From IMG/VR virus record IMGVR_UViG_3300029705_006930: a stretch of DNA of 64,000 nt. One strand, 5' to 3'. Below the pieces are notes generated by a model, which was not told where the DNA came from, searched no databases, and was given only the letters and a program-made list of their open reading frames with translations. The position numbers were made by a program, and so were the translations under genes. Source of the stretch: a virus. Its lineage: Duplodnaviria > Heunggongvirae > Uroviricota > Caudoviricetes. Below, piece after piece: positions 1 through 64,000 of the stretch. How positions within the stretch are numbered: the stretch's first letter is position 1; the number at the start of each line of letters is the position of its first letter.

Positions 1-71
1 TTGTATCTACCCCGCCACAAAATTCATACAGGGCGCAATTTTCACAATTGCAATATTCATCGAACAATATA
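1..71 (-). CDS. hypothetical Cys-rich protein, 5' part only (runs off window start)
   Basis: AAGGAGG (87-81, minus) is followed 9-12 nt later by ATA/TTG. The frame (L)FDEYCNCENCALYEFCGGVDT stays open to position 1. Confidence 0.3.
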
Positions 72-109
72 AGCAATTTCCTCCTTTGCTATATTTTTGT
101 ACTTTAACT

Positions 110-1441
110 CTATATCTCATTTTCAATCTCCTCATCTTCATCGTTATATCGTATCGGACTACCTACGGGAAGCATCTCTAAAAATGCTGCTCCAGGCAAC
201 CAATATTTACTTCCATCATTTGTTCTTTTTGCAACTGAAAAATGTATGTGTGCTATGCGTCCTAAATAATCATCTCTGTGTTCCCAAAATTCTTTGCGTT
301 CTTCATCGCTATATCCAAGAGGCAGCACGACGTTGCTACCTTTATAATCAACTATAAAACTCTGCAGTATATCTTCATTTTCTTTTTTTGTGTAATCAAC
401 TATCATCAAATCTGCTTCATGCATTTGTCTTAGGTATAAGAAACTTTCACTGTTCTGTCGGTATTTATATAAGTCATAATCAAGATTAACTAAAATTCCT
501 GCGTATCCTTTTTCTTTGGCTACTCTGAATGCTTTTAAAATATTTCCTCTGTAACGTCCATTAAATAAAATCGGGGCAAGTTGTATATGTTCGGTAGGTG
601 TAAAATTCGTCTCTAAAAATGTTCGTCGGTCTTTATATATGTTTTTACATGTCTTACGGTTAAATTCTTTCAAAGATAATATGTCATAGATATAAAATAT
701 AATGTCACTTTTATCGCGCTCTGGCAGTCGGACTATCCATCGCTCTTTCATTCGGCGGTCATAAGGGGAGAGGTCTTTTGCATCCTCACCTTTATAAACA
801 AGTTCGCCATCAAATACCACTTCATCAAACGGCAAGTCATTAAATTCCTGCAAGAGTTCATCGAAGCCCTCAAGGACAATGCCGAAGCGTGTATACATTC
901 TTGCTTCGCCACATTCTTTGATAACAGCGCAGCGGGTGCCATTGTACCAACCGGAAACTGTGAACTGTCGCTGACGCACATAGTCTTCGTTACCATAGTA
1001 CAGCCCCGGCATCATCAATGGGATTTCATAAACAGTTCCCGCGCCATATACTGTATTGACCTGTTTGGCTGAAACATTTATTTCAAGGTCTCTCAGCACC
1101 GCATCAATCAAAAAGTCGTGGAGCTCAGCGGGGTAGAGGGTAAGAGAACCATGTATCTTTGCCACAGCTTTTTTATTACCCGCCCCCATATATGTCAGAT
1201 ATTCAAGCAGGTCATCACCTTCGCCTGTCACAAACGGCACAACGTCTTCGGCTGTAATTTCGGACGGCGCCCATTTATCAAAGATAAGGAAACGGCTTAA
1301 CCCAAGACGCGTTTTCCCAAACTGATACAATAAAAAGTCTGTCCACTTGGTATTTGTTGCATTACGGCGCAATATGCGTATTTTTTCATCATAAGATGTT
1401 GTGGCCGCCAACGCATCTGCAATTTGTTTAATTTCGTGTAT
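110..1441 (-). CDS. ATP-dependent DNA ligase-like protein with degenerate catalytic motifs (pseudo-ligase paralog of 55427-56749)
   Basis: Collinear with the ligase at 55427. VVFDGELV (motif III), IIFYIYDIL and the OB-domain end LGYSDEERKEFW are kept. Motif I reads SGWYNGTR (Lys to Trp), motif IV AGILVN (Glu to Ala) and motif V FLYLR. Start is set at ATA 1441, which lies 8 nt after GGGGG; the track's TTG at 1411 has no SD. Confidence 0.6.
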   Translation of the reverse strand: MHEIKQIADALAATTSYDEKIRILRRNATNTKWTDFLLYQFGKTRLGLSRFLIFDKWAPSEITAEDVVPFVTGEGDDLLEYLTYMGAGNKKAVAKIHGSLTLYPAELHDFLIDAVLRDLEINVSAKQVNTVYGAGTVYEIPLMMPGLYYGNEDYVRQRQFTVSGWYNGTRCAVIKECGEARMYTRFGIVLEGFDELLQEFNDLPFDEVVFDGELVYKGEDAKDLSPYDRRMKERWIVRLPERDKSDIIFYIYDILSLKEFNRKTCKNIYKDRRTFLETNFTPTEHIQLAPILFNGRYRGNILKAFRVAKEKGYAGILVNLDYDLYKYRQNSESFLYLRQMHEADLMIVDYTKKENEDILQSFIVDYKGSNVVLPLGYSDEERKEFWEHRDDYLGRIAHIHFSVAKRTNDGSKYWLPGAAFLEMLPVGSPIRYNDEDEEIENEI

Positions 1442-1455
1442 TTATATCGCCCCCT

Positions 1456-2409
1456 TTAAAATAATTCATCATCTGATATATCAGCGGAAATCTCTGCGAC
1501 TGCTTTTTGCGCATCAAGATATTCCTTAATTTCTGGCGGTAACTGTGATGTTACATATGTACGTTCATCAACAGTCATATTTCCAAGCTGTTTTTTGAAT
1601 TGATGATAGAATGCATTACAGTATTCCTGCTGCCAACAATAATTAGGCCGCAACAGATTGCTTGTATTGACAAAAATTGTCTTATGATTATGAAAAACAC
1701 CTTGTACAACAGCACTCATTGGTTTACCAAAGAATATCAATCCAAGCTCTTTTAACAATCCACATATTTCAGAAGTTGTTGATGAACTGTTATAACCTAG
1801 CCCATCCGCAATTTCACCTCGTGATATATACGCATAACGAGGTTGTTTTGACTGTGACTTGCGTTCATCTGCTACTTTGCCCTGATATATTAAAAATTTA
1901 ATATAGATATAATGTAACAATAAAGCTCGAAAGCCATATTTTTTGCCGACACCTAAAGACGCCGTCATCAAAGTCATATATTCACCCTGGGTAATAACTC
2001 GAAAGAACACTTTTATATTCTTATCTGTTTGTCCATTAAAAAACACTGGATTAAGACGGACTATTATTGCGGAACGATTGTCCTGAAATTTTGCTGCATT
2101 TAGAATGACATTGTTAGCATAGAAAAAATCAAGTACAGCATTTAAATTTTCAATATGAGCTTTGCGCACACTCTGAGCATGAATCCCGATATAATTGCAT
2201 AATATTTCAGGATTCACAATACTGATATTGCCATGAGTTTTACAAAACTGTAATCCACAAAATACTGTCAAACTGTTTGGTATAGCTAATTCCGCATCAA
2301 TCATCATTTGCGGAATAAATATTTTTAAATCTTTACAATCGTCTTGAATTGCCTCAGATAATATCTTTAATTCTTCTGTCATAAACCCTCCTTCATTTTT
2401 AGATGTCAA
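1456..2409 (-). CDS. hypothetical winged-helix-like DNA-binding protein with acidic C-terminus ISDDELF (possible replication or lysogeny factor)
   Basis: 317-aa ORF with an HTH-like stretch RGEIADGLGYNSSSTTSEICGLLKELGLI. Direct repeats lie just upstream of its start. Confidence 0.5.
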   Translation of the reverse strand: MTSKNEGGFMTEELKILSEAIQDDCKDLKIFIPQMMIDAELAIPNSLTVFCGLQFCKTHGNISIVNPEILCNYIGIHAQSVRKAHIENLNAVLDFFYANNVILNAAKFQDNRSAIIVRLNPVFFNGQTDKNIKVFFRVITQGEYMTLMTASLGVGKKYGFRALLLHYIYIKFLIYQGKVADERKSQSKQPRYAYISRGEIADGLGYNSSSTTSEICGLLKELGLIFFGKPMSAVVQGVFHNHKTIFVNTSNLLRPNYCWQQEYCNAFYHQFKKQLGNMTVDERTYVTSQLPPEIKEYLDAQKAVAEISADISDDELF

Positions 2410-2441
2410 AAATCTGCGCCTGCGTCGAAGATATATATACC

Positions 2442-2489
2442 TATATAAAGAGATACGTATATAAAGAGAAACCTATATAAAGAGATACG
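2442..2489. repeat. three tandem 16-bp direct repeats TATATAAAGAGAWAC(G)
   Basis: Copies at 2442-2457, 2458-2472 and 2474-2489, read directly, between the start of the 1456-2409 gene and the integrase stop. Confidence 0.8.
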
Positions 2490-2620
2490 ATACTCATATT
2501 TTTTATAAATAAAAAATATTCGTCCTGTGCCGTTGTGTTGTTGTTTGTTGCGTCGTGTTTTTTGCCGTTGTCACTGTGCCTTGTATGGTTACTGTGGGCT
2601 TTGTCTGTGTTCCTGTGTGC

Positions 2621-3442
2621 CTACCCATTTAATGCGCTGTCAATACTGTCCGCCATCGCATTAATTTCGCCCTGTGTTATTGTAAGGTATGTTTTTGTTA
2701 CGCGCTGGTCACTGTGCTTGTACTTTGCCTGCAAGATGTCCATAACACTGTCGTTGTTCATTGTTTTGCGCGCTGTGTATCCGTATGTTTTGCGCAGTGT
2801 ATGTGTTGCCACGTTCTGTGTGAGGCCCGCCGCCTTTGCACCTTTCTTTAAAATGTCCCACATTTGGTGCAGGCTCATTTGCCCGCCATTGTCACTTTTC
2901 TGGGACTTGATAAGGTAGTCGCTCATTGTATAGTTGCCGTTGAGATGTTCAATGTACATTTCAATGGCTTTTTTTGCGCCCGCTGTTATTTTGTTGCGAT
3001 TGTACTTGCCGGTCTTTTGTTCGTACACATCATAGTAATCTTTTACTGTACCATCCTCATTGAGAACGTCACTGATGCGCGCTCTGAGCAGGTCACTGCC
3101 TCTGTCCCCAATGGTGCAGCCAAACACTACCATCATATAATTGCGGTACTTGTGTCGGCCCCCATGTTCAAGGAAGTAGTTTGCGAGACGCTGAAATTCG
3201 TCCGCGCTGTAAAGAGGCTCTGCACTCTGTGCCTTTTTCACGCCATTGCTTTTGTAAGGCGACGCTGTTCTTGGTGCACGCTGTTTTGGCGCTGGCTTTG
3301 CTGCGGCCATTGCCTGAGCCACTGCATTTGCTATGATGCTCTGGAGCTCGTCCTGTGTCATTTGGAGCTTTGGTGCTGCCGCCTGTGCAGGAAAGTTGAT
3401 TGTATTATTCTGTACGTTTTGTTCTTTTGGCTGAGCGTTCAT
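2621..3442 (-). CDS. int: tyrosine recombinase / phage integrase (small, 273 aa)
   Basis: Catalytic-domain motifs are present: GDRGSDLLRARISDV (Arg), ATHTLRKTYGY (H-x-x-R) and HSDQRVTKTYL (His and the Tyr nucleophile). GGAGG SD. Confidence 0.8.
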   Translation of the reverse strand: MNAQPKEQNVQNNTINFPAQAAAPKLQMTQDELQSIIANAVAQAMAAAKPAPKQRAPRTASPYKSNGVKKAQSAEPLYSADEFQRLANYFLEHGGRHKYRNYMMVVFGCTIGDRGSDLLRARISDVLNEDGTVKDYYDVYEQKTGKYNRNKITAGAKKAIEMYIEHLNGNYTMSDYLIKSQKSDNGGQMSLHQMWDILKKGAKAAGLTQNVATHTLRKTYGYTARKTMNNDSVMDILQAKYKHSDQRVTKTYLTITQGEINAMADSIDSALNG

Positions 3443-3589
3443 AGGTGCCTCCTTGTTTGGATTTTTGTTTCCTCTTTTATTGTCTATATTATACCATGAG
3501 AGGGGCTCTTTGATAACGGGGTTTTTGAAAAAACCAAAGAACTTTTTTAAATTTTTTGTGGCGCTTTATATATGTTAATGTATATAAGG

Positions 3590-4200
3590 AAAGGTTGATG
3601 CGGTTGTTGCGGGGCAGTGTGATTTGGCGCAAAATTAGGCGATTTTTAGGGTGTTTGCAATTGTGTAAGGTCTGGTGTTGGAAATTTGGAAAGGTGTCTT
3701 AATGCCTGAATTTGAGGCTCTGGTGGGGTTATTCTATCACAGTGCTGACGCACTGTGGCGTCGCTGTGCTCCTTTATCTTATCAACGATGAAATGTTTGT
3801 TATTATGTTGCGCGAGAGAGGGTGTGGGGCGCGAAATTTGGGGGCCGGAGAGGTGGGAGGCGCGGTTTTGGGGCGAAATTGGGGCCCGGGTGGCCGGGGC
3901 TAAAATGGGCGTTTCCGGGGGTGTTTTGAGGGGTGTTTGGATAAGTTGCACAAAAATAGAAAAGCCACAGCCGGCTCTGTATGGGGCTAGCTGTGGTTCT
4001 TGTTGTTTATGGGCGTGATTTTGTTGTTTTTATAGTGTTTTGTGGCAAAAATGGTGAAAAAATGTGTAAAAAGGCGCGAAAATGCGTCAAAATGTGTGAT
4101 TTTTGATGATTTTTGGGTGGATTTGGTGTGGAATCAGGGCGAAATGGTGTGGAATGTTGTGTTTGGAGGGTGTTGTGGGGGTGAAAAGTGGACAAATATT
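3590..4200 (+). repeat. GT-rich, C-poor non-coding tract with at least 10 degenerate GAAAWTGKG repeats and clustered G4-5 runs
   Basis: Repeat examples: gcgaaatttggggg (3832), gcgaaattgggg (3873), taaaatgggcg (3901), aaaaatggtg (4047), aaaaatgtg (4058), gaaaatgcg (4078), caaaatgtgtg (4088), gcgaaatggtgtgg (4139). Seven G runs of 4 or more fall between 3824 and 3935. Composition is unlike the flanks. Confidence 0.6.
3964..4010 (+). terminator. putative intrinsic terminator inside the GT-rich tract
   Basis: CCACAGC (3965-71) pairs with GCTGTGG (3990-96), followed by ttcttgttgttt. Confidence 0.45.
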
Positions 4201-4390
4201 GCTTTTTATGAGCCGAGAGTGAGATATAGCGACGCGTAGCTTATTATATACATTAAATCTGTCGCAAAGTCAAAATATCCCCCTACGGCAGTTTAAACCG
4301 CTTTATATCGGTAAATATCAACCTTTGTGAAAAGTTGATATTTTTTGTACAAAATTTTTCGATTTTTCAAAAATCGGACGCTTGTTGCTA

Positions 4391-4419
4391 TTGACAATCT
4401 GTCGCTCAGGATTTACAAT
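4391..4419 (+). promoter_or_regulatory. sigma-70-type promoter TTGACA-17 nt-TACAAT
   Basis: TTGACA at 4391-96, a 17-nt spacer, then TACAAT at 4414-19. Confidence 0.6.
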
Positions 4420-4424
4420 TTTAA

Positions 4425-4505
4425 GTGTAAACCGACAAGTTTACACCTACAATTCAATATATCTGTTGTGATTGTTCAAAGGGGGGTACAGATACACAAT
4501 CACAA
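4425..4505 (+). promoter_or_regulatory. two inverted repeats in the leader of the sigma-like gene (operator or 5'UTR hairpins)
   Basis: GTGTAAAC-N6-GTTTACAC (4425-46) sits at the predicted +1. TTGTGATTGT...ACAATCACAA follows at about 4464-4505. Confidence 0.5.
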
Positions 4506-4545
4506 AATCACACACTATTCAATATTTAAAGGAAGGTATTTATCT

Positions 4546-5241
4546 ATGAAAAAACTCACAAGAAAACAGCTTAAAGCAATAAAAAACACATCAAGCTACA
4601 AATATTTTGAACAATTGAAAACCCTTAAAGGCTCAATGCCGGCAGACAGCAAAAAAACCTATATAGAGCCAAATTCAGACCTTGAAAAATTCGCAAAATT
4701 GCAAGTTATGACCTTAAACAAATATATCCGCCAAGACGGCAAGGGACACAACTTGGCAGCACAAGTTTTGCAAGATTTACAACAGCAAGCTTGTTTGCTT
4801 ATTCTGGAAAACCCTTTAAGCCTTGACTGCTTTACAACAGAACAAGATAAACAGACAGAACAACAGCAACAAGCATTTAAGGCGGTTAAAAATGGTTTAT
4901 ATAGGTATTATTATCACAACTATACAAGCCGCAGCACATCTAAAATTCACAATAACCCGTCAAGTTACATTGCAACAGCTACATATCAAGCAACCGACGA
5001 TATCGGCAAAGATGCACGCGACAGCTATCAAATGGACCTTTACAAATTACATCTGGATGCAATTTTGACAATTTTAACAACGGATGAAAAATACATCTTT
5101 AATGGTTTATTTGTTGAAAACTTAACACAAAAACAACTTGCCGAAAAACTCAATAAATCACAAACTTATGTAGCAAAAACACTTGCAAATATCCGTAGCA
5201 AAATCAAAGCAAATGACCTTGATACACCGATAAACAATTAA
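4546..5241 (+). CDS. sigma-70 region-4-like HTH transcription factor (possible phage sigma factor)
   Basis: Start ATG 4546 after GGAAGG. The C-terminus LTQKQLAEKLNKSQTYVAKTLANIRSKIK resembles a region-4 HTH. Confidence 0.5.
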   Translation: MKKLTRKQLKAIKNTSSYKYFEQLKTLKGSMPADSKKTYIEPNSDLEKFAKLQVMTLNKYIRQDGKGHNLAAQVLQDLQQQACLLILENPLSLDCFTTEQDKQTEQQQQAFKAVKNGLYRYYYHNYTSRSTSKIHNNPSSYIATATYQATDDIGKDARDSYQMDLYKLHLDAILTILTTDEKYIFNGLFVENLTQKQLAEKLNKSQTYVAKTLANIRSKIKANDLDTPINN

Positions 5242-5255
5242 ACCATTATATAAAA

Positions 5256-5284
5256 GGCGGTCACATTTGTGACCGCTTTTTTGT
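5256..5284 (+). terminator. intrinsic terminator
   Basis: GCGGTCAC-attt-GTGACCGC followed by TTTTTT. Confidence 0.75.
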
Positions 5285-5399
5285 TGTTCAGGTTATCAAA
5301 AAACATATAAATTATGTACAATTGTTGTAAAATATGGATAAATAAACCATTTTAAACTTTTTGGTAATATTTTTGAGTTTTCATTCAATATATATGCGA

Positions 5400-5951
5400 C
5401 AGCTAATAGCGGTTAGCGGTTAGGGTGTTAAGCCTTGCCCGCTTGACCGCTTTTTGTCTGTCTGTTTTGCTATGCTTAATTTGTAAGTATAGGACAGGAC
5501 AACCTACCAAGTAGGGACAGCCCAAACGCACAATGTTAGCGTGTTTTGGTTGAAAAAATTTCGGTTTTTTCTTACCTATTGATTGTGTCCCTTTAAAAAA
5601 GGACAGCGGTTCACTCCGCAAGCAAGCCGTCGAGAGATAGTAGATGTTGACACCCTCTTATAAACTGCAAGTAAGGTAGTAAAACAAAAGCCGTAAACGG
5701 CTTGGCTCTTTAAGGTGCCGTTTAGCTAACGGATAAGCGGAAATTGTTCAAAAAAATAATTTTTGTTTGTGAGCGGTTCATTGTGAATATCCAAGGATGT
5801 ACACAACCAAAATGAATTGCCGTCATTACATCTTAGGATGTAAAGGTGGTTACGCAAACGAACAAAAACGAAATTTTCAACAAGAGTATGTGAGAATGTT
5901 TACGATATTTCCAAAGCCGACAGTGAAATGATATATCTGTCGGCTTTTCTT
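5400..5951 (+). ncRNA. candidate large structured non-coding RNA locus (about 0.55 kb)
   Basis: No SD-led ORF. Contains repeated words (AGCGGTT x4, GCGGTTCAYT x2, GGACAG x4) and several local hairpins, and ends at the terminator 5915-5951. Confidence 0.3.
5915..5951 (+). terminator. intrinsic terminator
   Basis: AGCCGACAG (5915-23) pairs with CTGTCGGCT (5937-45), followed by TTTTCTT. Confidence 0.7.
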
Positions 5952-6053
5952 GTAAGCGAATAAGCTCAATAAAAAGTTTGTTCTCTTACAAGATTGTACA
6001 CTCGGTACAGTCTCATTGTAAACATACGCTACATATTCCAAGGAGTAACAATT

Positions 6054-6920
6054 ATGAAACTTAACGAAAAGAAAAACGAAATTTTGTCCGCTATTTCCGC
6101 ACTTAACAAGTTGCTTGTAAACAACGAAAGCAAAAAAGCCGATATCGACAAGGCTCTTGAAAACATCCAGAGCGAAATCAAAGCCTACAATGCCGAAAGA
6201 ACAAGGCTCACTTTTGTTGGGTTGGCTCAGACTGATGAACCTGTTAAAAACGCAATCATTCAGTTGAATTTTGACATCATCAAACTGAAAACAAACAAAG
6301 ACAAGGACACAGATAAAGTGTCATATGAACTTGTAAATGCGAAAAAACAAATCGAATTGCTTGAATTTTCAAAGTATCTCGGTAAAGCAAGTTTTGCAGA
6401 CGAAAACTGGAAATACAAAGTGGAAAAATTCAATCAGCTTATCACATTCAAAGCGGTAAAAGATTTGAATGGCGATATGAACACAATCGCAAAAAGTTTC
6501 TACATCAGCAAACTTGCTGAAAGTGTTGATTTGGGCAAAACACCAACATCAAACACACAGGTTCTCAAACAGTTGCAGACTGTTGTGGACGCAATCATTC
6601 ACGAAAACAAAAGCGAGAATGATGACACAAACAAATTCAAAGTACTGTCTCACGATGTTGCATACATCGTAAAATTGATGTGTAAACGTGCCGACAGCGG
6701 AAAAATCGTAATGCCAAAAGTTTCCTCAATGCACACATTGGTGATGGATGTACTTCACCGTATTGTATGCGACCTCGATTACAAAATCGAATATTCCAAG
6801 AAAAAGGAAGAAGAAACTGCACAGGCTGAAGCCGAAAATGAAATCGAAGCAGCTCAGGAAGAACCAAAAGCTGTAGATGAAAATGCTGAAGAAAAAACAG
6901 CAAAACCAAAAGCGAAATAA
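6054..6920 (+). CDS. hypothetical protein with Glu/Lys/Ala-rich C-terminal tail
   Basis: ATG 6054 lies 7 nt after AAGGAG. Monocistronic, sitting between two terminators. Confidence 0.7.
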   Translation: MKLNEKKNEILSAISALNKLLVNNESKKADIDKALENIQSEIKAYNAERTRLTFVGLAQTDEPVKNAIIQLNFDIIKLKTNKDKDTDKVSYELVNAKKQIELLEFSKYLGKASFADENWKYKVEKFNQLITFKAVKDLNGDMNTIAKSFYISKLAESVDLGKTPTSNTQVLKQLQTVVDAIIHENKSENDDTNKFKVLSHDVAYIVKLMCKRADSGKIVMPKVSSMHTLVMDVLHRIVCDLDYKIEYSKKKEEETAQAEAENEIEAAQEEPKAVDENAEEKTAKPKAK

Positions 6921-6966
6921 TCGAAAACAAAAATCAAAAATGAATTCAAATCAAAGCTGAATGTGT

Positions 6967-7012
6967 CACAGCGGGCAAAAGCTCGCTGTGTATCATTGAG
7001 CTTTTATTTTTT
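6967..7012 (+). terminator. putative intrinsic terminator
   Basis: CACAGCG...CGCTGTG hairpin, then a T-rich run. Confidence 0.5.
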
Positions 7013-7075
7013 AAGGCACATCATAGACGCATATGGTGAGCGAAAATGGTTCAAAAAAATTTTTGGAGGTCAAAA

Positions 7076-7243
7076 ATGAAATCATCTTATAAACGCAAAC
7101 TGCGTAAACAAAAACGAGCTGGTTTATTTGCATTTGTTGCTGGCACAATCGGCAGCATCCTTGTAAGCAACTGGTTTGTCGCAATGCTTTTTTATCCATT
7201 GGCTTGGATATTGTTAACCACAAAGGAAATCATTTGGGAGTAA
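7076..7243 (+). CDS. small membrane protein (55 aa)
   Basis: GGAGG SD. Basic N-terminus followed by two hydrophobic segments. Confidence 0.5.
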   Translation: MKSSYKRKLRKQKRAGLFAFVAGTIGSILVSNWFVAMLFYPLAWILLTTKEIIWE

Positions 7244-7302
7244 AATGATTTGCAAATCTCTCTCATATATGATAAAATCTAAAACGAAAGGGGGAGATAA
7301 AA

Positions 7303-7845
7303 ATGTACAACGAAAATGAAAAACCATTGGGAATGTCCGATGAAGAATGGGACGAATTAAACAAGCAAGCCTTCTTTCAGCAATGTCCTGACGAAGTAAA
7401 AGAAATTATCCGTAAACAAGGCATAAATCTTACCGATGAAGAACATGAACAAATATGGCAAGATTTACCAAAGTATTTTGCACATCTGCGCAAAGAACAT
7501 AAAAAGAAAAAAATCATAACTATGTTTACACCAGATGGTTTAAATAAAATTTCGCAGTGCATTAGCATTATAAAAACCATAGGTACTCTAATCAATGAGG
7601 ATGTAAAGATTGAACTTGCTCCAATTGAAACAATTTATCGAGCAAACCAAACAGTTTCTCAATTGATTATCGTAGTAATAAACGAAATTAAGTTTGGACA
7701 AGAAGTTGTAGATGGCAAATGTGGCAATTTATTGTCACAGCTCAATGAAATTGCGGATGTAATTAGTTTGTCCACTGATTATAGTGGAGAAAATATTTCA
7801 ATGCACATTTATATAAACGATGCAGTTGTTGTAAAGGAAATATAA
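7303..7845 (+). CDS. hypothetical protein
   Basis: GGGGGAG SD. 180-aa ORF. Confidence 0.65.
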   Translation: MYNENEKPLGMSDEEWDELNKQAFFQQCPDEVKEIIRKQGINLTDEEHEQIWQDLPKYFAHLRKEHKKKKIITMFTPDGLNKISQCISIIKTIGTLINEDVKIELAPIETIYRANQTVSQLIIVVINEIKFGQEVVDGKCGNLLSQLNEIADVISLSTDYSGENISMHIYINDAVVVKEI

Positions 7846-7846
7846 A

Positions 7847-8071
7847 ATGGAATACGCAGATTTGATAAACAATTTAATTGCATATCGAAAAAGTCAGAAT
7901 ATTACAACTGTCGAACTTGCTCAAAAAATGAATGTAAGTCGACAATCAGTATATAATATTGAAACTTTGAAAAAAGCTGCACCAGATGAAACTTTGCAAA
8001 AAATGTGTCAAGCATTAAATTTGGAACTTGAAATTGTCCCAAAGCAATACAACATCAAATCCCAAAAATGA
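7847..8071 (+). CDS. XRE/Cro-type HTH transcriptional regulator
   Basis: ITTVELAQKMNVSRQSVYNIE is a typical HTH_3 motif. Confidence 0.7.
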   Translation: MEYADLINNLIAYRKSQNITTVELAQKMNVSRQSVYNIETLKKAAPDETLQKMCQALNLELEIVPKQYNIKSQK

Positions 8072-8093
8072 ATTTAATTCCAACAACAAGAAA

Positions 8094-8123
8094 AGCTCAC
8101 GGCTCAGGCTGTGGGCTTTTTTG
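8094..8123 (+). terminator. intrinsic terminator
   Basis: AGCTCACGGC-tcag-GCTGTGGGCT followed by TTTTTT. Confidence 0.7.
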
Positions 8124-8261
8124 GTTGCTGTAACAACCACAATGAAAACATCTCATTGAGCCATTAGGGTAAACTGCGACCTCTTTTGACCTCCTGTGTC
8201 GCAGTTCTCCTCAGTGCCTCAAGAATTTTTTCATATTTACTACCTCTTTCGTAATTGATTG

Positions 8262-8300
8262 GAGAGCCTATGACTACGGTTGTAGGCTCTCTTGTTTATT
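8262..8300 (+). terminator. putative second terminator or hairpin
   Basis: GAGAGCCTA...TAGGCTCTC followed by ttgtttatt. Confidence 0.45.
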
Positions 8301-8342
8301 ACGAACACACACACTACATCAACGCGAAAGGAGAATAAAAAA

Positions 8343-8639
8343 ATGAAACCAAAGCGTCTTAAAGCGCGCATCAGCTACGAGTCCGCAGCCGGTGTGCCAG
8401 TAACTTTTGACCGCAAAAATCTCAAAGCTTGGATAGACTTTGAAAATGAAACCTTTACATATACCATTCTTGAAGACGGTGACGTTATAGTGCCGGCTGA
8501 TTTCGGCAAAGACCACGACTACATCAGTGTGCTCACAGGGCAGGTATATGTTTTGGTGCACGAAGTAATTTGGAAACCAGGTGAAGAAATGCCACACGCA
8601 AGACTTATCGGCTATGCAACCGATTGGCAGTACATTTAA
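8343..8639 (+). CDS. hypothetical protein
   Basis: ATG 8343 after AAAGGAGAA. Confidence 0.65.
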   Translation: MKPKRLKARISYESAAGVPVTFDRKNLKAWIDFENETFTYTILEDGDVIVPADFGKDHDYISVLTGQVYVLVHEVIWKPGEEMPHARLIGYATDWQYI

Positions 8640-8651
8640 AGGGAGAAAACT

Positions 8652-8975
8652 ATGGAAGGAAAATTTTTGCTCAATCAGTACACAATTCTGATTGATAAAC
8701 ACGAACTTGCTGAACGCATTGCCGAGTGCGAAAGCACCGCTGTGCTCGAATGTGAACTTATCAACCGCGCCACAACTATGCAACCACAGATACTGCGTAG
8801 TGAAAATAGCTACAGAGAAGCAACAGAACACCACATATATTATCGCAACTCAATTAGCCTTGAACGCAATGCATATAAGGTCACTGTTGTTGGTCTGCAC
8901 AGTCCCGACGGGCTTGAAGAATATGCTATGTTCAACAACACCTTGCGAGATGTCTATATTTCGCTCAAGACATAG
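8652..8975 (+). CDS. hypothetical protein
   Basis: GGGAGAA SD. 107 aa. Confidence 0.6.
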   Translation: MEGKFLLNQYTILIDKHELAERIAECESTAVLECELINRATTMQPQILRSENSYREATEHHIYYRNSISLERNAYKVTVVGLHSPDGLEEYAMFNNTLRDVYISLKT

Positions 8976-8983
8976 GCGAGCGA

Positions 8984-9012
8984 TTGACAAGCAAAATTTT
9001 TTAGCATAAAAT
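8984..9012 (+). promoter_or_regulatory. sigma-70-type promoter TTGACA-17 nt-TAAAAT
   Basis: TTGACA at 8984-89 and TAAAAT at 9007-12. Confidence 0.55.
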
Positions 9013-9076
9013 ACAACCAATGGTTGTTAATATGCAAATATGCAATAGTTTTGCATAAATATTCATATGCAAAATG
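9013..9076 (+). promoter_or_regulatory. cluster of ATGCAAA half-sites and palindromes just downstream of the promoter (putative operators)
   Basis: ACAACCAATGGTTGT; ATGCAAA at 9032; ATGCAAT at 9040; inverted TTTGCAT at 9050; ATGCAAAA at 9067. Confidence 0.45.
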
Positions 9077-9172
9077 TCAACTTTGTGCACTTTGTACAGT
9101 TGATATTTCCATATATTACCAGCAACCAAGCGGTAATGTATACGTTATGATATATGAAAAGGGGGATTAAAT

Positions 9173-9622
9173 ATGGAAATTGAAAATGTAAATAAAAAGT
9201 CGGAGAAAACAACTCAGTATTACAAGGTAAGAGTAATCATATATAGACGTTTGCTGTTTGGATATTATGAAACTTACACAAATTTGATTGATGATGCAGT
9301 ACAGACTGCTGTCACTCAGATGTCGCCAGAGATAATGCATCAAATGTTAGGTGGCAAAGAATACAGTAAATTTTGTAAATGTGTTTATGATATCAAAGGG
9401 TGTAGATGCTATGACATTAATGATGCTCAGGGAATATATTGCTATATTGATTGTGTTGAACAGCCCCGAAAAGATATTGCAAGACAAATTGGTTGGCTTG
9501 AATGTCATTGCAAAGATGATAAAGAAAAAGCATTGCGCAAACATCTGCTTACAATAATCGATACATCAAGAATGAAAGATGGCTTGCGACCAATGTTTGC
9601 CAAACAAATATTAAAATTTTGA
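9173..9622 (+). CDS. hypothetical protein, paralog of 9640-10038
   Basis: Shares YYETYTNLIDDA with YYRTYTNTIDEA in the neighbour, plus a Cys/Trp-rich core. Confidence 0.65.
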   Translation: MEIENVNKKSEKTTQYYKVRVIIYRRLLFGYYETYTNLIDDAVQTAVTQMSPEIMHQMLGGKEYSKFCKCVYDIKGCRCYDINDAQGIYCYIDCVEQPRKDIARQIGWLECHCKDDKEKALRKHLLTIIDTSRMKDGLRPMFAKQILKF

Positions 9623-9639
9623 TAACGAGGTAAACAATT

Positions 9640-10038
9640 ATGGCAAATTCTATAAATGATGAAAAAGTAGTCAAAGTAGAAATGATAAAAAAATTACCTA
9701 ATCATTTTGCTTATTATAGAACATATACTAATACAATTGATGAAGCACAGAAAATAATGATAACAGATACGTACAATAGTATTTTGTATTGTATGATGAA
9801 TTATAAATCAGCGAGAACTATATTAAAACCGGGAGAAATTCATTGTTATACTTTGCATAACCTTCGTGGAAGTTGGTGTTGGTGTTCCATTGTTTCTAAA
9901 GAAGATGCTAATAATAATCCAGCAACAGAAGTAGATATCCCATCACTTAATCAAGAAGACATTGATAATTATTGGCATATAATATGTAAATTTGTAAAGC
10001 AACATAACAAAGAATTTAAGGAACAAATATTTGGTTAA
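9640..10038 (+). CDS. hypothetical protein, paralog of 9173-9622
   Basis: See 9173-9622. GAGG SD. Confidence 0.65.
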   Translation: MANSINDEKVVKVEMIKKLPNHFAYYRTYTNTIDEAQKIMITDTYNSILYCMMNYKSARTILKPGEIHCYTLHNLRGSWCWCSIVSKEDANNNPATEVDIPSLNQEDIDNYWHIICKFVKQHNKEFKEQIFG

Positions 10039-10087
10039 ATATAGCACTCATACTGAGTGCTCTTTTTATATAAAAAGGAGGTCAACT

Positions 10088-10339
10088 ATGAAAAATGTAA
10101 TTAGTCCAAACAATCACCTTGGTGATACAGCAGAACAGGCTCTTGCCAATGCAATCATTGTTAAGGCTGCTGAAGACTATCGTGCTGCAAAAACAATCTT
10201 GCAGAAACAGCCGGACAATAAGGGAGCACTGATTGAAATTGACAGTCTGCTGAAATTTTTCCGCAGTGATTGGTTTAAAGTACTCACAAAAGTCAAGGCT
10301 GAATTTCTTATCAGCAAACTTGATGCTGAATTTGCATAA
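10088..10339 (+). CDS. hypothetical small protein, distant paralog of 20291-20626
   Basis: AGGAGG SD before ATG 10088. Shares A-x-(E/R)-(D/E)-Y-R-x-A, FF-x-S and SKL-x-AE with 20291-20626. Confidence 0.6.
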   Translation: MKNVISPNNHLGDTAEQALANAIIVKAAEDYRAAKTILQKQPDNKGALIEIDSLLKFFRSDWFKVLTKVKAEFLISKLDAEFA

Positions 10340-10352
10340 GGGGGCGGTACCA

Positions 10353-10445
10353 ATGAAAATAAAACGTAAGCTCCTGAGGGCAATCCGCAAAACATACAAA
10401 CACTTGCACTATGCTTTTTGGGATGTATGCAATGCAGACTACTAA
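10353..10445 (+). CDS. possible 30-aa basic peptide
   Basis: GGGGG SD 9 nt upstream. Short ORF only. Confidence 0.25.
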   Translation: MKIKRKLLRAIRKTYKHLHYAFWDVCNADY

Positions 10446-10481
10446 TGTCACACACAATATGAGCAAAGGGGGAGAATAAAA

Positions 10482-11450
10482 ATGTTCACCAATATGACAG
10501 AGTTTGTGCGAGCGTACAGACAGGGCTGTCGATTTTTATATGCATCATTTGGTTTTGATTTTTCAAAGCCAGTAATTTTTTACAAGACGCGAGGGCCGAT
10601 AACAATTCGCAAACTGGTGCAAAACATTGGCATCTCACACGAGACACATAAAATCGTTATGATAATGCAACAGCCAAATGCAGGACGCACTTGGGAGCGG
10701 AGTCCAAGACTTATAGAAATAAATGCAGAAAACAATTTTGAAATCAATAATTTTAGGCGCAACTATTCTGACCGTCGTATCTCGTATCTGTTTGATAATT
10801 TTAACAGAAAAATAGATGCAAACACTTGGCGTCGTCTAGAAGAAACTATAATTTGGGTTGTAGCTCAACGCAAAGAGCATATTAAAGAAGCACAACCATA
10901 TAGAACACAGCCACAGCCAGAACCATATGTGCGTTATCAGCCGTATACATTGCGCAGTGCTACTAGTTACTCAAGTATAACATTGATACCATATGACAGA
11001 AACAAAGTGTCTGTTTATAAAGGTTTTCAGCCCGGAAAATGGCCACATAAATTGTCAGAAATACAAGACAAAAATGGCTACTACATATATGATATGCGCA
11101 CCAAGTATGCCAACAAAGTAGAAGAAATAAAAGCACAGCGTCGCAAACGCTTGGTTGACAATTATCCCTTTGACGGTATTATTGAAAAGTTTGAAGCTGA
11201 ATATATGGCAGCCAAAAATGAAGTAGCATATTGTATTTTATCGACAGATAACTATACAGTATTGTCTTTAGCTTCGACCGCATTGGGATACATATCATCG
11301 ACGAATAATGCAATCAATACGTTTAAATATCAGGTACAGAAGAAAGTATTCAAAGATATGGACGAAGCCAAACGACGTCGTGCAGATGTTGAAAATAAAA
11401 TAGTTTCGATGAAACGCAGTGTTGCAAATATGCGTTCAACAATGTACTAA
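10482..11450 (+). CDS. hypothetical protein (322 aa)
   Basis: GGGGGAG SD. Confidence 0.7.
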   Translation: MFTNMTEFVRAYRQGCRFLYASFGFDFSKPVIFYKTRGPITIRKLVQNIGISHETHKIVMIMQQPNAGRTWERSPRLIEINAENNFEINNFRRNYSDRRISYLFDNFNRKIDANTWRRLEETIIWVVAQRKEHIKEAQPYRTQPQPEPYVRYQPYTLRSATSYSSITLIPYDRNKVSVYKGFQPGKWPHKLSEIQDKNGYYIYDMRTKYANKVEEIKAQRRKRLVDNYPFDGIIEKFEAEYMAAKNEVAYCILSTDNYTVLSLASTALGYISSTNNAINTFKYQVQKKVFKDMDEAKRRRADVENKIVSMKRSVANMRSTMY

Positions 11451-11500
11451 AGCGCAAGCTTAAAATAAAAAATTTTATTCACATGAAGGAGAACACAACA

Positions 11501-11866
11501 ATGAATGATTTTATTCAGATGGCAGAAAATCTTATGAGAGAAAATGCTGAACTCAGAGCAGAAAATGCGCGCTATAGAGAGCGCTTGAACGAGGCGCACG
11601 AAGTGACTGCGCCAATTGAACCGCAGAAATGTCTGCGTGATATCATCGCACCACTTGTGGAAAAATACGATGACAAAACAATTCACAATGTAAGCACATT
11701 CCGTCGTGTCTATGAAGAAATGGACATTGACTGGTCGGCTGAAGTTGTGAACTGTATTAAGGCACACAACCTGACACGTATTCCACATAAGGCATACATA
11801 GTAGAAGTTTCACCAGTTTTGACCGCCGAGTTTGAACGCGTGGTGCATTTGCTCTTGGCACAGTAA
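11501..11866 (+). CDS. hypothetical protein with N-terminal coiled-coil-like segment
   Basis: ATG 11501 after GAAGGAG. Confidence 0.6.
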   Translation: MNDFIQMAENLMRENAELRAENARYRERLNEAHEVTAPIEPQKCLRDIIAPLVEKYDDKTIHNVSTFRRVYEEMDIDWSAEVVNCIKAHNLTRIPHKAYIVEVSPVLTAEFERVVHLLLAQ

Positions 11867-11913
11867 AGGAGAATACATATGAAAAAGATTTTTTAATTTT
11901 TTAAAAAAAGCTA

Positions 11914-11942
11914 TTGACAAATTGATATGTAAAGTGTATTAT
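11914..11942 (+). promoter_or_regulatory. sigma-70-type promoter TTGACA-17 nt-TATTAT
   Basis: TTGACA at 11914-19 and TATTAT at 11937-42. Confidence 0.6.
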
Positions 11943-11948
11943 GTAGTT

Positions 11949-12080
11949 GAAATAACATACAGCTCATCTTTTTGAGACTGCTTTATTTTTTACAATAATA
12001 ACATACAAATCATCTTTTGTAGCTTTTAATCCTTGATTAAGGAAATATTTTTTTTAAGCAAATAACACACAAATCATCTG
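11949..12080 (+). promoter_or_regulatory. three direct copies of the 19-nt motif ATAACAYACARMTCATCT(T)
   Basis: Copies at 11952-11970, 11998-12016 and 12062-12079. Two further copies lie at 39956-39974 and 40011-40029. Confidence 0.7.
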
Positions 12081-12098
12081 TCAAAAGGAGAAATTGCA

Positions 12099-12224
12099 AT
12101 GTTACGTATTGTTAATGATAGGGGACACCTCCTCGCATATTGCGGAAACAAATTTCTTGTTTCGGCAGACAACGAGCGCGAAATGCAAAAAGAACTTGCA
12201 GAGCTCGGTTACACAATGACATAA
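12099..12224 (+). CDS. hypothetical 41-aa protein
   Basis: AAAGGAGAA SD. First gene after the motif array. Confidence 0.45.
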   Translation: MLRIVNDRGHLLAYCGNKFLVSADNEREMQKELAELGYTMT

Positions 12225-12280
12225 AGGCAAGCCGGCCTTTATATATACAAACACTATTTTTTATAAAAGGAGATTTTAAA

Positions 12281-12727
12281 ATGGCAAAACTTAATCTTAC
12301 AGCAAATGTGCTGTCCCTTGAATCCGCACTTAAACTCGAAGATATCAAAAACGCAATGCGTTGGTGTCCAGATGCTCTCACAGTTATGGACGAAAAAGGC
12401 GAAGAAGAACTCTTCTCTGTTGCTGCAGGTACTTCAAAAGGTTATATCTCACCATACGGCATCACATTTGCTGCTGCAACAGTTCGTGGTGGTAAAGCTT
12501 GCTACACACGCGAAGTTGCACCAGGCACAGAAATGAAAGATATTGCTGAAGTTGTGCTCGCTGAATATGACAAACCAAAAGCATATCTTGAAGTTGTTGA
12601 AGCTCAGGTTGCTGAAGCTCTCGCAAAAGTTGCTGAACGTAGAACAGCTATTATGGCTGAACTTGCTGGCGAATGCGAATGTCCAGACTGCACACCAGAC
12701 TGTCCAACAGCACAGGGCGAAGAATAA
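12281..12727 (+). CDS. hypothetical protein with C-terminal CxCxxCxxxC cluster (first gene of Ubl/JAB/E1 cassette)
   Basis: ATG 12281 after AAAGGAG. C-terminus GECECPDCTPDCP. Confidence 0.65.
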   Translation: MAKLNLTANVLSLESALKLEDIKNAMRWCPDALTVMDEKGEEELFSVAAGTSKGYISPYGITFAAATVRGGKACYTREVAPGTEMKDIAEVVLAEYDKPKAYLEVVEAQVAEALAKVAERRTAIMAELAGECECPDCTPDCPTAQGEE

Positions 12728-12850
12728 TCTTCGCCCAACCTAAACAAACTTATCCGCAATTTAACCCAATATTTTCCATTAACATTAACAAACTTTTAAA
12801 CCGAAATCGTTAACAAACAAACTTAAACACATAAAAGGAGATTAAATATT

Positions 12851-13078
12851 ATGCTTAGAATTTATGTTGGTACAAACACAAACCGTACAGCTTACACACT
12901 TTCCCCAGAAACAACCCTCAGAGCAGCTTTTGAAACTGCAGGCGTGAACTATGAAATGGGTACCGCAACTCTTGATGGTTCCACACTTCAGCCGGGCGAC
13001 CTTGACAAGTCTTTTGCAGACTTCGGCATCACAGGTACAGCTTACCTCCTGAGCATTGTTAAAGCAAACAACGCTTAA
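12851..13078 (+). CDS. ubiquitin-like / ThiS-MoaD-like beta-grasp protein (75 aa), C-terminus KANNA
   Basis: Its size, alternating pattern and the LDGSTLQPGDLD...YLLSIVK segment resemble ThiS/MoaD. It sits in an operon with JAB and E1. There is no terminal GG. Confidence 0.5.
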   Translation: MLRIYVGTNTNRTAYTLSPETTLRAAFETAGVNYEMGTATLDGSTLQPGDLDKSFADFGITGTAYLLSIVKANNA

Positions 13079-13093
13079 TTGATTTTACCTATA

Positions 13094-13115
13094 GGGGCGG
13101 GAGCAATCCTGCCCC
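13094..13115 (+). other. stable 9-bp hairpin with GCAA tetraloop between the Ubl gene and the next gene
   Basis: GGGGCGGGA-gcaa-TCCTGCCCC. Confidence 0.7.
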
Positions 13116-13139
13116 AATCTTTAAAGAGAGGAGCTCAGT

Positions 13140-14540
13140 ATGGCACACACATTTAAAAAATGGATGATAAAAGCCATTCCATATGACAACTTGTTTGACA
13201 TATCGGTGGACTTTGAGAATCCATTCCCGACCGATAATCGTCGCGATGCTACACTCGCGGCTGCATTTCACTGTTTGATTAAAGACAGAATTCCAGAGGG
13301 GGTTAATCGCATTGTAGTGCGTGATATCCACTCATATGACTGCAACGTGAGAGACATTTTTGACTATTATGAGGTTGAAAATGGTTTCAAAAGTTGTATT
13401 TTTTACTACGCAGATTGGGACAATGTGAATCTGCAGAGCAAAATTACATTGCCAAATGAATGGGAAGCTCAGGAAATTGCAAGCAAATTTACTGGATGTT
13501 ATGTTACAAATCACGTATCAAAACAATTGATGGTTATCTTTATTCCGAGCAACTATAACCTTGAAACTTGGCATAGACTTGGTGCATTGTTACCAAAATA
13601 TCCAGTGCTCGAGGATATGTGGGCAGCAAAACCACTTACCGAAGATGAACTCAAGATGTTGAAATCACTGTCAACAGACGGTGTAGATTTTGACACATAT
13701 ATAAAAGCGTGGATTGCGACACTCGACCTGCGCACATCCGCAATCAAAAAAATGTTCAACAAATTCATTATTGATAACATCGAGGAACAGATACGCAATG
13801 CCGAAGATAGACGTAGAAGCCTTGAAAACAATATCACAGACTATGCTGCGAGACTGGCAAGGCTGTATAGCGACCTTGACGGTGTTATTGAAATGATAAA
13901 CCGTCTTATGATAGGTGATGACACTGTTGAAGAAAAAGAAAAGAGACTTATCGAATTCTTGTTAACAAACAAAAATGTTGAGCCAATCAGACGTCGCAAT
14001 GACCGCGTTGAATTCAATGTTCACGCAGCAATTGACTGTTGGGATAACGATATGTTCTCATCTTATATCAATAATCACAACAGTTTATTGTATCGCCATA
14101 CAAGCAGATATTCATATGACCAGTTGAAACGTTTTTATGAGCAGGCATTGTTTGCCGGTCGCTTTAAAATTCAGGGCATTGCTAAATTTGAAATTGCAGC
14201 AACAGGTAATGTGAGACCAATTTCAAAAAATGGGCATTGGCCATCAGCTGAAATCGAAAACTGTATTCCAAATACACATGTGGATAAATTCACTTGTATT
14301 GGTAATCACAGACGTATGCTGGATGATGCTGCAAAAATTCGTGACTATGAACAGGCAATTTTGATTGCTATTCAGATTACACAGTCAGTTAACTGGTCGG
14401 ATGGTGCAGTTATGAATCACTTTATTCCTGAAGTGTTGCACTGTGAACGTCCAATTCTTACAGACAGAACAGGCAATACATACACTGTTGCACAGGTAAT
14501 AAGCATACTTGATGCCGAAATAAAGGAGGTTGAAAAATAA
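13140..14540 (+). CDS. hypothetical 466-aa protein of the Ubl cassette (central coiled coil, function unknown)
   Basis: GAGAGGAG SD. Overlaps the JAB gene as ATAATG. Confidence 0.7.
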   Translation: MAHTFKKWMIKAIPYDNLFDISVDFENPFPTDNRRDATLAAAFHCLIKDRIPEGVNRIVVRDIHSYDCNVRDIFDYYEVENGFKSCIFYYADWDNVNLQSKITLPNEWEAQEIASKFTGCYVTNHVSKQLMVIFIPSNYNLETWHRLGALLPKYPVLEDMWAAKPLTEDELKMLKSLSTDGVDFDTYIKAWIATLDLRTSAIKKMFNKFIIDNIEEQIRNAEDRRRSLENNITDYAARLARLYSDLDGVIEMINRLMIGDDTVEEKEKRLIEFLLTNKNVEPIRRRNDRVEFNVHAAIDCWDNDMFSSYINNHNSLLYRHTSRYSYDQLKRFYEQALFAGRFKIQGIAKFEIAATGNVRPISKNGHWPSAEIENCIPNTHVDKFTCIGNHRRMLDDAAKIRDYEQAILIAIQITQSVNWSDGAVMNHFIPEVLHCERPILTDRTGNTYTVAQVISILDAEIKEVEK

Positions 14541-15475
14541 TGAAACCAATAAGATTGACCGATGATGTAAAAGCGGCTATTCTTGATAAATTTGCAAAAC
14601 AGCTGAGCACGGTTGTACGTGCTTCAACTATTACATTCACACATACGCCAACAGTGGTAAGCACACCGTTAGGCAAAGATGAAAAAGTGCTGATTACTTA
14701 TACAGCAGAAGCATTCCGCAAGCAGCAGATGCTTATTCAGAGTTTTGACAGTGAAGTGGCTTGGCACGGTGTTGTTGAACGTGAAGATGCAAAGCATTTT
14801 ATTATTACAGATATCGTAGTATATCCCCAGACTGTTACCGGCTCAACTGTTGAGATGGACGAAGACAAATATGCTCTTTGGACAATTCAGTTCGGTCGTG
14901 AACACGGCGAAGAAACATTCCAGAAACTGCGTATGCAGGGACATAGCCACGTGAATATGGAATGTTTTGCAAGTGGTACAGACTCTAAACACCAGGATGA
15001 CATCTTGGCAACAACTGACCCAAATGGGTTCTATATTTTCATTATTGCCAATAAAAAAGGCAAATTCTGGAGCACTATTTTCGACCTCGAAGCAAATGTT
15101 CAGTATGAAAATGCTGACATCGAAATCGAGTATGAGGAAGATGAGTACGATGAATTTGTAAGTGCAGCAGAAAGTGTGGTTGTAAAAAAGACTTATACAC
15201 CACCTTACAACTATGGCAATGGCTATCACAACAACGGAGCAGGGTATTCATACGGGGCAAGCGCTTATTCTCAGAAGCCACCTCAGACTCCGCCTATGCC
15301 AGTGCTTCCGACAAATACACAGCCAAAAACAAGCACAAACGAAACAAACACAAAGGCAAACACAAACACAAAAAAGGACGATAAATCCATTGAAGAAGAT
15401 ATCACCAATCTTATTCAGATGTCATTGAACGATATGGAATGGGATGAAGTTGGTGGATGGACAAGCAAAATGTAA
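14540..15475 (+). CDS. JAB/MPN+ (JAMM) metallopeptidase with Pro/Thr/Asn-rich C-terminal region
   Basis: DSEVAWHG (Glu) followed by HSHVNMECFASGTD, which fits H-x-H-x7-S-x2-D. Confidence 0.8.
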   Translation: MKPIRLTDDVKAAILDKFAKQLSTVVRASTITFTHTPTVVSTPLGKDEKVLITYTAEAFRKQQMLIQSFDSEVAWHGVVEREDAKHFIITDIVVYPQTVTGSTVEMDEDKYALWTIQFGREHGEETFQKLRMQGHSHVNMECFASGTDSKHQDDILATTDPNGFYIFIIANKKGKFWSTIFDLEANVQYENADIEIEYEEDEYDEFVSAAESVVVKKTYTPPYNYGNGYHNNGAGYSYGASAYSQKPPQTPPMPVLPTNTQPKTSTNETNTKANTNTKKDDKSIEEDITNLIQMSLNDMEWDEVGGWTSKM

Positions 15476-15484
15476 GGAGAAATT

Positions 15485-16174
15485 ATGGACTTAAGTAAAT
15501 CACTTGACTGGTTTAATCCAGACAGCGTTTCGGAACGCATACATATTATCGGATGCGGTAGTGTAGGTAGTACAGTTGTGGAACTGTTGGCAAGATTCGG
15601 TCTTACAAAGTTCACTCTGTATGATTTTGACCTTGTTGAACCTCACAATATCGCAAACCAGATGTTCAGAAAAACGGACATTGGTAAAACAAAAGTTGAA
15701 GCATTGCAGCAGATTGTATGTGAAATCAATCCAGAGGCGGGCAAAGATATTAAACTTGAACCAGAAGGTTGGCACGGACAGCAGTTGTCTGGCTATGTAG
15801 TTCTTGCTGTTGATAGCATTGAATTGCGTAAAAAGATTTGTGAAGGTTTGCAGATGAATATCTTTGTTAAAGCTGTGTTTGATTTCCGTACAAGTTTGCT
15901 CAACGCACAGCATTATGCAGCCAATTGGCAGGACAAAAAACATCGTGATGACCTCATTGCAACAATGCAGTTCACCGATGAAGAAGCTGCGGCTGAAAAC
16001 CCAGTATCAGCGTGTGGTGTAACACTTGGTGTCGCACCAACAGTAAGACTGATATGCACACTAGGCGTAAGCAATATGATGAACTTTTTCAGAGAAAAGA
16101 AATTGAAAAAAGTTGTATTGGCAGACGCATTTAATTTTGATGCTGACCCTATGGTATTACCTATGGGTCAATAA
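15485..16174 (+). CDS. ThiF/MoeB/E1-like adenylyltransferase
   Basis: IIGCGSVGSTVVELLARFGL...LYDFDLVEPHNIANQ is a Rossmann GxGxxG and adenylation motif. Confidence 0.8.
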   Translation: MDLSKSLDWFNPDSVSERIHIIGCGSVGSTVVELLARFGLTKFTLYDFDLVEPHNIANQMFRKTDIGKTKVEALQQIVCEINPEAGKDIKLEPEGWHGQQLSGYVVLAVDSIELRKKICEGLQMNIFVKAVFDFRTSLLNAQHYAANWQDKKHRDDLIATMQFTDEEAAAENPVSACGVTLGVAPTVRLICTLGVSNMMNFFREKKLKKVVLADAFNFDADPMVLPMGQ

Positions 16175-16216
16175 TACACAATAAGAGAAATGTTTATGGT
16201 GAATATTGCACATTGT

Positions 16217-16500
16217 ATGGCAAGCTTTTGCTGTTAGCAGAAGTAAAGAAATGGTAGAGAACATAGAGGCAGGCGCTTAAGGAGCACGCTGAGGTGATTC
16301 CTAAGTACTGCAGCTTCTTGCATCCGACGAGCTCTGAAAAGGTAGGTTTAACAGGAGGATTGGATTACTTACAAGTGAAATTAACCAGTTCAAACCGTAA
16401 AGCTCATCTGAAATTAACGATAAATCCCAGATTTGCATCTCTTTTATCCGGGAATGAAGGGCTTAAAACTATAGCTAGACCATAAACAAGATAGGGAGGA
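16217..16500 (+). ncRNA. structured non-coding leader upstream of the RT (module A)
   Basis: Hairpin at 16225-43, GAAATGGTAG at 16248, enclosing stem 16217-24/16317-23. No SD-led ORF. Confidence 0.5.
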
Positions 16501-16504
16501 CATT

Positions 16505-17860
16505 ATGGTTTATATCACATATCCAGCACCTAACAAATTTCATCAGATTACATTTGAAGAAATGATGTCGGGCAATGTTAATACAGATAAATTAAGAATT
16601 TTAGGCGGACATAATACGCTTACTTTGCATCTTAACGATGTACCTGCAAACTTAAAAGGTCAGACTTCTGTACGCAAAATGATTGCAGATTTGCAGTATT
16701 TTGTAGGTGTATATTATGACACACTGATGCCACAGATAAAAGAATTTGAGAAGCTTTCAGATGCTCAGCGTCGCAGCGTCAAACAGCGTGACAAGATTGA
16801 AAATTATTTTGAACAGATGGGCGCAACTGCAAATGATGAAGACTTGCAGAAAATCACTGAACAGGTAGATGCGCTGCAGTGTGAAGTTGCAGAACAGCAG
16901 TATAAATATGCTTACTATACATTCGATTTGCGCAAAAGTTCAGCGCCGGAACACATTCCATTGTGGCGACTGCCAAAAGAATACAGACGTACAATCAATG
17001 CTCCGAACATACATCTTAAAAATGCGCTATATGAACTTAAAGAACTGTTTGAAAATATGATGATACGTACATATCATACTGCATCATTTGCGTATGTTAA
17101 ACATCGTGGAACTTTGGATGCTGTAAAACGTCATCAGAGCTGGGAAAGCAAATGGTTTGCAAAGTTTGACTTTTCAGATTTCTTTGGTAGCACAACAATT
17201 GACTTTGTTATGCAACAGTTCTCTCAAATATATCCGTTTAATATGATTTGTGCATATAAAGATGGTAAAGAAGCTCTTTATAAAGCATTGCAGTTGTGTT
17301 TTTTGGACGGTGGACTTCCACAGGGCACACCTATTAGTCCTCTCATCACAAACATAATGATGATACCATTTGACCACGCAATGTCAAAAGCTCTTAAAGA
17401 ATTTAAATATCCAAACAAACACGGTAGTGAACGTTTTGTGTATACAAGATATGCTGATGACCTGCTTATCAGTTGCCGTGTGGATTTTAAAGTGGAAATT
17501 ATTCAGGCATTTATTCTGGAAACTTTAAAATCAATGAATGCGCCTTTTAGCCTTAACGTTAAGAAAACTCGTTACGGTTCTAGTGCAGGTAGCAACTGGA
17601 ATCTTGGGGTGATGCTTAACAAAGACAATAAAATTACAATCGGTGCAGAAAACAAGCGCAGACTTAAAGCTTCTTTGAATTCATTTATCCTTGATATGAA
17701 GAATGAAAAACCTTGGGATATTTCTATGGTGTATAGACTCAGAGGTCAGATTTCTTATTATCGTAATGTGGAAAGGGAAGCAACAAATAACATCATTGCA
17801 GCGATGAACACAAAATATGGTGTTGATGCAGAAGCAATGATGAAATCTATTATAAGTTAA
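16505..17860 (+). CDS. reverse transcriptase, retron/UG(DRT)/Abi-like, with about 190-aa N-terminal extension
   Basis: KFDFSDFF, LPQGTPISPLITN, YTRYADDLLIS, KKTRYG, LGVML and a thumb-like RLRGQISYYRNV occur in order. GGGAGGA SD. Confidence 0.85.
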   Translation: MVYITYPAPNKFHQITFEEMMSGNVNTDKLRILGGHNTLTLHLNDVPANLKGQTSVRKMIADLQYFVGVYYDTLMPQIKEFEKLSDAQRRSVKQRDKIENYFEQMGATANDEDLQKITEQVDALQCEVAEQQYKYAYYTFDLRKSSAPEHIPLWRLPKEYRRTINAPNIHLKNALYELKELFENMMIRTYHTASFAYVKHRGTLDAVKRHQSWESKWFAKFDFSDFFGSTTIDFVMQQFSQIYPFNMICAYKDGKEALYKALQLCFLDGGLPQGTPISPLITNIMMIPFDHAMSKALKEFKYPNKHGSERFVYTRYADDLLISCRVDFKVEIIQAFILETLKSMNAPFSLNVKKTRYGSSAGSNWNLGVMLNKDNKITIGAENKRRLKASLNSFILDMKNEKPWDISMVYRLRGQISYYRNVEREATNNIIAAMNTKYGVDAEAMMKSIIS

Positions 17861-17879
17861 TTTAATTTTTATATATTGA

Positions 17880-18790
17880 ATATCACAGTCATTGTGAAGT
17901 GTTGATGTTATCGGCACTAACGAAATGGTAAGAAAGTATGGCAGGAAGGCCCGCAGGTTCATGATGAAGACGCGTGCGAGCTTACAGCTCCAGCATAAAA
18001 ATTAGAAATGCTGGTACAATGAAAAGGAAGAAAATCATGAACGAAAGCCATACTTTCCAACATCCACAAAACCACGAATTTAAAACGCTTCATTACTCCG
18101 CGACCCTCCGCCAGGAGGGCCCGGGCGCGGTAAAGCGTCAAATAAATAATTGAGAATATATAAAAAAACTTTATTGAATATCTTTAAATTTGTACATAAA
18201 TTTAAGAACTGTTGCTGTTAGCAGCAGTGTCAAACGAACAGGATAAATAAAGAAATACAAATTTCTTTATTTAAATAACTTCTTAGCGTCGTAAGGCGCG
18301 ATGCTCCGACATCGCTCATGACGACGCCAAAGTTATTGAGAATAAAGTTAAAAAAATAATAAGAAAAATAAACAGTGTATATTTGCATAGCAAAGCTATT
18401 GATGTAATCAGTAGTACAGAAATGGTAGGAAAGATTACACGGGACGGTGTCGCCGGTGAGGAGCCACCTCCTTTGCAAACCCCTGCAATATTTCTAAAAC
18501 CTAATTAAAACTATGTCCGAATGGTCAAACATAACAGGAGGACTGAGAAACATCACCTGAAGGATACCAACTGAACCCCCAGTTCAGATGACACGACAGC
18601 TGGAGAAATCTAGACCCATGGGATGGTGATTCAACATTAAATTACAATTCAGACTGTTTATTGCTTTATAGTTTTTGCCAAGCTACGAAAACTCCAAATA
18701 ATGAGTAGTGTGTGACATAAAAGCCAAGCCTCGTCAACTCCCTTTCGGGGCTTGGTAAAGACTATAAAACAAACAATTTAAGTAAAGGAG
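17880..18790 (+). ncRNA. about 0.9 kb structured non-coding region downstream of the RT (modules B, D, C plus long hairpins)
   Basis: Module hairpins at 17899-917, 18209-27 and 18396-414. Long hairpins at 18086-18138, 18245-72 and 18273-18335. No convincing ORF. Confidence 0.5.
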
Positions 18791-18797
18791 AATATAT

Positions 18798-19187
18798 ATG
18801 ACAAAAGCAGAAAAAGCAGCTGGCAGGCTGTTAAGAAGAATGAATAAAGAATACTTGGGTGAGGTAGAAGCATTGATAAAAATGTGTCGACAGCCTAAAG
18901 TTGACCTTTCTGAAATCAGTATTCAGTCCTACAAAGTAACAGTTTTGGCAGAGCTCAAAGACGAATTTTTTGCAATCAAAATGACAGAAGATGAAATGGA
19001 GTATATTTATGACCTCTATGCTTGTCTTGATGCTCCTTTGAATTATTTGTGGGAATGTTGGCGTGATGATGAAGGCTATAACATTTCTGACTCCATTGGT
19101 GATTTAGTTTCTGATATTATAAGCCAGGATATCGAATGTATTTCAGAAGATAACTTAATCGAGGTGAATATGGATGAGACTGAATGA
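18798..19187 (+). CDS. hypothetical protein
   Basis: AAAGGAG SD. Confidence 0.65.
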   Translation: MTKAEKAAGRLLRRMNKEYLGEVEALIKMCRQPKVDLSEISIQSYKVTVLAELKDEFFAIKMTEDEMEYIYDLYACLDAPLNYLWECWRDDEGYNISDSIGDLVSDIISQDIECISEDNLIEVNMDETE

Positions 19188-19416
19188 TAAACTCACAATT
19201 TATTTAGACAATGGCAATAAATTGGTTGCTGAATTATATAATCATGCAGGTATAGAAAAAGAAATCTCCGTACATATTGAAAACGCTTCAGGTGTATGTA
19301 TTCAAGATATTTGCACCGTAAAAGCAGTAGAAGAAATTGAATGTTTAGTATGGGGAGATGAAAATTCTGAAGATTATACAGACGAGTTCTATATACCGCT
19401 TTATAAGGAGGTCTAG
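19174..19416 (+). CDS. hypothetical protein
   Basis: GAGGTG SD 7 nt upstream. Confidence 0.6.
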   Translation: MRLNDKLTIYLDNGNKLVAELYNHAGIEKEISVHIENASGVCIQDICTVKAVEEIECLVWGDENSEDYTDEFYIPLYKEV

Positions 19417-19418
19417 CT

Positions 19419-19832
19419 ATGATTTCAGATGAATATAGGCGTAGAACAACAGCCGAATTGCTAAATATGGCATCATCAGTGTGGAACAATATGGACACAT
19501 TTTTAAAAACAGTAGATGATTTTCAATATGATTGGATGAAAAATACGCAAATAAATGTATTTGCGCTTGAATTTATGGAACCAATCATGGTTTATGACGG
19601 TTTTTGTATTATGCGTGATAGAACCTATCGCGATTATTATTACATAAGCGAAGATAAAATCGTTAAAGTTATTCCTGAACATATTTTGGCATCAGCTCCA
19701 GATACCGAATACTATGATGAAAATAATAAATTGATTGATACTGAACAGTTGTTGCAGCTACACGACAGTGATGTTTGTGGTGAGACAGATGATTGCCAGT
19801 ATTATGTATGGTTCAGTGAGGTATCACAATGA
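19419..19832 (+). CDS. hypothetical protein
   Basis: AAGGAGG SD. Confidence 0.65.
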   Translation: MISDEYRRRTTAELLNMASSVWNNMDTFLKTVDDFQYDWMKNTQINVFALEFMEPIMVYDGFCIMRDRTYRDYYYISEDKIVKVIPEHILASAPDTEYYDENNKLIDTEQLLQLHDSDVCGETDDCQYYVWFSEVSQ

Positions 19833-19930
19833 GTACAACTAATGTAATTGCTGGACTGGTCGCAGTCGGACTGGTCTTGTTTCAAAGTATGAAAAGTATT
19901 GCGGAGGATGAAGAAAATGAAGAAAATTAA
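19829..19930 (+). CDS. 33-aa single-pass membrane peptide
   Basis: ATGA overlap with the previous stop. Hydrophobic core VIAGLVAVGLVLF. Confidence 0.4.
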   Translation: MSTTNVIAGLVAVGLVLFQSMKSIAEDEENEEN

Positions 19931-20294
19931 TTATGATGTTGCATTGCAGATGCGTAATGAAGGCATAACATATGCTGCAATTGCAGAGATGTTTGGAGTA
20001 TCAAAACAGGCCGTACAGCAATTATTGTCAAGGTCTAAGTTTGACCCAAATGATATGCATTCACGCCACAGAAAAGAATTGTTTGAAAGATGTGTTTTCC
20101 CCGGGTTGGCCAGTGCTATAAAAGAACGCTTTCCCAGTATTTCTGATTTTAGCCGTGCATCCGGCATTCCATATACAACTTTATACTATATTTTTATAGG
20201 CAATGTTGAACCGCGTACTTCAACAATCAATGCATTGTGTCAATATTTGGGAAAAACATATGAAGAACTTTTTACAAAGGAAGTGAATGTATGA
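19917..20294 (+). CDS. DNA-binding protein with two HTH motifs
   Basis: GITYAAIAEMFGVSKQAVQQLL and a C-terminal XRE-like STINALCQYLGKTYEELF. ATG lies 9 nt after GGAGG. Confidence 0.6.
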   Translation: MKKINYDVALQMRNEGITYAAIAEMFGVSKQAVQQLLSRSKFDPNDMHSRHRKELFERCVFPGLASAIKERFPSISDFSRASGIPYTTLYYIFIGNVEPRTSTINALCQYLGKTYEELFTKEVNV

Positions 20295-20626
20295 GGTTGA
20301 CAGAACAGACCCCAATAGAAGTTGCGCAGGCATTAAAAAATGCAGACATATCAATTATATATGGTTTAGCGGACGGTATTATGGCAGAAGCAGCTCGCGA
20401 ATATCGTAAAGCGCGAATAATAGTAGAGAGTAAGGCTGTTGTACTTGACAGTGAATTAAAGCGAGCAAAGAAAAAAATTGCAGCTCTGGACAGGTTTTTC
20501 AATTCAAATCGAGCAGTTGTTCTGTGTCGTGAAGAAAAAACCAGGGATTATATTGTATCAAAACTGAGGGCAGAAACGGTTTCAGAGATGCGTGAAAACT
20601 TATATACATATAAAAATAACAATTAA
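20291..20626 (+). CDS. hypothetical protein, distant paralog of 10088-10339
   Basis: ATGA overlap. Shared motifs as listed for 10088-10339. Confidence 0.6.
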   Translation: MRLTEQTPIEVAQALKNADISIIYGLADGIMAEAAREYRKARIIVESKAVVLDSELKRAKKKIAALDRFFNSNRAVVLCREEKTRDYIVSKLRAETVSEMRENLYTYKNNN

Positions 20627-20643
20627 AAAATTAGGAGGACAGT

Positions 20644-20883
20644 ATGGACGGATTAGTTAATATTATGCAAACAGACCTTGAACAGATTCCAACAGGAACA
20701 CTTATTGCATTTGGAAAAGAGTGCTGGAACAAGCGTTACTGTTCAAACTGTCCTCTTGATAAGTATTGCAGAGTCACCAACTGCGTAATGTTTCAGGATT
20801 CCTTTATGGGGTGTGATGATGTGTTGCGTATTGAATTGGCTAACAGACTTGAAAAATATCTTGGAAAGGAGACAAACATATGA
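20644..20883 (+). CDS. hypothetical Cys-rich protein
   Basis: AGGAGG SD. CWNKRYCSNCPLDKYCRVTNC. Confidence 0.6.
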   Translation: MDGLVNIMQTDLEQIPTGTLIAFGKECWNKRYCSNCPLDKYCRVTNCVMFQDSFMGCDDVLRIELANRLEKYLGKETNI

Positions 20884-21314
20884 GATACGAAGAGTGGAAC
20901 AATAAAAAGCAGAAAGCATTTGATGCACTTCCGATTAAATTTGCATTCAGTGAAGAACAGTTTGACCGTGTGTTGAGCGAGTTCGGATTGACAAGAGATA
21001 ATTGTGCTGAATATTTGGCTCGCATTACAGGTAATGGCTTTATGCTTAAAAAAGATGTGCATTTGCTGGGCGAAGTTAGTCAGCAGTATGAAGAAGAACT
21101 TAAAGAATTATTGAAGGATGATGTTTTCGTAGTTGATATGTTCGTCTACGAAATGAAAAATCACGAATATCAGTATACAGAAGAAGATGAGGAAATCACA
21201 GATGCGTGTGGAATAGGCTATGAGCAGTTTAAAGCAGATAAGCGTTTGCGGAAGTTGTTTGCAGAAGCTCGTACACAGTTTTGGAAATTCTGTGCTGATA
21301 ATGATTGGTTTTAA
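20880..21314 (+). CDS. hypothetical protein
   Basis: ATGA overlap. Confidence 0.65.
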   Translation: MRYEEWNNKKQKAFDALPIKFAFSEEQFDRVLSEFGLTRDNCAEYLARITGNGFMLKKDVHLLGEVSQQYEEELKELLKDDVFVVDMFVYEMKNHEYQYTEEDEEITDACGIGYEQFKADKRLRKLFAEARTQFWKFCADNDWF

Positions 21315-21326
21315 GGAGGACAGGCT

Positions 21327-21506
21327 ATGTACGATAAATATGTTGTTAAATATGTTGTAACAACTTTTGATAAAGAGGGCCAGGAATTATTTGAAAGATA
21401 TCATACAAATGAAGAGACTGCTGTTAAAGAAGCTAAGGCTGCTTTAGCATTAGGTCTTAGAGCTAAAATTATTCAGCATAGTGAACTGACTGGTTGGGAG
21501 GAATGA
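21327..21506 (+). CDS. hypothetical 59-aa protein (not in ORF track)
   Basis: AAGGAGG SD 7 nt upstream of ATG 21327. Confidence 0.5.
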   Translation: MYDKYVVKYVVTTFDKEGQELFERYHTNEETAVKEAKAALALGLRAKIIQHSELTGWEE

Positions 21507-21703
21507 ATGTGAAGTATTTAATTACAGCCATGTATAACGGTCATGAAGTATTTTCGGCAGACCTCACATTTGTTCCACGTCAACATGAACAGTTGAAAAT
21601 TGGAAGAAATTTGTTTGTTATAAGACATGTTCGTTATCACATAGAAGAAGGAACATCATTGTCAACAATGGCCGTAACTTTATATTTAGAGAAGGTTGCA
21701 TAG
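21503..21703 (+). CDS. hypothetical protein (start uncertain, ATG 21503 or GTG 21509)
   Basis: GGGAGG SD. Overlaps the previous stop. Confidence 0.5.
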   Translation: MNVKYLITAMYNGHEVFSADLTFVPRQHEQLKIGRNLFVIRHVRYHIEEGTSLSTMAVTLYLEKVA

Positions 21704-21715
21704 GGAGAATCATAT

Positions 21716-21895
21716 ATGAAATACGGAATATATACTGAAAATGGCTCAGGCCAAGAATTTTCTACAAAGGAAGCCATTCTTAAAGAAATTAGTCTTATGA
21801 TTGATGACTGTATCACAAACGGTGGTACACAGTTTGATATTGAGGTGTATGCTAATGCTTCATGTTTCAATACAGATGAGGAGGAAGAACAATGA
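21716..21895 (+). CDS. hypothetical 59-aa acidic protein (not in ORF track)
   Basis: GGGAGAA SD. ATGA overlap with the next gene. Confidence 0.5.
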   Translation: MKYGIYTENGSGQEFSTKEAILKEISLMIDDCITNGGTQFDIEVYANASCFNTDEEEEQ

Positions 21896-22242
21896 AATTT
21901 TATTTTGACGTAAAAGAAACACACACAAAAACAATTGCTATTGAAGCAGACAATCTTGCTGATGCAGAGAAACGAGTGCGCAATGCATATCAGTATAGAG
22001 AATTTGAAATTGATTATGACATAGCTGATGATGTACAGTTCATTTGTGTTGAAGAGGATGATATTTTCGAGGAAGAAAATGTTGAACACTTTGATTGTCA
22101 CAACGTCATTTATGACGAAGATGATGATTCTTATGTGTGTCCTATTTGCAGCACATATATTTGCTGCGGAGATACTATCAAAGATATGGACTGTTCATTA
22201 CCAAGCTATTGCGATACTTGCGGTGCTAAACTGCATTATTAA
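21892..22242 (+). CDS. hypothetical protein with C-terminal zinc-ribbon
   Basis: CPICSTYICCG...CDTCGAKL. Confidence 0.6.
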   Translation: MKFYFDVKETHTKTIAIEADNLADAEKRVRNAYQYREFEIDYDIADDVQFICVEEDDIFEEENVEHFDCHNVIYDEDDDSYVCPICSTYICCGDTIKDMDCSLPSYCDTCGAKLHY

Positions 22243-22268
22243 CATCTATGTCTGGACGGAGGTTTATT

Positions 22269-22457
22269 ATGAATAAAATCATTATTATCGAAGTTACAGA
22301 ACAACCTGATGAACAAAAATACTGGAGTTATCCTTTGGAAGAAATTCCATATTTAATGGCCGAAATTAAAAACGGAGATAGAGATAATAATTATATTTTC
22401 CACCTGTATGAAGGCAGACTTTATGAAACAGAGGAAACACATATAGGGTGGCCTTGA
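22269..22457 (+). CDS. hypothetical protein
   Basis: ATG 22269 after GGACGGAGG. Confidence 0.55.
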   Translation: MNKIIIIEVTEQPDEQKYWSYPLEEIPYLMAEIKNGDRDNNYIFHLYEGRLYETEETHIGWP

Positions 22458-22487
22458 TATAAAAATGTAATTTTATGAGGTGGTAAT

Positions 22488-22772
22488 ATGAACGAAGAAA
22501 TTAAGCAATACACTATTGAAGATGCCTATACTGATAATACTGAAATAAAAATGTATGAAAAAGGTAAGTTGGTTGATAGAAAGATTATTTCTAATTGGAA
22601 ATTATATGCTTATCTCGAAAGGTTGATAGATGAAGGTTATCAGCAAGCATATGATGTAAAAAAATATGAAAAAGCCGTTCAGAAAGCGAAAGAATCTCTT
22701 ATGCAAGCTGAACTGGAACTTGAAATGGCAAGAGCTAATAAATTATATAGTGAAGAAGAATTGGCTGAATAA
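22488..22772 (+). CDS. hypothetical protein
   Basis: GAGGTGG SD. Confidence 0.6.
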   Translation: MNEEIKQYTIEDAYTDNTEIKMYEKGKLVDRKIISNWKLYAYLERLIDEGYQQAYDVKKYEKAVQKAKESLMQAELELEMARANKLYSEEELAE

Positions 22773-22798
22773 ATGATAACTTTTACAGGTACAGATAT

Positions 22799-23164
22799 AT
22801 GAAAATTTATTTTGAAGATGGCGAATTAAAACATCATACACAAATTCCGTTTGAAGTGGATGTGGTAGTGCAAGCAAGTCGTGGTGTAACACAGAACATA
22901 AAAATGTTGGATGCGTTTGCTGAACATTCGTATGACGCAACGGTTTATACCAATTCAATTTTTGCATTTAATAATATATATGCTTGGAATGAAGAACTTG
23001 GAGTGCCGGAAATTTATATTCGTGAAGCTGACAATATGGTATTTACACGTATTGATAGATTAACCAATAGAAAGCTTAAACAAGGACATAATCTTGCAAA
23101 AATGTATGTTGCAGGAGAATTTGATAATGGTGTTGTAGATAAATTTAATCATATAAAAGAGTGA
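22799..23164 (+). CDS. hypothetical protein
   Basis: ORF track. Weak SD. Confidence 0.55.
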   Translation: MKIYFEDGELKHHTQIPFEVDVVVQASRGVTQNIKMLDAFAEHSYDATVYTNSIFAFNNIYAWNEELGVPEIYIREADNMVFTRIDRLTNRKLKQGHNLAKMYVAGEFDNGVVDKFNHIKE

Positions 23165-23206
23165 ATTTAAGAGGATATTAGAAAAAATATGTAGGGAGGA
23201 TTAATT

Positions 23207-23395
23207 ATGTCGCTTACTGAAATGAAAAGAGAAATCCTATTTAAATATCATAAAGATATAAATTACTGGTGGAAGTTGCTTGGCGAAATGTTTGAAGGGA
23301 CTGATGGGTTTACAAAAGAATATACAATTAAACGCACCCTTGATGGTTCAACTTGTCACATAACATGGAATAATTATAGCTGGACTATTGAATAA
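23207..23395 (+). CDS. hypothetical protein
   Basis: GGGAGG SD. Confidence 0.55.
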   Translation: MSLTEMKREILFKYHKDINYWWKLLGEMFEGTDGFTKEYTIKRTLDGSTCHITWNNYSWTIE

Positions 23396-23422
23396 ACAAG
23401 TGATAGTTGATGAGGTGATATT

Positions 23423-23593
23423 ATGGGCATACAGAAAAAATATCGTATGTATTACGCAAATATAAATAATGGTCGAGAATTTTACATTGAAGTAAATAAC
23501 TCTGCCGATATTCAAAAAGCTTTGAATAAAAGACCAGAGTATCTTGCTGACCCGGACAGCTGGGAATGCATTGACCAGGAAGAAATAAAATAA
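23423..23593 (+). CDS. hypothetical 56-aa protein (not in ORF track)
   Basis: GAGGTG SD 5 nt upstream. Confidence 0.5.
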   Translation: MGIQKKYRMYYANINNGREFYIEVNNSADIQKALNKRPEYLADPDSWECIDQEEIK

Positions 23594-23647
23594 CTGAGGT
23601 TTTTATGTTCAGTACAGATATCATATTGCAATGAAGTAGGTGATTTT

Positions 23648-24100
23648 ATGGATTATTACAAACAGATTACATTTGATGAATTTAATCGTCTTAAAGAAGG
23701 CGATGTTGTCTATGTCAAATGCGGTAATCAATTTTTCAAAAGCAAAATAGTCAGCGAACCATTTTTTAACTTTGGTACAGAAGAACCAGATTGGGAAGTA
23801 GAAACTACAAATGGTTTTTGTGACCAATACAGCTTGTACAACCCTTGTACATATACCATTTACACCCGCGACGAAGCAGCGCGTATTGTCGAACTTTTTG
23901 ATAATATTCTCTGTGAACATAACATCAAAGTTCCAAGCCCTGAAGATGCTGAACGTGAACCGGACAACAATGCTGCACTTTACGGCACAGTATACAGCGC
24001 CCTGCTGGATGATGTCGAACTTGCTCTAACCGAGATTATCTCACAGGCAAGGCGTGATGATGTCGGTGTTATTCCACACGAGTTTTCAGGAGATTTTTAA
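23648..24100 (+). CDS. hypothetical protein
   Basis: AGGTGA SD. Confidence 0.65.
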   Translation: MDYYKQITFDEFNRLKEGDVVYVKCGNQFFKSKIVSEPFFNFGTEEPDWEVETTNGFCDQYSLYNPCTYTIYTRDEAARIVELFDNILCEHNIKVPSPEDAEREPDNNAALYGTVYSALLDDVELALTEIISQARRDDVGVIPHEFSGDF

Positions 24101-24114
24101 ACAAGGAGACAATA

Positions 24115-24222
24115 ATGACAAAAATCATCATAACAGGTGTTGCAATTTTTATCATTGGTATTCTGATTGGTGCCTACGCAACAGTTAAAGCAGTGAATCA
24201 AATACACTTGGAGGACAGGTAA
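24115..24222 (+). CDS. 35-aa membrane peptide (not in ORF track)
   Basis: AAGGAG SD. Hydrophobic ITGVAIFIIGILIGAY. Confidence 0.45.
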   Translation: MTKIIITGVAIFIIGILIGAYATVKAVNQIHLEDR

Positions 24223-24224
24223 TT

Positions 24225-24536
24225 ATGAAGATATGGGTTGATGATATAAGACCTGCCCCAGAAGGATATGTATGGTGCAAAAGTGTAAACGAAGCAAAGA
24301 TAGTTATAAAACATCCTGACTTATACGCAACTAGAAGACAAAGGAATATTGAAGTTATAGATACAGACCATGACGCTGGGGCATATGCTTATGACGGAGG
24401 AGACTACATTAAACTTTTAGATTGGTTAGAGGAAACAAATAGGAATTATCCAATCAGAATTCACAGTATGAATCCTGTCGGAGTTGCAAATATGAGAGCC
24501 ATTATTCAGAAAAATGGTTGGAAGGAGATTTTATAA
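24225..24536 (+). CDS. hypothetical protein, possibly a receiver-fold (cREC-like) domain
   Basis: The pattern IWVDD...IDTDHD...IHSMNP recalls small receiver-like phage domains. Weak call. Confidence 0.55.
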   Translation: MKIWVDDIRPAPEGYVWCKSVNEAKIVIKHPDLYATRRQRNIEVIDTDHDAGAYAYDGGDYIKLLDWLEETNRNYPIRIHSMNPVGVANMRAIIQKNGWKEIL

Positions 24537-24871
24537 TGTTACAAGCCAAAGAAATCTATGAAAATGCCTTAGCCCTTAATCCGAAATCAAATCCTGATAA
24601 ACCATATAAAGAGAGTTATGTCGTTGATATGATAAATCAGGTTTTAGAACAATCACAGAGATACAATCAGCGTATAAGGACACTAAAGAGAAAAGATGAA
24701 CAACCGGGCGTGCCATATATTAAAGGCATACATAACGAGATTGATTTTGAAATCGAATTTTATGCCCCATTGAGTTATGGTCTAGCAGCATTGATTGCAG
24801 AAGACCTTGGCGATACGCGTCTTGGGCTATTGTATCAAAAACAATTTATGACTTTGCTTACGATGTTTTAA
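24536..24871 (+). CDS. hypothetical protein
   Basis: ATG 24536 after GGAAGGAG. Confidence 0.6.
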   Translation: MLQAKEIYENALALNPKSNPDKPYKESYVVDMINQVLEQSQRYNQRIRTLKRKDEQPGVPYIKGIHNEIDFEIEFYAPLSYGLAALIAEDLGDTRLGLLYQKQFMTLLTMF

Positions 24872-24908
24872 AATTTGTCACACAATAAAAAATGAAAGGG
24901 AGATTTAT

Positions 24909-25262
24909 ATGCAAGAGGTTAGATTTTTACTTGATTTTTATGTGCCTTTTAACAGGTGGAAAATAGCTTTGATGAATGTTCCCGAAGAACAATATAAAAT
25001 CAATCCAGGTTTAGGAATATCTCTTACACAGTTTGCATATGATGAACACTTGTCCGAAGGTGGTAATCATTATGAATTTGCGTGTCAGGTGCCAAAGCGA
25101 TTTTATAGATTGCTTAGATTACATCCGGATTGGGAGCCTGTAGATGCTGTAGAACTTGCGAGAATGCTTGAAGGTTATATTAAAGCTGATTGGTCTATTG
25201 AATATAATCCTCCAATTATTACATATGAAACAAGCTTTGAGGAACTGATGGGAGGAGTTTAG
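24909..25262 (+). CDS. tail-family member 1 of 13
   Basis: C-terminus ITYETSFEELMGGV. N-terminus LLDFYVPF. Confidence 0.7.
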   Translation: MQEVRFLLDFYVPFNRWKIALMNVPEEQYKINPGLGISLTQFAYDEHLSEGGNHYEFACQVPKRFYRLLRLHPDWEPVDAVELARMLEGYIKADWSIEYNPPIITYETSFEELMGGV

Positions 25263-25263
25263 T

Positions 25264-25590
25264 ATGGAAGAAATGAGTTCAACCAGACTAGCCATTACTC
25301 CGCTGATTGACAAAACACGATATGGATGCGGAGTTGTAGGTGCAGGATATCCATGCGAAATTACATCAGATGCCGTTGAATTTATTAGTAGCATAGCAAC
25401 AGAAACATATACGACGGGAACAGGCCGTGTGGATTATACAATATCACATCCAGCATCCATATATAATGATGTCGTCTCTGAAGGAAGATGTTTGACACAA
25501 GCAGTGTTAGATTATATTTTTAATCATGTATTAATCCAAGGTATTGATTATGAAATGAATTTTGAAGAACTTATGAAAGGAGAGCCATAA
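25264..25590 (+). CDS. tail-family member 2
   Basis: C-terminus IDYEMNFEELMKGEP. Confidence 0.7.
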   Translation: MEEMSSTRLAITPLIDKTRYGCGVVGAGYPCEITSDAVEFISSIATETYTTGTGRVDYTISHPASIYNDVVSEGRCLTQAVLDYIFNHVLIQGIDYEMNFEELMKGEP

Positions 25591-26057
25591 TGGAGATACA
25601 GAATTTTTGTGAATATTTTAATATTCCAACCAACGCAGATATCTCTGTACAACGTGCTGATGACCCATTTGAACGAATGCAGATAGTAGCAGAATATTTT
25701 TCAGGTGGTGGTTGTAAATGTGAACATATAATTAATTTCGATATGGCTCTTTTATATGCTCAACCAAATGAGGCAGTTTACTCTATTTTATATATTGCTA
25801 ATAATATGATACTGAATATTCCAAAACAGTTATTTGATGCAATATTTATTGAATCAAATAATTTTGAGACTGCATCAAATATACCACATTATATAGCTGT
25901 ATTCTCACAATCATCAATGAATTTAGCACAACGAAAAACACAAGTTGAGGAATTGATAAAAAAACATCAGGAGATATTGCATAATCATCATATACCAGAA
26001 ATTATATATGACTTGGATTTTGATAACTTAATGATAGGAGGTAATGCATCATGTTAG
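25590..26057 (+). CDS. tail-family member 3
   Basis: C-terminus IIYDLDFDNLMIGGNASC. N-terminus QNFCEYFNI. Confidence 0.7.
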   Translation: MEIQNFCEYFNIPTNADISVQRADDPFERMQIVAEYFSGGGCKCEHIINFDMALLYAQPNEAVYSILYIANNMILNIPKQLFDAIFIESNNFETASNIPHYIAVFSQSSMNLAQRKTQVEELIKKHQEILHNHHIPEIIYDLDFDNLMIGGNASC

Positions 26058-26473
26058 ATTTTTACGAGCATTTTGGATTATCTGAAGATGTTCGGGTAAC
26101 AGCTGAATCTGTAGATGATGAACTACGTATAGTTTGTTGGGATAATGAGACAAAATATATTGTTCCGTTTGATATGATTATCTTGCCAGAGTGGTGGGGT
26201 GATGAAAAAAATGCATATATCCTGACTAAAAATGATACATTTATTCGTATGCCTCATGGTTTGGCTGTAAATGTTTTTGAAAGAGCGCGTGGTGGTTATT
26301 GGCATTATGACAATGATAAATGGGTAGCTGTGTCCTCATGTTATTTAGGTTATGAAAGAATTCAGAAGAAAGCATCTATTTTGCTGCGAAATATAAATAA
26401 TATTTTAATGGAAGAAGATAGTCATAGAAGCTCAATATCTTATGATGTTGAGTTTGATGCATTATTTAAATAA
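26051..26473 (+). CDS. tail-family member 4
   Basis: C-terminus ISYDVEFDALFK. N-terminus MLDFYEHFGL. Confidence 0.7.
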   Translation: MLDFYEHFGLSEDVRVTAESVDDELRIVCWDNETKYIVPFDMIILPEWWGDEKNAYILTKNDTFIRMPHGLAVNVFERARGGYWHYDNDKWVAVSSCYLGYERIQKKASILLRNINNILMEEDSHRSSISYDVEFDALFK

Positions 26474-26483
26474 AGGAGAACAA

Positions 26484-26813
26484 ATGAATATAACATTTTA
26501 TATACATAGTACAGGGCGTCAATATTTTTTAACTGCGCTGGGCGGTGCAGCCGTGCGTATCAGTCAAAATATGTATACAAGATTACAAAGACATTCTGTG
26601 GATGCAGGCGATGAAATGGTTAACCGAAGAGTTCGCACCAAACGTATTTTAAATATTGAAGATTTAAATTTCGAGAACAATTATAACTACAATACATATC
26701 GTTTGTATGATTTCTTAGAAAGAAATTACAGGTCATGGCGTAACTACACCACAATCACCTCAGAAATTGTTTATGACGAAAATGCTCTATCTTGGGACGC
26801 TCTTTTTCAGTAA
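26484..26813 (+). CDS. tail-family member 5 (divergent tail)
   Basis: C-terminus IVYDENALSWDALFQ. ATG 26484 after AAAGGAG. Confidence 0.65.
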   Translation: MNITFYIHSTGRQYFLTALGGAAVRISQNMYTRLQRHSVDAGDEMVNRRVRTKRILNIEDLNFENNYNYNTYRLYDFLERNYRSWRNYTTITSEIVYDENALSWDALFQ

Positions 26814-26825
26814 AGGAGATAATAT

Positions 26826-27185
26826 ATGAACGAACATAAACGGATTTTACCAGAAGAGGGTGCCTATGAGGAACGATTTGCTGTTTATCCAAACCCTAAA
26901 GAACCAACTACATATGTGATGGATGTAAGGTCGCTGACAAGATACAATCCAGCGAGCAGTTTGGTTATTGATGATGCAGTTTTGGAATCACTCAGTATAT
27001 TGTCTTACCACAGTTTTGAAGCTGTACGTCCAGATACAACAGTATATTGCATGTTTATAAAAGATGCAGAAAAAGACAATTTTTTAAAAGACCCTGTGCA
27101 TTGGTTGCTACAAACACAAGTTATGAATACTCCAAGAATGGAATATGAGTTGGATTTTGACACACTGATAGGAGTGATAAAATGA
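26826..27185 (+). CDS. tail-family member 6
   Basis: C-terminus MEYELDFDTLIGVIK. Confidence 0.7.
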   Translation: MNEHKRILPEEGAYEERFAVYPNPKEPTTYVMDVRSLTRYNPASSLVIDDAVLESLSILSYHSFEAVRPDTTVYCMFIKDAEKDNFLKDPVHWLLQTQVMNTPRMEYELDFDTLIGVIK

Positions 27186-27646
27186 GAAACTTTGAAGAAG
27201 TTTTCCCAATTGATTCTAATATTGAGTGTTATATAGCGCATCAAACATTGGTGAATTTGAAGTTGGCAATAGCAAATAAATATGACACATCACAAATAAT
27301 GACGACAATAGCTTTTGATTATGTGATACGTATATTCCCGGCGTCCCATCTTGATAACCCAATTACAATTATTAGTATAAATGGGCGCAAATATTGGTTA
27401 TCTTATAAGTTATATACCAAAATATTTATGCGCAGCCGCAGAAATCAGCGTGTGTTGTTTAATGAAGACAATCAACAAGAGGATATTGGACTGGTTATTA
27501 TGATTAGCAATAGTCCGGTGCATTTAGACAACGTATCGGATATTGTAACGGAAATTATTGAGCAAAAATGGTCAGGGCCCATAGGCATAATGAATGAGTT
27601 ACAGCAAATTGAATATATAGGGAGTTTTGAAGATTTATTAAAGTAA
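27182..27646 (+). CDS. tail-family member 7
   Basis: C-terminus IEYIGSFEDLLK. N-terminus MRNFEEVFPI. Confidence 0.7.
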   Translation: MRNFEEVFPIDSNIECYIAHQTLVNLKLAIANKYDTSQIMTTIAFDYVIRIFPASHLDNPITIISINGRKYWLSYKLYTKIFMRSRRNQRVLFNEDNQQEDIGLVIMISNSPVHLDNVSDIVTEIIEQKWSGPIGIMNELQQIEYIGSFEDLLK

Positions 27647-27658
27647 GGAGATGATTTT

Positions 27659-28144
27659 ATGGCACACATAGATTTAGGCAATGAATATTATACACATGTT
27701 ATCTCGGAAATCAGAATTACGCCTCCAGAATCTGTAAATGATATGTTGATTCCAAGCAGAGCAATTCATTGTAACCCTTATACAGACAACGTATGGGCAC
27801 AAATCAGATTTCACTTACATAATCAATTATGTCACCGTGGCTATATATATTGGATTGAAAATGCAATATCTAAACCAGATGGTATGGTGTATTTAAATTT
27901 GTCTCCATATCCTGTATTAGGTCGTGATAAGCAATGTTGTATGAGTAAAGAATTGTTTGAAATGCTTCTTGAATATGCAAGAAATATCAAGCACTATGGT
28001 AGCTTACACAGTACTTGTGATTGGCAAAGCAGGGAATATACAATGCTGAAAGTGCGCGAGACAATTTCTGCAATGCTTAAAAAAATAGAATATGCAATGG
28101 ATTTTGATGAGCTCTTAGGAGGTCAGAAATATGACAGCGATTGA
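27659..28144 (+). CDS. tail-family member 8
   Basis: C-terminus IEYAMDFDELLGGQKYDSD. Confidence 0.7.
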   Translation: MAHIDLGNEYYTHVISEIRITPPESVNDMLIPSRAIHCNPYTDNVWAQIRFHLHNQLCHRGYIYWIENAISKPDGMVYLNLSPYPVLGRDKQCCMSKELFEMLLEYARNIKHYGSLHSTCDWQSREYTMLKVRETISAMLKKIEYAMDFDELLGGQKYDSD

Positions 28145-28499
28145 TTTATTAACACAAAAGGATGTACCTAAAGGAGCATATCGAGTATTGATAGTATGTG
28201 ATGCCACTATAGGTTTTGTGTGTAAGCATTATGCATTGATAGAAAATGAAAACAAAACTTGTCAATATATTATCGAGTGTCAAATACAAGGGGATTTGGA
28301 AAAGTTTTATAGTGCCACATATCAAGGCTTGAAGATGGAATTCTATCGGGTTACTACAGTTGAACAGCCTGCAATAACCGAGGATTCACTTGAAATTCAG
28401 AGGATGATAGATTTCTTATTTCAGGTATATCACATAAATTTAAAGTACGAAAATATGTGTTATGAAATTGATTTTGACCAGTTGATGGGAGGAATATAA
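28131..28499 (+). CDS. tail-family member 9
   Basis: C-terminus CYEIDFDQLMGGI. Confidence 0.7.
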   Translation: MTAIDLLTQKDVPKGAYRVLIVCDATIGFVCKHYALIENENKTCQYIIECQIQGDLEKFYSATYQGLKMEFYRVTTVEQPAITEDSLEIQRMIDFLFQVYHINLKYENMCYEIDFDQLMGGI

Positions 28500-28951
28500 T
28501 GTTTGCAACAATGGTAAATGGTGAAAAACATCTGATAACGCAAGTTGATTGGAGGCCTATATTTAATGATGATGGAAAATGTATTGAAAGAGAAATTTCT
28601 ATAAAGTTCGACTATGATGAATCATTGCGAGCAGCAAAATATAGAGTTGGCTGGTTTGTTGATGAGCATGTAAATAACGAAATACAAGTACATTTAAAAT
28701 TGCGTAATGATAAAACAATTCCAGTTATGATTCCTACGATACTCGCAGAAGCAATGGTGGAATATCAACGCAAATTGCAAAAAGAAGGGTTCTGTGGTTT
28801 GGCTACAGGAGCTCCAGAGTGGTTGTTGACATGGTATTCTGAACAACAACTGAAATTTGGAACTGAAAATGTATTTCATTTTAATAGAACAAATGAAATT
28901 AAGACAATGACTTATGAAGTGGATTTATTTGAGGAGTTGATAAACAGTTGA
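28499..28951 (+). CDS. tail-family member 10
   Basis: C-terminus MTYEVDLFEELINS. Confidence 0.7.
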   Translation: MFATMVNGEKHLITQVDWRPIFNDDGKCIEREISIKFDYDESLRAAKYRVGWFVDEHVNNEIQVHLKLRNDKTIPVMIPTILAEAMVEYQRKLQKEGFCGLATGAPEWLLTWYSEQQLKFGTENVFHFNRTNEIKTMTYEVDLFEELINS

Positions 28952-29238
28952 ACAAACAAGATGAAGGATATGCCACACTGGGTGATATGACTGCAATATT
29001 TGCAACCATAAATGACCGGACAGACTATTTGGAACATCTGGCGAATTCATCAGCAGCCCGTATTATGGATATAGAGTCAAAAAGTGATTGTTATATAACT
29101 CAATCTTCGCTATATTGTATGCGCGATGACCTCTTACAGCAGATTAGTGAGCTTCGAGAGACAGTGAACATTTTGCTGGACAAGTATAATGCACTAAACC
29201 CACCTATCAGCTTTGATGAAATGATGGAAGGAGAATAA
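28948..29238 (+). CDS. tail-family member 11 (TTG start)
   Basis: C-terminus PISFDEMMEGE. Confidence 0.6.
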   Translation: MNKQDEGYATLGDMTAIFATINDRTDYLEHLANSSAARIMDIESKSDCYITQSSLYCMRDDLLQQISELRETVNILLDKYNALNPPISFDEMMEGE

Positions 29239-29239
29239 T

Positions 29240-29530
29240 ATGCATTTTAATGAACATCTTCGTAGGGTATGGGAGCGAACTACTGCTGCAATAACTACAT
29301 CTGACCATACGGAAAATACAGTGACTTCGTATGTTACAACAAGAAGTGTTCCTGATTATTGTACTACAAGCTGGACAGCACAACCATCATATAAACAATG
29401 GGTACATAAAGATGATTTGGATGCATTAAGATATTCCCTTGGCTGGGCAACGTCAAATCCGGCAGTAAAAGAGCCAGTATCACCGAAATACGATATGGAG
29501 TTTGAAGATTTGTTCAAGGAGGAGACATAA
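29240..29530 (+). CDS. tail-family member 12
   Basis: C-terminus KYDMEFEDLFKEET. Confidence 0.7.
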   Translation: MHFNEHLRRVWERTTAAITTSDHTENTVTSYVTTRSVPDYCTTSWTAQPSYKQWVHKDDLDALRYSLGWATSNPAVKEPVSPKYDMEFEDLFKEET

Positions 29531-29763
29531 TGCCGCCGAGACCAACATTTTTTGATGAGTTTACAGAAAATATAGTGCACAACACAATGCGAGAATTATC
29601 TGAATATGCAGCCCACTCCACGTTATCAATGGAAGACTCATTAGCTGATTTGAAAGAAACGTTGAAACGACTAAACATAAGTATTAATTTTGTAGAAACA
29701 GAATCTTTGACAGAAATTACATATGAGGCAGAATTTGAAGATTTAATGAAAGGAGATAAGTAA
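29530..29763 (+). CDS. tail-family member 13
   Basis: C-terminus ITYEAEFEDLMKGDK. Confidence 0.7.
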   Translation: MPPRPTFFDEFTENIVHNTMRELSEYAAHSTLSMEDSLADLKETLKRLNISINFVETESLTEITYEAEFEDLMKGDK

Positions 29764-30311
29764 TGTATTTTATTGGTGATACACATTTTGGCCATAAAAA
29801 TATTTTGGCCTATGATAACAGGCCTTTTAGTTCTATTGAACATCATGATGGCGAAATAATTCGACGCTGGAATAATAAGGTTACAGATATGAATGCAGAC
29901 GTTTATATGCTTGGTGATGTATCTTGGTATGGCGTTGAAAAAACAGTTGAAATTTTGAATCAGTTGAATGGTAAGAAGCATTTGATTGTGGGCAACCATG
30001 ACCATGCATTGCTTAAATCTAAAGCATTTAGAGATTGCTTTGTTGAAATTGCGGACTATAAAGAATTATATCTTGACAAAAAGACCGCAATTGTTTTGTC
30101 ACATTATCCAATTCCTACATATCGTAACTGTTACCACGGTTGGTATCATTTTTATGCTCATGTACATAACGGTTATAAACATAATATGATTTTAAAAATT
30201 AAGCAGCAGATGTGTGACTTGTATCAGAAACCACATAATATGTTTAATGTTGGAGCAATGATGCCGTGTTGTAATTTTGCACCGGTCGCCTTGGACGAAA
30301 TTGTGAGGTAA
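29763..30311 (+). CDS. calcineurin-like metallophosphoesterase
   Basis: GDTHFGH, GDVSWYG, VGNHDH, SHYP and HVHNG occur in order. Confidence 0.8.
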   Translation: MYFIGDTHFGHKNILAYDNRPFSSIEHHDGEIIRRWNNKVTDMNADVYMLGDVSWYGVEKTVEILNQLNGKKHLIVGNHDHALLKSKAFRDCFVEIADYKELYLDKKTAIVLSHYPIPTYRNCYHGWYHFYAHVHNGYKHNMILKIKQQMCDLYQKPHNMFNVGAMMPCCNFAPVALDEIVR

Positions 30312-30317
30312 TTACAT

Positions 30318-30671
30318 ATGATTAAACTTACTTTGACAGATGAGCAGGCACAGATTGTTGCTCAAGCTTGTGAATTTTATGCACGTGTAAGATATGGCCA
30401 GTTTAATGAAATCATTATAACAACATTGGAATGTGAACGTCCTTTTCCAAAAGATTTTAATGAGAGACGTGATGCCGCGCAGACATTGCTATTTGAGGCA
30501 CGCAAGTATTTACTTCCTGAATTGCACGGAGTTGGGCACAGCTATGGACTGGGACACGATGAAGTAAGTGATAAAGCCTATGACGTATATCAGGTTCTAA
30601 GAAAAGAACTTGGTGACAGTAGAGAACCATTTAGCTATTATGATTTGCCCAAAACAGAACGTTGTGAATAA
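30318..30671 (+). CDS. hypothetical protein
   Basis: GAGGTAA SD. Confidence 0.65.
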   Translation: MIKLTLTDEQAQIVAQACEFYARVRYGQFNEIIITTLECERPFPKDFNERRDAAQTLLFEARKYLLPELHGVGHSYGLGHDEVSDKAYDVYQVLRKELGDSREPFSYYDLPKTERCE

Positions 30672-30684
30672 GAGGTGATGGTTT

Positions 30685-31164
30685 ATGAAAAAATCATTTA
30701 ATCATTTAAGTTGGGTTGTTGTTTATTATGATTGCAATGCACAAAAAATCAAACCTTATGATATTTTAAAAAGTCGCGAAGACTTTATTAAACAGCTCAA
30801 AAAGAGATGTGCAACCAAAGAAGAGTTTTCAGAGCGTATGCGCGGCGAAATGATGTATCGTTATTGGTCTAAATGTGAGTGGGAACTTATCATTGAAATT
30901 GATGAAAATGACCACATTTGGTTAAAACCCTGGGTAGGATGTCGAGACCCCGAAAATTGTAACATTGATGTAACGGATTGGGAAAATGGATTTGACTGGC
31001 GAAAATTTGCTAAAAAACATATTGGTGACCAGGTGTACCGAAATAAAGCTAAAATTGATGTTTATGACCAGCTACGATGGCGATGGGACGAATTCATTGA
31101 TTATTGCTGGTATACAAGACTTAGATATGAACGTGACGATGCAAAGTTTCATAGAGAGCTATAA
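30685..31164 (+). CDS. hypothetical Trp-rich protein
   Basis: GAGGTGA SD. Confidence 0.65.
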   Translation: MKKSFNHLSWVVVYYDCNAQKIKPYDILKSREDFIKQLKKRCATKEEFSERMRGEMMYRYWSKCEWELIIEIDENDHIWLKPWVGCRDPENCNIDVTDWENGFDWRKFAKKHIGDQVYRNKAKIDVYDQLRWRWDEFIDYCWYTRLRYERDDAKFHREL

Positions 31165-31167
31165 ATT

Positions 31168-31395
31168 ATGAATTTATATGGTGATTATATGAATAAAAAG
31201 ATGGAAGGAAAGATTGAAGAATCTTATAGGCATATTAAACCGTATCTTAAAGACCAAGAAATTTTAAAAGATATGTGTGAGCGTTGCGAGAGGTATTGTG
31301 GTAGGCAGCACGATTATGAAGAATGTTTGGATATGCCTTGTTTCAAATGTTTCTTGGGATATTCATATCTTCAATGGGAAACATCATGGGAATAA
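31168..31395 (+). CDS. hypothetical Cys-rich protein (start uncertain)
   Basis: Candidate ATGs at 31168, 31186 and 31198. Confidence 0.5.
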   Translation: MNLYGDYMNKKMEGKIEESYRHIKPYLKDQEILKDMCERCERYCGRQHDYEECLDMPCFKCFLGYSYLQWETSWE

Positions 31396-31419
31396 AAACA
31401 AACTTTTATGAGGTGAATT

Positions 31420-31725
31420 ATGGAAGTAAAAGAAGCAATTAAATACATTAATGATATTTTATCCTCTGATTATCATTATGATGAAACATTGGGATATCAA
31501 CTAACTTCAGATGATATTGAATGGTTAGAGATAGCAAAAGAAGCTCTTGAAAAACAGATTCCAAAGAAGCCTGAGAAGCTGACGTATAAGTTGCTGATTG
31601 ATGATGGTTGGATGTATGGATGTCCTACTTGTGGGTGTGCTTGTGGAGAAAACAAGTATCATCCAGACGTTACCAAAGGTGATATTTATTGTACACAGTG
31701 TGGGCAGATGTTGGATTGGAAGTAA
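31420..31725 (+). CDS. hypothetical protein with zinc-ribbon
   Basis: CPTCGCACG...CTQCGQ. Confidence 0.6.
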   Translation: MEVKEAIKYINDILSSDYHYDETLGYQLTSDDIEWLEIAKEALEKQIPKKPEKLTYKLLIDDGWMYGCPTCGCACGENKYHPDVTKGDIYCTQCGQMLDWK

Positions 31726-31752
31726 TAAAAATAAAATTTTAAGAGGTTGATT

Positions 31753-31971
31753 ATGGTTAAAGCGTATTCAAGAGGTTGGGAAATTTATTATGATGGCGAG
31801 AACTGGAGATATGTAGACAACAACGAAATCGAAAACGATTCTCGTCCTTGTAAGAAATGTGGATGTGTGCCGACAAAAGAAGGTTATGATGCTTGTTTAG
31901 GGCATATCAAAGGAGCAAAGTCTGCTTGTTGTGGGCATGGTGCAGAAGAACCATATATTATATATGAATAA
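31753..31971 (+). CDS. hypothetical Cys-rich protein
   Basis: AAGAGG SD 6 nt upstream. CKKCGC...CCGHG. Confidence 0.6.
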   Translation: MVKAYSRGWEIYYDGENWRYVDNNEIENDSRPCKKCGCVPTKEGYDACLGHIKGAKSACCGHGAEEPYIIYE

Positions 31972-32000
31972 TAAAAATAGAGTTTTAATTGAGGCAATTT

Positions 32001-32174
32001 ATGAAATACATAGCGACTATACGAATCCCAACACAAATTCCAAATAAAAATAGGATGGTATTTTCAGTAGAATGTGCATTTAAACAATTAGAAGATATAA
32101 AGAAACAATATAATGTGTTGCGGTCAAAATGGATTGACGGCGATTTAGTGGTAGAGTTTGAGGTAGAAATATGA
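32001..32174 (+). CDS. hypothetical protein
   Basis: TTGAGG SD 6 nt upstream. Confidence 0.5.
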   Translation: MKYIATIRIPTQIPNKNRMVFSVECAFKQLEDIKKQYNVLRSKWIDGDLVVEFEVEI

Positions 32175-32440
32175 AGTATAAAGTAATTAATATTTGTACA
32201 AATGAAGATGTAACAAATAAATATCCTTGGGTTATCACACCAAATGGAAATCTTTATTATCTGGATGGCGGAGATTTAACAGGTGATTTTGACGCTGAAT
32301 ATATTATTGAAGGAATTTATTTGCCTAATGATAAAATCCCAGAAAAAGATGAGTATTATCTTGACATGTCTGAAACTTCTGCTGCTTATGTTAATGGCTG
32401 GAATGATTGTCTTGAAGAAATTTTGGAGAGAAGCAAATAA
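32171..32440 (+). CDS. hypothetical protein
   Basis: ATGA overlap. Confidence 0.6.
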   Translation: MKYKVINICTNEDVTNKYPWVITPNGNLYYLDGGDLTGDFDAEYIIEGIYLPNDKIPEKDEYYLDMSETSAAYVNGWNDCLEEILERSK

Positions 32441-32466
32441 AAATGAAGTTTTAAGAGGTGGAAAAT

Positions 32467-32736
32467 ATGTTTGATATGAGTAAAGTATGCGAATATGCGT
32501 GTGATAGATATTATCAGGTGGTATATAGTTTAGGTCAGTACGATGTCGAGCAAAGCGTTCATGGTCTACTTCTGAATTATTATAGTGGCAATGTGGTTTT
32601 ATTGTCTGAAAAGGGAATATATCATATTAAGTATAAAGACATTGTTTTTATGAGACCAGTTGAACCACTCACAAATAAACTTAGTAAAGAGTTTAATGAG
32701 CTATTGGAATCTTTTAGAGAAGATAATATATCTTAA
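32467..32736 (+). CDS. hypothetical protein
   Basis: GAGGTGG SD. Confidence 0.6.
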   Translation: MFDMSKVCEYACDRYYQVVYSLGQYDVEQSVHGLLLNYYSGNVVLLSEKGIYHIKYKDIVFMRPVEPLTNKLSKEFNELLESFREDNIS

Positions 32737-32761
32737 AACATACATTTATATGGTGATGAAT

Positions 32762-33109
32762 ATGAAATATATAATTGATTTAGATGCATTTAAAGATTGT
32801 TTGCATTTGCTAAGACACCCGATATTAAAATATGGCATTATAGACGCAGTCTATGTGAATGATGTAATCGAATTACTCGATAAATTCCCAAAAGAAAAAT
32901 ATGGCAATGAATGTATGGATATGCTTGAAAAGTTAGCTGATATTAATGAAGAAAATAATAATGATAAGTCAGAAAATTCACCAATTACAGCAATGAAATG
33001 TTGTGAATCAGAATCTGAGCATGAGTGGGTAGAATTAGTGTCATTATCTTATCCGCAGACAAGCGAAACCTATTGTAAAAAATGTGGTAAAAGGAGAGAT
33101 AATTTATGA
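32762..33109 (+). CDS. hypothetical protein with C-terminal zinc-ribbon-like CxxC pair
   Basis: ATG 32762 after GGTGATG. Confidence 0.55.
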   Translation: MKYIIDLDAFKDCLHLLRHPILKYGIIDAVYVNDVIELLDKFPKEKYGNECMDMLEKLADINEENNNDKSENSPITAMKCCESESEHEWVELVSLSYPQTSETYCKKCGKRRDNL

Positions 33110-33360
33110 AAAAGATTTTAGTAATTATTTCAATGATAGCAATGTTCTTATTTGGTGCTTGCAGTGCTACAAATGTAGGTGCCGAACAGGATAATCCAAT
33201 TAAGATTTGGTTTGAAAATCATAATGGTAACCTTCTAACCTGTAAAGTTGTTGATGATAATACTGGAGTTAATTATATAGTTGTTGCATCAAATTACGAT
33301 GGAAGTGTAACAATCACACCACGCCTTAATGCTGATGGTACTTTGTATGTAAGTAAATAA
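33106..33360 (+). CDS. lipoprotein
   Basis: Signal peptide with lipobox: MKKILVIISMIAMFLFGAC. Confidence 0.7.
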   Translation: MKKILVIISMIAMFLFGACSATNVGAEQDNPIKIWFENHNGNLLTCKVVDDNTGVNYIVVASNYDGSVTITPRLNADGTLYVSK

Positions 33361-33370
33361 AGGAGAATTC

Positions 33371-33658
33371 ATACATGAAAAGGCACCATCGGAACAACAA
33401 AGTAAATATGTCAGAGATATTATTAGATGGTTAGGCAAGGAGCCTCCTCACGAATTTTCTGCAGCGGCATATTATCAGTTTATAAGAGAAAATATTGACG
33501 AGCTGAAAAAAGTTCAGGCACATTATTACGAAGAACGTGGTAAAACATTGTGGGTAAGTCCATATAAAAAGAGCGGACAAAGTAAACATCATTATTATTC
33601 TGTTATGGATGAAGAAGAGGATGCTGATTGGCGAGCCAGCATGGATTTTGATTGGTAG
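33371..33658 (+). CDS. hypothetical protein lacking a canonical start (putative ATA start)
   Basis: The frame 33353-33658 is protein-like (SEQQSKYVRDIIRWLGKEPP...). AGGAG lies 5 nt before ATA 33371. The only nearby ATG (33375) is out of frame and gives 19 codons. Confidence 0.5.
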   Translation: MHEKAPSEQQSKYVRDIIRWLGKEPPHEFSAAAYYQFIRENIDELKKVQAHYYEERGKTLWVSPYKKSGQSKHHYYSVMDEEEDADWRASMDFDW

Positions 33659-33668
33659 GTGATTTCTG

Positions 33669-33962
33669 ATGAATATTATTGAAAATGTTATAGTTGGCAA
33701 TCCAACTTTGAACCCAGCAACTGTTTTTGCTTATGATACAGAAGATTGGGAGCTGATTGAAAAGCCTAAAACTTTGTTCACAGCAGAACGTTATCTGCCC
33801 AAAATTATGAAAGATGTTGGCATTGTAAACAGCATTTCAGAGGTTAGACGAAATCAGCCCGGCCTCTGCATAACATTGGAGCAAGAAGAATTCCGGACTA
33901 TAAAATGGGGCAAAAAATTTTTATTCATCCTTGTTGGAGAGGAAACTGATGGAAACCATTAG
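33669..33962 (+). CDS. hypothetical protein
   Basis: AGGTGA SD. Confidence 0.6.
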   Translation: MNIIENVIVGNPTLNPATVFAYDTEDWELIEKPKTLFTAERYLPKIMKDVGIVNSISEVRRNQPGLCITLEQEEFRTIKWGKKFLFILVGEETDGNH

Positions 33963-34203
33963 AGATATCTTATATGAATATATTTTAGATTTAAAACAGC
34001 GGAAACGTATATATAAAGTACCAAGTGTTCAAAGTCCTACAATTACATTTTATACTTCAGACTTTAAAAGAATGTTGAATCTCATTGATAAATATATAGA
34101 TGAAATCAAATGTCGAGATTCACTTTATTGCGAATATTTCTGCAATAAGAAAGGAAACAAAAATGCCCGAAGAAAAGAAACAAAATCCATGCGAGACTTG
34201 TGA
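33949..34203 (+). CDS. hypothetical protein
   Basis: GGAGAGGAA SD. Confidence 0.55.
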   Translation: METIRDILYEYILDLKQRKRIYKVPSVQSPTITFYTSDFKRMLNLIDKYIDEIKCRDSLYCEYFCNKKGNKNARRKETKSMRDL

Positions 34204-34300
34204 ACGCAGTTGTGATGGTTGGGAGGCTATGTTTTGTTGCGCTCGTTGCCATTATTTAGGCATTGAAGATTGTGACAGATGCGACCCATGGGATATATAG
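34163..34300 (+). CDS. 45-aa Cys-rich protein
   Basis: CETCERSCDGW...CCARCHY...CDRC. Confidence 0.45.
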   Translation: MPEEKKQNPCETCERSCDGWEAMFCCARCHYLGIEDCDRCDPWDI

Positions 34301-34308
34301 GAGGAAAT

Positions 34309-34518
34309 ATGAAACAAGAAAAAACAATTTCAGAAATGATTGCTGAATACACAGCTAAAGGATATACGATGTATACAAAAGGCGAAGGAGACAACATTAT
34401 TGGCTATCGTTTTGGTGAACCTATTGAAGCTATGGCCCTATGGGTTGATGATGGCTTTAAAACACCTGAAGAAGCTTTTATGTATTGGTACAATCAACAT
34501 AAGGAGAAGAAATCATGA
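34309..34518 (+). CDS. hypothetical protein
   Basis: AGGAGGAA SD. Confidence 0.6.
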   Translation: MKQEKTISEMIAEYTAKGYTMYTKGEGDNIIGYRFGEPIEAMALWVDDGFKTPEEAFMYWYNQHKEKKS

Positions 34519-35006
34519 TAGGATTAATACTCACAATTTTTAGCATTGGTTTTATATATATGACAATTTGTGTCATTGCTTCATATAACCGCTTACACAA
34601 GAAATGGCGTAAATTTGAAAAAACACCGTATGTAAGATATGCAGTATATGATGCAGGAGATTTGCATCTCAAATATTCGCAGATTGATAATTTGCTTGAA
34701 TACTTCTATGACGGCGGAGAAGCTGAGATGATTGTATCAGGTAATATTGGTGTTATCAAACCAACTCAAATGAATTGTGATGCGTTTCATCTCAATTATC
34801 ATACTAGAGGTAATATGGTGGCACCTGTAACAAAGCAGTATAAAGTAAGATTTTCATTTATAGATTATCTAAAATATTGCAATAAGATTACCAAAATTGA
34901 ACAGATGCGAAAGCATGAAGAAGCAGTCCGTGAAAAAAATAAAAATAATGAAACGGTTGAATTGATTGCTATTTTAAACCAAGGAAAAGCCAAAATGAAA
35001 GGATGA
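34515..35006 (+). CDS. membrane-anchored hypothetical protein
   Basis: N-terminal TM segment GLILTIFSIGFIYMTICVIA. Confidence 0.65.
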   Translation: MIGLILTIFSIGFIYMTICVIASYNRLHKKWRKFEKTPYVRYAVYDAGDLHLKYSQIDNLLEYFYDGGEAEMIVSGNIGVIKPTQMNCDAFHLNYHTRGNMVAPVTKQYKVRFSFIDYLKYCNKITKIEQMRKHEEAVREKNKNNETVELIAILNQGKAKMKG

Positions 35007-35010
35007 TTGT

Positions 35011-35412
35011 ATGAGCTCCTGGACACATATTGTTGCAGCAATGGCGGTTAATACATATGAGCGGAAAGACGATATTGCTGCTTATGTTCGTCACATTATG
35101 CGCGACGCTCCTAAAATTACAGGTAGTGAAAGTGATGCTGACATTTTTGTAGTCGAAAGACCGGGCCATGATATTGGCTGCTATCCTGATTGTGGACGGT
35201 GTCCATATGAAAATAGTGAAGGATGTAATCCACCTGAAGAATATGTATGCAAGAATGGGCATTATACAACTACGGTAATCATTACTGTTTTTGGTAATTT
35301 AAGAGACCGTCTAAAAGACCGTACCAAGCAAGAATATAAGGAGTTCAAAAAATATATCAAACAGCAAGGATGGTCTATTGAATATCAAACTTGCAATATT
35401 GAAGGATGGTAA
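35011..35412 (+). CDS. hypothetical protein
   Basis: AAAGGA SD. Confidence 0.6.
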   Translation: MSSWTHIVAAMAVNTYERKDDIAAYVRHIMRDAPKITGSESDADIFVVERPGHDIGCYPDCGRCPYENSEGCNPPEEYVCKNGHYTTTVIITVFGNLRDRLKDRTKQEYKEFKKYIKQQGWSIEYQTCNIEGW

Positions 35413-35413
35413 T

Positions 35414-35770
35414 ATGATAACACGAGAGAAATCTGTAGCAGAACTTTATCCTAACCTTGATGCTATTTGGACTGTTATGGTTATGGAAAAAGTAGAAAAA
35501 GATAAAGTTACTGGGCTAATTGATACTGGTTGTACAGTTGTTTGGGGCTGGTATAAAAATTACGAAGATGCTAAGCGAGCTGTAATAAATAATATTACTG
35601 ACATTTGGGAAGGTATTTATCACTATGCAGTCGTCCAGCGCATCACAGAAGGTATCATTCCTGTACCTCTTGATGAGGAGCACTGGTTTAAATATAATCG
35701 TTACACTCATCAGTACGATGAGATTAAAACGCCCGACCTTGGGCACTGTATGATTAGGTCAATAGGATAA
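35414..35770 (+). CDS. hypothetical protein
   Basis: ATG lies 2 nt after the previous stop. Confidence 0.6.
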   Translation: MITREKSVAELYPNLDAIWTVMVMEKVEKDKVTGLIDTGCTVVWGWYKNYEDAKRAVINNITDIWEGIYHYAVVQRITEGIIPVPLDEEHWFKYNRYTHQYDEIKTPDLGHCMIRSIG

Positions 35771-35785
35771 ACGGAGGTGAATCCA

Positions 35786-36598
35786 ATGATAGATTGTAAA
35801 TTTAATGTTGAAAGACGACTTCAGCATCTTGCTGATTATGTAAAGGTAAATGACTTGACGGATAAAAAGCTTGCAGTTTTGCAGGTGGGAGATAATCCAG
35901 CTTCTAATTCTTACATAAAAGGCAAGAAAAAAGATGCGGACAAAGTAGGAATAACAGTACATCATATTAAATACGAGAACGACATCACGACTGATAAAAT
36001 TATTGAAGATATCAAACAGCTCAATAATAATGATGATGTGCTGGGCATTATTGTTCAGATGCCAATTCCAGAACATCTGGACAAAGAAAAGATTATTTCA
36101 ACTATTATTGACAATAAAGACGTTGACGGTTTTAAAAAGACAAGTCCATTCTTGCCATGCACACCGCTTGGTATTATATCAATTTTGGACGACATTAAGT
36201 ATGATGTTAAAGGCAGGACTGTATGCATTTTAGGACAGGGTCATGTGGGACGACCATTGACTCAGCTTCTGATGGATAGAGGGGCAACAATTGTTAGCTG
36301 TAATAGCAAGACACCTTTGCTGCAACGCAATTGTTATATGCGAACAAGTGATGTCCTTATTAGTGCAGTTGGACGCAAAGATTTGGTATTGCCAGGTAAT
36401 TTTTGGGATATGTTTTCTCAACGTTATGAATTTCCAGAAGTAATGATTGATGTTGGCATTAATCGCGATGAAAATGGTAAATTGTGCGGAGACTTTAGCC
36501 CAGAACTTTATGATTATGTAGAGAAAATTACTCCAGTGCCAGGTGGAGTCGGTCTTTATACAAGAGTCTCACTGCTTGAGAACACTATATATAAATAA
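35786..36598 (+). CDS. folD: bifunctional methylene-THF dehydrogenase / methenyl-THF cyclohydrolase
   Basis: LAVLQVGDNPASNSYIKGKKK, GIIVQMPIP, KDVDGF, CTPLG, ILGQGHVGRPL, DVGIN and PVPGGVG occur in order. Confidence 0.85.
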   Translation: MIDCKFNVERRLQHLADYVKVNDLTDKKLAVLQVGDNPASNSYIKGKKKDADKVGITVHHIKYENDITTDKIIEDIKQLNNNDDVLGIIVQMPIPEHLDKEKIISTIIDNKDVDGFKKTSPFLPCTPLGIISILDDIKYDVKGRTVCILGQGHVGRPLTQLLMDRGATIVSCNSKTPLLQRNCYMRTSDVLISAVGRKDLVLPGNFWDMFSQRYEFPEVMIDVGINRDENGKLCGDFSPELYDYVEKITPVPGGVGLYTRVSLLENTIYK

Positions 36599-36619
36599 GT
36601 ATATAAAGGGGGAATGTCA

Positions 36620-36811
36620 ATGAGTGTAATGCAGTGTAAAAATCCAAACTGCAACATTGAATTTGAAGCTGGAAATAATTCAAGAAATACTAAATATTGT
36701 GAACGCTGCAGAAAAGAGATGCGGGATGCATATATGAAACAGTATCGTGCAACCCATCGACAGAAGAATATTGAGTATCAAAAACTGTATCGACGACATG
36801 CGGCACTTTAA
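36620..36811 (+). CDS. small basic zinc-ribbon protein
   Basis: CKNPNC...CERC. The second ATG lies 7 nt after AAGGGGG. Confidence 0.55.
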   Translation: MSVMQCKNPNCNIEFEAGNNSRNTKYCERCRKEMRDAYMKQYRATHRQKNIEYQKLYRRHAAL

Positions 36812-36876
36812 TTTGTTCTTGCAAAGAAAGTATGAAAAGAGTACTATGGAAGTAAGAACAGAAATGAGGTGTAGTT

Positions 36877-37770
36877 ATGATATTTGATTGGATTTTGGCA
36901 ACTGGGTTGGGAGCAGCATTGTTTGGCAAGACAATCAGTGAACAAGCTAATAAAAAAATAATCATGCAATCACAAATTGATAAGGAAAAGAAAATTGCAG
37001 ATGCTAAAGCCAGTTTGAAAGATGAATACATTAAGACATTTCATCATTATTGGTCTCATCCAGAATTGGCACCAGTTTATTTAGGCCGCTATTTTGTTAG
37101 AGCAACAACTAAGGAAGAAATATGTGAAATTCTGAATAAAGAACTCAAAGATTTTATTCTAAGTTATGCAAAAGGCAACCATAAAAATTGTGTTGTGGAT
37201 TCAGTATTGTATCCTGAAAATACATCAGCTATTTATATTTTAGAATCTATGCCTTTGATTATGACCAAAGAAGAACAAGAAAGAATCTTACAAGAAACCA
37301 ATTACAATCCTCCTGCATTAAGACGCAGAGATTTTCTAACGCCAGATTTTTTTTCAGAAGAATATCCAGATGATATCATTATAGATATGAATGAATATTG
37401 TTATTATGGAGCACAGCCTTGGAAATATATGAAATTTACCACAGGTTCACCATATGCTATGTATCATCAAAAGCACTGTATAAAAACAAAAATATATTTA
37501 CAGCATGAAAATGACCCCAAGTTTCGCCGGGCGGCCAATGGGTTAGGCAGAATGCCTCTTACACCAGAAGAAATGAGAACGCCTAAAGATATAAAACGGT
37601 CATATCCATACAATAGAAATAATCAAGAAGAACGCAAGTTTTACGCTGTTGCTCTTACAGATGAATATTATCGTTTAAAAGGGGAAACTATATCGATAGC
37701 TGACCTGAAACTACTATTGCGTTATGCAAATATTAGTGAGGAATATCAGAAACAACACATTATTTGGTAA
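36877..37770 (+). CDS. membrane-anchored hypothetical protein (297 aa)
   Basis: GAGGTG SD. N-terminal TM segment. Confidence 0.65.
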   Translation: MIFDWILATGLGAALFGKTISEQANKKIIMQSQIDKEKKIADAKASLKDEYIKTFHHYWSHPELAPVYLGRYFVRATTKEEICEILNKELKDFILSYAKGNHKNCVVDSVLYPENTSAIYILESMPLIMTKEEQERILQETNYNPPALRRRDFLTPDFFSEEYPDDIIIDMNEYCYYGAQPWKYMKFTTGSPYAMYHQKHCIKTKIYLQHENDPKFRRAANGLGRMPLTPEEMRTPKDIKRSYPYNRNNQEERKFYAVALTDEYYRLKGETISIADLKLLLRYANISEEYQKQHIIW

Positions 37771-37905
37771 ACATTTCCAGTTGAAATTGGATAATTTAGG
37801 AAGATAATTAGAATATACAATGCTGGCAGTATCGTAAATAATTTTAACAACTATTGGTTGTGAGGTTTTATCACACAGCCTTCTAAAATTATGAGGTGAG
37901 CCAAA

Positions 37906-38322
37906 ATGTGTATTCTAATTATTATTTTTCTATTGAATTTTGGCAGTAAAAGGTATAATATTAGTTATACAATAACAACTAATGGTTGTAAAATTTCTAT
38001 GAAAGGAAAACACAATATGCCGAAATACTGTCTCAAAGATGTTTTTGCATCAATTACAGGTTGCATAAATGCAAACAATAAAAATTCAGCCACCAGTTGT
38101 TTATTGCGAGTCTTATTATTTTGTAATGAAGATTGTTGTGTAGAATTATATATTGATAATATAATTTATAATTCAGCTTCATACATAGAAAATGAGCATT
38201 TAATATTTACAGCAGGTAAAATGAATCAATTAAAAATATTTAAAATAAATAAATTTGAAACTAAAGGCGACAAAATATTTCTACAGGTAAACGATAATAC
38301 CGATATTATAATTTGCACATAA
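37906..38322 (+). CDS. hypothetical Cys-rich protein with hydrophobic N-terminus
   Basis: GAGGTGA SD 6 nt upstream. Confidence 0.55.
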   Translation: MCILIIIFLLNFGSKRYNISYTITTNGCKISMKGKHNMPKYCLKDVFASITGCINANNKNSATSCLLRVLLFCNEDCCVELYIDNIIYNSASYIENEHLIFTAGKMNQLKIFKINKFETKGDKIFLQVNDNTDIIICT

Positions 38323-38330
38323 ATTATTTA

Positions 38331-38353
38331 AAAAAGTTCTTCGGAACTTTTTA
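38331..38353 (+). terminator. intrinsic terminator
   Basis: AAAAGTTC-ttcg-GAACTTTT followed by T. Confidence 0.65.
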
Positions 38354-38420
38354 AAAACCTATTATCAAAAGATGGTTTGTGTGTTATTATTATAGTAGAA
38401 AACAGGAAAGGAGAAAGTGT

Positions 38421-38861
38421 ATGGGATTTAAGTTTATACCTACAACAACAATTCCAAAGTCGGGCGAAATTCGGCTTGGATATGTAAATGCAGATAATGG
38501 CAACCATAAATATACTGGTATCAGACCATATTTGATTGTATCAAACAATGTGTACAATAACACATCAAACCACGCGGAAGTAATTCCTTTTACAACACGT
38601 AGATTTGACAGTAAAAATCCTGTACACATTCAGTTTCCAAAGGGTGAAGTTAAAGGCTTAAATGAAAATTCAACATTAGTAATTGAAGGCCGCACAACTC
38701 TGCCACATAACCAATTAACCGAACCAATTGGTTATTTCAATAGTGATAATTGGAAGAAGGCTGCGACTGGTCTTCTGTATCAGAATCCTCATATTAAATA
38801 TGCCTTTGATGAAGGAGTGCACAATACATTATTTTTTAATCATTTATTGACTGCTAAATAA
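38421..38861 (+). CDS. MazF/PemK-like endoribonuclease toxin fold
   Basis: GIRPYLIVSNNVYN...VIPFTT...PVHI...GLNENSTLVIEG matches the PemK pattern. Confidence 0.7.
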   Translation: MGFKFIPTTTIPKSGEIRLGYVNADNGNHKYTGIRPYLIVSNNVYNNTSNHAEVIPFTTRRFDSKNPVHIQFPKGEVKGLNENSTLVIEGRTTLPHNQLTEPIGYFNSDNWKKAATGLLYQNPHIKYAFDEGVHNTLFFNHLLTAK

Positions 38862-38883
38862 AACGACATCACCATATTTCATC

Positions 38884-38919
38884 TTGAAAAATTTACATAT
38901 TATTGTTATTATGTAAATT
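38884..38919 (+). promoter_or_regulatory. promoter TTGAAA-17 nt-TATTAT overlapped by a 10-bp inverted repeat
   Basis: TTGAAA at 38884-89 and TATTAT at 38907-12. AATTTACATA (38890-99) pairs with TATGTAAATT (38910-19). Confidence 0.55.
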
Positions 38920-38938
38920 ATAAGATGAGGTGAAATAC

Positions 38939-39931
38939 ATGGATTATACTCGATTAATTGATGAATTTTTAGATGCAGTTGCAAGAAATGAAAATCCAAA
39001 ACAGCATTATAATTATATAAAAGTATTTTCTATCATTAAGAACTATGTTATTGAGAAAAATAAAAGCCTGGAAGAAATGAACCTAAAAGAGCTGGATGAA
39101 TTATTTTTCACTCGCTTCACAGGCAGAGCAGATAGTATCAAGCGCATAGTCACTTATTGTCGTCGATATATAAGATGGCTGCAAACAACGGGCCATTTAT
39201 CTTTTAGGGACGCTGAAAGTCATATTTTATTTGACTTAAGATATTATAATACAAGTTATATTACATCACATAAATTGTATCGTGCAGCTAAATTAAGCAG
39301 TGTGTTTTTTAGTACCGAAGAATATGTTGATTATATGTCTACTGTTTTCGATGAAAAATTAACACAAGGCGACAACACTCGTTATTATACCGATATCGCA
39401 GTTTTTTATTTAAGCTGGTTGGGATTTACAATTGATGAAATGCTGAAATTGAAGAAAAATGATTTTGATTTTTCATCGCGAACTATTGCCGGCAAATATA
39501 TCTCTGATGAGCGAATGCTTACCTTTTTAAACAAGTATAACCAATCTGATACTTATGAAAAATTACGCAAAGGCCATAATTTCACAACAGAAGAATATGT
39601 TTATAATGAATATGAGTTTTTAAAAGGGAAAACGACAGCTTTAAATGAGATGGCCATTTATAACATATTCCGAACAACACGACAACGTATCAATGAATTT
39701 AACAGGGATAATATAGATAATCAAATTGAAAATAAAGTTGATTTCAACAATATTAAAAAATCTGCACTGTTTGAATATATTTATACAGTCCAGAAGATTT
39801 CATATTTTGAAACAACAACTTCTGGTGTTGCTCTTTTCGCTTCGTTTATTAAAGATGAAATACCGACAAGTGCAATTATGCCGTTAATTGAAGATTATAA
39901 TCTATGGGTAGAAATTAGAGGCTCGCTGTAA
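38939..39931 (+). CDS. integrase-like protein lacking catalytic residues (SAM-like N-domain; likely DNA-binding or regulatory)
   Basis: The N-terminus resembles a tyrosine-recombinase core-binding domain. LSWLGFTIDEMLKLKKNDFD aligns to the box I region but with Thr in place of Arg. No HxxR or Tyr motif follows. Confidence 0.5.
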   Translation: MDYTRLIDEFLDAVARNENPKQHYNYIKVFSIIKNYVIEKNKSLEEMNLKELDELFFTRFTGRADSIKRIVTYCRRYIRWLQTTGHLSFRDAESHILFDLRYYNTSYITSHKLYRAAKLSSVFFSTEEYVDYMSTVFDEKLTQGDNTRYYTDIAVFYLSWLGFTIDEMLKLKKNDFDFSSRTIAGKYISDERMLTFLNKYNQSDTYEKLRKGHNFTTEEYVYNEYEFLKGKTTALNEMAIYNIFRTTRQRINEFNRDNIDNQIENKVDFNNIKKSALFEYIYTVQKISYFETTTSGVALFASFIKDEIPTSAIMPLIEDYNLWVEIRGSL

Positions 39932-39955
39932 AGGCGAGCTTCTAAATCACTCAAA

Positions 39956-40029
39956 TAACATACAAACCATCTTTTAATATAGGTTATGTATGTTCTTTTT
40001 TAAAACTTGTATAACATACAAATCATCTT
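39956..40029 (+). promoter_or_regulatory. two more copies of the 19-nt ATAACATACAAAYCATCTT motif
   Basis: Copies at 39956-39974 and 40011-40029. GTATGTT (39988-94) can pair with the first copy. Confidence 0.7.
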
Positions 40030-40060
40030 GGGAAAAGGGGCTGACAATATGAAATGAACC

Positions 40061-40738
40061 ATAAGAAGAGGAAGACGATTTTCCTCATGTATTTTATGTA
40101 CGTTTTTAATTTTAATATTTTCAATTTGTCCCACAGTTAATGCTTACGCATACAATGAGGGCACAAATTCAGATGTATATTCATTATATGGCAATTTTGA
40201 TATCAAGTTGAAGAAATATGCTTATTTGCAATGTCGACAAAATAATTTGTCATACTCCATGTTTTTAGCAGTCGTATACAACGAAAGCAGATTTCAGACA
40301 GATGCCGTGCACATAAATCAAAATGGTTCGATAGATAGAGGATTGTGTCAGATTAATGATGCTTGTTTTGACTTTTTATATAACAAGGGTGTTTTGAATT
40401 CAAAAGAAGAATTATTTAATCCTTATATAAATATCGACTGTTATATAGCACTGATGAAGTATCACAAAACGTATACAAGAGACGATAGCAAGGCATTACT
40501 TAGATATCAGGTAGGCGAAGGTAAATATCGCCGTAAATATAATGAAGGCACACTGACTAACCCAACACATCAAAGGGTTTTAGATTTGGAATTAAAATAT
40601 CGTACATATTTAAATTCTCTTTCAGCACAGTTAGAACTTCAGAATGTTATTACAACACCTTATTTGTTGAATGATTATCCGGAGTTAAATCGATTGTTGC
40701 TTTTTAAAATATATGACACACATAACATACTAATTTGA
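40061..40738 (+). CDS. secreted lytic transglycosylase (SLT domain); start unresolved
   Basis: SLT motifs VVYNESRF and GSIDRGLCQIN. The frame is open from 40058 and encodes the signal peptide RRGRRFSSCILCTFLILIFSICPTVNAYA. See the finding at 40034-40738. Confidence 0.7.
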   Translation: MRRGRRFSSCILCTFLILIFSICPTVNAYAYNEGTNSDVYSLYGNFDIKLKKYAYLQCRQNNLSYSMFLAVVYNESRFQTDAVHINQNGSIDRGLCQINDACFDFLYNKGVLNSKEELFNPYINIDCYIALMKYHKTYTRDDSKALLRYQVGEGKYRRKYNEGTLTNPTHQRVLDLELKYRTYLNSLSAQLELQNVITTPYLLNDYPELNRLLLFKIYDTHNILI

Positions 40739-40756
40739 AGGGATAGGTGACACAAA

Positions 40757-40945
40757 ATGTTAACAGGAAAAGTATATTGCGCTAATTGTGGTAAAGAACT
40801 CACAGAAATTGAAATAATGAATATGCAGCCAATGCAAATAACATTTCCTTTTGGAACTGAACATGATAGTGAGAATTTTACATTTAGTTTTTGCCATACT
40901 TGTTTAGACCATTTTGCTGATACATATTGTTCAATACCTAATTAA
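40757..40945 (+). CDS. small zinc-ribbon protein
   Basis: CANCGK...CHTC. Confidence 0.55.
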   Translation: MLTGKVYCANCGKELTEIEIMNMQPMQITFPFGTEHDSENFTFSFCHTCLDHFADTYCSIPN

Positions 40946-41006
40946 TTTACTCTTTGTTTTTTCGGCAAAAGCCTGAAAATAAATATTTTAAATGAAAAGG
41001 AGATTT

Positions 41007-42227
41007 ATGGAAACAAGATTTAGTTTTACCGGGAAACTTGTATTCCCAAAAGAAGGCTCTAAACAGCCTTTTGTGGTGTCCTCATCATACAAAGATGCTG
41101 GCTCACAGAAAGAAATTCCATCTTTGCGAATGAATGTCGGCATCCGCGAAGGTGAAGCAAATACTGCTTATATCAGTGCGTTTGGTTCAGCAGATAATGG
41201 CAGAGATATTTTCTCAATAGACAAAGACAATAACAAGATTTCGGTTGCTTGGAAAGACCGATTTGATGCAGATGTTATTGAATCTGTAGCTTCTTATCGT
41301 CTTTATACTGTTGACTTAGCTGACCCAGAACAGAAGGCAGATTTGCGAGAAGCACTTAAAACCGATGACTATTCTATTGTGTCTGAAAAATATGGTGTAA
41401 CAAATAAAGATGGTGCTGATGCAATGCTTAAAGCTTTGCAGTCAGAACGTAAACAGTTTATTACTTCATATGATTTTATTGAATACCTGTCAAAAGAACT
41501 TCCTAAATGCAAACACAAAGTAACTGCAACAGGTCGAGTACGTAAAAGATTTTATAAGGACAGATATTCTGATAATTTTGAAGTTACAGCTATTTATGCT
41601 GTAACCAATGACACAAAAGAAAAACTGAGTCTCACAATGGACTTGTACTACAACAAAGATTGTGTTGATGCAACTGACCTGGAAACTGAAAAACGTATTT
41701 ATGTAAACGGTTATGTGCAGCAGTACATCAATAAAGATGAGGGTAACAAAATGATGCCTCAGCAGGCAATTCTTGATTTGTCAAAGTATCAGCTTGAAAC
41801 AAACCCGCGACATAAACAGTTGGCTGACTATAAACGTAGCTATCTTGAAGGCTTAGACGAAGAATATGTACATATGAATTGGGAAGTGCGCTATCTCAAT
41901 GGTGCAGATGTGGTTGAGTTTACAAAAGATTTGCTTACTCCGGCACAGCTTGCTCAGGTGGAACTTGGCATAAAAAATGTGGAAGATTTTAAACCACGCG
42001 GAAACATTTTTGGTGAACGAGTTGTCGAATATCGTCTTGCTGACCCAAAACTTATGGGTGATTTTGCTGATGGTTTGGTAAAAACAGGTGAGTATCCAAA
42101 TGAATTTGAAGCTCAGATTTATGTTCCTAACAAGACAGTAAATATTGAAGCAGAAGTTGCAAAAGTTACAGCACCTAAAGAAACTAAAAAAGCAATTGAC
42201 GAAATCAGTGAAGAAGACCTCTTTTAA
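41007..42227 (+). CDS. putative ssDNA-binding protein (acidic EEDLF C-terminus)
   Basis: Sits at the head of the replication module. The N-terminus FSFTGKLVFPKEG is OB-like and the tail is EISEEDLF. No firm domain call. Confidence 0.35.
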   Translation: METRFSFTGKLVFPKEGSKQPFVVSSSYKDAGSQKEIPSLRMNVGIREGEANTAYISAFGSADNGRDIFSIDKDNNKISVAWKDRFDADVIESVASYRLYTVDLADPEQKADLREALKTDDYSIVSEKYGVTNKDGADAMLKALQSERKQFITSYDFIEYLSKELPKCKHKVTATGRVRKRFYKDRYSDNFEVTAIYAVTNDTKEKLSLTMDLYYNKDCVDATDLETEKRIYVNGYVQQYINKDEGNKMMPQQAILDLSKYQLETNPRHKQLADYKRSYLEGLDEEYVHMNWEVRYLNGADVVEFTKDLLTPAQLAQVELGIKNVEDFKPRGNIFGERVVEYRLADPKLMGDFADGLVKTGEYPNEFEAQIYVPNKTVNIEAEVAKVTAPKETKKAIDEISEEDLF

Positions 42228-42238
42228 GGAGAAAGTAA

Positions 42239-43393
42239 ATGGGATTTGGTAAAAAGAACAGAGTGGACTTGAATCCGCTTCATTATAATATAGGCCTTTT
42301 GGGTGAAGGTGGTATCGGTAAAACTACATTGTTTAAAGAAGTTTGTGAAACTCTTGCGCCAGAAGTAAATGGTGCAAGCGGATATCTTCATTTGGACATT
42401 GGTAAAGAGGATGGTTCAGAAGCGCTCGAAGGTCTTAATTCAGAAAAGGTTCGTAATTGGGCAAAATTTGCAGCAGTTGTAGATGATATTGTAAAGAATA
42501 AATATACTGACCCTGATTATGCCAATTTGCAAACAGTTATTGTGGATACATGGGATGAACTTATTAAAATTACAGAACCTGAAGTAATCCGTTTACACAA
42601 TAAAGAAAATCCAGATAAACCTAAAATTACTTCTATTAAACAGGCATATGGTGGATTCTCTGGTGGCCCGGATAAAGTAACTGAGCTCATTTTGGATAAA
42701 CTTTGGGAACTTAAAGAAGTTGATGTGCACTTTATGACAATTATCCACACAAAATCTAAGGAAGTAGATGACCCTGTTACTGGTGCATCATATTCAATTC
42801 TGACATCAGATACTACTCAGAGATATTTCAATGCTCTGAAAAATAAACTGCATTTCCTTGGTGTTGCTTATGTCGACAGAACCATTGTCAAGGAAAAAAC
42901 TGGCAAGAAAGATATTATGACTAAGAAGGATATTGAACGTAGTATTGTAACAGATGAAAAGCGTGTAATTAAATTCAGAGATAATAACTATAGTGTGGAT
43001 GCAAAATCACGTTTTGCAGAAATTACAGATAGTGTACCTTTTGATAAAGATGAATTCATTAAAGCTATCCAGGATGCAATCCTTGCTGAAAGTGCAAAAG
43101 GTAATCGTACAGAAGAAGAAAATAAAAAGCTACAGAAGGAAGCAGACGCAAAGAAAACAGAACAGGCAAAATCATATGCAAAATCTAAGGTGGAAGCTGA
43201 AGACTATGCTGAAAAATCCAATGAATATATTGCATATATCAAAGACAATTTCACCAAATGTACTGCTGCAACCAAAGCAGAAGTAAAAGCAACTATGGCT
43301 GAATACAACTTTGAAAAATTTACTGATGACAATATTCCGCTTGAGGCATTGGAAAAGATTACCAATATTATTTCAGCTTCATTGAAAGGTTAA
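42239..43393 (+). CDS. P-loop ATPase, RecA-superfamily (Sak4/AAA_24-like)
   Basis: Walker A GEGGIGKTT and Walker B VIVDTWDE. Confidence 0.55.
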   Translation: MGFGKKNRVDLNPLHYNIGLLGEGGIGKTTLFKEVCETLAPEVNGASGYLHLDIGKEDGSEALEGLNSEKVRNWAKFAAVVDDIVKNKYTDPDYANLQTVIVDTWDELIKITEPEVIRLHNKENPDKPKITSIKQAYGGFSGGPDKVTELILDKLWELKEVDVHFMTIIHTKSKEVDDPVTGASYSILTSDTTQRYFNALKNKLHFLGVAYVDRTIVKEKTGKKDIMTKKDIERSIVTDEKRVIKFRDNNYSVDAKSRFAEITDSVPFDKDEFIKAIQDAILAESAKGNRTEEENKKLQKEADAKKTEQAKSYAKSKVEAEDYAEKSNEYIAYIKDNFTKCTAATKAEVKATMAEYNFEKFTDDNIPLEALEKITNIISASLKG

Positions 43394-43397
43394 AAGA

Positions 43398-43916
43398 ATG
43401 GCAAGAATAGTTACTTGTGCTGTGACAAAAGAAAAAGGAACCAGTGATGTTTTTTATAAGGCGGACAATGGAAAATGGTATAAGAGCGAATCTGTATTTC
43501 GTCAGTTTCAGAAAGATAAACACACCAGAGAAACTATTCAACGTGTTTTACTTACATATCTTGGATATCAGAAAGGAGAGCCATTTCCGGCTCTCCTCAA
43601 CAAAAAGATAAAAGAATATTCTTTTTATTCACCAGAAGTATTGCTTGAAACAATTACAAAGTGTGAAAAAGACATTACATGGGCATTCAATAATAAAGAA
43701 TTTTCTTCTACACAAGGCAAAATATTTTATATGTTTGCAATCATTTCAAATCATATCAGTGATGTGAATAGACAAAACAATAAAGTGAATGAGCTAAGAA
43801 ATAAACAAACTCAAAAACACATCGATACCATCCAAGAAATGGACATTTCAACCATCGGCACATCAAAAAAAGGTAAAGATATTACGGATTTCTTGGAGGA
43901 TGATTTATGGAATTAG
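43398..43916 (+). CDS. hypothetical protein (C-terminus FLEDDLWN)
   Basis: ORF track. Sits in the replication module. Confidence 0.6.
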   Translation: MARIVTCAVTKEKGTSDVFYKADNGKWYKSESVFRQFQKDKHTRETIQRVLLTYLGYQKGEPFPALLNKKIKEYSFYSPEVLLETITKCEKDITWAFNNKEFSSTQGKIFYMFAIISNHISDVNRQNNKVNELRNKQTQKHIDTIQEMDISTIGTSKKGKDITDFLEDDLWN

Positions 43917-45379
43917 ATGTATTGTTGCAAAAAATTAATGAACATCGTGGTGAAATTGAAGCCCCATTTGTTTTTTGTTTATGGAAGAATCCGGATTTAT
44001 ATGATGATTATAAATTTGTAAACGAAAAAGAAGACGATATCATTCGTAATCCTGATGCACAGTTTTATTTCAATTTAGGTAGAGCACTGTATAAAGCTGG
44101 ATATCGCAATTTTGACCATATTGCTGTCTACACTTTTCTTCAAGACAAAGAAACAATAAAAAAGCAGTTTGACAGTTATGGTGGTTTCAAAGAAGTTGAA
44201 GAATTTAAAGGCTTAGTCAGCATAGAGAATGTTAATGCATATTTTGATAAAGTAGCAAGACTTAATATTCTTGATGAAATGTGCAAGATGATGTTTTCAT
44301 CATTTGATAAACTTGAAAAGTTTGATAGGATGACAAGTCAGCAGATTTACGATTATTTTGAGTACAAATTAAATGACATTAGTATCACCGCAACGCATGA
44401 TGTTGAAGAAGAAAGTTTGGTCATTGATGATGCTTTTATTGAAGAGTGCAATAGCGGTGATACTGTTGGAATCAGTTATGGCAAGCAGTGCCCATTATTG
44501 AATTATTTAACATTAGGAGTTCCACTTGGTGAAATGTATATGATTGCTGGACATAGTGGTGCAGGCAAATCTAGTTTTGCATTTGAAAATATGGCTATTC
44601 CAATGGCCCAAGACGGCATAAAGGTAGCTATTGTTTCTAATGAAATGCGAAGCAAAGATTATAAAGTAATGTTACTTGCCCATATATTAACAAAAGACCT
44701 AAATTATTGGGGCTTGACACGCAAACAAATAAAAATAGGCCACTTTACAGACGAACAAAAGATAATGATTGCCAAGGCACAAAAAATTAGTAAAGAAAAA
44801 TATAGCAATCTCAAATTTGTGAAACTGTTTGATAATGATGTTTCTAAAGTTATGAAATACATCAAGATGAACGCCAAAAAAGGTTATCAGGTTTTTCTAT
44901 GGGACACAATGAAGAGTGATGATAGTCTTGATGAAAAAATGTTTTTGCAATTATTAGTCAATAGCAGAAAGGTTTTTCAGTTGGCATCAAAAGAAAACAT
45001 TGCAATTATTACAACTTATCAGTTGGCACTATATACCGTTAATCAAAGATATTTGGATGCGGGATGTCTTGCAAATGGTAAACAGATAAAAGAAGTGTTT
45101 TCTGAAATGGTTTACATGCGTACTTTATGGGATGACGAATACACAGGCAAAAAATTTGATTGTCGACCATACAATTTACAGCGTAATGCAGAGGGCAAAT
45201 ATACTGGTGTTAAGCAATATGTTGAATTAAACCCAGATAATAAATATATAGTTGTCTTTTTGGATAAGACTCGCAATGATGAAGACAAGCAGCAGGTTTT
45301 ATACGAAGTAAACGGTCGTTTTAATAGCTGGAAAGAAATTGGCCGTTGCAACATAGTTAATGAACATGGAAGGTATTAA
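43907..45379 (+). CDS. dnaB: replicative DNA helicase, DnaB family
   Basis: Walker A GHSGAGKSS, then VSNEMRS and IITTYQL. Size and N-domain are consistent with DnaB. Confidence 0.75.
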   Translation: MELDVLLQKINEHRGEIEAPFVFCLWKNPDLYDDYKFVNEKEDDIIRNPDAQFYFNLGRALYKAGYRNFDHIAVYTFLQDKETIKKQFDSYGGFKEVEEFKGLVSIENVNAYFDKVARLNILDEMCKMMFSSFDKLEKFDRMTSQQIYDYFEYKLNDISITATHDVEEESLVIDDAFIEECNSGDTVGISYGKQCPLLNYLTLGVPLGEMYMIAGHSGAGKSSFAFENMAIPMAQDGIKVAIVSNEMRSKDYKVMLLAHILTKDLNYWGLTRKQIKIGHFTDEQKIMIAKAQKISKEKYSNLKFVKLFDNDVSKVMKYIKMNAKKGYQVFLWDTMKSDDSLDEKMFLQLLVNSRKVFQLASKENIAIITTYQLALYTVNQRYLDAGCLANGKQIKEVFSEMVYMRTLWDDEYTGKKFDCRPYNLQRNAEGKYTGVKQYVELNPDNKYIVVFLDKTRNDEDKQQVLYEVNGRFNSWKEIGRCNIVNEHGRY

Positions 45380-45381
45380 CA

Positions 45382-46188
45382 ATGAGCAGAAAAGTAAGAA
45401 ACAAAACTGGAGCTGTTTGTTTTAACACCGATGGTAAAGAATTTACATATCTTGATGATGGCACTCGTGATAGACATAACAATATTTTATATAAGGTGAT
45501 ATTCAAAAGTGGATATTCAACTTATGTTCAGGCTAACAAAATAGTCACTGGAAATATTCATGATTATGGCAGTCCAACAATACATGGCGTTGGATGTACT
45601 GATTACAAAGGCGCGTCTTACGAGCCAGAATATAAACTGTGGATTAAAATTTTTCACAGATGTTACAGTACTTCATATCATAAGAGATTTCCATCATACA
45701 CTAATTGTTCAGTTGATTTAAGATGGCATCACTATTCTCATTTTAAAAATGACATCAATAAAATTTGTAATTATAAAGAATGTTTACAATATAATGATGG
45801 GAAACGCCTTGTTATTGATAAAGATATCTTAGTTTATAAAAATAAACAATACTCATTACAAACTTGTTGTATAGTTCCTGAGCCCATCAATATTTTTATC
45901 ACTAATGTTAAATCTGACAATACATCTGGTTTAATCGGAGTGCATAAACGTCATAGTCACTATGTTGTCGTGTTTTCATATAAAAATCAGACAATACAGG
46001 GAGGAACATATAGCAATCCTGTTGATGCTGTCAATGCATATTATCAGCATAAATTATGCAAACTAGCAGATTTGTTAATTCAATATGATTGGATTGATGA
46101 CCGAGTAAAAACAGGATTATATGCATATTTTGATAAACAAAAAGAAGAGCAGCTTCGCATTGCTTTAGCACTTCAAAAAATCAGATAA
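45382..46188 (+). CDS. AP2-domain DNA-binding protein, probable free-standing homing endonuclease
   Basis: NTSGLIGVHKRHSHYVVVFSYKNQTIQGGTYSNPVDAVNAYY resembles an AP2 domain. It is inserted between the helicase and primase genes. Confidence 0.5.
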   Translation: MSRKVRNKTGAVCFNTDGKEFTYLDDGTRDRHNNILYKVIFKSGYSTYVQANKIVTGNIHDYGSPTIHGVGCTDYKGASYEPEYKLWIKIFHRCYSTSYHKRFPSYTNCSVDLRWHHYSHFKNDINKICNYKECLQYNDGKRLVIDKDILVYKNKQYSLQTCCIVPEPINIFITNVKSDNTSGLIGVHKRHSHYVVVFSYKNQTIQGGTYSNPVDAVNAYYQHKLCKLADLLIQYDWIDDRVKTGLYAYFDKQKEEQLRIALALQKIR

Positions 46189-46217
46189 GGCGGTGAGGCT
46201 TTATCAATGTATTACAA

Positions 46218-47234
46218 TTGAATGATTATCTGCAAGCACGTCCGGACGACGTACTTAAAGTCCTTAATTCATTGGGATTACCTAATTTGTCACATAACAG
46301 AGGACGAAATGAAATCAGATATTCATCAAGAGTAGGTAGCAATCCTACCTCAAATATTTTTTATTTAGATACACTTAGGTATTACAGCTTTTCAATGGGT
46401 GAAAGTGGAAATCTTTACACATTGGTGATGAACAATCAGAATTGTAATTTCCCGCAAGCCTTAGAATATGTGGCGCAAGTAGTTGGACTTTCCAAAAATG
46501 AATTCAATACTGAAATCAAATTACCATTTGGTGGCTTCTATAAAAAACTCATAAAACAACAGCGCGAACCTGAGTTGGACATACCTACATATCCTGATTC
46601 GCTCCTTGAGGAATACAACGGGCAGCTAAGTCTACAATTTTTTAATGATGGCATCAATTTCCAAACACAAGAAAAATATCATATTGGGGTTGATTTTTCT
46701 GCAATGCGCATAGCAATTCCACAATGGACAATTAATGGTCAGTTATGCGGAATTATGGGCAGAGCAATGGGAAAAGATGTACCGCATGAAGAACGTTGGC
46801 TACCTATTATTCCGTGCACGAAAAGCTACACATTATTTGGCTATCATCAAAACTATCATAAAATTCAAGAAAAAAATATGTGCATTGTATTTGAAAGTGA
46901 AAAAGCTGTATGTCAGCTTGATAGTTTTGGTTGTTATATTGGACTTGCAACAGGGGGATGTCATATTTCTTCAACACAAGCCAAATATTTGCGTGCATTA
47001 AGAGTTGAAAAAATTATTATTGCTTATGATGAGGGCCTTGATGAAGAACATATTATTGCCCAGGCACAAAGACTTCGCAGTAATGAAAATCAGCTTGTTA
47101 GAGGAGCGAAGATAGGATATATCTGGGACGATAATAATACATATTTGCCACTTGGCAGCAAAATGAATGCAGCTGATGTTGGTAAAGAAAAATTTATAAA
47201 ATTAATCAAAGAAAAAGTGAGGTGGCTCGAATAG
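46218..47234 (+). CDS. dnaG: DNA primase (DnaG-like, Toprim)
   Basis: VFESEKAV...IIAYDEGLDEE (Toprim E and DxD). The TTG start overlaps the stop of a 4-codon leader ORF. Confidence 0.7.
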   Translation: MNDYLQARPDDVLKVLNSLGLPNLSHNRGRNEIRYSSRVGSNPTSNIFYLDTLRYYSFSMGESGNLYTLVMNNQNCNFPQALEYVAQVVGLSKNEFNTEIKLPFGGFYKKLIKQQREPELDIPTYPDSLLEEYNGQLSLQFFNDGINFQTQEKYHIGVDFSAMRIAIPQWTINGQLCGIMGRAMGKDVPHEERWLPIIPCTKSYTLFGYHQNYHKIQEKNMCIVFESEKAVCQLDSFGCYIGLATGGCHISSTQAKYLRALRVEKIIIAYDEGLDEEHIIAQAQRLRSNENQLVRGAKIGYIWDDNNTYLPLGSKMNAADVGKEKFIKLIKEKVRWLE

Positions 47235-48325
47235 CTGTAAGAGAAAAAGATATAACACTTGAAGAATTACAAAAACAAGGTAAAAAATTATATTCAATTT
47301 CAAAAGCAGACACAATTGACCAGTGTCATTATCAGGCATATCTTGCATACATCGTACACAGTAAATCGGTTCCTAATATTTATTCATTAATGGGTTCTAA
47401 AATTCATGACACTTTAGAAGGCATTATGAATCAGAAAAATACAACGGAAGATTTGATTGTAGCTCTAGATAATGAGCTTGAAGATATGCAAATGCTTGGA
47501 TTTGATTTTCCTCGCGATAGCAGAGGAAAAACATCTATCCGTGATAATTGGATAAAAAATATGCGTCATTTCTGTAGCAATTTTATACCGCCACGAGGCG
47601 AGTTTGAAACTGAACAGTTATTTATATATCCACTCACAAAAGACAGATATGTACGAGGTTATATTGACCTTGTTCAGCATCTGGATAAAGATACAAAAAC
47701 AATTTCAATTTGGGACTGGAAAACTTCCTCACAATTTTCTCAGGAAACATTATTGGAACACGGCAGACAGCTTGTTATATATGCCATTGCAAAAGAAGCA
47801 GAAGGCTATACCGTCAAAGACGTAGGCTGGATAATGCTTAAATATGTTGAAATTGTTTTTCAAGGCAAATTGCGCAGAAATTCTAAAGAAAAAACTAAGA
47901 TTACCAAAGTTTGTGACCGTTATAAGATAGTACAAACATTGCAGCCATATTTAGAGCAAGAGCTGATAGAAGCTGGCTATGATGATATAGATATTGAAAT
48001 GTTTATGATAGATGCACTGGAAAATAATTCATTGGATAAGCTTCCAAATGAAATTCGTTCCAAATTTATCATTAAACCATATGTAAGGCGCTATCCGATA
48101 ACCGAAAAGCTCAAACAGGAAACCTTAGATTACATAAATCATCAGGCTGATATTTTTGAGTCATTGCCTAAAAATGATAAATCAGCCTGGAAGCCTAAAG
48201 TGATTGATAAAGGCAATGAATTTTTCTGCAATTATCTTTGTGATTATAAGTCTTCTTGCGAATATATTGCCAGATATAATCTTGAAAAACAGTTGGCAAA
48301 AACTTCAGATGAAGAATTATTTTAG
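47231..48325 (+). CDS. PD-(D/E)XK exonuclease with Cas4/AddB-like Cys cluster; C-terminus SDEELF
   Basis: GYIDLV...IWDWKTS. Cys in DQCHY plus CNYLCDYKSSC. Start is ATA 47231, or GTG 47222 which lies inside the SD. Confidence 0.7.
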   Translation: MAVREKDITLEELQKQGKKLYSISKADTIDQCHYQAYLAYIVHSKSVPNIYSLMGSKIHDTLEGIMNQKNTTEDLIVALDNELEDMQMLGFDFPRDSRGKTSIRDNWIKNMRHFCSNFIPPRGEFETEQLFIYPLTKDRYVRGYIDLVQHLDKDTKTISIWDWKTSSQFSQETLLEHGRQLVIYAIAKEAEGYTVKDVGWIMLKYVEIVFQGKLRRNSKEKTKITKVCDRYKIVQTLQPYLEQELIEAGYDDIDIEMFMIDALENNSLDKLPNEIRSKFIIKPYVRRYPITEKLKQETLDYINHQADIFESLPKNDKSAWKPKVIDKGNEFFCNYLCDYKSSCEYIARYNLEKQLAKTSDEELF

Positions 48326-48333
48326 GAGGAAAT

Positions 48334-49006
48334 ATGCAGAATTATCATTGCCATACCAGTTATAGTAATTTGTTTTCATTTGACTCTATTGCATCTTATG
48401 AAGATTATGCAAAACGAGCTCAGGAACTTGGGCACAAAGTTATTTCATCTGTCGAACACGGCTGGCAATGTAATTATTATGTACCATATGGCATAGCTCA
48501 AAAATATGGATTGAAATTTGTTTTTGGTACAGAAGCATATTGGGTAAAAGACAGGATAGAAAAAGATAATAAGAATAACCATATTATTATTCTTGCAAAA
48601 AATGAAAACGGCAGACAAGCCATAAATGATATTTTAGCAGAAGCTAATATTACAGGTTACTATTATAAACCACGTTTGGATACAAAACTGATTCTGTCTT
48701 TACCCGCCAATGATGTCTTTATTACAACAGCATGTGTTGGATTTTATGGATATGGTTTTGAAGAAAGTGAAAAATTTATTGTTCAGTTGCATAAGCACTT
48801 TAAAAATAATTTTATGCTTGAAATTCAAAATCATAATACTGACAAGCAAAGAGAATTAAATAACCAAATTAAAAAGTGGTCAAAAAAATACAATATTGAA
48901 ATGATTGTTGGGTTAGATAGTCATTATATATATCCAGAGGATGCTGGTCTTCGTGATGAAGCTCTTAAATCAAAAGGCATTATTTATGAAGATGAATCTG
49001 GTTGGT
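48334..49006 (+). CDS. dnaE: DNA polymerase III alpha (DnaE-type), exon 1 / PHP domain
   Basis: YHCHTSYSN, SSVEHG and HIIILAKNENG. The frame stops 8 codons after the proposed splice site. Confidence 0.8.
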
Positions 49007-49275
49007 ATTCTAAATGCCGTTTAATTTAGTAATAAATTAAATAATTACTGGGGAAAATCGGTGAAGTCCTCCAATGATATAGGATAATACCGAGGTAAAC
49101 AATAAAATTGCGTAAGGTTTATTGTCACCGTAGAGCATAGATAGTGAATAAATATAATCTATCCAAGAGTCTCCAGCATCCCACCTAAATATAGAGGATG
49201 AAAATATATGCCGAGCTTACATAATGGAAAAATGTAAGAACTATGGGGTAAAAAACCTATAGGATAACAAAACTG
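49007..49275 (+). mobile_element. putative ORF-less group I intron (3' boundary 49263 or 49275)
   Basis: P1-like hairpin 49004-49018 with a U-G wobble at 49006/49016. Several internal hairpins. A G precedes both candidate 3' sites, and either one restores the TAT codon and the frame. Confidence 0.5.
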
Positions 49276-51809
49276 ATATGGACTATCCCTCTGACAATGA
49301 ATGCATAAAGCGTTTTTTAGACCAAGGAATTTTTACTGAGACAGAAATTCAACGTGCAATGGATAACACAGATATCTGCTTAACATTTGAGAATTTTTAT
49401 TTTAGTAAAGATATTAAACTACCAACTTTATATCCAGACAAGACTCAAGAGGAAAAGAACAAGATATATTCAAGACTGATTACAAAAAAGTTTAAAGAAT
49501 ATATGAAATATGTTCCTGCTGAAGACTATGACAGATATTATCAAGGTGTTAAAGAAGAAGTTCAGGTATATAAAGATACTGGTATGGTTGACTATCCGCT
49601 AATCAACTATGAAGTTATTAAGCGCGGGATTGAATTGGGCGGGGTAATTACAGATAGTGGACGTGGTTCCGCTGTTGGCTTCTTCACAAACACATTGTGT
49701 GGATTCTCAAAAGTTGACCGTTTTACATCTGCAATTCATCTTTATCCAGAGCGCTTTATGTCAACAAGCCGAATATTAGAGTCCGGCTCCCTACCAGATA
49801 TTGACTTTAACGTAGCTAATACTGAGCCTTTTGAACGAGCACAAAAAGAAATACTTGGAGAAGAACATTCATATCCAATGATTGCATTTGGCACTTTGAA
49901 AAAGAAATCTGCTTTTAAGCTTTATGCAAGAGCAAAAGATGTGCCAGCTGCCATTGCAAATGAAATCACAAAACAGATTGAAAAATATGAAAATGATTTA
50001 AAACATGCCGATGATGATGACAGGCGCGATATAAATATCTATGACTATGTAGATGAACAGTATCATGACCATTTGAGACAGAGTGAATCATATTGGGGTA
50101 TCATTTCTGACCGCAAAAAAGCTCCATCGGCACATCTCTTATATCAAGGCAATATTCGTAAAGAAATTGGGCTCATTAAATGTAAGAGTGAAAGTACCAA
50201 GAAGGAATGCATCACTTGTGTTATTGATGGTGCAGTCGCAGAAGAATATAAATTTTTGAAAAATGACCTGCTCACTGTAAATGTGGTGGATATTATTGAC
50301 CGTGTTTTTAAACGTATTGGCATTGAGCATTTTAATGTAAATACATTGTTGGGACTTATTAAAAATGATAAACCGACTTGGGATATTTATGCTAAAGGTT
50401 TGACTATAGGTGTTAACCAATGTGAAAAAGCCTCAACAACAAAAAAAGCAATGCGATATAAACCACGAAACCCATCTGAGCTCTCGGCATTTATAGCAGG
50501 TATTCGTCCAGGCTTTAAATCAATGTATCCGATTTTTGAAAGTAGACAGCCGTTCTCATATGGAGTTGCTACACTGGATAATCTGCTGATTACCGAAGAA
50601 CTTCCGATTCCCTTTATGATTTTCCAGGAACAGACAATGAAAGTCCTTAACTATGCTGGATTTCCAATGGACGAATGCTATGGTCTTATTAAAGCTATCA
50701 GTAAAAAGAAACCAGAAAAGGTAAAAGCAATCAAAGATGATTTTATTAAAAATTTCTGCAAACAAATTCAAGAAGATAATGGACTTGATTTTGAAATTGC
50801 ACAAAATAACAGTGAAAAAGTATGGACAGTAGTAAATGATAACTCAGGTTATGCATTTAACAGTTCTCATGCATACTGTATGGCGTTGGATAGCTTATAT
50901 TGTGCTTATCTCAAATCTCACTATCCTTATGAATTTTATGAGGTACTTCTCACATTTTATTCCAACAAAGGCAACAAAGATAAAGTTGCTGAACTGAAAA
51001 GAGAAATGCTCCAAGGTTTTGGTATCAGAGAAGGCAAGTTTAAGTTTGGCAATGATAATCGCAGCTTTAAAGCCGACAAAGAAAACGGTGTTATATATTC
51101 ATCACTATTATCATTAAAAAATATGAACCAGAAATGTTCTGAGGACTTATATGCTTTATCACAAAAAAAACAATATACAAACTTTTTTACACTGCTCAAA
51201 GATATTAAACAACTTAAGAGTCTGAAATCTGACCAGCTTAATATTTTGATTAATATTGGATATTTTGATGATTTTGGTACAGTCCCACAGATTCAGACAT
51301 TTGTAAAAGCATATGACGACCTTTATGGACGAGCTCAATTTTCCAAAGATAATCTGGATGCTAATTATGCAGCACTTATTGCTGCTGACAGTACGCAGAC
51401 TGAAAAACAATATCGCAACTTTGATTATGAAAATGCATTGCATAAATTGTGGATGCAAATTCCGCCAATTAAATTAGGTTTGCATCAGAAAATTAAAAAC
51501 GAACTTGAATATTTTGGATACATACAAACAATCATACCAAAGCTCTCAGATGAATATGTAGTCGTAACTGATAAGATTGACAAATATTCGAAACTGACGG
51601 TCACGGTTTATGTATTACAGACTGGAGCAATTCATACTTATCGAATGCGAAGCAGAGTTGCAGAGCAATGCGGAACAATTAATGTGGGCGATATTATTAA
51701 ACTGATGAAGTTTAGCGAAGAAAAGAAATGGACAAAAAATGTCAACGGAGATTGGGTACACACAGATGAAACCGAAACACTCATTAAAAAATATGCACTG
51801 ACAAGATGA
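49276..51809 (+). CDS. dnaE: DNA polymerase III alpha (DnaE-type), exon 2 / polymerase core
   Basis: GRGSAVGFF...VDRF...PDIDFNV (palm), then the finger and OB-like regions. Confidence 0.85.
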
Positions 51810-51820
51810 GGTGATATTGT

Positions 51821-52339
51821 ATAGCATTTACAGCAAAAGAAATTGAATATTTACAACAACATATTACAGTGCTTGTCGATACACGTGAAAAGGTATGGGA
51901 ACATATTAGGCAATATCTTATTGCAAATGATATTCCATATAAAATGCAAACACTGCAAAGTGGTGATTATTCCTTCATTTTGGAATATGACGACCAAGTA
52001 CATATATTTGTAAAGCAGATAGTAATTGAACGCAAGAATTCTTTAACAGAACTAGCAGCTTGTTTTTCTACAGAGCGAGCCAGATTTGAACGTGAATTTG
52101 AACGACTTAAAAAATCTAAAACCATGTGTTTTTTACTTGTAGAGAATAGTTCATTCGATGGTATATACAAGGGCAACTATCGCACACAAATGAATCCGAA
52201 ATCATATGAAGCCAGCTTAATATCTTGGCTTACAAAGTATAATATCATTCCAATTTTTTGTGATAAAGAAAATAGTGGACGGGTTATTCATAATATTTTT
52301 AAACAATACTTGCGGAATTACTTGTTAGATAAAATTTAA
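51821..52339 (+). CDS. ERCC4/Mus81-type nuclease (putative structure-specific endonuclease or resolvase)
   Basis: VDTREK...GDYSF...IERKN. GAGGTGA lies 6 nt before ATA 51821, whereas GTG 51869 has no SD. Confidence 0.65.
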   Translation: MAFTAKEIEYLQQHITVLVDTREKVWEHIRQYLIANDIPYKMQTLQSGDYSFILEYDDQVHIFVKQIVIERKNSLTELAACFSTERARFEREFERLKKSKTMCFLLVENSSFDGIYKGNYRTQMNPKSYEASLISWLTKYNIIPIFCDKENSGRVIHNIFKQYLRNYLLDKI

Positions 52340-52358
52340 TCATAAAGGAGCAATCACT

Positions 52359-52592
52359 ATGGGAAGAAGAATGGTCAACAATAATGATTTATTTAGCAAC
52401 ACTATACCGATGGAAACTATGTTTCATACTGTTGATGATGAAACTGTTCGGCCATTATATATGATAAGACGAAATCAGATGGGAGAATATTCCTTCTGGG
52501 TTCCTCTTGATGAAACCTGTACAGGATGGAAACACATCAATTCTTCCTATAGCGGTGCTTTTGAAAAGGAGAGAATTAAGTGGGGAAAATAA
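52359..52592 (+). CDS. hypothetical protein
   Basis: AAAGGAG SD. Confidence 0.6.
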   Translation: MGRRMVNNNDLFSNTIPMETMFHTVDDETVRPLYMIRRNQMGEYSFWVPLDETCTGWKHINSSYSGAFEKERIKWGK

Positions 52593-52798
52593 TAATTTTC
52601 AAAGAAGCAGTCTTTGATACTGTTGTAACTGATACCGAAGAATTTGAAGCACTGATATGGATTGCTAATAAAAAATATAAAGTTTGTGATGAACATAAAT
52701 ATTTTTACATATTGGAAAATGATTTTGATGATACAAAACGTGGTATTTCAAAAGATTTTGAAAACGAACTATATGATGTAATGGAGGTAGATAAATGA
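52580..52798 (+). CDS. hypothetical protein (GTG start)
   Basis: GGAGAG SD 7 nt upstream. Confidence 0.55.
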   Translation: MGKIIIFKEAVFDTVVTDTEEFEALIWIANKKYKVCDEHKYFYILENDFDDTKRGISKDFENELYDVMEVDK

Positions 52799-53475
52799 AA
52801 GTAACATTGATTGCACATACGCCAAATCCAGAAAATGTTGTGGCAACTGCAGCAAAGCTTTGTTATAGCTCTAAAACTTTAACAGAGCTATATGACGAAA
52901 CAATCAATAAAGACAACGAAAAATATTTAAACAAACTTGCAGAACTGGGACATACAAGCCCATTGGAACATGCGACTTTCACCTTTGGCATCGAAGGTGT
53001 TTCCCGCGCTTTGCTTGCACAGATAACACGCCACAGAATTGCATCCTACAGTGTTAAATCTCAACGTTATGTGTCTGAAGTAAATAGTCACTATGTAATT
53101 CCAGATGAAATTATGAAATCATCAGAAGCCCGAATTATCTATGCTGACGCTCTTGATAAAGTTTCAAAAGCCTATGACCAACTTTCAAAACTTGGTATCG
53201 AAAAAGAAGATGCTCGTTTTGTGCTTCCAAATGCAACAGCTACTCAGATGATTGTCACAATGAATGCCCGTAGTTTGTTAAATTTCTTTGGATTGCGTTG
53301 TTGTAACCGAGCACAGTGGGAAATACGAGCACTCGCTGATGAAATGTTGAAATTGTGCCTTGAGGTTGCACCAACATTGTTTGGTAAAGCAGGAGCTTCC
53401 TGTGTGTACGGTACCTGTTCAGAAGGAGCTATGTGTTGTGGCCATCCAAGAAAGGCAGAAGAATATGCAAGATAA
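52795..53475 (+). CDS. thyX: flavin-dependent thymidylate synthase
   Basis: ThyX signature RHRIASYSVKSQRY. Confidence 0.9.
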   Translation: MKVTLIAHTPNPENVVATAAKLCYSSKTLTELYDETINKDNEKYLNKLAELGHTSPLEHATFTFGIEGVSRALLAQITRHRIASYSVKSQRYVSEVNSHYVIPDEIMKSSEARIIYADALDKVSKAYDQLSKLGIEKEDARFVLPNATATQMIVTMNARSLLNFFGLRCCNRAQWEIRALADEMLKLCLEVAPTLFGKAGASCVYGTCSEGAMCCGHPRKAEEYAR

Positions 53476-54025
53476 TTTTATTATTCTTCTTGTTGGTAAA
53501 AGTGGTTCTGGCAAATCAACTATTGCAAATGAACTGGACAATCAGTTTGGTTGGACACAGGTTCAGTCATATACTACACGTCCAAGACGCCATCAGAATG
53601 AAACAGGACATATATTTGTTAACGACGAACAATTTGATAAATTATCTGATTTTGTAGCTTATACAGAATTCAATGGTTTTAGATATGGGGCTACTCAACA
53701 GCAAGTCGAAGATAACCAGATTTATGTTATTGACCCTGCCGGAATCAAATATTTTCAAGAACAATATACAGGCAAAAAAAATATTTACATATATTACATT
53801 GATGTACCCGTACAGACTCGTCTTGAAAGAATGATAAAACGAGGAGACTCTGCAGGTAAGGCATTAAGTCGTCTTAAACATGATAAAGAAGCATTTAAAA
53901 CAATTGATGATATTGAGAATGTAATTTATATCAACAATGAAAATTTATATGATGCTGTATCAAAAGTTCATATTTCTGTTGTGGTACAACAGTGTATGCA
54001 AGATATACAAAAAGAAAAAGACTAA
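53465..54025 (+). CDS. guanylate-kinase-like nucleotide/dNMP kinase
   Basis: P-loop GKSGSGKST and SYTTRPRRHQNETGHIFV. Confidence 0.7.
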   Translation: MQDNFIILLVGKSGSGKSTIANELDNQFGWTQVQSYTTRPRRHQNETGHIFVNDEQFDKLSDFVAYTEFNGFRYGATQQQVEDNQIYVIDPAGIKYFQEQYTGKKNIYIYYIDVPVQTRLERMIKRGDSAGKALSRLKHDKEAFKTIDDIENVIYINNENLYDAVSKVHISVVVQQCMQDIQKEKD

Positions 54026-54040
54026 CTTTGGAGGAATTAT

Positions 54041-54289
54041 ATGCGCTATACAATTAAAAACATTGAGCGTGATGATGCAATGAGACATATACATAAGATG
54101 ATACTTGGGTGTGAATGCGAATTTGATATCAGAATGTTTGATGTAGGTGAAAGTCTGTATTTTAAAGTTTTTACCGAAGATGAAATTCATCGTGAAATCG
54201 TCACAAGCCATATCGAATCAATTACTGAATATGACAATAAACTCATTGTTCAGACACGTAATACAAAATACACTTTTGAAAAAGTTTAA
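54041..54289 (+). CDS. hypothetical protein
   Basis: GGAGG SD. Confidence 0.6.
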   Translation: MRYTIKNIERDDAMRHIHKMILGCECEFDIRMFDVGESLYFKVFTEDEIHREIVTSHIESITEYDNKLIVQTRNTKYTFEKV

Positions 54290-54300
54290 GGAAAATAATA

Positions 54301-54480
54301 ATGAATATATTTTTTTGGCTGCTTGTAATTATTGCAGCAATCATATTGTGGTTTACCCTGCGCAAAATCTTCACTTGCACAGGCAAATATATCAATAAGG
54401 TTTTAGATGACACAAAAGAAATTATGTCATTTGAAGATAAAGAAGATAAAGAAGAAACAAAGAAAAAGGAGATTAACTAA
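54301..54480 (+). CDS. 59-aa membrane protein (not in ORF track)
   Basis: N-terminal TM segment FFWLLVIIAAIILWF. TAATG junction with the SPFH gene. Confidence 0.5.
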   Translation: MNIFFWLLVIIAAIILWFTLRKIFTCTGKYINKVLDDTKEIMSFEDKEDKEETKKKEIN

Positions 54481-55373
54481 TGAAGAAAAACGGTTTTGTT
54501 GGTGGTGTTCTTGCCGCAGCAATTATTGTAATTGCGCTTTTAGGGATAATCACTTGTATTGAAAAAATTCCAACAGGGTACGTTGGCGTTGTATATAAAA
54601 TGTCCGGTGGTGTGCAGGACGAAATTCTCACACAGGGCTGGCATATTGTTTCTCCAACCAAAAAGGTTAAGGAATTTACTGTTGGTAATGAGCAGATTGT
54701 TATGACAAAAGACGAACGCGATGGCAGCAAAGGTGATGACAGCTTTGCTGTAGCTACAGCAGATAATGCAAATATTGATATTAGTTTTCAGATGTTATAC
54801 AGATATGATGCTCAAACAGTTGTGAATACATTTAAAGATTATAAAGGCATGAGCGGTGAAGATATTGTTAATAACCGAGTGCGTACATTACTTAAATCTA
54901 AAATTTCCGAAGTTACAACCGATTACACAATGATGGATATTTACTCTGGTGACAGAACGACAATCAATCAGGAAATCACAGAACATCTCAATGAAGAATT
55001 CCATCGTCAGTTTGGTATCAATGTTTTGGATGCTTCTATTGTTGATGTACATCCAAGCGAACAACTGCAGGACACAATTAACAAACGTGTAGATGCAATC
55101 CAGAAAAAACAGGAGGCAGAAGCAAATCAGGAACGTATTAAAGTAGAAAAAGAAACAGAACTTATTCAGGCAGAAGCAGATGCAAAAATTGCCGAAGCAA
55201 AAGCACAGGCAGAAGCACGAGTAATCGAAATTGAAGCACAGGCAGAAGCCGAAGCAAATCGTCTTATTGCACAGAGTATTACCCCAGAACTTATCGCTAT
55301 GAAAGAAGCCGAAGCTCGTCTTGTTCACGGCTGGGTGGAAATCACAGGCTCAGAAGCCGTAGTAGTTAAATAA
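54480..55373 (+). CDS. SPFH/band-7 (prohibitin/HflC-like) membrane protein
   Basis: TM segment, then TGYVGVVYKMSGG...GWHIVSP, and an Ala/Glu-rich coiled coil. Confidence 0.75.
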   Translation: MKKNGFVGGVLAAAIIVIALLGIITCIEKIPTGYVGVVYKMSGGVQDEILTQGWHIVSPTKKVKEFTVGNEQIVMTKDERDGSKGDDSFAVATADNANIDISFQMLYRYDAQTVVNTFKDYKGMSGEDIVNNRVRTLLKSKISEVTTDYTMMDIYSGDRTTINQEITEHLNEEFHRQFGINVLDASIVDVHPSEQLQDTINKRVDAIQKKQEAEANQERIKVEKETELIQAEADAKIAEAKAQAEARVIEIEAQAEAEANRLIAQSITPELIAMKEAEARLVHGWVEITGSEAVVVK

Positions 55374-55426
55374 TAAATTGAATAACAATCTCCGCAGGGG
55401 AAACTCTGTGGAGAACAAGGATAACT

Positions 55427-56749
55427 ATGAGACAAATATTAAATATGAGAGAAACATTAACGCGAGTAAGTTTTTTATTTAAGACTATTGCGAGTACACC
55501 AAGGACAACTGAAAAGAAACGATTGTTGCGTTATATCAACAGCTCAGAACCAGAGAATGTATGTGAAATGTTTCTGTATACTTTACGATTTTTATTGGAT
55601 AACAATGTAACAACAGGTATCGATAAAAAGAAACTCAAAGCTCAAATTAATATGCCTGATATTAATTTTCCAATGAAATGGTCACATATGTTGGAATATA
55701 TCAAAGAAAACAATACAGGAAGGCATGAAGATATTCGCAGAGCACAGCTCTTTATCGAAGATAATCCCGAGAATGCGGAATTTATTGCTGATATTATAAC
55801 AAAATCATATAGGTTAGGACTGACAGCCAAAACAGTAAATGAAGTTTATGAAGATTTTATTCCTGTTTGGTCAGTACAGCAGGCATATCCTTTGGAAAAA
55901 TATCCGCTTAAGGACGGAGAATGGTTTTCTTTATCACAAAAGCTTAATGGGTTCCATGCCTCATATTACAAGGGTAAATTAATAAGCCGACAAGGAAAAG
56001 AAATCAAAGGTTGTAAGCACGTTATTAACGCAATAAACAACTTTAAACTTCAAGATTTCTTTATTGATGGCGAGCTTATCCGGCGTAATGATATTGAACC
56101 TCATCTCTCAGACGAAGAAAATTTTCGACAGACTGTTTCAATTGCGAATTCTGATTCTGACGACAAAACAGACCTGTGTTTTATTTATTATGATATCATT
56201 CCAGCTGATGATTTTGACAAAGGCAAATGTGAAATAACATATCGCCAACGTCTTAATGACATGCATAAATTAAACAGTATAATTCTGCAGACTCCATTTT
56301 ATAAAACGTTTCATATGGTGAAATGGTTTTATCACGGCAATGACCAAAAGAAAATTCAGTTTTGGCTTGATTATGCAAATGAAAATGATATGGAGGGTCT
56401 TATGTTAAATAAGGATACTGTATATCAATGCAAACGTAATTCAGGCATTTTAAAGGTAAAAAGTTGGAAACATTGTGACCTTAGAGTAACGGGCGTTGAA
56501 GAAGGCGATGGCAAATACAAAGGAACCCTTGGAAAACTGATTGTGGACTATAAAGGAAATACTTTGGGATTAAGTGGAATGAGCGATGAGGAACGTTATA
56601 TATTTTGGAATAATCCACAGGACATAGTTGGGAAGATTGTGCTCGTTAAATATAAACAGGAAACAAAAGACAAAACAGGTAAACGTAGTTTGCAGTTCGC
56701 AACCTACCAAGGTGTTAGAACTGATAAAGATGAAGTCAGCTACAATTAA
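55427..56749 (+). CDS. ATP-dependent DNA ligase
   Basis: Motif I SQKLNGFH, motif III FIDGELI, motif IV EGLMLNK, motif V ILKVK, plus an OB domain. Confidence 0.8.
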   Translation: MRQILNMRETLTRVSFLFKTIASTPRTTEKKRLLRYINSSEPENVCEMFLYTLRFLLDNNVTTGIDKKKLKAQINMPDINFPMKWSHMLEYIKENNTGRHEDIRRAQLFIEDNPENAEFIADIITKSYRLGLTAKTVNEVYEDFIPVWSVQQAYPLEKYPLKDGEWFSLSQKLNGFHASYYKGKLISRQGKEIKGCKHVINAINNFKLQDFFIDGELIRRNDIEPHLSDEENFRQTVSIANSDSDDKTDLCFIYYDIIPADDFDKGKCEITYRQRLNDMHKLNSIILQTPFYKTFHMVKWFYHGNDQKKIQFWLDYANENDMEGLMLNKDTVYQCKRNSGILKVKSWKHCDLRVTGVEEGDGKYKGTLGKLIVDYKGNTLGLSGMSDEERYIFWNNPQDIVGKIVLVKYKQETKDKTGKRSLQFATYQGVRTDKDEVSYN

Positions 56750-56765
56750 TAGATGGGGGAATAAA

Positions 56766-58065
56766 ATGAACGTAAAAGATTGGCTTGGAGAAGAAAATCA
56801 GCTCGGCATTGATATTGCTACAAAAAAATATATTAAAAACGAATCCTTTGATGAATTTATCGGAAGAATTTCAAATAATAATCCAGAAATTAAAAGAATT
56901 ATTTTAGAAAAGAAATATCTGCATGGTGGCAGAACACTCAGTAACTACAATACGGGTAATGGTGCATCCACATCCAACTGTTATTCAAGTGGTTACTGCC
57001 CGGATGATACAGCAGGTATTCTGGAGCTAAATAAAAATATAGGTCTTACATATAAAGCACAGGGTGGGCAGGGTTTATCTCTGAGTAAAATCCGTCCAAA
57101 GGGCTGTAAAATCAGCAAAGGTGGATATGAAACTGATGGCATCATTCCATTTATGCAGATGTTTGATACTACAACAGCAAGTATTTCACAGGGCGGTTCA
57201 AGAAAAGGAGCTCTGATGATGTCTCTTGACTGCTGGCATAAAGAGGTTAAAGATTTTATCACAATCAAAACCGATACAAATCTTATTACAAAAGCAAATC
57301 TGTCAGTTGAAATTGACGATGAATTTATGACCTGTGTCAGAAAATATTATGATGAAGGCTTGGTATTTGAAAAACAAGTAAACTTTACTTATGATGGCGG
57401 TGAAACCAGATATATGGTGAAACCTATTGAAGTATATCAGCTGATTTGTAAAACGGCTCATGAATATGCTGAGCCAGGCATTATCTATACTGAGCAGTTT
57501 CGCAACTATAATTTAATGCAGTACGATGATGAATATCAGATTGTAACTGGTAACCCATGTGGAGAACAGCCTTTGCCACAGAATGGGGCGTGCAATCTGG
57601 GCAGTATTAACCTTGCAGAATTTGTAAAACACCCATATTCATCAGAATCAGAGTTTGATTTTGTAGATTTCCGCAATACAGTAGAAATTGCAATCAGAGC
57701 ATTGGATGACGTACTGGATTATGGTGCTGAACTTCATGCTTTGCCAGAACAGAGAGAAATGGCAAAGAATTATCGCAATATAGGTCTTGGCATTATGGGC
57801 CTTGCTTCAATGCTTTTTAAGATGGGCATTAAATATGGCAGTGATGAATCTCTCCATCTTGTAGATACCATTGGCTATACAATGTTTAGAACTGCTTTGG
57901 AGACATCTACTGAGCTCGCAAAAGAAAAAGGAACTTTCCCAAAATATAAAGATGTTGTTTTTGATGCAGAAATTATTAAGGCACATTTTAATGCAGACGA
58001 AATCGCAGAGCTCCGCAAATATGGTCTTCGCAACTGCTCATTGCTTTCAATCGCTCCAAGTGGGT
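56766..58065 (+). CDS. nrdJ: class II (B12-dependent) ribonucleotide reductase, exon 1
   Basis: GGRTLSN, NPCGEQPL and LLSIAPSG. ATG 56766 after GGGGGAA. Confidence 0.85.
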
Positions 58066-59266
58066 TGACTAACTGGCTCACATAAAACATTTTTAATTGC
58101 TGGAACATCCTTAGAGCTTCATAAACTACAACATAATGATGAAATATACATAAGTGTGAATGTTTGAAAATTATGAAGATTGGATAATCAGCAGCGAAGC
58201 TCTGAATAGGAGAACGTTCAACGACTATCCCTTAATGGGAGTACACTGCAAGTGATTGGCAGTGGAAATAAAATGTACTAATTATTTATAAACTTAGGTA
58301 AAAGTAATAATAGAATTAAAAAATATAACATATGACGACATATATAATTTATATATAACACAACAAAAATCACAGCGACAAGTAGCAAACATACTTCACA
58401 TTGGGCAAACATCGGTTAGAAGGTTGTTACAAAAATATAATATTCCATCTAGGACTTCAGAAGAAAGCAAACAAACTCCAGATTTCATTGCTCGTCAAGC
58501 AGAACTTGCTCATAGATATCAAAATGAGTATAGAAAAATAATTGTCAAACAGTGTAAATGGTGTGGAAAAGATTTCGAAGTAGATGGTGAACATAAAAGA
58601 AAAAAATATTGCTCCCCAGAATGTGTTTCTATGTCTCAAAAATCTAAAACCAAAACACAATTTTGCCAGCGTTGTGGTAAAGAAATAAAAATATCATCTG
58701 GAAGACATTATAAAAGAATCTATTGTGATGAATGTAATGTTGTTGGCAGAAGTGAAAAGCAAATTAATAAGATACAAACTACTTGTGGATATTGTGATGC
58801 AAAAATCGAAGTAATTCCAAGTGTATATAAGGCAAATCGTTTTTGTTATTGCGATATGAATTGCATGGCTAAGCATTACGCAGAAATATATAGCGGGGAA
58901 AATAATCCCTCTTGGAAAGGTGGAAAATCACATCATTACACAGGTGGGTTTTATAATGCTCGGCAAAAGGCAAGAGAAAGAGATAAATATACTTGTCAAA
59001 TATGTGGAATTACGGAAACTGACTTTGGTCAACAAATGAGTGTGCACCATATCAAAAATTATAGATTATTTGAAGATAAGGCTGAAGCAAATAAACTTGA
59101 TAATTTAATATGTCTATGTGAACCTTGTCACCGATTTGTACATTCGAACAATAATAAAGAAGGATTGTTTATAAATAATTAGTAAAGATATAGTCTCAAC
59201 TTATATGAAAATATAAGCAGCCAGAAGATGGCGGCGATGGTGTAGCGAACCATCGCGAAGACATTG
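58066..59266 (+). mobile_element. group I intron carrying an HNH homing-endonuclease ORF
   Basis: P1 forms between exon GTGGGT (58060-65) and GCTCAC (58076-81), with a U-G wobble at 58065/58076. The intron ends in G59266. Splicing yields APSG-S-IGTMLNVTTGCEP and a total length of 2280 nt (760 codons). Confidence 0.7.
58424..59182 (+). CDS. HNH homing endonuclease (intron-encoded); the N-terminal HTH extends upstream to about 58325
   Basis: Several CxxC pairs and CQICG...VHHI...CEPCHRFVH (HNH). The upstream in-frame ITQQKSQRQVANILHIGQTSVRRLLQKYNI is an HTH with no canonical start codon. Confidence 0.75.
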   Translation: MLQKYNIPSRTSEESKQTPDFIARQAELAHRYQNEYRKIIVKQCKWCGKDFEVDGEHKRKKYCSPECVSMSQKSKTKTQFCQRCGKEIKISSGRHYKRIYCDECNVVGRSEKQINKIQTTCGYCDAKIEVIPSVYKANRFCYCDMNCMAKHYAEIYSGENNPSWKGGKSHHYTGGFYNARQKARERDKYTCQICGITETDFGQQMSVHHIKNYRLFEDKAEANKLDNLICLCEPCHRFVHSNNNKEGLFINN

Positions 59267-60246
59267 CAATTGGCACAATGCTCAATGTGACAACAGGATG
59301 TGAACCTGCATTTAGATTGTCATATAAACGTAAAACAGAAAGCTTACATAAAGATAAAGAAGTTTATTACGATGTATTTCTTCCGGAAATAGAAGAATTT
59401 AAACGTCTTTACCCAAACAAAGAATTGCCAGAGTACTTTGTATCAAGTGAAAATATTTGCTGGGCAGACCGAGTAAAAATGCAGTCAGTATTGCAGGAAC
59501 ATATTGATACAGCTATTTCATCAACAGTAAATCTGCCAAATTCAGCAACAATTGAAGATGTTGAAGACCTGTATTTGTATGCTTGGGAACAAGGTCTTAA
59601 GGGTATTACAATCTACCGTGATGGCTGTGCAAGAACTGGTATTCTCACAACAGATAAAACTGGTAAAAAAGAATCACCTGAAACATCGGAAAAGATAATA
59701 TCAGCTGAATTGCCAAGAGGCTACATTATGGATGTAAGTGACGACCTTATTGGTTATAAACGTAAACTTAATACAGGTTGTGGTTCAATTCATATGGAAG
59801 TATATTTCGATGAAATATCTGGTGAACCACAAGAAACCTTTGTCAACATTGGCTCTAGCGGCGGCTGTGAACGTAATTATCAACTCATCTCACGCCTTAT
59901 ATCTCTTGCATTAAGAGGTGGTGTTCCAATTGAATCTATCATTGACCAAACAATGAGTATTCGCCCTTGCACAGCTTATATCAACAGAACAAAAGCAAAA
60001 GGGGATACTTCAAAGGGAACTTCTTGCCCGAGCGCCATAGGCTATGCTTTACAAGAATTACAAAAGAAAATTAATGATAGGTGTTTTGGTTGCGAAGAAG
60101 AAATTGCAGAATCAGAATGCAATTGTAATATAGAAGACAAAGCAAGAATAAGTACATATACACCTTGTCCAGAATGTTCATCCCAATTGCAATTTGAAGG
60201 TGGTTGTATTATCTGTAAAAATTGTGGGTGGTCAAAATGCGATTAA
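59267..60246 (+). CDS. nrdJ: class II ribonucleotide reductase, exon 2
   Basis: TTGCEPAF, TGCGSIHMEVYFDE and a C-terminal zinc ribbon CPECS...CKNCGWSKC. Confidence 0.85.
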
Positions 60247-60773
60247 AGCAATGTAAAAAATGTAAACAAGAACTACCTACTTCTATGTTCTATAAAAGTT
60301 CTTACACAAAAGATGGATTTAGAGATTATTGTAAAGAATGTTGTAAACAAAACAATAAAAATTATTATGTAAAACATAGAACAGAGATAATTGAAAGAAC
60401 TAAACAGTATGTTGACAACAATAAAGAAAAAATTAAAGAGTATCAGAATCAATATTCTTATGTACATAGAGATGATAGAAAAGAATATCAAAAAATATTA
60501 TTTGATGATAAAAGAGAATTTTTAAATTCTTTAAAATACCCTTGTGTAAAATGTGGAGAGGACAGGCCATGGATAATTGATTTTCATCATATAAATCCTA
60601 AAAATAAATGTTTTACGGTTGGAAATAAATATCGTGGAAATATAGAAGTAATACAAGCAGAAGTTGAAAAATGTATATGCTTATGTAGAAATTGTCATGC
60701 TGAATTTCATTGGATATATGGCGCTGTTCCAAAATATCCTGAATTAGCATTAAATGAATATTTAGCGCAATAA
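60237..60773 (+). CDS. free-standing HNH endonuclease
   Basis: CKKCK...CKEC, then DFHHINP...CRNCHAEFH. Overlaps the nrdJ stop. Confidence 0.75.
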   Translation: MRLKQCKKCKQELPTSMFYKSSYTKDGFRDYCKECCKQNNKNYYVKHRTEIIERTKQYVDNNKEKIKEYQNQYSYVHRDDRKEYQKILFDDKREFLNSLKYPCVKCGEDRPWIIDFHHINPKNKCFTVGNKYRGNIEVIQAEVEKCICLCRNCHAEFHWIYGAVPKYPELALNEYLAQ

Positions 60774-60781
60774 ACAATACA

Positions 60782-60804
60782 GAGGGCTGGGAACTCCAGC
60801 CCTC
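60782..60804 (+). other. 9-bp GC-rich hairpin (possible terminator or stabiliser; no T-run)
   Basis: GAGGGCTGG-gaact-CCAGCCCTC. Confidence 0.5.
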
Positions 60805-60819
60805 CCAAAAGGAGAAATA

Positions 60820-61197
60820 ATGTATATAGTTTTAGTATATATCGGCGTTTTCATTGTGATATGGAGTATTCTTTTCGTCATCTTGAAATTATGTGCTGAT
60901 ATTGATAAGCAATGGCGTATAAGCTATCCAGTCATTAATTTTAATATATTTATGAATGCATATACGTTAGCCTCTGAACAATGGGAACTAGATGAGCGTA
61001 CAGTAACCTTTTGGGATATGAGGTACTACGGAACATTTAGAACTACGTTCAAATTTAATTATTTGGATTATAGAAAATATAAAAAATGGAGAGAAACCTG
61101 TAAAACCGAAGAATGGAACAATAAACAGTATCAGGTTTTAGACCAGATTATTCAAAAATATAAGGAGAATAATAATGCATCAGCATATAAAGGTTAA
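60820..61197 (+). CDS. membrane-anchored hypothetical protein
   Basis: N-terminal TM segment. AAAGGAG SD. Confidence 0.6.
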
Positions 61198-61609
61198 ATA
61201 CTTTACAGATAAAATTGATAATCTTGCAAGCATTAAAAAAGGTAATTGGATTGATTTGCGAGCAGCTGAGGATGTAGAACTGAAAGCTGGCGAATTTAAG
61301 CTTATTCCACTTGGTATTGCAATGCAGCTTCCAGAGGGCTACGAAGCACATATTGTCCCTCGCAGTTCTACATTTAAAAACTTTGGCATAATTCAGACAA
61401 ACCATTGTGGTATTATCGACAACTCATACTGCGGAGACAATGACCAGTGGCTTTTCCCTGCATATGCGTTGCGTGACACTGTAATTAAAACAAATGACCG
61501 TATTTGTCAGTTTCGTATAATGGAAATTCAGCCAGAAATTACTTTTGAAGAAATATCAGTACTGAGCGGCCCAAACCGTGGTGGATTCGGTTCAACAGGA
61601 ATTAATTAA
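61175..61609 (+). CDS. dut: dUTP diphosphatase (trimeric dUTPase)
   Basis: [20 protein letters not shown] and RGGFGSTG. Confidence 0.9.
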
Positions 61610-61620
61610 GGAGAAAGAAT

Positions 61621-62118
61621 ATGAGTGTTGTAGCCGCAAAAGTTTATCCCGATAAGGTTGTTATCGCAGCTGACTCTATTATGATAAAAGGCTGGTCAAA
61701 ACGCAATACAAATGTGACAAAATTAGCAGAAATCAATGAAATGATTATTGGTGGTGTGGGCACCGCACAGGAAGACAGTTTGATGTGGCACTATATGCGC
61801 ACCCATAAACCACTATCCGCGACCGAAAAAGATATCCTTGCCTTTATTATTGAATTCTCTCAGTGGAAAAATACTATGATAGGGAACAGCAATATTGAAA
61901 ATGAATATTTGCTAATTTTCCAAGGACATTTATTCCAGATTGATAATATGTTTGTAAATGAAATAACAGACTATTCAGCAATTGGTGCAGGTGAAGACTA
62001 TGCGTTGGCAGCACTTTACCTTGGGCATACCCCTAAAGAGGCCACAAAAGTTGCCTGTGAATTGTCTTGTTATGTTTGTGAACCTATTATTGAATATGAA
62101 ATGAAAAAGGAAAAATAA
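61621..62118 (+). CDS. HslV / proteasome-beta-like Ntn-hydrolase peptidase
   Basis: Collinear with HslV: MSVVAAKV..KVVIAADS...IIGGVGTAQED...YSAIGAGEDYALAAL. The predicted N-terminal nucleophile is Ser2. Confidence 0.6.
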   Translation: MSVVAAKVYPDKVVIAADSIMIKGWSKRNTNVTKLAEINEMIIGGVGTAQEDSLMWHYMRTHKPLSATEKDILAFIIEFSQWKNTMIGNSNIENEYLLIFQGHLFQIDNMFVNEITDYSAIGAGEDYALAALYLGHTPKEATKVACELSCYVCEPIIEYEMKKEK

Positions 62119-62203
62119 AATAATTACTGCAAAAAAATATATGTCCGTGAACTTTGTTTGGTGAACACGAGGCTCCCTTTATTCACCTTCATATGATTTA
62201 GCA

Positions 62204-62233
62204 ATAGAGCCGTCAGATAAGCGGCGGCTCTAT
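62204..62233. other. 9-bp perfect inverted repeat upstream of the serine recombinase (terminator or candidate recombination site)
   Basis: ATAGAGCCG-N12-CGGCTCTAT. Direct GTGAAC repeats at 62147 and 62161. Confidence 0.5.
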
Positions 62234-62267
62234 AATATAATACATTATTATACAAGGAGGTATTTTT

Positions 62268-62411
62268 ATAGGAGAAGATTTTAATTATACATATCAAAAT
62301 AATTACACACTTGTTACTTTTGACGATGAAACTAATTTACATATCATTTTAAAATTTACCGATGACTCCAACGATATGTTCGACATGTTTGTCGAGGAGC
62401 TTATATCATAG
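62268..62411 (+). CDS. 47-codon ORF with putative ATA start
   Basis: AAGGAGG lies 7 nt before ATA 62268. The sequence GEDFNYTYQNNYTLVTFDDETNLHIILKFTDDSNDMFDMFVEELIS is protein-like. No canonical in-frame start. Confidence 0.4.
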   Translation: MGEDFNYTYQNNYTLVTFDDETNLHIILKFTDDSNDMFDMFVEELIS

Positions 62412-62419
62412 GAGGCTAT

Positions 62420-64000
62420 ATGAAAAGAGTTGCATGTTTATATCGTGTTTCAACAAAAGGACAAGTTGATAAAGATGACATTCCTATGCAGCGTAAAGAA
62501 TGCAGTGAATTTATTAAAAAACAGGGATGGCAATTAGTCAATGAATATTATGAAAAAGGTGTCAGTGGCTATAAAAAATCAGCAGACCAACGTGATGTAT
62601 TGCAAACAATCAAGAATGATGCTTTAAATAATCAGTTTGACATTCTGCTTGTCTATATGTTTGACAGATTAGGACGACGCGAAGATGAAACTCCATTTAT
62701 TCTTGAATGGTTTACAAAACAAGGTATAGAAATGTGGAGTGTTAAAGAAGGCCAACAGTCCTTTTCACAACATATTGATAAATTACTTAACTACATACGT
62801 TTCTGGCAAGCCAGCGGTGAAAGTCATAAGACTTCTATGCGTGTTGATAGTAGCCATAGGCAAATGGCTGAAGAAGGCAAATTTAGAGGCGGCGATGCAC
62901 CATATGGATATATGCTTGTAAAAACAGGTGTATTCAATAAAAAGAAAAAAGAATTATTAAAATTAGTCATCAATACCATTGAGGCCCCTATTGTGCAGCT
63001 TATATATAAGTTAGCTTTGGAGGGATATGGTCAAACAAAAATAGCCAAATATTTAAATGAGCACGGCATAAAAACTCGAAACAATAAAATGTGGAATAGT
63101 GGTACAATTGGTTATATCCTAAAAAATCCAATTTATAAAGGTTATCCTGCATATAGAAAGAAAACAGGACAAGGAGAGGGAGTTCATAATTTGCCAAGTT
63201 CAGAATGGATATTATCTTCGGCACAGCAAATTGAGCTTGTTATAATTTCAGAGAATGATTGGGATAGAGTGCAGGAATTACGTACACAACATCATAATTC
63301 TCCTAATCATAACACAATCACAAATTCACCATTATTATTAGTTGGGTTGACTTACTGTGGATGCTGTAAAAGTCCATTGACTACCACTTATTCATATAAG
63401 TACAATAAAGATAAAACAAAGGTATATCAGCGACCAAAATATCGTTGCTCTGGTAAGGCAAATGCAAAAGCACTCTGTGATGGACAAACCGTTTATAGCG
63501 CAGAGAAATATGAAAAAGCTGTTTTAAATCAGATTGATATTTATTTAAATAAAATCAAAAATACACCACAATCTCAACAAGATACAACAGCTAATGATTT
63601 TCAAAAAAATATTAAATCTCTCGAGCATAAATTAGCAAAAATCAATAATATGATAGAAATATTATCTGATGAAGTTGGTAATGCCTTGATAGGAGAAAGT
63701 CGATTTACACCAGAAGTTTTGGCAGAACAAATTAACAAAAAACAACAAGATAAAATTTTAATACAAAATGAACTTGACAAAATAAAACAAGAGGCAGATA
63801 ATTATAACCATGAACAAATCAATACACAGCAATTAAACCAAGTTATTCCAATCTGGAAAGAAAGGTTTGACGGATTTTCAACTGAAAAGAAAAAACGTTT
63901 ATTGCGTATCTTGATTTCACGCATTGAATTTAATAGAGATACAATTATTATAGATTTTAATACAACTATTCAATGCTTTTTAGATGCTATCACTGCATAA
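62420..64000 (+). CDS. large serine recombinase (integrase type)
   Basis: N-terminal resolvase domain CLYRVSTKGQ...DILLVYMFDRLGRR, a recombinase domain, the zinc-ribbon Cys pairs GLTYCGCCKS and YRCSGK...CDG, and a C-terminal coiled coil. The stop falls at 63998-64000. Confidence 0.9.
   Translation: MKRVACLYRVSTKGQVDKDDIPMQRKECSEFIKKQGWQLVNEYYEKGVSGYKKSADQRDVLQTIKNDALNNQFDILLVYMFDRLGRREDETPFILEWFTKQGIEMWSVKEGQQSFSQHIDKLLNYIRFWQASGESHKTSMRVDSSHRQMAEEGKFRGGDAPYGYMLVKTGVFNKKKKELLKLVINTIEAPIVQLIYKLALEGYGQTKIAKYLNEHGIKTRNNKMWNSGTIGYILKNPIYKGYPAYRKKTGQGEGVHNLPSSEWILSSAQQIELVIISENDWDRVQELRTQHHNSPNHNTITNSPLLLVGLTYCGCCKSPLTTTYSYKYNKDKTKVYQRPKYRCSGKANAKALCDGQTVYSAEKYEKAVLNQIDIYLNKIKNTPQSQQDTTANDFQKNIKSLEHKLAKINNMIEILSDEVGNALIGESRFTPEVLAEQINKKQQDKILIQNELDKIKQEADNYNHEQINTQQLNQVIPIWKERFDGFSTEKKKRLLRILISRIEFNRDTIIIDFNTTIQCFLDAITA

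Follow-up and report, generated by a model that had tools for sequence, protein, structure and literature searches.

The window, meaning the whole 64-kb stretch of DNA that was analysed, belongs to a 208-kb metagenomic contig and is part of an SPbeta-like prophage, read as integrated because a large serine recombinase and then host genes are found at its right end. The replication module is of the SPbeta type and comprises AAA_24, Pfam Phage_SPbeta_YorH, a DnaB-like helicase, PD-(D/E)XK, PHP and PolIII-alpha, and the gene of a YonO-type polymerase (Pfam RdRP) lies just left of the window. The prophage encodes a real tyrosine integrase in addition to the serine recombinase. Several HTH proteins are encoded in the window, one of them with a weak Sigma70_r4/HTH_3 match. 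The Bacillus-type LexA box consensus has a single match in the window, with one mismatch and inside a gene, which corresponds to chance level. Neither arbitrium genes nor a Sar-like antirepressor came to light in an unsystematic look at the window, which holds only part of the prophage.

The first locus under study comprises a promoter-like site and three predicted operator boxes:

11914-11942, + strand: sigma-70-type promoter-like site, TTGACA-17-TATTAT, consensus match 11/12
11952-11969, + strand: operator box 1 (predicted), ATAACATACAGCTCATCT, from motif search and position weight matrix (PWM)
11998-12015, + strand: operator box 2 (predicted), ATAACATACAAATCATCT, in the 5' leader, 46 bp after box 1
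12062-12079, + strand: operator box 3 (predicted), ATAACACACAAATCATCT, 64 bp after box 2

The promoter at 11914, already named in a preliminary description of this DNA, is borne out as a consensus match. Box 1 begins 9 nt past its -10 hexamer, which places it at about +2 to +19 of the inferred transcript; box 2 overlaps the -10 of a weaker promoter-like site (TTGAGA-16-AATAAT); and box 3 ends about 5 nt upstream of the Shine-Dalgarno sequence (SD) and 19 nt upstream of the ATG at 12099. The operon that follows (12099-17860), putatively driven by the 11914 promoter, contains small ORFs, a ThiF/E1-like gene and a retron-type reverse transcriptase (RT), and looks like a defence island.

The second locus contains the remaining three boxes, a toxin gene and the gene of an integrase-like protein:

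38362-38390: promoter-like site TTATCA-17-TGtTATTAT, upstream of the PemK/MazF-like gene
38370-38387, - strand: operator box 6 (predicted), inverted, 1 mismatch, 34 bits
38421-38861, + strand: PemK/MazF-like toxin gene
38939-39931, + strand: MrpR/YopR/SroF-like integrase-fold repressor gene, 330 aa, proposed binder of the boxes
39955-39972, + strand: operator box 4 (predicted), ATAACATACAAACCATCT, 23 nt past the repressor stop codon
40011-40028, + strand: operator box 5 (predicted), ATAACATACAAATCATCT, 56 bp after box 4

Box 6 covers the spacer of the promoter-like site at 38362-38390 and reaches into the start of its -10. The PemK/MazF-like gene is directly upstream of the repressor gene both here and in the five syntenic relatives described below (5/5). 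The repressor gene is located between inverted box 6 and boxes 4-5; its start at ATG 38939 agrees with public gene calls, where GTG 38930 has no match, and it has a promoter of its own (38884-38912) overlapped by a palindrome kept in the relatives. A hairpin (39921-39939) is found just before box 4. About 5 nt separate the end of box 5 from GGGAAAAGGGG, a purine-rich and SD-like sequence at the head of the SLT/replication module (SLT, AAA_24, YorH, DnaB and PolIII-alpha). In the interval from the repressor gene to the SLT gene no sigma-70-type promoter was detected.

Six strong copies of the motif, in three regions up to 28 kb apart, were thus identified in the window. Five of them, all on the + strand, had been listed in the preliminary description and are present at or within 1 nt of where it had placed them. 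Its statement that there were no others did not hold, as the sixth copy is box 6; the common orientation that it reported is right for the five listed copies and wrong for this inverted one. Nor is the motif confined to the leaders of two operons, as had been claimed, since box 6 marks a third regulatory region, the one that precedes the PemK/MazF-like gene. In each set the final copy, said to end 18-20 nt before the SD or start, was measured at 19-20 nt before an ATG.

At up to three mismatches the motif has 6 matches against 0.77 expected, and at least six were obtained in 0 of 100 shuffles. A PWM scan, as suggested earlier, was run with a matrix built from the sites on the window plus 10 kb on each side: the six copies score 29-35 bits, the next best position in the 64 kb scores 16 bits, and no further strong copy is present in the flanks. 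Although about 93% of the region is coding, all six strong copies (6/6) are found in the non-coding DNA (about 7%); the random spread through coding regions that the preliminary description had named as counting against a regulatory site was not seen. An exact-motif scan of IMG/VR returned 29 scattered single matches, consistent with chance, and DNA searches with both loci against 50,697 GenBank phages gave no match.

The repeat itself was confirmed, although not its reported length of 19 nt. Taken together, boxes 6 and 4 are an inverted repeat of 26 nt in which 24 of 26 positions are complementary (flanks of box 6 included, 38363-38388), and because they match across 26 nt the conserved box (AATAACAYACAAAYCATCTTTTNATA) is taken as about 24-26 bp and not as 18-19. 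It is non-palindromic and has no internal dyad symmetry. The start spacings of tandem copies (46 and 64 bp in boxes 1-3, 56 bp in boxes 4-5) have no common helical phase, which fits independent binding of monomers.

The protein encoded at 38939-39931 has 15 relatives of similar length and about 25% identity, obtained in an exhaustive HMMER search. The profile of the resulting family (16 members, window protein included) matches the YopR/MrpR chains 8bj6, 8a0a and 8bjv of the PDB over the full length (E = 8e-9 to 1e-8), and also PDB 9rd5, labelled by Foldseek as phi3T SroF bound to DNA. In hhalign the family aligns to SPbeta YopR with 93.9% probability (E = 1.5e-7). Pfam MrpR_N_CB is matched by 12 of the 16 members and Pfam Phage_integrase by none (0/16). 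The name of the first domain could also be read as that of the Streptomyces 'MrpR' resolvase; this reading was rejected, the PDB entries matched being SPbeta MrpR/YopR, described as master repressor.

Taken singly, the window protein gives little: its own Pfam hit (23.8 bits) is under the curated cut-off of 27, its identity to YopR is only about 16%, BLASTP against SPbeta YopR and phmmer against the PDB were negative, no PHROGs match was found, and a word-indexed protein homology search returned only the protein itself. The AlphaFold2 model (mean pLDDT 88.4, pTM 0.81) has a two-domain (CB plus CAT) tyrosine-recombinase-like fold, closest by Foldseek to YopR/SroF. The top seven PDB hits are all YopR, MrpR or SroF, ahead of Tn1549 Int, lambda Int and Cre, and the best superposition is with SroF of phi3T (PDB 9rd5, TM 0.56-0.58). 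In the family alignment the box-I Arg position (LGF-T/S/E) is occupied by Thr, Ser or Glu and the box-II HxxR position by K-K-S-A (Lys-Ser-Ala) with no Arg or His, both positions being assigned by motif reading; only Tyr320, near the C terminus, is invariant. Judged from these comparisons, the protein belongs to the MrpR/YopR/SroF repressor family as a distant homologue. The earlier description of it as a catalytically dead integrase-like protein stands, because the box-I Arg and the box-II His/Arg are lost, Phage_integrase is unmatched and YopR/SroF are the closest structures.

Five syntenic relatives (L043, L046, L047, L053 and L054) were compared with the window; they are short contigs, ending before the sigma-region-4/HTH genes. 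The gene order in all five is FolD-like (where the contig reaches it), PemK, repressor, SLT and replication genes, and the relatives carry an HTH_3 gene. Between L043 and the window the neighbouring proteins share 61-85% identity (PemK 73%, SLT 61%, DnaB 85%) and the replication proteins 50-85%; the L043 repressor has about 32% identity over part of the length only. Across the whole alignment, identity to the window protein is 22-24% for the repressors of the relatives, which share 20-34% with each other. The repressor alignment is too divergent to seed a genome scan, and IMG/VR scans seeded with the repressor, the 411-aa protein and the PemK alignment returned no relatives. GTDB genomes and JGI metagenome contigs yielded only weak PemK-like matches (41-51% identity).

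The window motif is absent from the five relatives, where the sole hit above 12 bits is a 13-bit site inside a coding sequence. At the positions of the window boxes, three of the five (L043, L047 and L053) have a repeat of their own. Between its repressor and SLT genes L043 contains a 25-nt sequence, CTTATGAWATRCGCTAAATAGAAAC, twice in tandem at a distance of 65 bp (0 expected), with no significant copy in its PemK promoter; L047 contains a tandem pair around ACGGCTAACC with a spacing of 64 bp (p = 0.03). In L053 a forward box just before the SLT SD is accompanied by an inverted copy within the PemK promoter spacer, which is the arrangement of window boxes 4-5 and 6; the two copies agree at 16 of 18 positions of the scored segment (p < 0.005); counted by hand over a longer stretch, they agree at about 21 of 26. 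The same arrangement is weakly present in L054 (14/18, p = 0.07). The repeated-box pattern of L046 is not significant (p = 0.2), and the inverted-copy pattern shows no excess over shuffles in L043, L046 and L047. The putative boxes that resemble each other most belong to the closest pair of repressors (P0003 and P0004, 34% identity). Joint change of a repressor and of a repeated box near it, within an otherwise conserved neighbourhood, is the classical signature of an immunity module.

The fold of the protein and the position of its gene could also be taken to point to a role of the boxes in DNA transactions, either as recombination or inversion sites or as replication-origin iterons. The 24/26 inverted repeat flanks a recombinase-fold gene (PemK-repressor cassette), direct repeats are found directly upstream of the replication module, and the prophage has a true tyrosine integrase and a serine recombinase at its disposal. 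The arm- and core-type sites of lambda Int are comparable in that the protein has the same fold and direct and inverted repeats of a specific sequence surround the gene. The flanked protein, however, has lost the catalytic Arg and His, is unmatched by Phage_integrase and belongs with the non-catalytic MrpR family; there is no core-type pair of inverted half-sites around a 6-8 bp crossover spacer; and the orientation of the PemK-repressor region is constant in 10 of 10 independent contigs among the matches listed, with no sign of rearrangement among these assemblies. Moreover, a three-copy set 28 kb away precedes an unrelated operon, and the motif changes in L043 while the replication proteins are conserved. 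A role in DNA transactions is thus extremely improbable. An active tyrosine recombinase with att/arm-type sites was rejected on the loss of catalytic residues, the lack of dyad or core architecture and the constant orientation.

Five copies would be transcribed in the sense orientation, and hairpin plus T-run elements follow boxes 1, 2 and 4, so that the motif could act as RNA in the 5' leaders, as an antitermination site or as the target of an RNA-binding protein controlling these elements. The 5' half of box 4 can pair with 39983-39995 as the 5' arm of a hairpin that is followed by T6, in a leader that folds better than shuffled sequences (z = -2.3). The leader with boxes 1-3 folds no better than shuffles (z = -0.7), no structure is common to the copies, no Rfam family reached its gathering score anywhere in the window, and copy 6 is antisense and overlaps a promoter. 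The relatives, in addition, show wholesale replacement of the motif and not compensatory changes. An RNA element, including the antiterminator considered in the preliminary description, is on these grounds highly improbable.

The orientation of the same five copies with the downstream genes, close to start codons, would also be expected of a phage promoter, read either by the YonO-like single-chain RNA polymerase, whose gene adjoins the window, or by the host polymerase with a sigma-like factor; the lack of a visible sigma-70 promoter upstream of the SLT/replication module points the same way. The arrangement of the copies fits this poorly. They occur in tandem pairs and in a triplet within 130 bp; copy 1 is immediately downstream of a near-consensus sigma-70 promoter; and copy 6, inverted inside a sigma-70-like promoter, would fire into a terminator and antisense DNA. 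Sequence inspection at both loci found no consistent sigma-70 geometry built from or around the motif, no -35/-10 arrangement is conserved with the copies, and the motif is replaced in close relatives, where the replication genes keep 64-85% identity. YonO of SPbeta, for its part, transcribes the late genes from a single start site upstream of yonK and not the early or replication operons (PMC5467207). The sigma-like factor and the phage-specific promoter element that had been proposed are accordingly disfavoured, and a phage promoter in general is very unlikely.

The family to which the window protein belongs has been described in SPbeta and its relatives. MrpR (YopR, also SroF) is the master repressor of SPbeta and has an integrase fold (PMC10516654; PDB 8a0a, 8bj6). 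ChAP-seq placed its peaks on a repeated element, SPBRE, in ten promoter regions; among the promoters bound are that of yorE, with which the replication operon starts, and that of yopM, the gene that opens MrpR's own operon, and MrpR represses PaimR and PyosX reporters (PMC10516654). In phi3T a single SroF monomer binds a box of 26 bp that is not palindromic, nearly encircling the DNA and contacting 24 bp, and the SroF variants of the SPbeta family each co-evolve with their own Sar antirepressor (bioRxiv 10.1101/2025.11.27.690993).

The likeness between these systems and the window extends from protein to layout. SPbeta MrpR (325 aa, against 330 aa here) has the same tyrosine-recombinase fold free of catalytic residues. 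SPBRE, extracted here from the SPBc2 record, has 11 copies with the consensus tAGACAAATACAAAWAATATGTATATAAT, all of them (11/11) in the orientation of the downstream gene; like the window motif it is long, asymmetric, multi-copy, distributed over distant intergenic sites and mostly co-oriented with the gene that follows. Boxes are present in both phages at the operon of the repressor itself and at the head of an SPbeta-type replication operon. Some abut the SD, which in SPBc2 is the case for yopM, yopV and the second yonX copy, and both have tandem pairs about 64 bp apart, the yonX pair being separated by 64 bp. The two motifs share the 8-mer ATACAAAT in the same orientation; this common core could be chance (p about 0.03 by rough estimate). 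The 26-bp monomer box of SroF from phi3T is comparable to the window box in its non-palindromic sequence, conserved over about 24-26 nt with neither dyad nor fixed phasing, and the pairing of SroF variants with Sar antirepressors is comparable to the divergence of repressors and boxes among the relatives of the window.

The differences are also clear. Most SPBREs are located in the spacer between a TAGACA -35 and a TATAAT -10, whereas only box 6 of the window is in a promoter spacer, and inverted; the other boxes are downstream of the promoter, in leaders. The repressor gene of SPbeta is at the end of the six-gene sro/yopM-R operon, whereas here it follows a PemK/MazF-like gene and is directly upstream of the replication module. 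The box of SroF from phi3T, CAGTAATTTTATTTTTATTCTTAATG, is unrelated in sequence to that of the window, and no DNA similarity at the level of SPbeta was found for the window sequence. The SPbeta repressor comes from a Bacillus phage, whereas the prophage of the window is known only from metagenome assemblies.

The boxes could instead bind another phage regulator, such as the sigma-region-4/HTH protein (4546-5241) or the XRE-type HTH protein (7847-8071), in which case the proximity of the integrase-like gene would be incidental. Candidates exist in the HTH proteins of the window, including the one with the weak Sigma70_r4/HTH_3 match, and in the HTH_3 gene of the relatives. HTH dimers typically use short palindromes, which does not describe the asymmetric box of about 26 nt found here. 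On either side of the MrpR-like gene are boxes that vary along with it although the neighbouring genes keep 61-85% identity, and the layout is the one known from the MrpR/SPBRE system. Such a regulator is therefore quite unlikely.

As an immunity module the locus would resemble the CI/Cro regions of lambda-type phages, where the repressor gene is likewise flanked by operators and autoregulated, and where repressor and operators diverge together in phages that are otherwise alike (heteroimmunity). CI-type repressors are HTH dimers with short palindromic operators clustered at two divergent promoters; the window instead combines an integrase-fold protein with long boxes that lack symmetry and occur at sites as far as 28 kb from one another. 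Operators of CI/Cro-type HTH proteins were rejected as a candidate, the box being asymmetric over 18-26 nt and the adjacent binder having no HTH Pfam domain.

The motif is best explained, with a probability of roughly 0.78, as the operator of the MrpR-like repressor encoded at 38939-39931; we infer the physical binding, the repressive direction at boxes 1-6 and the choice between roadblock and promoter occlusion at each of them. Four lines of evidence count for an MrpR-like binder: the long asymmetric box of about 26 nt matches the asymmetric 26-bp box that SroF of phi3T binds as a monomer; the protein is placed with MrpR/YopR/SroF by family profile and fold; the placement of the boxes (replication head, promoter of the repressor operon, tandem pairs) copies SPbeta; and the motif changes with the repressor in the syntenic relatives. 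The earlier proposal of a site for a phage regulator that co-regulates distant blocks is in its general idea supported, and among its candidates the integrase-like protein is favoured by family match and by the joint change of motif and repressor, the others being disfavoured. Defence-island genes are often expressed in lysogens and not repressed, so the defence-island look of the operon behind boxes 1-3 counts against a repressor-operator relationship.

By analogy with SroF, one repressor monomer would wrap each asymmetric box of about 24-26 bp. Binding at box 6, in the spacer and -10 of the promoter of the PemK-repressor pair, would make the repressor limit its own expression (negative autoregulation). 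The strong 11914 promoter has its start site under box 1 and would be blocked there. Boxes 2-3, and boxes 4-5 just upstream of ribosome-binding sites, may block initiation or act as roadblocks. As no sigma-70-type promoter was found between the repressor and SLT genes, boxes 4-5 may be a roadblock to read-through past the weak hairpin or may overlap an unrecognised promoter. The E1/retron-RT and SLT/replication operons would be silent in the lysogen and would be turned on together once the repressor is inactivated.

A bolder version of the repressor-operator explanation is that the protein works at most boxes as a DNA-encircling roadblock in 5' leaders, arranged in tandem and close before the ribosome-binding sites, and not by classical occlusion of promoters. 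It would then control whether transcription from its own gene, which would be constitutive, proceeds into the replication operon. Through its recombinase ancestry it might also synapse box sets 28 kb apart into a single complex that represses. This version is speculative and rather unlikely. If it were true, the lineage-specific repressor-box pairs, with repressors 20-34% identical in phages that are conserved elsewhere, would constitute a natural panel for the recognition code of the fold.

To our knowledge, the characterisation of monomeric repressors with an integrase fold (MrpR/SroF) dates only from 2023-2025 and is limited to Bacillus phages of the SPbeta family that use arbitrium. The results presented here indicate the same repressor-operator logic in a very divergent, uncultured lineage of SPbeta-like prophages and would extend the repressor class beyond the Bacillus arbitrium phages, the mechanism itself being of an already known kind. 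Plain sequence similarity misses this repressor, and annotation pipelines give it at best a weak integrase-like label. The hypervariable repressors of the relatives and their matching replaced boxes form testable repressor-operator pairs, usable for studying the recognition of 24-26 bp of DNA by a recombinase fold and the diversification of immunity specificities. The elements predicted to be silent in the lysogen are the E1/retron-RT island, the replication module and the MazF-like toxin gene.

A seventh, degenerate candidate was also identified, of uncertain status:

3782-3806, - strand: degenerate candidate box, ATAATAACAAACATTTCATCGTTGA, 16 bits

This site is located in a 1.1-kb gene-free divergent region and faces the minus-strand operon of integrase, ligase and YonO-like genes.

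The operon behind the first three sites (11952, 11998 and 12062) spans 12099-17860 and comprises three small ORFs, a ThiF/E1-like protein recovered by the PADLOC E1-E2 models (3e-17), a retron-type reverse transcriptase recovered by PADLOC RT_II-A (2e-41) and two further proteins of 466 and 311 aa, both without a family match. The operon resembles an island of defence or counter-defence genes that lies under putative operators of the master repressor. The gene at 11483-11866 was identified in three contigs from other metagenomes, each stopping soon past it (equivalent to window 11483-12150): L059 ends inside the first ORF past the three-site leader, and L060 and L061 end before the leader. That all three stop shortly after this gene suggests that the assemblies break at a downstream cargo island that is variable.

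A start-to-start spacing of 64-65 bp recurs in tandem operator pairs of the window, of two syntenic relatives (L043 and L047) and of SPbeta, where the yonX pair is spaced like the other three:

Window 11998/12062, tandem pair
L043 11016/11081, tandem pair
L047 6169/6233, tandem pair
SPBc2 (SPbeta record) 68717/68781, tandem pair at yonX

The remaining two operator spacings of the window measure 46 bp and 56 bp.

One putative operator, site 4, is included in a terminator-like hairpin (39955-40002; fold z = -2.3), where its 5' half (AACATACAAACC) pairs with 39983-39995 (GGTTATGTATGTT), the latter being followed by CTTTTTT. The SLT gene, at the head of the replication module downstream of sites 4 and 5, has a problem with its start frame (region 40049-40260). 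Its reading frame extends open as far back as 40058, and the N-terminus it encodes is signal-peptide-like. The sole ATG in this frame is 40049, with an in-frame TGA at codon 3 (ATG AAA TGA). The ATG at 40054, in a different frame, opens a 28-aa hydrophobic peptide whose start is similar to the N-terminus of the SLT protein of L043. Ahead of the SLT gene, the window and L043 (ATGAAATGA) as well as L046 (ATGTTTTGA) carry a mini-ORF of two codons that has an SD of its own. The start-frame problem is not an assembly error, because all independent assemblies call SLT from a later ATG (159 aa); possible explanations are a frameshift, recoding, or a mini-ORF with a regulatory role.

The PemK/MazF-like toxin gene (38421-38861) is 63-75% identical across five syntenic relatives (L043, L046, L047, L053 and L054), and in these and the window the hypervariable repressor gene always lies directly downstream of it. 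No recognisable antitoxin gene accompanies it in the window or the five syntenic loci. The route of the arbitrium/repressor circuitry in SPbeta and phi3T is the host MazEF system (PMC10516654, PMC10769878), whereas the window phage has its own MazF-like gene, the promoter of which holds a putative repressor box. The repressor gene has a promoter-like site of its own:

Within 38884-38919, TTGAAA-17-TATTAT with TG upstream

This site is overlapped by a palindrome (AATTTACATATTA / TATTATGTAAATT). Similar sequence is kept in L053 and L054 despite their different repressors and boxes, which points to a second, conserved regulator.

The region 3443-4545 is a G-rich, gene-free divergent stretch of 1.1 kb, bordered by the minus-strand integrase/ligase/YonO-like operon on one side and the sigma-like gene on the other. 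Repeats of the GGSGCRAAATTDGGG type and several inverted repeats occur in it, together with one candidate copy of the motif:

3782-3806, minus strand, degenerate motif copy

No Rfam match was obtained for 3443-4545; the stretch may serve as an origin, in packaging or in regulation.

About 200 nt outside the left end of the window, in its flank, lies a polymerase gene:

L048 10206-12077, YonO-type single-chain RNA polymerase gene (Pfam RdRP)

The right end (62420-64000) carries a large serine recombinase followed by host genes. Together these elements mark the boundary of the prophage and are evidence for an SPbeta-like lifestyle.

Follow-up and report, generated by a model that had tools for sequence, protein, structure and literature searches.

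In type I Bub systems a JAB-E1 protein cleaves a fusion of a ubiquitin-like protein (Ubl) with an E2 (PMC11601596), and in phages lambda and T1 the TAPI Ubl precedes a C-terminal domain in one fusion protein, from which the JAB peptidase TAPK is predicted to release it (PMC1779556). Retrons have been classified into 13 types, in a scheme where ubiquitin, ThiF and JAB are not mentioned (PMC7736814). We have found no description anywhere of a Ubl kit combined with a retron-type reverse transcriptase (RT).

The locus described here, part of a 64,000-nucleotide stretch of viral DNA that was analysed as a whole (the window), carries the two side by side. Its protein cassette and the region just 5' of it comprise the following features.

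11914..11942, + strand: promoter-like site, the best sigma-70-like match (TTGACA-17-TATTAT, 11/12)
12281..12727, + strand: g1, partner protein, 148 aa, beta-rich with a C-terminal helix of ~40 aa
12851..13078, + strand: g2, ubiquitin-like beta-grasp protein, 75 aa, ending K-A-N-N-A (family motif K-x-D-N-A)
13140..14540, + strand: g3, candidate E2, 466 aa, alpha/beta at the N-terminus (1-150), then a coiled coil (~155-276) and, at the C-terminus, a domain that is possibly UBC/RWD-like (~263-466)
14540..15475, + strand: g4, JAB/MPN+ metallopeptidase, 311 aa, with E72, H135-S-H137, S145 and D148 and a low-complexity Tyr/Gly-rich tail
15485..16174, + strand: g5, compact ThiF/E1-like adenylating enzyme, 229 aa, with GCGSVG, D47, D49, N55, N58-Q59, K70, D110 and S175-A176-C177

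The five linked, co-oriented open reading frames reported in an earlier, sequence-only reading were all found as described, at 12281-16174 of the window, and follow one another tightly (gaps of 123 nt and 61 nt, a 1-nt overlap and a gap of 9 nt). The same order and strand recur in 125 other loci, drawn from viral contigs, metagenome assemblies and MAGs, an arrangement that is far beyond chance. The unit does not end at 16174, however, as that reading had it, but continues to ~18662: directly downstream of g5 lie a strictly linked retron-type RT gene and four RNA units, which had been overlooked and which alter what kind of system the cassette is. The proposed phage setting is supported, the module being part of a large gut phage of Firmicutes type, in its early/replication region. 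The sigma-70-like match, in the 414-nt gap 5' of g1, is a possible module promoter, although this is a positional hint only, the total count of promoter-like sites being the same as in shuffled sequence. On balance we lean towards reading the whole as a single conserved phage module, six genes with an RNA array, in which a self-contained Ubl conjugation system is joined to a retron.

Comparison with described systems

Kinship with PRTRC, Bil and CBASS modules had been suggested for the cassette, and is not supported by comparison with the family models. The TIGR03736 (PRTRC_ThiF) score is 31.4 bits, where the cut-off is 144.75, and no other PRTRC model and no ParB model matches any of the eight proteins tested at E<=0.1. 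Like PRTRC, the module comprises several genes, among them one of the ThiF family, and is borne by a mobile element. None of the Bil, Bub and CBASS models matches g1-g4; in PADLOC these four proteins match nothing, and g5 matches, over its first ~70 residues, the E1-E2 (Cap2) models only. By sequence, then, the cassette does not belong to PRTRC, Bil, Bub or CBASS, and four of the five cassette proteins are covered by no Pfam, NCBIfam, PHROG or PADLOC model.

Likeness to CBASS Cap2/Cap3 lies in the presence of a JAB partner and in the nucleotide-binding region of g5, which is closest to Cap2-type E1s. This protein matches the PADLOC E1-E2 models at E-values down to 3e-17 and NCBIfam 6A-MBL cap2_3 at 1.4e-18; the score against the latter, the only one of these models with a curated cut-off, is 66.8 bits against 320, and the matches span ~70 residues. 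In contrast to CBASS, the module has no CD-NTase or effector (neither CD-NTase nor DUF6527 is found among the Pfam-annotated neighbours of loci L001-L004), its E1 is not fused to an E2, and its substrate is a true beta-grasp Ubl. Bil differs in other respects. Its proteins have no sequence-level relationship to g1-g4; BilD has an IAD-AAD-CYS architecture (PMC11601596), whereas g5 is a minimal, single adenylation domain of 229 aa; and in the present module the putative E2-like domain ends a 466-aa coiled-coil protein, the Ubl ends D-N-A, there is an extra partner, g1, and the whole is phage-borne and retron-linked.

Type I Bub (6E.1 / DUF6527) resembles the module in having its Ubl as an N-terminal fusion that needs a JAB cut, and in having a minimal, homodimer-type E1 that resembles UBA5 and ThiF. 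The fusion partner here is g1, however, which is not UBC-like, and JAB and E1 are separate genes; both g5 and g3 conserve a Cys, where Bub relies on oxyesters of Tyr and Ser; and the module lacks a DUF6527/BubE protease and has its predicted cleavage site after Ala, not Gly. With TAPI and TAPK it shares a phage-encoded Ubl fusion and a JAB peptidase, but those proteins belong to a tail module without E1 or E2 and their Ubl ends in Gly, whereas here the Ubl gene lies in an early/replication region, accompanied by genes for an E1, a putative E2-like protein and an RT.

The ubiquitin-like protein, its partner and its enzymes

The 75-aa g2 had been proposed as a beta-grasp protein, and its family indeed has this fold (beta-beta-alpha-beta-beta-3(10)-beta). 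Its members do not end in the Gly-Gly, or Gly, of Ubl modifiers. Their conserved tail is K-x-D/N-N-A, after which come 0-3 variable residues or a fused protein; in 36 distinct Ubls, K-x-D-N-A either closes the protein or precedes R, A, LAA, TSK or VVM. The KANNA end of the window protein, earlier called atypical, is an instance of a conserved motif, which we read as one for processing and activation: the tail appears to keep the processing logic of a Ubl, not its residue identity. An alanine after asparagine at a Ubl C-terminus is nevertheless unusual and weighs against our main reading; Cap2 adenylates a C-terminal alanine, in ...GRFA (10.1101/2022.03.31.486616).

Natural fusions of the Ubl with g1 occur in at least 120 protein clusters. 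The window g2 matches fusion residues 1-75 and residues 2-128 of the window g1 match fusion residues 76-202, the junction being the point of lowest pLDDT in the model. The two parts are joined exactly between ...DNA and the A that follows, implying that the JAB protein processes the Ubl at this site. The g1 protein itself has no relative in Pfam, NCBIfam, PHROG, PADLOC or the PDB, and the residues invariant in its family, besides the initiator Met, are Ser, Leu, Glu, Gly, Phe and Ala. The CxCxxCxxxC motif with which it had been said to end is present (C-E-C-P-D-C-T-P-D-C), but near the C-terminus rather than at it, and this Cys-rich tail is peculiar to the window protein, its homologues being without it.

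In g4, the JAMM residues E72, H135, H137, S145 and D148 are invariant among 30 homologues, and a match of the family profile to Rpn11 (E=5e-4) brings the two motifs into register, confirming the intact E...HSHx7SxxD motif noted before; the Pfam JAB models all fall below threshold. The protein is predicted to be a Ubl-processing and/or deconjugating enzyme. The identification of g5 as ThiF/E1-like is supported, and its nucleotide-binding and Mg-Asp residues are kept: Pfam ThiF (PF00899) matches at E=1.4e-20 (74 bits, cut-off 28.1), and the family conserves G23-C-G25-x-x-G28, D47, D49, K70 and D110. Canonical E1s, such as MoeB, ThiF and Uba sequences, have the motif N-x-x-R-Q. The g5 family reads H-N-[IL]-[AV]-N-Q, where Asn replaces the phosphate-binding Arg, a departure that weighs against our main reading; UBA5, the best PDB match of g5, shows N-M-N-R in the alignment. 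The invariant S175-A176-C177 resembles, in sequence, the context of UBA5 C250, the residue given as the catalytic Cys of that enzyme (PMC11601596).

Could this C-terminal chemistry serve something other than protein tagging? The E1 might act on a sulfur carrier of the ThiS/MoaD type, or as an MccB-like peptide-nucleotide synthase after the JAB protein has exposed the conserved Asn. We consider this very improbable. Most Ubls of the family have Ala rather than Asn as their last residue, and the fusion junction follows an Ala; sulfurtransferase, rhodanese, ThiG/MoaE and export or immunity genes are not conserved near the cassette loci; the partner enzymes expected of a sulfur-carrier pathway are absent; and conjugation systems are marked by the pairing of a JAB protein with a UBC/RWD-like protein that carries a Cys.

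The central coiled coil attributed to the 466-aa g3 is backed by a long helix in its model, residues 209-257, and by PDB sequence matches to coiled coils only. That the cassette holds no recognisable E2 is true in so far as HMM and hhalign comparison detects no similarity of g3 to E2s and Foldseek finds no significant match in the PDB; it is not the whole account, since the C-terminal domain of g3 is a candidate E2. His380 and Cys386 are invariant in 70 g3 sequences that are only 18-31% identical to the window protein, and P377, N378, P379 and G388 are near-invariant, P379 being Thr in the window. The Asn lies 8 residues and the His 6 residues upstream of the Cys, in the order found in E2s, where the catalytic Cys follows an HPN-type Asn/His by ~8-10 residues, a correspondence at the level of sequence. 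In UbcH5, the Asn of HPN is likewise 8 residues ahead of the Cys. A role for this domain as an E2-like carrier is moderately supported. The invariant Cys with its upstream Asn and His argues against conjugation without an E2, in which g3 would be a scaffold, target or sensor with a non-catalytic RWD-type domain and either the E1 would transfer the Ubl directly or g1 would be the carrier. The g1 family has neither a conserved Cys nor a His partner for one, its fold does not resemble UBC, and we judge such a scheme unlikely.

The reverse transcriptase and the RNA units

Downstream of g5 the window contains the following.

16191..16488, + strand: ncRNA unit U1, msr/msd-like; a1 at 16191-16200 (TGTTTATGGT), then an invariant G; a2 at 16479-16488 (ACCATAAACA), after AG
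16505..17860, + strand: retron-type reverse transcriptase, 451 aa, YADD motif, matching retron family profiles
17867..18165, + strand: ncRNA unit U2; a1 TTTTATATATT, then G; AG, then a2 AATATATAAAA; weak covariance-model match, E=0.28
18167..18349, + strand: ncRNA unit U3, short; a1 AACTTTATT, then G; AG, then a2 AATAAAGTT; weak covariance-model match, E=0.1
18367..18662, + strand: ncRNA unit U4; a1 AATAAACAGT, then G; AG, then a2 ACTGTTTATT; weak covariance-model match, E=0.022

The top matches of the RT are all retron RT models, placing it in the retron clade, with group II intron RT behind at 3e-20. They include NCBIfam retron St85 (E=1e-46, though its 159.5 bits lie below the curated cut-off of 235) and PADLOC RT_II-A (E=2e-41), with I-A and III-A also among the top matches; Pfam RVT_1 matches at E=3.7e-18. 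The window protein has an N-terminal extension of ~145 aa ahead of the model start, which is ~70-75 aa shorter in most relatives. Within the phage collection, the nearest RT outside the module is 27% identical, and the one cassette-linked record in that collection 40%. E1 and RT are often separated by inserted genes unrelated to the module, DUF6273 among them.

Of all gene families at the 126 loci, g1-g5 and the RT alone are near-universal, each occurring in 114-125 of them, whereas the other neighbours are variable and none is found in more than 54. Among the 113 loci informative for this count, those with >=3.5 kb after E1, the RT is present in 110. The distance matrices of g3, g4, g5 and RT correlate with rho 0.84-0.89, the RT keeping step with the cassette genes as closely as these do with one another, although part of this could come from shared phage ancestry; all the loci come from related gut phages, whose phylogeny is shared. 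The two parts might alternatively be independent, a Ubl/JAB/E1 module and an ordinary retron, its effector elsewhere or absent, that are adjacent only through that ancestry. The shared phylogeny and the genes inserted between E1 and RT favour such independence, as do three loci (L085, L114 and L119) that keep the cassette with no RT within 6-7 kb, from which it follows that the Ubl part may work alone. Yet in one locus (L104) the RT is placed between JAB and E1, and in the loci compared no retron-effector-like gene other than the cassette is conserved beside the RT. With the near-constant presence of the RT, these observations make independence improbable, and we retain the reading of a single module.

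Each RNA unit has the retron layout, with covarying terminal inverted repeats a1 and a2 and a conserved G directly after a1. U1 runs from a1 and G through two conserved stem-loops and a variable region to AG and a2, and ends 16 nt before the RT start; across loci, the RT-adjacent units end about 17-33 nt 5' of the RT start codon. The covariance model gives 177 matches, on the coding strand in every case. An exact a1/a2 pair of >=7 nt occurs in 160 of 202 distinct units, compared with 24% of shuffled controls, and 139 of these 160 have AG ahead of a2. Pairing is better between matched than between mismatched arms (p=2e-10), and stem-loop 2, of 9 pairs, shows compensatory changes in seven. The fold of U1 in the window is no more stable than shuffles (z = -1.0).

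The units might instead be another kind of structured RNA, such as regulatory leaders, processing sites or Ubl-protein-binding RNAs, with the RT using a different template. They number one to four per locus, in tandem and on both sides of the RT, some of them far from it; loci without an RT still carry one unit directly after E1; the units have no match in Rfam; and no natural arrays of retron ncRNAs were found in the literature. The covarying terminal repeats with their conserved G, the closeness of the RT-adjacent unit to the RT start codon and the exclusively retron best matches of the RT make this rather doubtful, and we prefer to see the units as msr/msd-like. The module then resembles retrons of the St85/type II-A kind in its tripartite logic, conserved accessory genes adjoining RT and ncRNA. 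It differs from them in its one to four flanking units, in an RT that scores below the St85 cut-off and has an N-terminal extension, in accessory genes that are a Ubl/E2-like/JAB/E1 set, and in being carried in the early region of a phage.

A proposed mechanism and its meaning

We propose that the g2 Ubl is made with a short C-terminal extension or fused ahead of g1, and that the g4 JAB protein would cut after ...K-x-D/N-N-A, exposing a C-terminal alanine, as the conserved motif and the natural fusions suggest. By the chemistry of its family, the g5 E1 would adenylate the exposed carboxylate and probably load the Ubl on Cys177, from which it may pass to Cys386 of the g3 E2-like domain and then to lysines of target proteins. 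The g1 protein could be a partner, an adaptor or the first target of tagging, and the JAB enzyme could make the modification reversible. From part of the RNA units that a1 and a2 close, the RT would make small DNAs, and the resulting RT-RNA-DNA complex might, like that of other retrons, act as sensor or regulator, and possibly scaffold, for a Ubl-machinery effector, a coupling suggested by the observed genetic linkage.

What is this arrangement for? A Ubl kit, comprising tag, trimming peptidase, activating enzyme and probable E2-like carrier, is nearly always inherited with a retron-type RT and one to four RNA copies. As a guess, it most likely serves in conflict, tagging proteins of the host or of rival phages for counter-defence or inter-phage exclusion; the counter-defence or superinfection exclusion suggested in the earlier reading may thus hold. 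A bolder idea, which we hold to be a long way from probable, is that retron and Ubl machinery form one mechanism, in which small DNAs from the unit array direct, gate or receive the Ubl tag. If so, these DNAs might be scaffolds that choose targets, decoys whose loss triggers tagging, or parts of covalent Ubl-nucleic-acid conjugates, and gut phages would own a nucleic-acid-programmed protein-modification system.

The gene block and its phage setting

The five co-oriented genes that the sequence-only reading had placed at 12281-16174 are all present in the ORF list of the window. That interpretation was only partly right. The actual unit is larger and more unusual: a retron-type reverse transcriptase (RT) and an array of RNA units, tightly linked to these genes, were overlooked. 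We conclude that the window carries, at 11900-18700, a module of ∼6.8 kb in which a divergent, probably complete, ubiquitin-like (Ubl) conjugation system with a non-Gly-Gly terminus is joined to a retron-type RT and an array of non-coding RNAs (ncRNAs). The five genes, here called the cassette, are as follows.

12281-12727, plus strand: g1, 148-aa partner protein
12851-13078, plus strand: g2, 75-aa Ubl, C-terminus KANNA
13140-14540, plus strand: g3, 466-aa protein, candidate E2
14540-15475, plus strand: g4, 311-aa JAB/MPN+ peptidase
15485-16174, plus strand: g5, 229-aa ThiF/E1-like adenylating enzyme

Intergenic distances are 123 nt (g1-g2), 61 nt (g2-g3) and 9 nt (g4-g5), and g3 and g4 overlap by 1 nt. 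Searches of NCBIfam, Pfam, PHROGs and PADLOC, both with single proteins and with whole family alignments, recognised the ThiF and RT proteins only, and a promoter and terminator scan of the window gave site counts no higher than in shuffled sequence.

The genomic contexts of JAB homologues, obtained from exact-protein look-ups, 223 IMG/VR contigs (80 fetched) and 41 MAG contigs, yielded 125 loci beyond the window, 126 in total. The MAG contigs are binned mostly as Oscillospiraceae, Ruminococcus, Acutalibacteraceae and other Clostridia, and come from the guts of human, ruminant, rabbit, horse and termite. When every ORF in the loci was labelled with iterated HMMs, the order g1-g2-g3-g4-g5 on a single strand emerged nearly everywhere. 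When the flanks of the 126 loci were clustered all-against-all, six families proved near-universal: g4 (125 loci), g3 (122), g5 (120), g1 (116), g2 (114) and the RT (114). Any further real gene family occurs in at most 54 of the 126, the sole other high counts being antisense shadow ORFs that overlie the six genes. Among uncultured gut phages the cassette is both widespread and conserved as a unit. Megablast with the cassette DNA against 50,697 phage records gave no match; in tblastn searches of this collection with the JAB or RT protein, the sole record with a close, cassette-linked homologue was the unannotated faecal phage MT835544.1. One copy, in a 244-kb Oscillospiraceae MAG contig (L125, 6950-9510), is broken up and apparently decayed, with short pieces of g3, g4, g5 and RT, and may be a degraded prophage.

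The window is a phage early/replication region: a sigma-like factor and FolD are encoded there, together with an AAA_24 ATPase, primase, DnaB, a PD-(D/E)XK nuclease, ThyX, ribonucleotide reductase (RNR), a split DNA polymerase III alpha, ligases and two recombinases, one a tyrosine integrase and the other a large serine recombinase. Identity of the window's Pol III alpha to its counterparts in phages of 130-176 kb is 36-39%. The phages compared are Firmicutes siphoviruses, among them Geobacillus virus E3, Bacillus phage pW2 and Lactococcus phage WRP3, and a human faecal phage with an unannotated 176-kb record; tblastn found no JAB homologue in the named isolates. A minus-strand block at 110-3442, encoding an ATP-dependent DNA ligase and the tyrosine integrase, lies ahead of a long plus-strand block that opens with a sigma-70 region-4-like protein (4345-5241), and the serine recombinase (62420-64000) extends past the window end. 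With two recombinases, the phage may be temperate or mosaic. Pol III alpha is divided into a PHP-like ORF (48334-49029) and a polymerase core (49278-51809) ∼250 nt apart. Judged from translations, 55427-56749 appears to hold a second ligase-like ORF, and an RNR-like gene (56628-60246) is apparently broken into ORFs at 56628-58085 and 59278-60246; between these halves lies an ORF (58424-59182) whose motifs are Cys-rich and HNH-like, which suggests that an intron or homing endonuclease has been inserted there.

The predicted conjugation proteins

The assignment of the 229-aa g5 as a ThiF/E1 protein is borne out by matches to Pfam PF00899 (E=1.4e-20), to the NCBIfam ThiF (6e-21) and 6A-MBL Cap2-like (1.4e-18) models, and to PADLOC CBASS E1-E2 models (down to 3e-17), all of which point to a clear ThiF/E1 domain. 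The sequence-only reading would have counted missing active-site residues against an E1. Invariant throughout the family are GCGxxG, D47, D49, N55, N58-Q59, K70, D110 and S175-A176-C177; the Arg of the canonical N-x-x-R-Q motif is, unusually, replaced by Asn. The nearest relatives of solved structure are UBA5 (5e-8), Uba1, MccB, Cap2, TcdA and MoeB, and we infer that the S-A-C triplet occupies the position of the UBA5 catalytic Cys context. Sulfur-carrier or MccB-like chemistry on the Ubl, in place of protein tagging, is an unlikely function for such an enzyme here. For the JAB peptidase g4, no model in NCBIfam, Pfam, PHROGs or PADLOC matches, and all 427 homologues found by search are unnamed. 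An alignment of 30 homologues has the JAMM residues E72, H135, H137, S145 and D148 invariant, and its profile matches Rpn11 (E=5e-4) with the JAMM motif in register, upholding the earlier view of a JAB with an intact motif.

The C-terminus of the Ubl, previously described as atypical, proves to be a conserved motif, [V/Q]-K-x-D-N-A over 36 distinct sequences, of which the window has the variant N-N-A. In 16 cases the protein ends with the motif, and in others R, A, LAA, TSK or VVM comes after it. The Ubl can also precede g1 within one polypeptide of ∼205 aa; such fusions occur in two of the fetched loci and in at least 120 clusters of the protein collection. Window g2 matches such a natural fusion gap-free over residues 1-75 (51% identity) and g1 residues 2-128 match fusion residues 76-202, and the fusion boundary therefore falls exactly after the motif, at D-N-A/A. 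An AF2 model of the natural fusion (pLDDT 88) comprises a classical β-grasp (residues 1-70), in agreement with the fold originally proposed for the 75-aa protein, a low-confidence junction linker, and g1 as a β-rich domain with a 40-residue helix at its end. The variable tails and fusions imply endoproteolytic maturation of the Ubl, for which the JAB is the obvious candidate protease, presumably cleaving after the Ala. Precedent exists for both features: in type I Bub operons a JAB-E1 protein cuts a Ubl-E2 fusion (PMC11601596), and the bacterial E1 Cap2 adenylates a substrate with a C-terminal Ala, ...GRFA (10.1101/2022.03.31.486616). The conserved D-N-A end is a departure from the Gly-Gly rule, and g1 an additional, new Ubl-fusion partner.

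The CxCxxCxxxC stretch noted earlier at the end of g1 is present in the window but not conserved: the Cys-rich tail (12668-12727, GECECPDCTPDCPTAQGEE) is missing from all homologues examined, and may have been added in this lineage for metal binding or a redox function. In two loci, L114 (4849-6343) and L119 (713-2209), the g1-g2 pair is duplicated.

Where is the E2? The sequence-only reading saw none and sequence-level searches agree, but a candidate E2-like domain lies within the 466-aa g3. Pattern searches of viral contigs found no close relatives of this protein and a word-indexed search only a near-identical twin (98%); an exhaustive HMMER search was required to reveal its family, 1052 clusters (50% identity) of uniformly ∼480-aa proteins. 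Among 70 aligned sequences, only 18-31% identical to the window protein, H380 and C386 are invariant and P377, N378, P379 and G388 nearly so. The family motif is P-N-P-H-I-x-x-Y-x-C-L-G, the window reading P-N-T-H with Thr at 379. In the AF2 model (pLDDT 89) an α/β domain (1-150) and a long coiled coil precede a C-terminal domain consisting of a helix, then four strands that include an insert, the loop with N378 and H380, Cys386 and three helices, a predicted order of elements that matches the UBC fold. The order of Asn/His then Cys and the 8-residue Asn-Cys spacing would also fit an E2. A papain-like peptidase, in which Cys precedes His, would have the opposite order. Foldseek of the model against the PDB gave no E2 match, an HMM search of the PDB with the g3 profile gave coiled-coil noise only, and hhalign against the human E2s UBE2D2, UBE2N and UBE2I was negative. 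Given these results, we grade g3 as a probable, not proven, E2-like carrier.

A retron-type reverse transcriptase and its RNA units

The RT and four msr/msd-like RNA units (U1-U4) follow g5 directly.

16191-16488, plus strand: U1, RNA unit upstream of RT
16505-17860, plus strand: RT, 451 aa, retron RT family matches
17867-18165, plus strand: U2, RNA unit directly after RT
18167-18349, plus strand: U3, RNA unit after RT
18367-18662, plus strand: U4, RNA unit after RT

The best matches of the RT are all retron RTs, namely the NCBIfam St85 family (1e-46, under the curated cut-off) and PADLOC RT_II-A (2e-41), compared with only 3e-20 for the group II intron RT model. U1, 298 nt long, begins 16 nt past the E1 stop, with the RT beginning 16 nt past U1, and the ends of U1 form a perfect inverted repeat of 10 nt (16191-16200 with 16479-16488). 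In the loci compared, ∼17-33 nt separate the 3′ arm of this repeat (a2) from the RT start, and the 5′ arm (a1) is found 250-350 nt upstream. Each of the four tandem units in the window has an a1/a2 pair of its own.

The evidence for the RNA units is comparative, not energetic: U1 is thermodynamically no more stable than its shuffles, and an Rfam search of the window gave no family match. The arms vary in sequence from locus to locus with their complementarity kept, and pairing is better within loci than when arms are exchanged between them (p=2e-10). An alignment of 20 sequences has an invariant G immediately after a1, at 16201 in U1, and a downstream stem-loop of 9 pairs shows compensatory changes in 7. 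A covariance model of the 5′ part of the unit found 177 matches in 100 sources, always on the coding strand, with 1-4 units per locus on both sides of the RT. An exact a1/a2 pair of its own, of at least 7 nt, is present in 160 of 202 distinct occurrences, versus 24% in shuffled controls; AG precedes a2 in 139 of these 160 units, whose median length is 282 nt. Judged by sequence, the units have the layout that defines retron msr/msd RNAs, and they form a natural array. Engineered retron arrays already serve multiplex genome editing, and a literature search for natural ones returned engineered arrays only. Searches for retrons with ThiF, ubiquitin-like or JAB proteins, and for phage-encoded retrons, gave nothing relevant.

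Is the RT part of the system? It is found in 110 of the 113 loci with 3.5 kb or more of sequence after E1, and its position is kept despite intervening unrelated genes, such as the DUF6273 gene inserted in 42 loci. In L104 (8885-11625) the E1 gene is preceded, not followed, by the RT gene, which separates it from the JAB gene. Pairwise distance matrices of g3, g4, g5 and RT correlate with rho of 0.84-0.89; divergence of the RT follows that of the cassette as closely as the cassette genes follow each other. In the phage collection a close RT (40% identity) occurs only in the record that likewise encodes the JAB; the next best is 27% identical, and the other 27 tblastn matches reach at most ∼28% identity. 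Against this, three loci (L085, L114 and L119) have no RT within 6-7 kb; each retains one RNA unit right after E1. On balance, a functional linkage of the RT to the cassette is likely but not proven. In L114 and L119, which have no RT within 6 kb, the retained unit lies 13 nt past the E1 stop, and L085 has an IscB-like HNH protein downstream. The DUF6273 protein (∼270 aa; 11618-12418 in L001, 11602-12474 in L004, and 40 other loci of the 126) is absent from this position in the window, and some loci have a second DUF6273-like gene upstream of g1.

Proposed action and relation to known systems

We propose that, once the JAB has trimmed the Ubl to its Ala, the E1 would adenylate it and pass it by thioester relay from E1 C177 to g3 C386 and on to target lysines. 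The RT would make msDNA, and by analogy with tripartite retrons the retron part may be coupled to the Ubl part. The module may act in phage-host or phage-phage conflict, as suggested by its early-region location and by NAMPT, phosphoribosyltransferase and isochorismatase (NAD-salvage-type) and RtcB genes a few kb downstream in related loci. This set, with the isochorismatase nicotinamidase-like, lies 6-10 kb downstream of the cassette in L001-L004 (16601-20906 in L001, 19062-20897 in L004); its resemblance to NAD salvage and RNA repair suggests a counter-defence neighbourhood. Least certain in this scheme are the E2 assignment of g3, whether the retron is functionally coupled to the Ubl part, and what biological role the module has.

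The likeness to Bil, CBASS Cap2/Cap3 and PRTRC remarked on at first does not extend to membership, since the module fails sequence and partner-gene tests for each of these systems and for Bub. Bil is nearest by function and architecture, having separate Ubl, E2, JAB and E1 genes; the logic of fusion and cleavage resembles that of type I Bub, and Cap2-type E1s are the closest sequence relatives of g5. With retrons the module shares RT clade and ncRNA architecture, but it differs in an RT below the St85 subfamily cut-off, in multiple ncRNA units, and in an accessory set that is not among the 13 retron types, for which ubiquitin, ThiF and JAB are not mentioned (PMC7736814). Both halves of the module are of known kinds. 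Novelty lies chiefly in their combination, and also in the protein families, the D-N-A terminus, the g1 partner and the natural RNA array.

The near-obligate linkage of RT and ncRNA array to the cassette would represent a new class of retron 'effector' and the first natural retron array. To our knowledge, bacterial Ubl conjugation (Bil, Bub, CBASS Cap2/3) has so far been known as a weapon of the host against phages, whereas here phages themselves carry the conjugation kit, with their own Ubl, peptidase, E1 and probable E2. The module could reveal how phages rewrite the proteomes of their hosts or rivals.

Follow-up and report, generated by a model that had tools for sequence, protein, structure and literature searches.

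A retron-type reverse transcriptase flanked by four retron-like ncRNA units in a phage genome

In bacteria, retrons are known to defend against phages and combine one reverse transcriptase (RT), one non-coding RNA (ncRNA) and a toxic effector, and one RT serving multiple templates has, to our knowledge, so far been only an engineering trick. In the engineered form, a single retron RT uses an array of whole msr-msd ncRNAs placed on one transcript (multitrons; Gonzalez-Delgado et al. 2023, PMC10370050). Among retron RTs, clades 2 and 11 include stand-alone (msr-msd)-RT cassettes (Mestre et al. 2020, PMC7736814). Gut phages carry RTs very often, and these are usually attributed to diversity-generating retroelements (DGRs) (PMC8241571). 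Here, we describe a gut-phage locus within a 64-kb window (the whole stretch of DNA analysed) in which four retron-like ncRNA units surround one retron-type RT gene, with one unit 5′ and three units 3′ of the gene. On the RT strand the order is A, RT, B, D, C, and all units lie on that same strand. Many related phages have kept such an arrangement. The RT has a clear affinity to retron RTs and the RNA architecture is conserved and covarying; we put the probability that the locus is a phage-borne retron variant, with one retron-type RT and four cognate msr-msd-like ncRNA units, at roughly 0.7. Natural multi-ncRNA retrons, phage retron arrays and RT–Ubl modules were not described in the literature covered, which was incomplete, and novelty is unproven.

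The genome encodes an integrase, DnaB, DnaE and a ligase, which bears out the phage-like character assigned to it in an earlier note on this DNA, and its DnaE is nearest to those of large Firmicutes siphophages. The locus has no match among GenBank phages by blastn, Rfam returned nothing at gathering thresholds on the whole window or at E ≤ 5 on 16100–18900, and tRNA and tmRNA scans found nothing. The units occupy untranslated stretches of a long same-strand operon. A scan for sigma-70 promoters and intrinsic terminators revealed no enrichment separating the units, so that they probably share one early transcript with the RT.

The RT gene (16505–17860, + strand) encodes 451 residues, which comprise an N-terminal extension, fingers, palm and a thumb-like region with a catalytic YADD. 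This reading frame and its FDFSDFF, QGTPISPL, YADD and LGVML motifs, pointed out before, can be read straight from the sequence. The protein matches Pfam RVT_1 (3.7e-18), its best PADLOC models are RT_II-A (2.1e-41) and RT_I-A (2.3e-33), and its best NCBIfam model is retron_St85_RT (1e-46). When the PDB was searched by sequence, the best 9 of 16 matches were retron RTs, seven of them so named. An AF2 model of the RT (pLDDT 89.5) retrieves retron RTs at all top 10 Foldseek positions, with target-normalised TM scores of 0.72–0.82 for seven single-domain retron RTs and 0.35–0.38 for the 580-residue Eco2 fusion chains. By profile, PDB sequence and predicted structure, the RT is closest to retron RTs, and specifically to those of type I-A and II-A retrons (Ec78/Eco7, Ec83, St85/Sen2 and Ec86/Eco1). 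The earlier note had taken a non-retron view and proposed classification by profile HMMs; retron models come out best.

The N-terminal extension, previously estimated at ~190 aa, measures ~125–135 aa when set against retron RTs. Its ~130 residues are modelled as beta strands and long helices, and neither the PADLOC nor the PDB sequence matches reach into residues ~1–135. Retron RTs carry a region X (NAXXH, between RT2 and RT3) and a region Y (VTG, in RT7), of which the H and the G are the most conserved residues (PMC7736814). In HMMER alignments with Ec83, NAKIH of region X corresponds to AVKRH in the phage RT and VTG of region Y to NLG; thus H and G are kept, while N and A of region X and V and T of region Y are not. 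Both retained residues, H210 and G368, are invariant across 45 family members; the clade numbers 4,494 homologues at E ≤ 1e-10. The kept H and G speak for the retron reading. The divergent AVKRH and NLG count against it, as do the NCBIfam score of 159.5 bits (family cut-off 235) and the lack of an Rfam match.

Each unit spans 183–301 nt and has an msr-msd-like anatomy, running 5′ to 3′ from a repeat a1 through a G, a variable hairpin P1, a conserved hairpin P2 and a variable 3′ segment ending in G to a repeat a2. Type I-A and II-A retrons are alike in their a1/a2-bounded ncRNA, in the G at the 3′ end of a1, in RT-proximal conserved stem–loops followed by a variable template region, and in a unit immediately 5′ of the RT gene. 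Here, this position is taken by unit A (298 nt, 16191–16488), whose a2 ends 16 nt 5′ of the RT start codon. Its a1 (16191–16200, TGTTTATGGT) and a2 (16479–16488, ACCATAAACA, preceded by G) form a perfect 10-bp inverted repeat anchored on the candidate branching G at 16201, and P1 (16206–16223), P2 (16225–16243) and the motif GAAATGGTA (16248–16256) precede a variable template-like segment. In the orthologues of unit A at related loci L063, L066, L068 and L002, a1/a2 pairing is kept via compensatory changes.

The remaining units lie downstream of the RT gene, also on the + strand. Unit B (301 nt, 17866–18166) has a perfect 12-bp a1/a2 pair (17866–17877 and 18155–18166), G 17878, P1 at 17883–17897, P2 at 17899–17917, GAAATGGTA at 17922–17930 and a GC-rich msd-like hairpin at ~18085–18138, and its covariance model match has an E of 1.6e-9. 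Unit D (183 nt, 18167–18349) directly abuts B and contains a perfect 9-bp a1/a2 pair (18167–18175 and 18341–18349), G 18176, P1 at 18183–18206 and P2 at 18209–18227. It lacks GAAATGGTA and folds into two strong hairpins (18244–18273 and 18274–18337; z = −6.29). GAATATC follows the a1/a2 repeat in both D and B, and short motif-less D-type units occupy the equivalent array position in L063 and L066. Unit C (296 nt, 18367–18662) has a perfect 10-bp a1/a2 pair (18367–18376, AATAAACAGT, and 18653–18662), G 18377, P1 at 18382–18394, P2 at 18396–18414 and GAAATGGTA at 18419–18427. Its orthologue in L063 combines a related a1 (AATAAATAGT) with a compensating a2 (ACTATTTATT); the corresponding a1 reads AATAAAACAGT in L066, TATAAACAGT in L068 and AAAATAAAACAG in group 1, where the unit lies ~3 kb downstream of the RT.

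Unconstrained MFE folds recover a1/a2, P1 and P2 in every unit. The 937-nt flank 3′ of the RT folds with z = −6.35, and folding agrees with the long hairpins noticed before near 18086–138, 18245–72 and 18273–335. The motif after hairpin A had been given as ending in (G/A)GA; it reads GAAATGGTAGAG, and GAAATGGTA is all that A, B and C have in common. The duplicated leader that the same note placed at 16463–99 and 18505–41 dissolves into an equally spaced 10-mer and 7-mer with ~62% identity (direct base count), and the repeat finder did not report this pair, matching 18532–45 with an internal motif at 16349–62 instead. The variable parts of units A and C fold no better than shuffles and are without the single long msd hairpin that is typical of retrons, and ~300-nt units seem longer than classical retron ncRNAs; unit length, the missing hairpin in A and C and the absence of a recognised effector also count against the retron reading. 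Mean column identity in the template part of orthologous units is 49–53%, and on account of this poor alignment no consensus msd structure was derived.

P2, an 8-bp stem, covaries strongly. A repeat search returned all four hairpin copies exactly where they had been placed, and stem positions 1, 3 and 7 do change on both sides while position 4 is U-G in all four window copies. Modules of this kind recur with covariation beside homologous RTs. Across 14 units from four genomes, P2 is 99.1% paired and five of its eight pairs change on both sides, with conserved U-G and C-A wobbles among the units. None of 500 shuffles matched P2 in percentage paired, in pairs and cells changed on both sides or in covariation score, 2 of 500 matched its number of further pair types, and slid controls collapse. 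Run over the 64-kb window, a covariance model of P2 recovers the four copies and no others (E 4e-11 to 3e-8); the next-best match has an E of 0.66. The sequence 3′ of P2 is genome-specific: the literal GAAATGGTA was absent from all 62 first relatives, which carry variants such as GCAATGGTA, CTTGAGC, GAATTTGT, CCATTTG and TTCGATAAA. Identity in this stretch is 0.72 within a genome and 0.55 between genomes (a small sample), which fits co-evolution with one RT.

The a1/a2 repeats are bounded in a manner expected of retrons. All four window units have perfect inverted repeats of 9–12 bp with a G directly after the 5′ arm, at odds with the earlier note, which did not recognise a retron layout, and across the four genomes 14 of 14 units have a G after a1 and a G before a2. 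Units of L071, L072, L031 and group 1 likewise have a G directly after a1, and from its position we regard this nucleotide as the candidate branching G. Helices anchored on it average 10.1 bp for cognate and 4.1 bp for non-cognate a1/a2 combinations (14 units). The a1/a2 signature occurs four times in 1.27 kb of RT flanks, against nine further occurrences in the ~128 kb formed by both strands of the window. The repeats differ between the units of one genome and vary between genomes with complementarity retained; in ten further units from three related loci, the architecture is kept with unrelated a1/a2 and P1 sequences. P1 is present in 14/14 units. The enclosing stems GCAAG/CTTGC and GCAAAG/CTTTGC, previously drawn around hairpins A and C, exist in the sequence and compete with P1; they were set aside in favour of the local P1 hairpin, since the 5-mer recurs in 4 and the 6-mer in 2 of the 14 units.

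On the retron reading, the a1/a2 duplex would join both ends of each unit, and the invariant G adjoining a1 on its 3′ side would then face the G before a2. The RT would recognise the conserved 5′ part, made up of 4 nt, P1, the 8-bp P2 (GUU-type loop, U-G or C-A wobble) and the GAAATGGUA-type motif. It would then prime from the 2′-OH of the invariant G and copy the variable segment 5′ of a2 into cDNA, giving up to four distinct branched RNA–DNA (msDNA-like) products.

Such a system would depart from type I-A and II-A retrons in several respects. Where a retron has one ncRNA gene adjoining the RT, there are four units here, three of them downstream (one to four units, lying up to 3 kb away, in relatives); the units reach ~300 nt; and the RT has ~130 additional N-terminal residues with AVKRH for NAXXH and NLG for VTG. 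The genomic setting differs too, being an early operon in a lineage of phages instead of a bacterial defence island. Multitrons share the layout, with several complete tandem msr-msd units for one RT and with a priming site and template in each unit (PMC10370050). They are synthetic, Eco1-based arrays with identical msr copies and designed donors, whereas the phage array is natural, its units have diverged and its templates have no counterpart elsewhere in the 64 kb. The clade 2 and 11 stand-alone cassettes also combine a retron-type RT and ncRNA without a recognised effector, although as single (msr-msd)-RT cassettes rather than with several units (PMC7736814).

The units could instead be RT-bound ncRNAs of a non-retron mechanism, as in DRT2, DRT9 and DRT10, with a1/a2 merely closing the template and no 2′-5′ branch; synthesis might then be protein-primed or of the rolling-circle or repeat type, or the RNAs might be pure scaffolds. 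We consider this unlikely. In those systems the RT relies on an adjacent structured ncRNA template, a dependence that the phage RT may share, and stem-closed templates occur in DRT2 too; the large extra N-terminal domain, the divergent region X and Y motifs, the length of the units and the fact that neither A nor C has a classical msd hairpin could all be accommodated. Against this, the DRT enzymes belong to a different RT clade. The Drt2 model scores 47.3 bits (cut-off 390) over residues 269–356 only, Drt3a gives a partial, weak match of 26 bits (cut-off 200), and DRT2 and DRT9 structures appear at Foldseek rank 23 or lower, below the retron RTs of the top 10. The invariant G at the a1 boundary in 14/14 units is a specific retron signature, and the units contain no stop-free repeat template. 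All frames of all units contain two or more stops, which excludes a neo-like open repeat, and conserved small ORFs are absent from the units, so a neo-like coding repeat was rejected. The comparison with DRT/UG systems made in the earlier note is weak, given the Drt2 score and the stops. Its view of the flanks as RT-associated structured ncRNAs rather than decayed coding sequence agrees with the stops and the absence of conserved ORFs, and its statement that they hold no Shine–Dalgarno-led ORF stands except for one 38-codon ORF (18037–18153) after AAAGGAAG, which is not kept in orthologous units.

It is less probable still that the units are cis-acting RNAs of the early operon (processing sites, attenuators or stability elements) or leftovers of local duplication rather than RT substrates. 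Their untranslated setting within a same-strand operon, the switch-like element at 18663–18790, the variable number of units and the loss of the RT from two phages would be compatible with such a role. In the window, however, the P2 model matches solely beside the RT, and the architecture travels with RT homologues down to ~40% identity, including the group 1 unit 3 kb away. The higher identity after P2 within than between genomes (in that small sample) also argues against a cis-acting role, and it is not obvious what an a1|G ... G|a2 geometry would do in attenuation.

Very improbable is an origin as DNA-level elements, whether miniature transposons with terminal inverted repeats, recombination sites or replication-origin repeats. 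Inverted repeats of 9–14 bp do bound each unit and unit number varies between genomes, but the repeats differ among the units of one genome, unlike the copies of one transposon family. All units share a strand, their G is strand-specific and their covariation is of the RNA type, conserved U-G and C-A wobbles included; there are no further copies in 64 kb. A DGR or group II intron remnant, though in keeping with the usual assignment of gut-phage RTs to DGRs (PMC8241571) and with a weak group II RT profile match (TIGR04416, 72.7 bits), can be practically discounted, given that this score is far under the cut-off of 300, Rfam finds no intron RNA, a DGR RT structure appears only at Foldseek rank 29, and 16100–18900 contains no template/variable repeat pair or long repeat. 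A recombination-donor or DGR-like use of the units was likewise rejected, as they have no significant similarity elsewhere in the window.

Upstream of the retron-like module lies a syntenic cassette (12851–16174, + strand) that leads into the RT gene. It encodes a 75-aa Ubl-like protein (12851–13078) of a conserved 75-aa family with the C-terminus (D/N)NA, a 466-aa protein of unassigned fold (13140–14540), a 311-aa JAB/JAMM-like protein (14540–15475) and a 229-aa ThiF/E1-like protein (15485–16174; Pfam ThiF 1.4e-20, PADLOC E1-E2 3.2e-17). E..HxH..S..D is invariant in the JAB-like alignment, and this protein and its orthologues give weak RPN11 and JAB matches. The 466-aa protein has zero matches in Pfam, PHROG, PADLOC, NCBIfam and PDB, and its single-sequence AF2 model (pLDDT 37.7) is unusable. 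The order of Ubl-like, large unassigned, JAB-like and E1/ThiF proteins resembles Bil and type II CBASS modules, and the E1 protein matches the CBASS E1-E2 and 6A-MBL cap2 profiles. In contrast to those modules, the Ubl-like protein ends in (D/N)NA rather than Gly and the JAB matches are weak. Of the E1, JAB isopeptidase, Ubl and E2 components of such a cassette, the E1 adenylation domain is clearly present, and the JAB and Ubl assignments are tentative. PADLOC retron effector models gave zero matches to the four cassette proteins, and no effector of a known retron type (I–XIII) is recognised among them.

Among 80 loci seeded on the ThiF/E1 gene, the RT lies downstream of ThiF in 78; it is absent from the other two, indicating that it is dispensable. 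The related RT loci carry four units in L063, L066, L071 and L031, three in L072 and group 1, two in L068 and possibly one in the L034 clade. Temperate gut phages of the Clostridia type carry the module in their early region, nearly always beside the Ubl/JAB/E1 cassette, and this conserved adjacency suggests a functional tie between cassette and RT. Adjacency conserved inside one phage lineage could also mirror shared descent rather than function. As a working guess from context, the module may act in phage–host or phage–phage conflict, with the RT-DNA as sensor, regulator or decoy; a canonical stand-alone bacterial defence role seems less likely. More tentatively, the Ubl-like, 466-aa, JAB, E1 and RT genes with one to four msr-msd units might form a five-gene phage module and a new retron type, which a large lineage of gut Clostridia phages would carry in its core early region. 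The RT and its array would be the nucleic-acid arm of this natural multitron. Its several RT-DNAs would work together with ubiquitin-like conjugation or be controlled by it; they could, for instance, be sensors or decoys that serve counter-defence or the exclusion of superinfecting phages.

If a retron-type RT is indeed kept in the early region of widespread gut phages, then phages would themselves use retron chemistry, with a set of diverged template RNAs and without a known effector. The near-obligate proximity of the Ubl/JAB/E1 genes suggests a so far undescribed connection of ubiquitin-like conjugation with reverse transcription that can be put to the test, and the array would offer compact natural scaffolds for multiplexed in vivo ssDNA production. 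The many non-DGR RTs reported from gut viromes may include others like it.

Immediately after the array, a conserved structured RNA element (18663–18790, + strand) forms a long-range stem of ~26 bp, in which alternative 5′ partners at 18677–95 and 18723–41 compete for a single 3′ arm, resembling an alternative-pairing switch. RNAalifold on four orthologues predicts 26 pairs, 10 of them with compensatory changes, and the repeat search places one direct and one inverted repeat within the element.

The reverse transcriptase (RT) at 16505–17860 on the plus strand (451 aa) matches Pfam RVT_1 and carries the palm motifs that an earlier note had read from the sequence. That note considered its layout unlike a retron, but every classification tool returns retron RTs, and in profile searches retron RT models score best. 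Among PADLOC profiles, RT_II-A leads (2.1e-41), followed by RT_I-A and other retron RT models, and the NCBIfam model retron_St85_RT matches at 1e-46 (159.5 bits, below the family cut-off of 235), with far lower scores for the group II, Drt2 and Drt3a models. A sequence search of the PDB likewise ranks retron RTs highest (Ec83, Ec78, Ec86 and others), aligned to query residues ~133–441. An AlphaFold model built from an alignment of 45 homologues (pLDDT 89.5) finds only retron RTs among its ten best Foldseek matches in the PDB, seven of them with target-normalised TM scores of 0.72–0.82, and group II, DRT2, DGR and DRT9 RTs rank below. Residues 1 to ~130 form beta strands followed by long helices and lack a counterpart in the matched retron structures. 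The motifs taken to define retron RTs are NAXXH (region X) and VTG (region Y), of which H and G are the most conserved residues (Mestre et al., PMC7736814). In a HMMER alignment to Ec83, neither motif is complete in the RT, which reads AVKRH and NLG at these positions; the H and the G are retained and are invariant across the RT family. Because these two residues are kept while the full motifs are missing, sequence and model together point to a divergent retron-type RT, which we assign to no established retron type.

Four units of common architecture lie on the plus strand around the RT, unit A on its 5′ side and units B, D and C on its 3′ side. Each contains a conserved 8-bp hairpin (P2) located 19–33 nt 3′ of a G, and directly 5′ of that G is a 9–12-nt arm (a1) whose perfect reverse complement (a2) follows 165–278 nt beyond. 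The repeats span 10 bp in unit A (16191–16200 and 16479–16488), 12 bp in B (17866–17877 and 18155–18166), 9 bp in D (18167–18175 and 18341–18349) and 10 bp in C (18367–18376 and 18653–18662). In all four, the first bases after a1 are G(A/T)ATAT and the base ahead of a2 is G; from the first G, four unpaired bases lead to a variable local hairpin (P1), separated from P2 by a single base. Unconstrained folding of single units recovers a1/a2, P1 and P2 in every case. The same signature (repeat arms perfect over at least 9 bp, G directly after the 5′ arm and directly before the 3′ arm, spacing 140–360 nt) occurs four times in the 1.27 kb of RT flanks versus nine other times in ~128 kb, both strands of the window. 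The a2 of unit A stops 16 nt short of the RT start codon, the classical retron position. Retron msr-msd transcripts are laid out in this way, contrary to the earlier view of the flanks.

The P2 hairpins lie exactly where the earlier note placed them, and a repeat finder independently returned same-strand copies at 16222, 17896, 18206 and 18393. A covariance model trained on 14 copies of the hairpin and its 3′ flank from four genomes detects, within the 64-kb window, only the four known copies (E 4e-11 to 3e-8); the next match has an E of 0.66. Across these 14 units, 99.1% of P2 positions pair and five of the eight pairs change on both sides. None of 500 shuffles reaches the observed value for four of five measures and two of 500 do for the fifth, while slid controls collapse. 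Position 4 is a U-G wobble in 12 of the 14 units and a Watson–Crick pair (U-A) only once; by our own reading it is C-A in unit A of the related locus L068 (4701–4719) and in all four copies of L031 (3557, 5055, 5372 and 6342). Such a pattern would suggest selection for wobble geometry and hints at a recognition feature.

Helices between a1 and a2 are unit-specific, averaging 10.1 bp for cognate arms versus 4.1 bp for non-cognate ones (182 combinations). Long non-cognate matches are few, and those checked join orthologous units, such as unit C of the window and of L068. Compensatory changes separate the window from L063 in unit C (AATAAACAGT/ACTGTTTATT versus AATAAATAGT/ACTATTTATT) and from group 1, a large set of related loci, in unit A (GTTTATGGT/ACCATAAAC versus GTTTGTGTT/AACACAAAC). 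All 14 units from four genomes have the G after a1, the G ahead of a2 and P1, whose sequences are unrelated. Downstream of P2, 4 nt separate hairpins A, B and C from GAAATGGTA, as reported; the (G/A)GA continuation does not hold in A, which reads GAG. The 16 nt 3′ of P2 show somewhat higher identity within a genome (0.72) than between genomes (0.55), in a small sample that leaves out the motif-less D units; this difference fits co-evolution with one RT.

The 937-nt flank 3′ of the RT is strongly structured (z = −6.35), and the long hairpins between the modules fold as first described. Two further proposals fared less well. The stems said to enclose A and C would form at the expense of P1; as a 5-mer they recur in just four of 14 units and as a 6-mer in two. 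The "duplicated leader" reduces to a 10-mer and a 7-mer with ~62% overall identity by our count. The repeat finder gives a better match in an internal motif, TAACAGGAGGA(T/C)TG, at 16349–16362 and 18532–18545.

On the best-supported reading, a single retron-type RT takes every unit as a self-priming template; RT affinity and RNA architecture are observed, and we infer priming and products. The a1/a2 duplex would set the position of the invariant G, and the RT would bind P1, P2 and the motif. Synthesis of cDNA would begin at the base preceding a2 and proceed into the variable segment, yielding up to four different msDNA-like molecules. The feasibility of such a scheme is supported by engineered arrays of whole msr-msd units, several of which one retron RT can use on a single transcript (PMC10370050). 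As a promoter and terminator scan shows no enrichment, the units probably belong to the long early transcript.

The template-like segments match nothing else in the 64-kb window, contain stops in every frame and no conserved ORF, and are poorly conserved between orthologous units. Taken as a whole, this speaks against a recombination donor acting within this 64 kb, a DGR and a DRT2-like coding repeat. Gut-phage RTs have been discussed mostly as DGRs (PMC8241571). A 38-codon ORF (MNESHTFQ...) does occur inside unit B at 18037–18153, after AAAGGAAG; it is probably not a gene, since the orthologous units of L063, L066 and L071 hold no counterpart.

The locus resembles a retron in its msr-msd layout, its retron-type RT and the position of unit A ahead of the RT. 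It differs in having four separate units where a retron is expected to have a single contiguous ncRNA and in that no known effector is present, and for these reasons the system, although predicted to work like a retron, would belong under no existing retron type. Full-text literature searches returned no natural retron with several ncRNAs, phage retron array or RT–Ubl module.

Related loci were drawn from 61 IMG/VR contigs and a gut phage record in GenBank, whose RTs are ~40% identical, two MAG contigs from Lachnospiraceae and Oscillospiraceae bins, and closer metagenomic relatives (RT identity 57% in L063, 48% in L066, 50% in L068, 46% in L071 and 44% in L072). The window's four units and their order are kept in L063 and L066; L071 and L031 also have four, L072 three and L068 two; group 1 has one 5′ of the RT, one just 3′ and a third ~3 kb downstream. 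In L031, the 5′ parts of two units (3528–3600 and 5343–5415) are 100% identical over 73 nt, which indicates recent duplication or gene conversion. In a clade of 60-kb phages (L034, L055), the RT start lies 14 nt past the stop codon of ThiF and no unit precedes it, and three tRNA genes (Gln, Leu, Leu/Met) lie downstream (L034 5021–5408, L055 4928–5320). The sole candidate there is a 150-nt element between tRNA genes, delimited by a 13-bp inverted repeat (L034 5098–5110 and 5235–5247), possibly a compact ncRNA unit. About 1.2 kb 3′ of the RT, L034 also carries 27-nt tandem repeats (6132–6499, at least nine register-shifted matches), found in L040 and L057 as well.

Directly 5′ of unit A, a four-gene cassette (12851–16174, plus strand) encodes a 75-aa Ubl-like protein whose C-terminus is a conserved (D/N)NA (NNA in the window), a 466-aa protein of unassigned fold with a conserved PNPH....C.G motif, a 311-aa JAB/JAMM-like protein with an invariant E..HxH..S..D motif and weak RPN11/JAB matches, and a 229-aa ThiF/E1 protein. 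The cassette lies 5′ of the RT in every clade examined. Of 80 IMG/VR loci retrieved by ThiF alone, the RT lies 3′ of it in 78, and the genes for the 466-aa and JAB proteins are likewise present in 76. This conserved adjacency, the basis for a possible functional link between cassette and RT, may reflect function or inherited synteny. L115 and L126 keep the cassette without an RT, with small ORFs after ThiF (~5180 onward), so some phages of the group either can dispense with the RT or have lost it.

The window is phage, with a tyrosine integrase (2624–3442, minus strand), a large serine recombinase (62420 to the window end), DnaB, a DnaE nearest to those of large Firmicutes siphophages, and two separate ATP-dependent DNA ligase-like genes (113–1411, minus; 55427–56749, plus). 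One relative is embedded in a contig of 1.08 Mb, pointing to a prophage. After the last unit, a conserved structured RNA (18663–18790) forms a ~26-bp long-range stem with 10 compensatory pairs across four genomes. Direct copies of GCCAAGC...AACTCC at 18677–18695 and 18723–18741 can each pair with one common 3′ arm, and the element may be an alternative-pairing switch 5′ of the ORF at 18798–19187.
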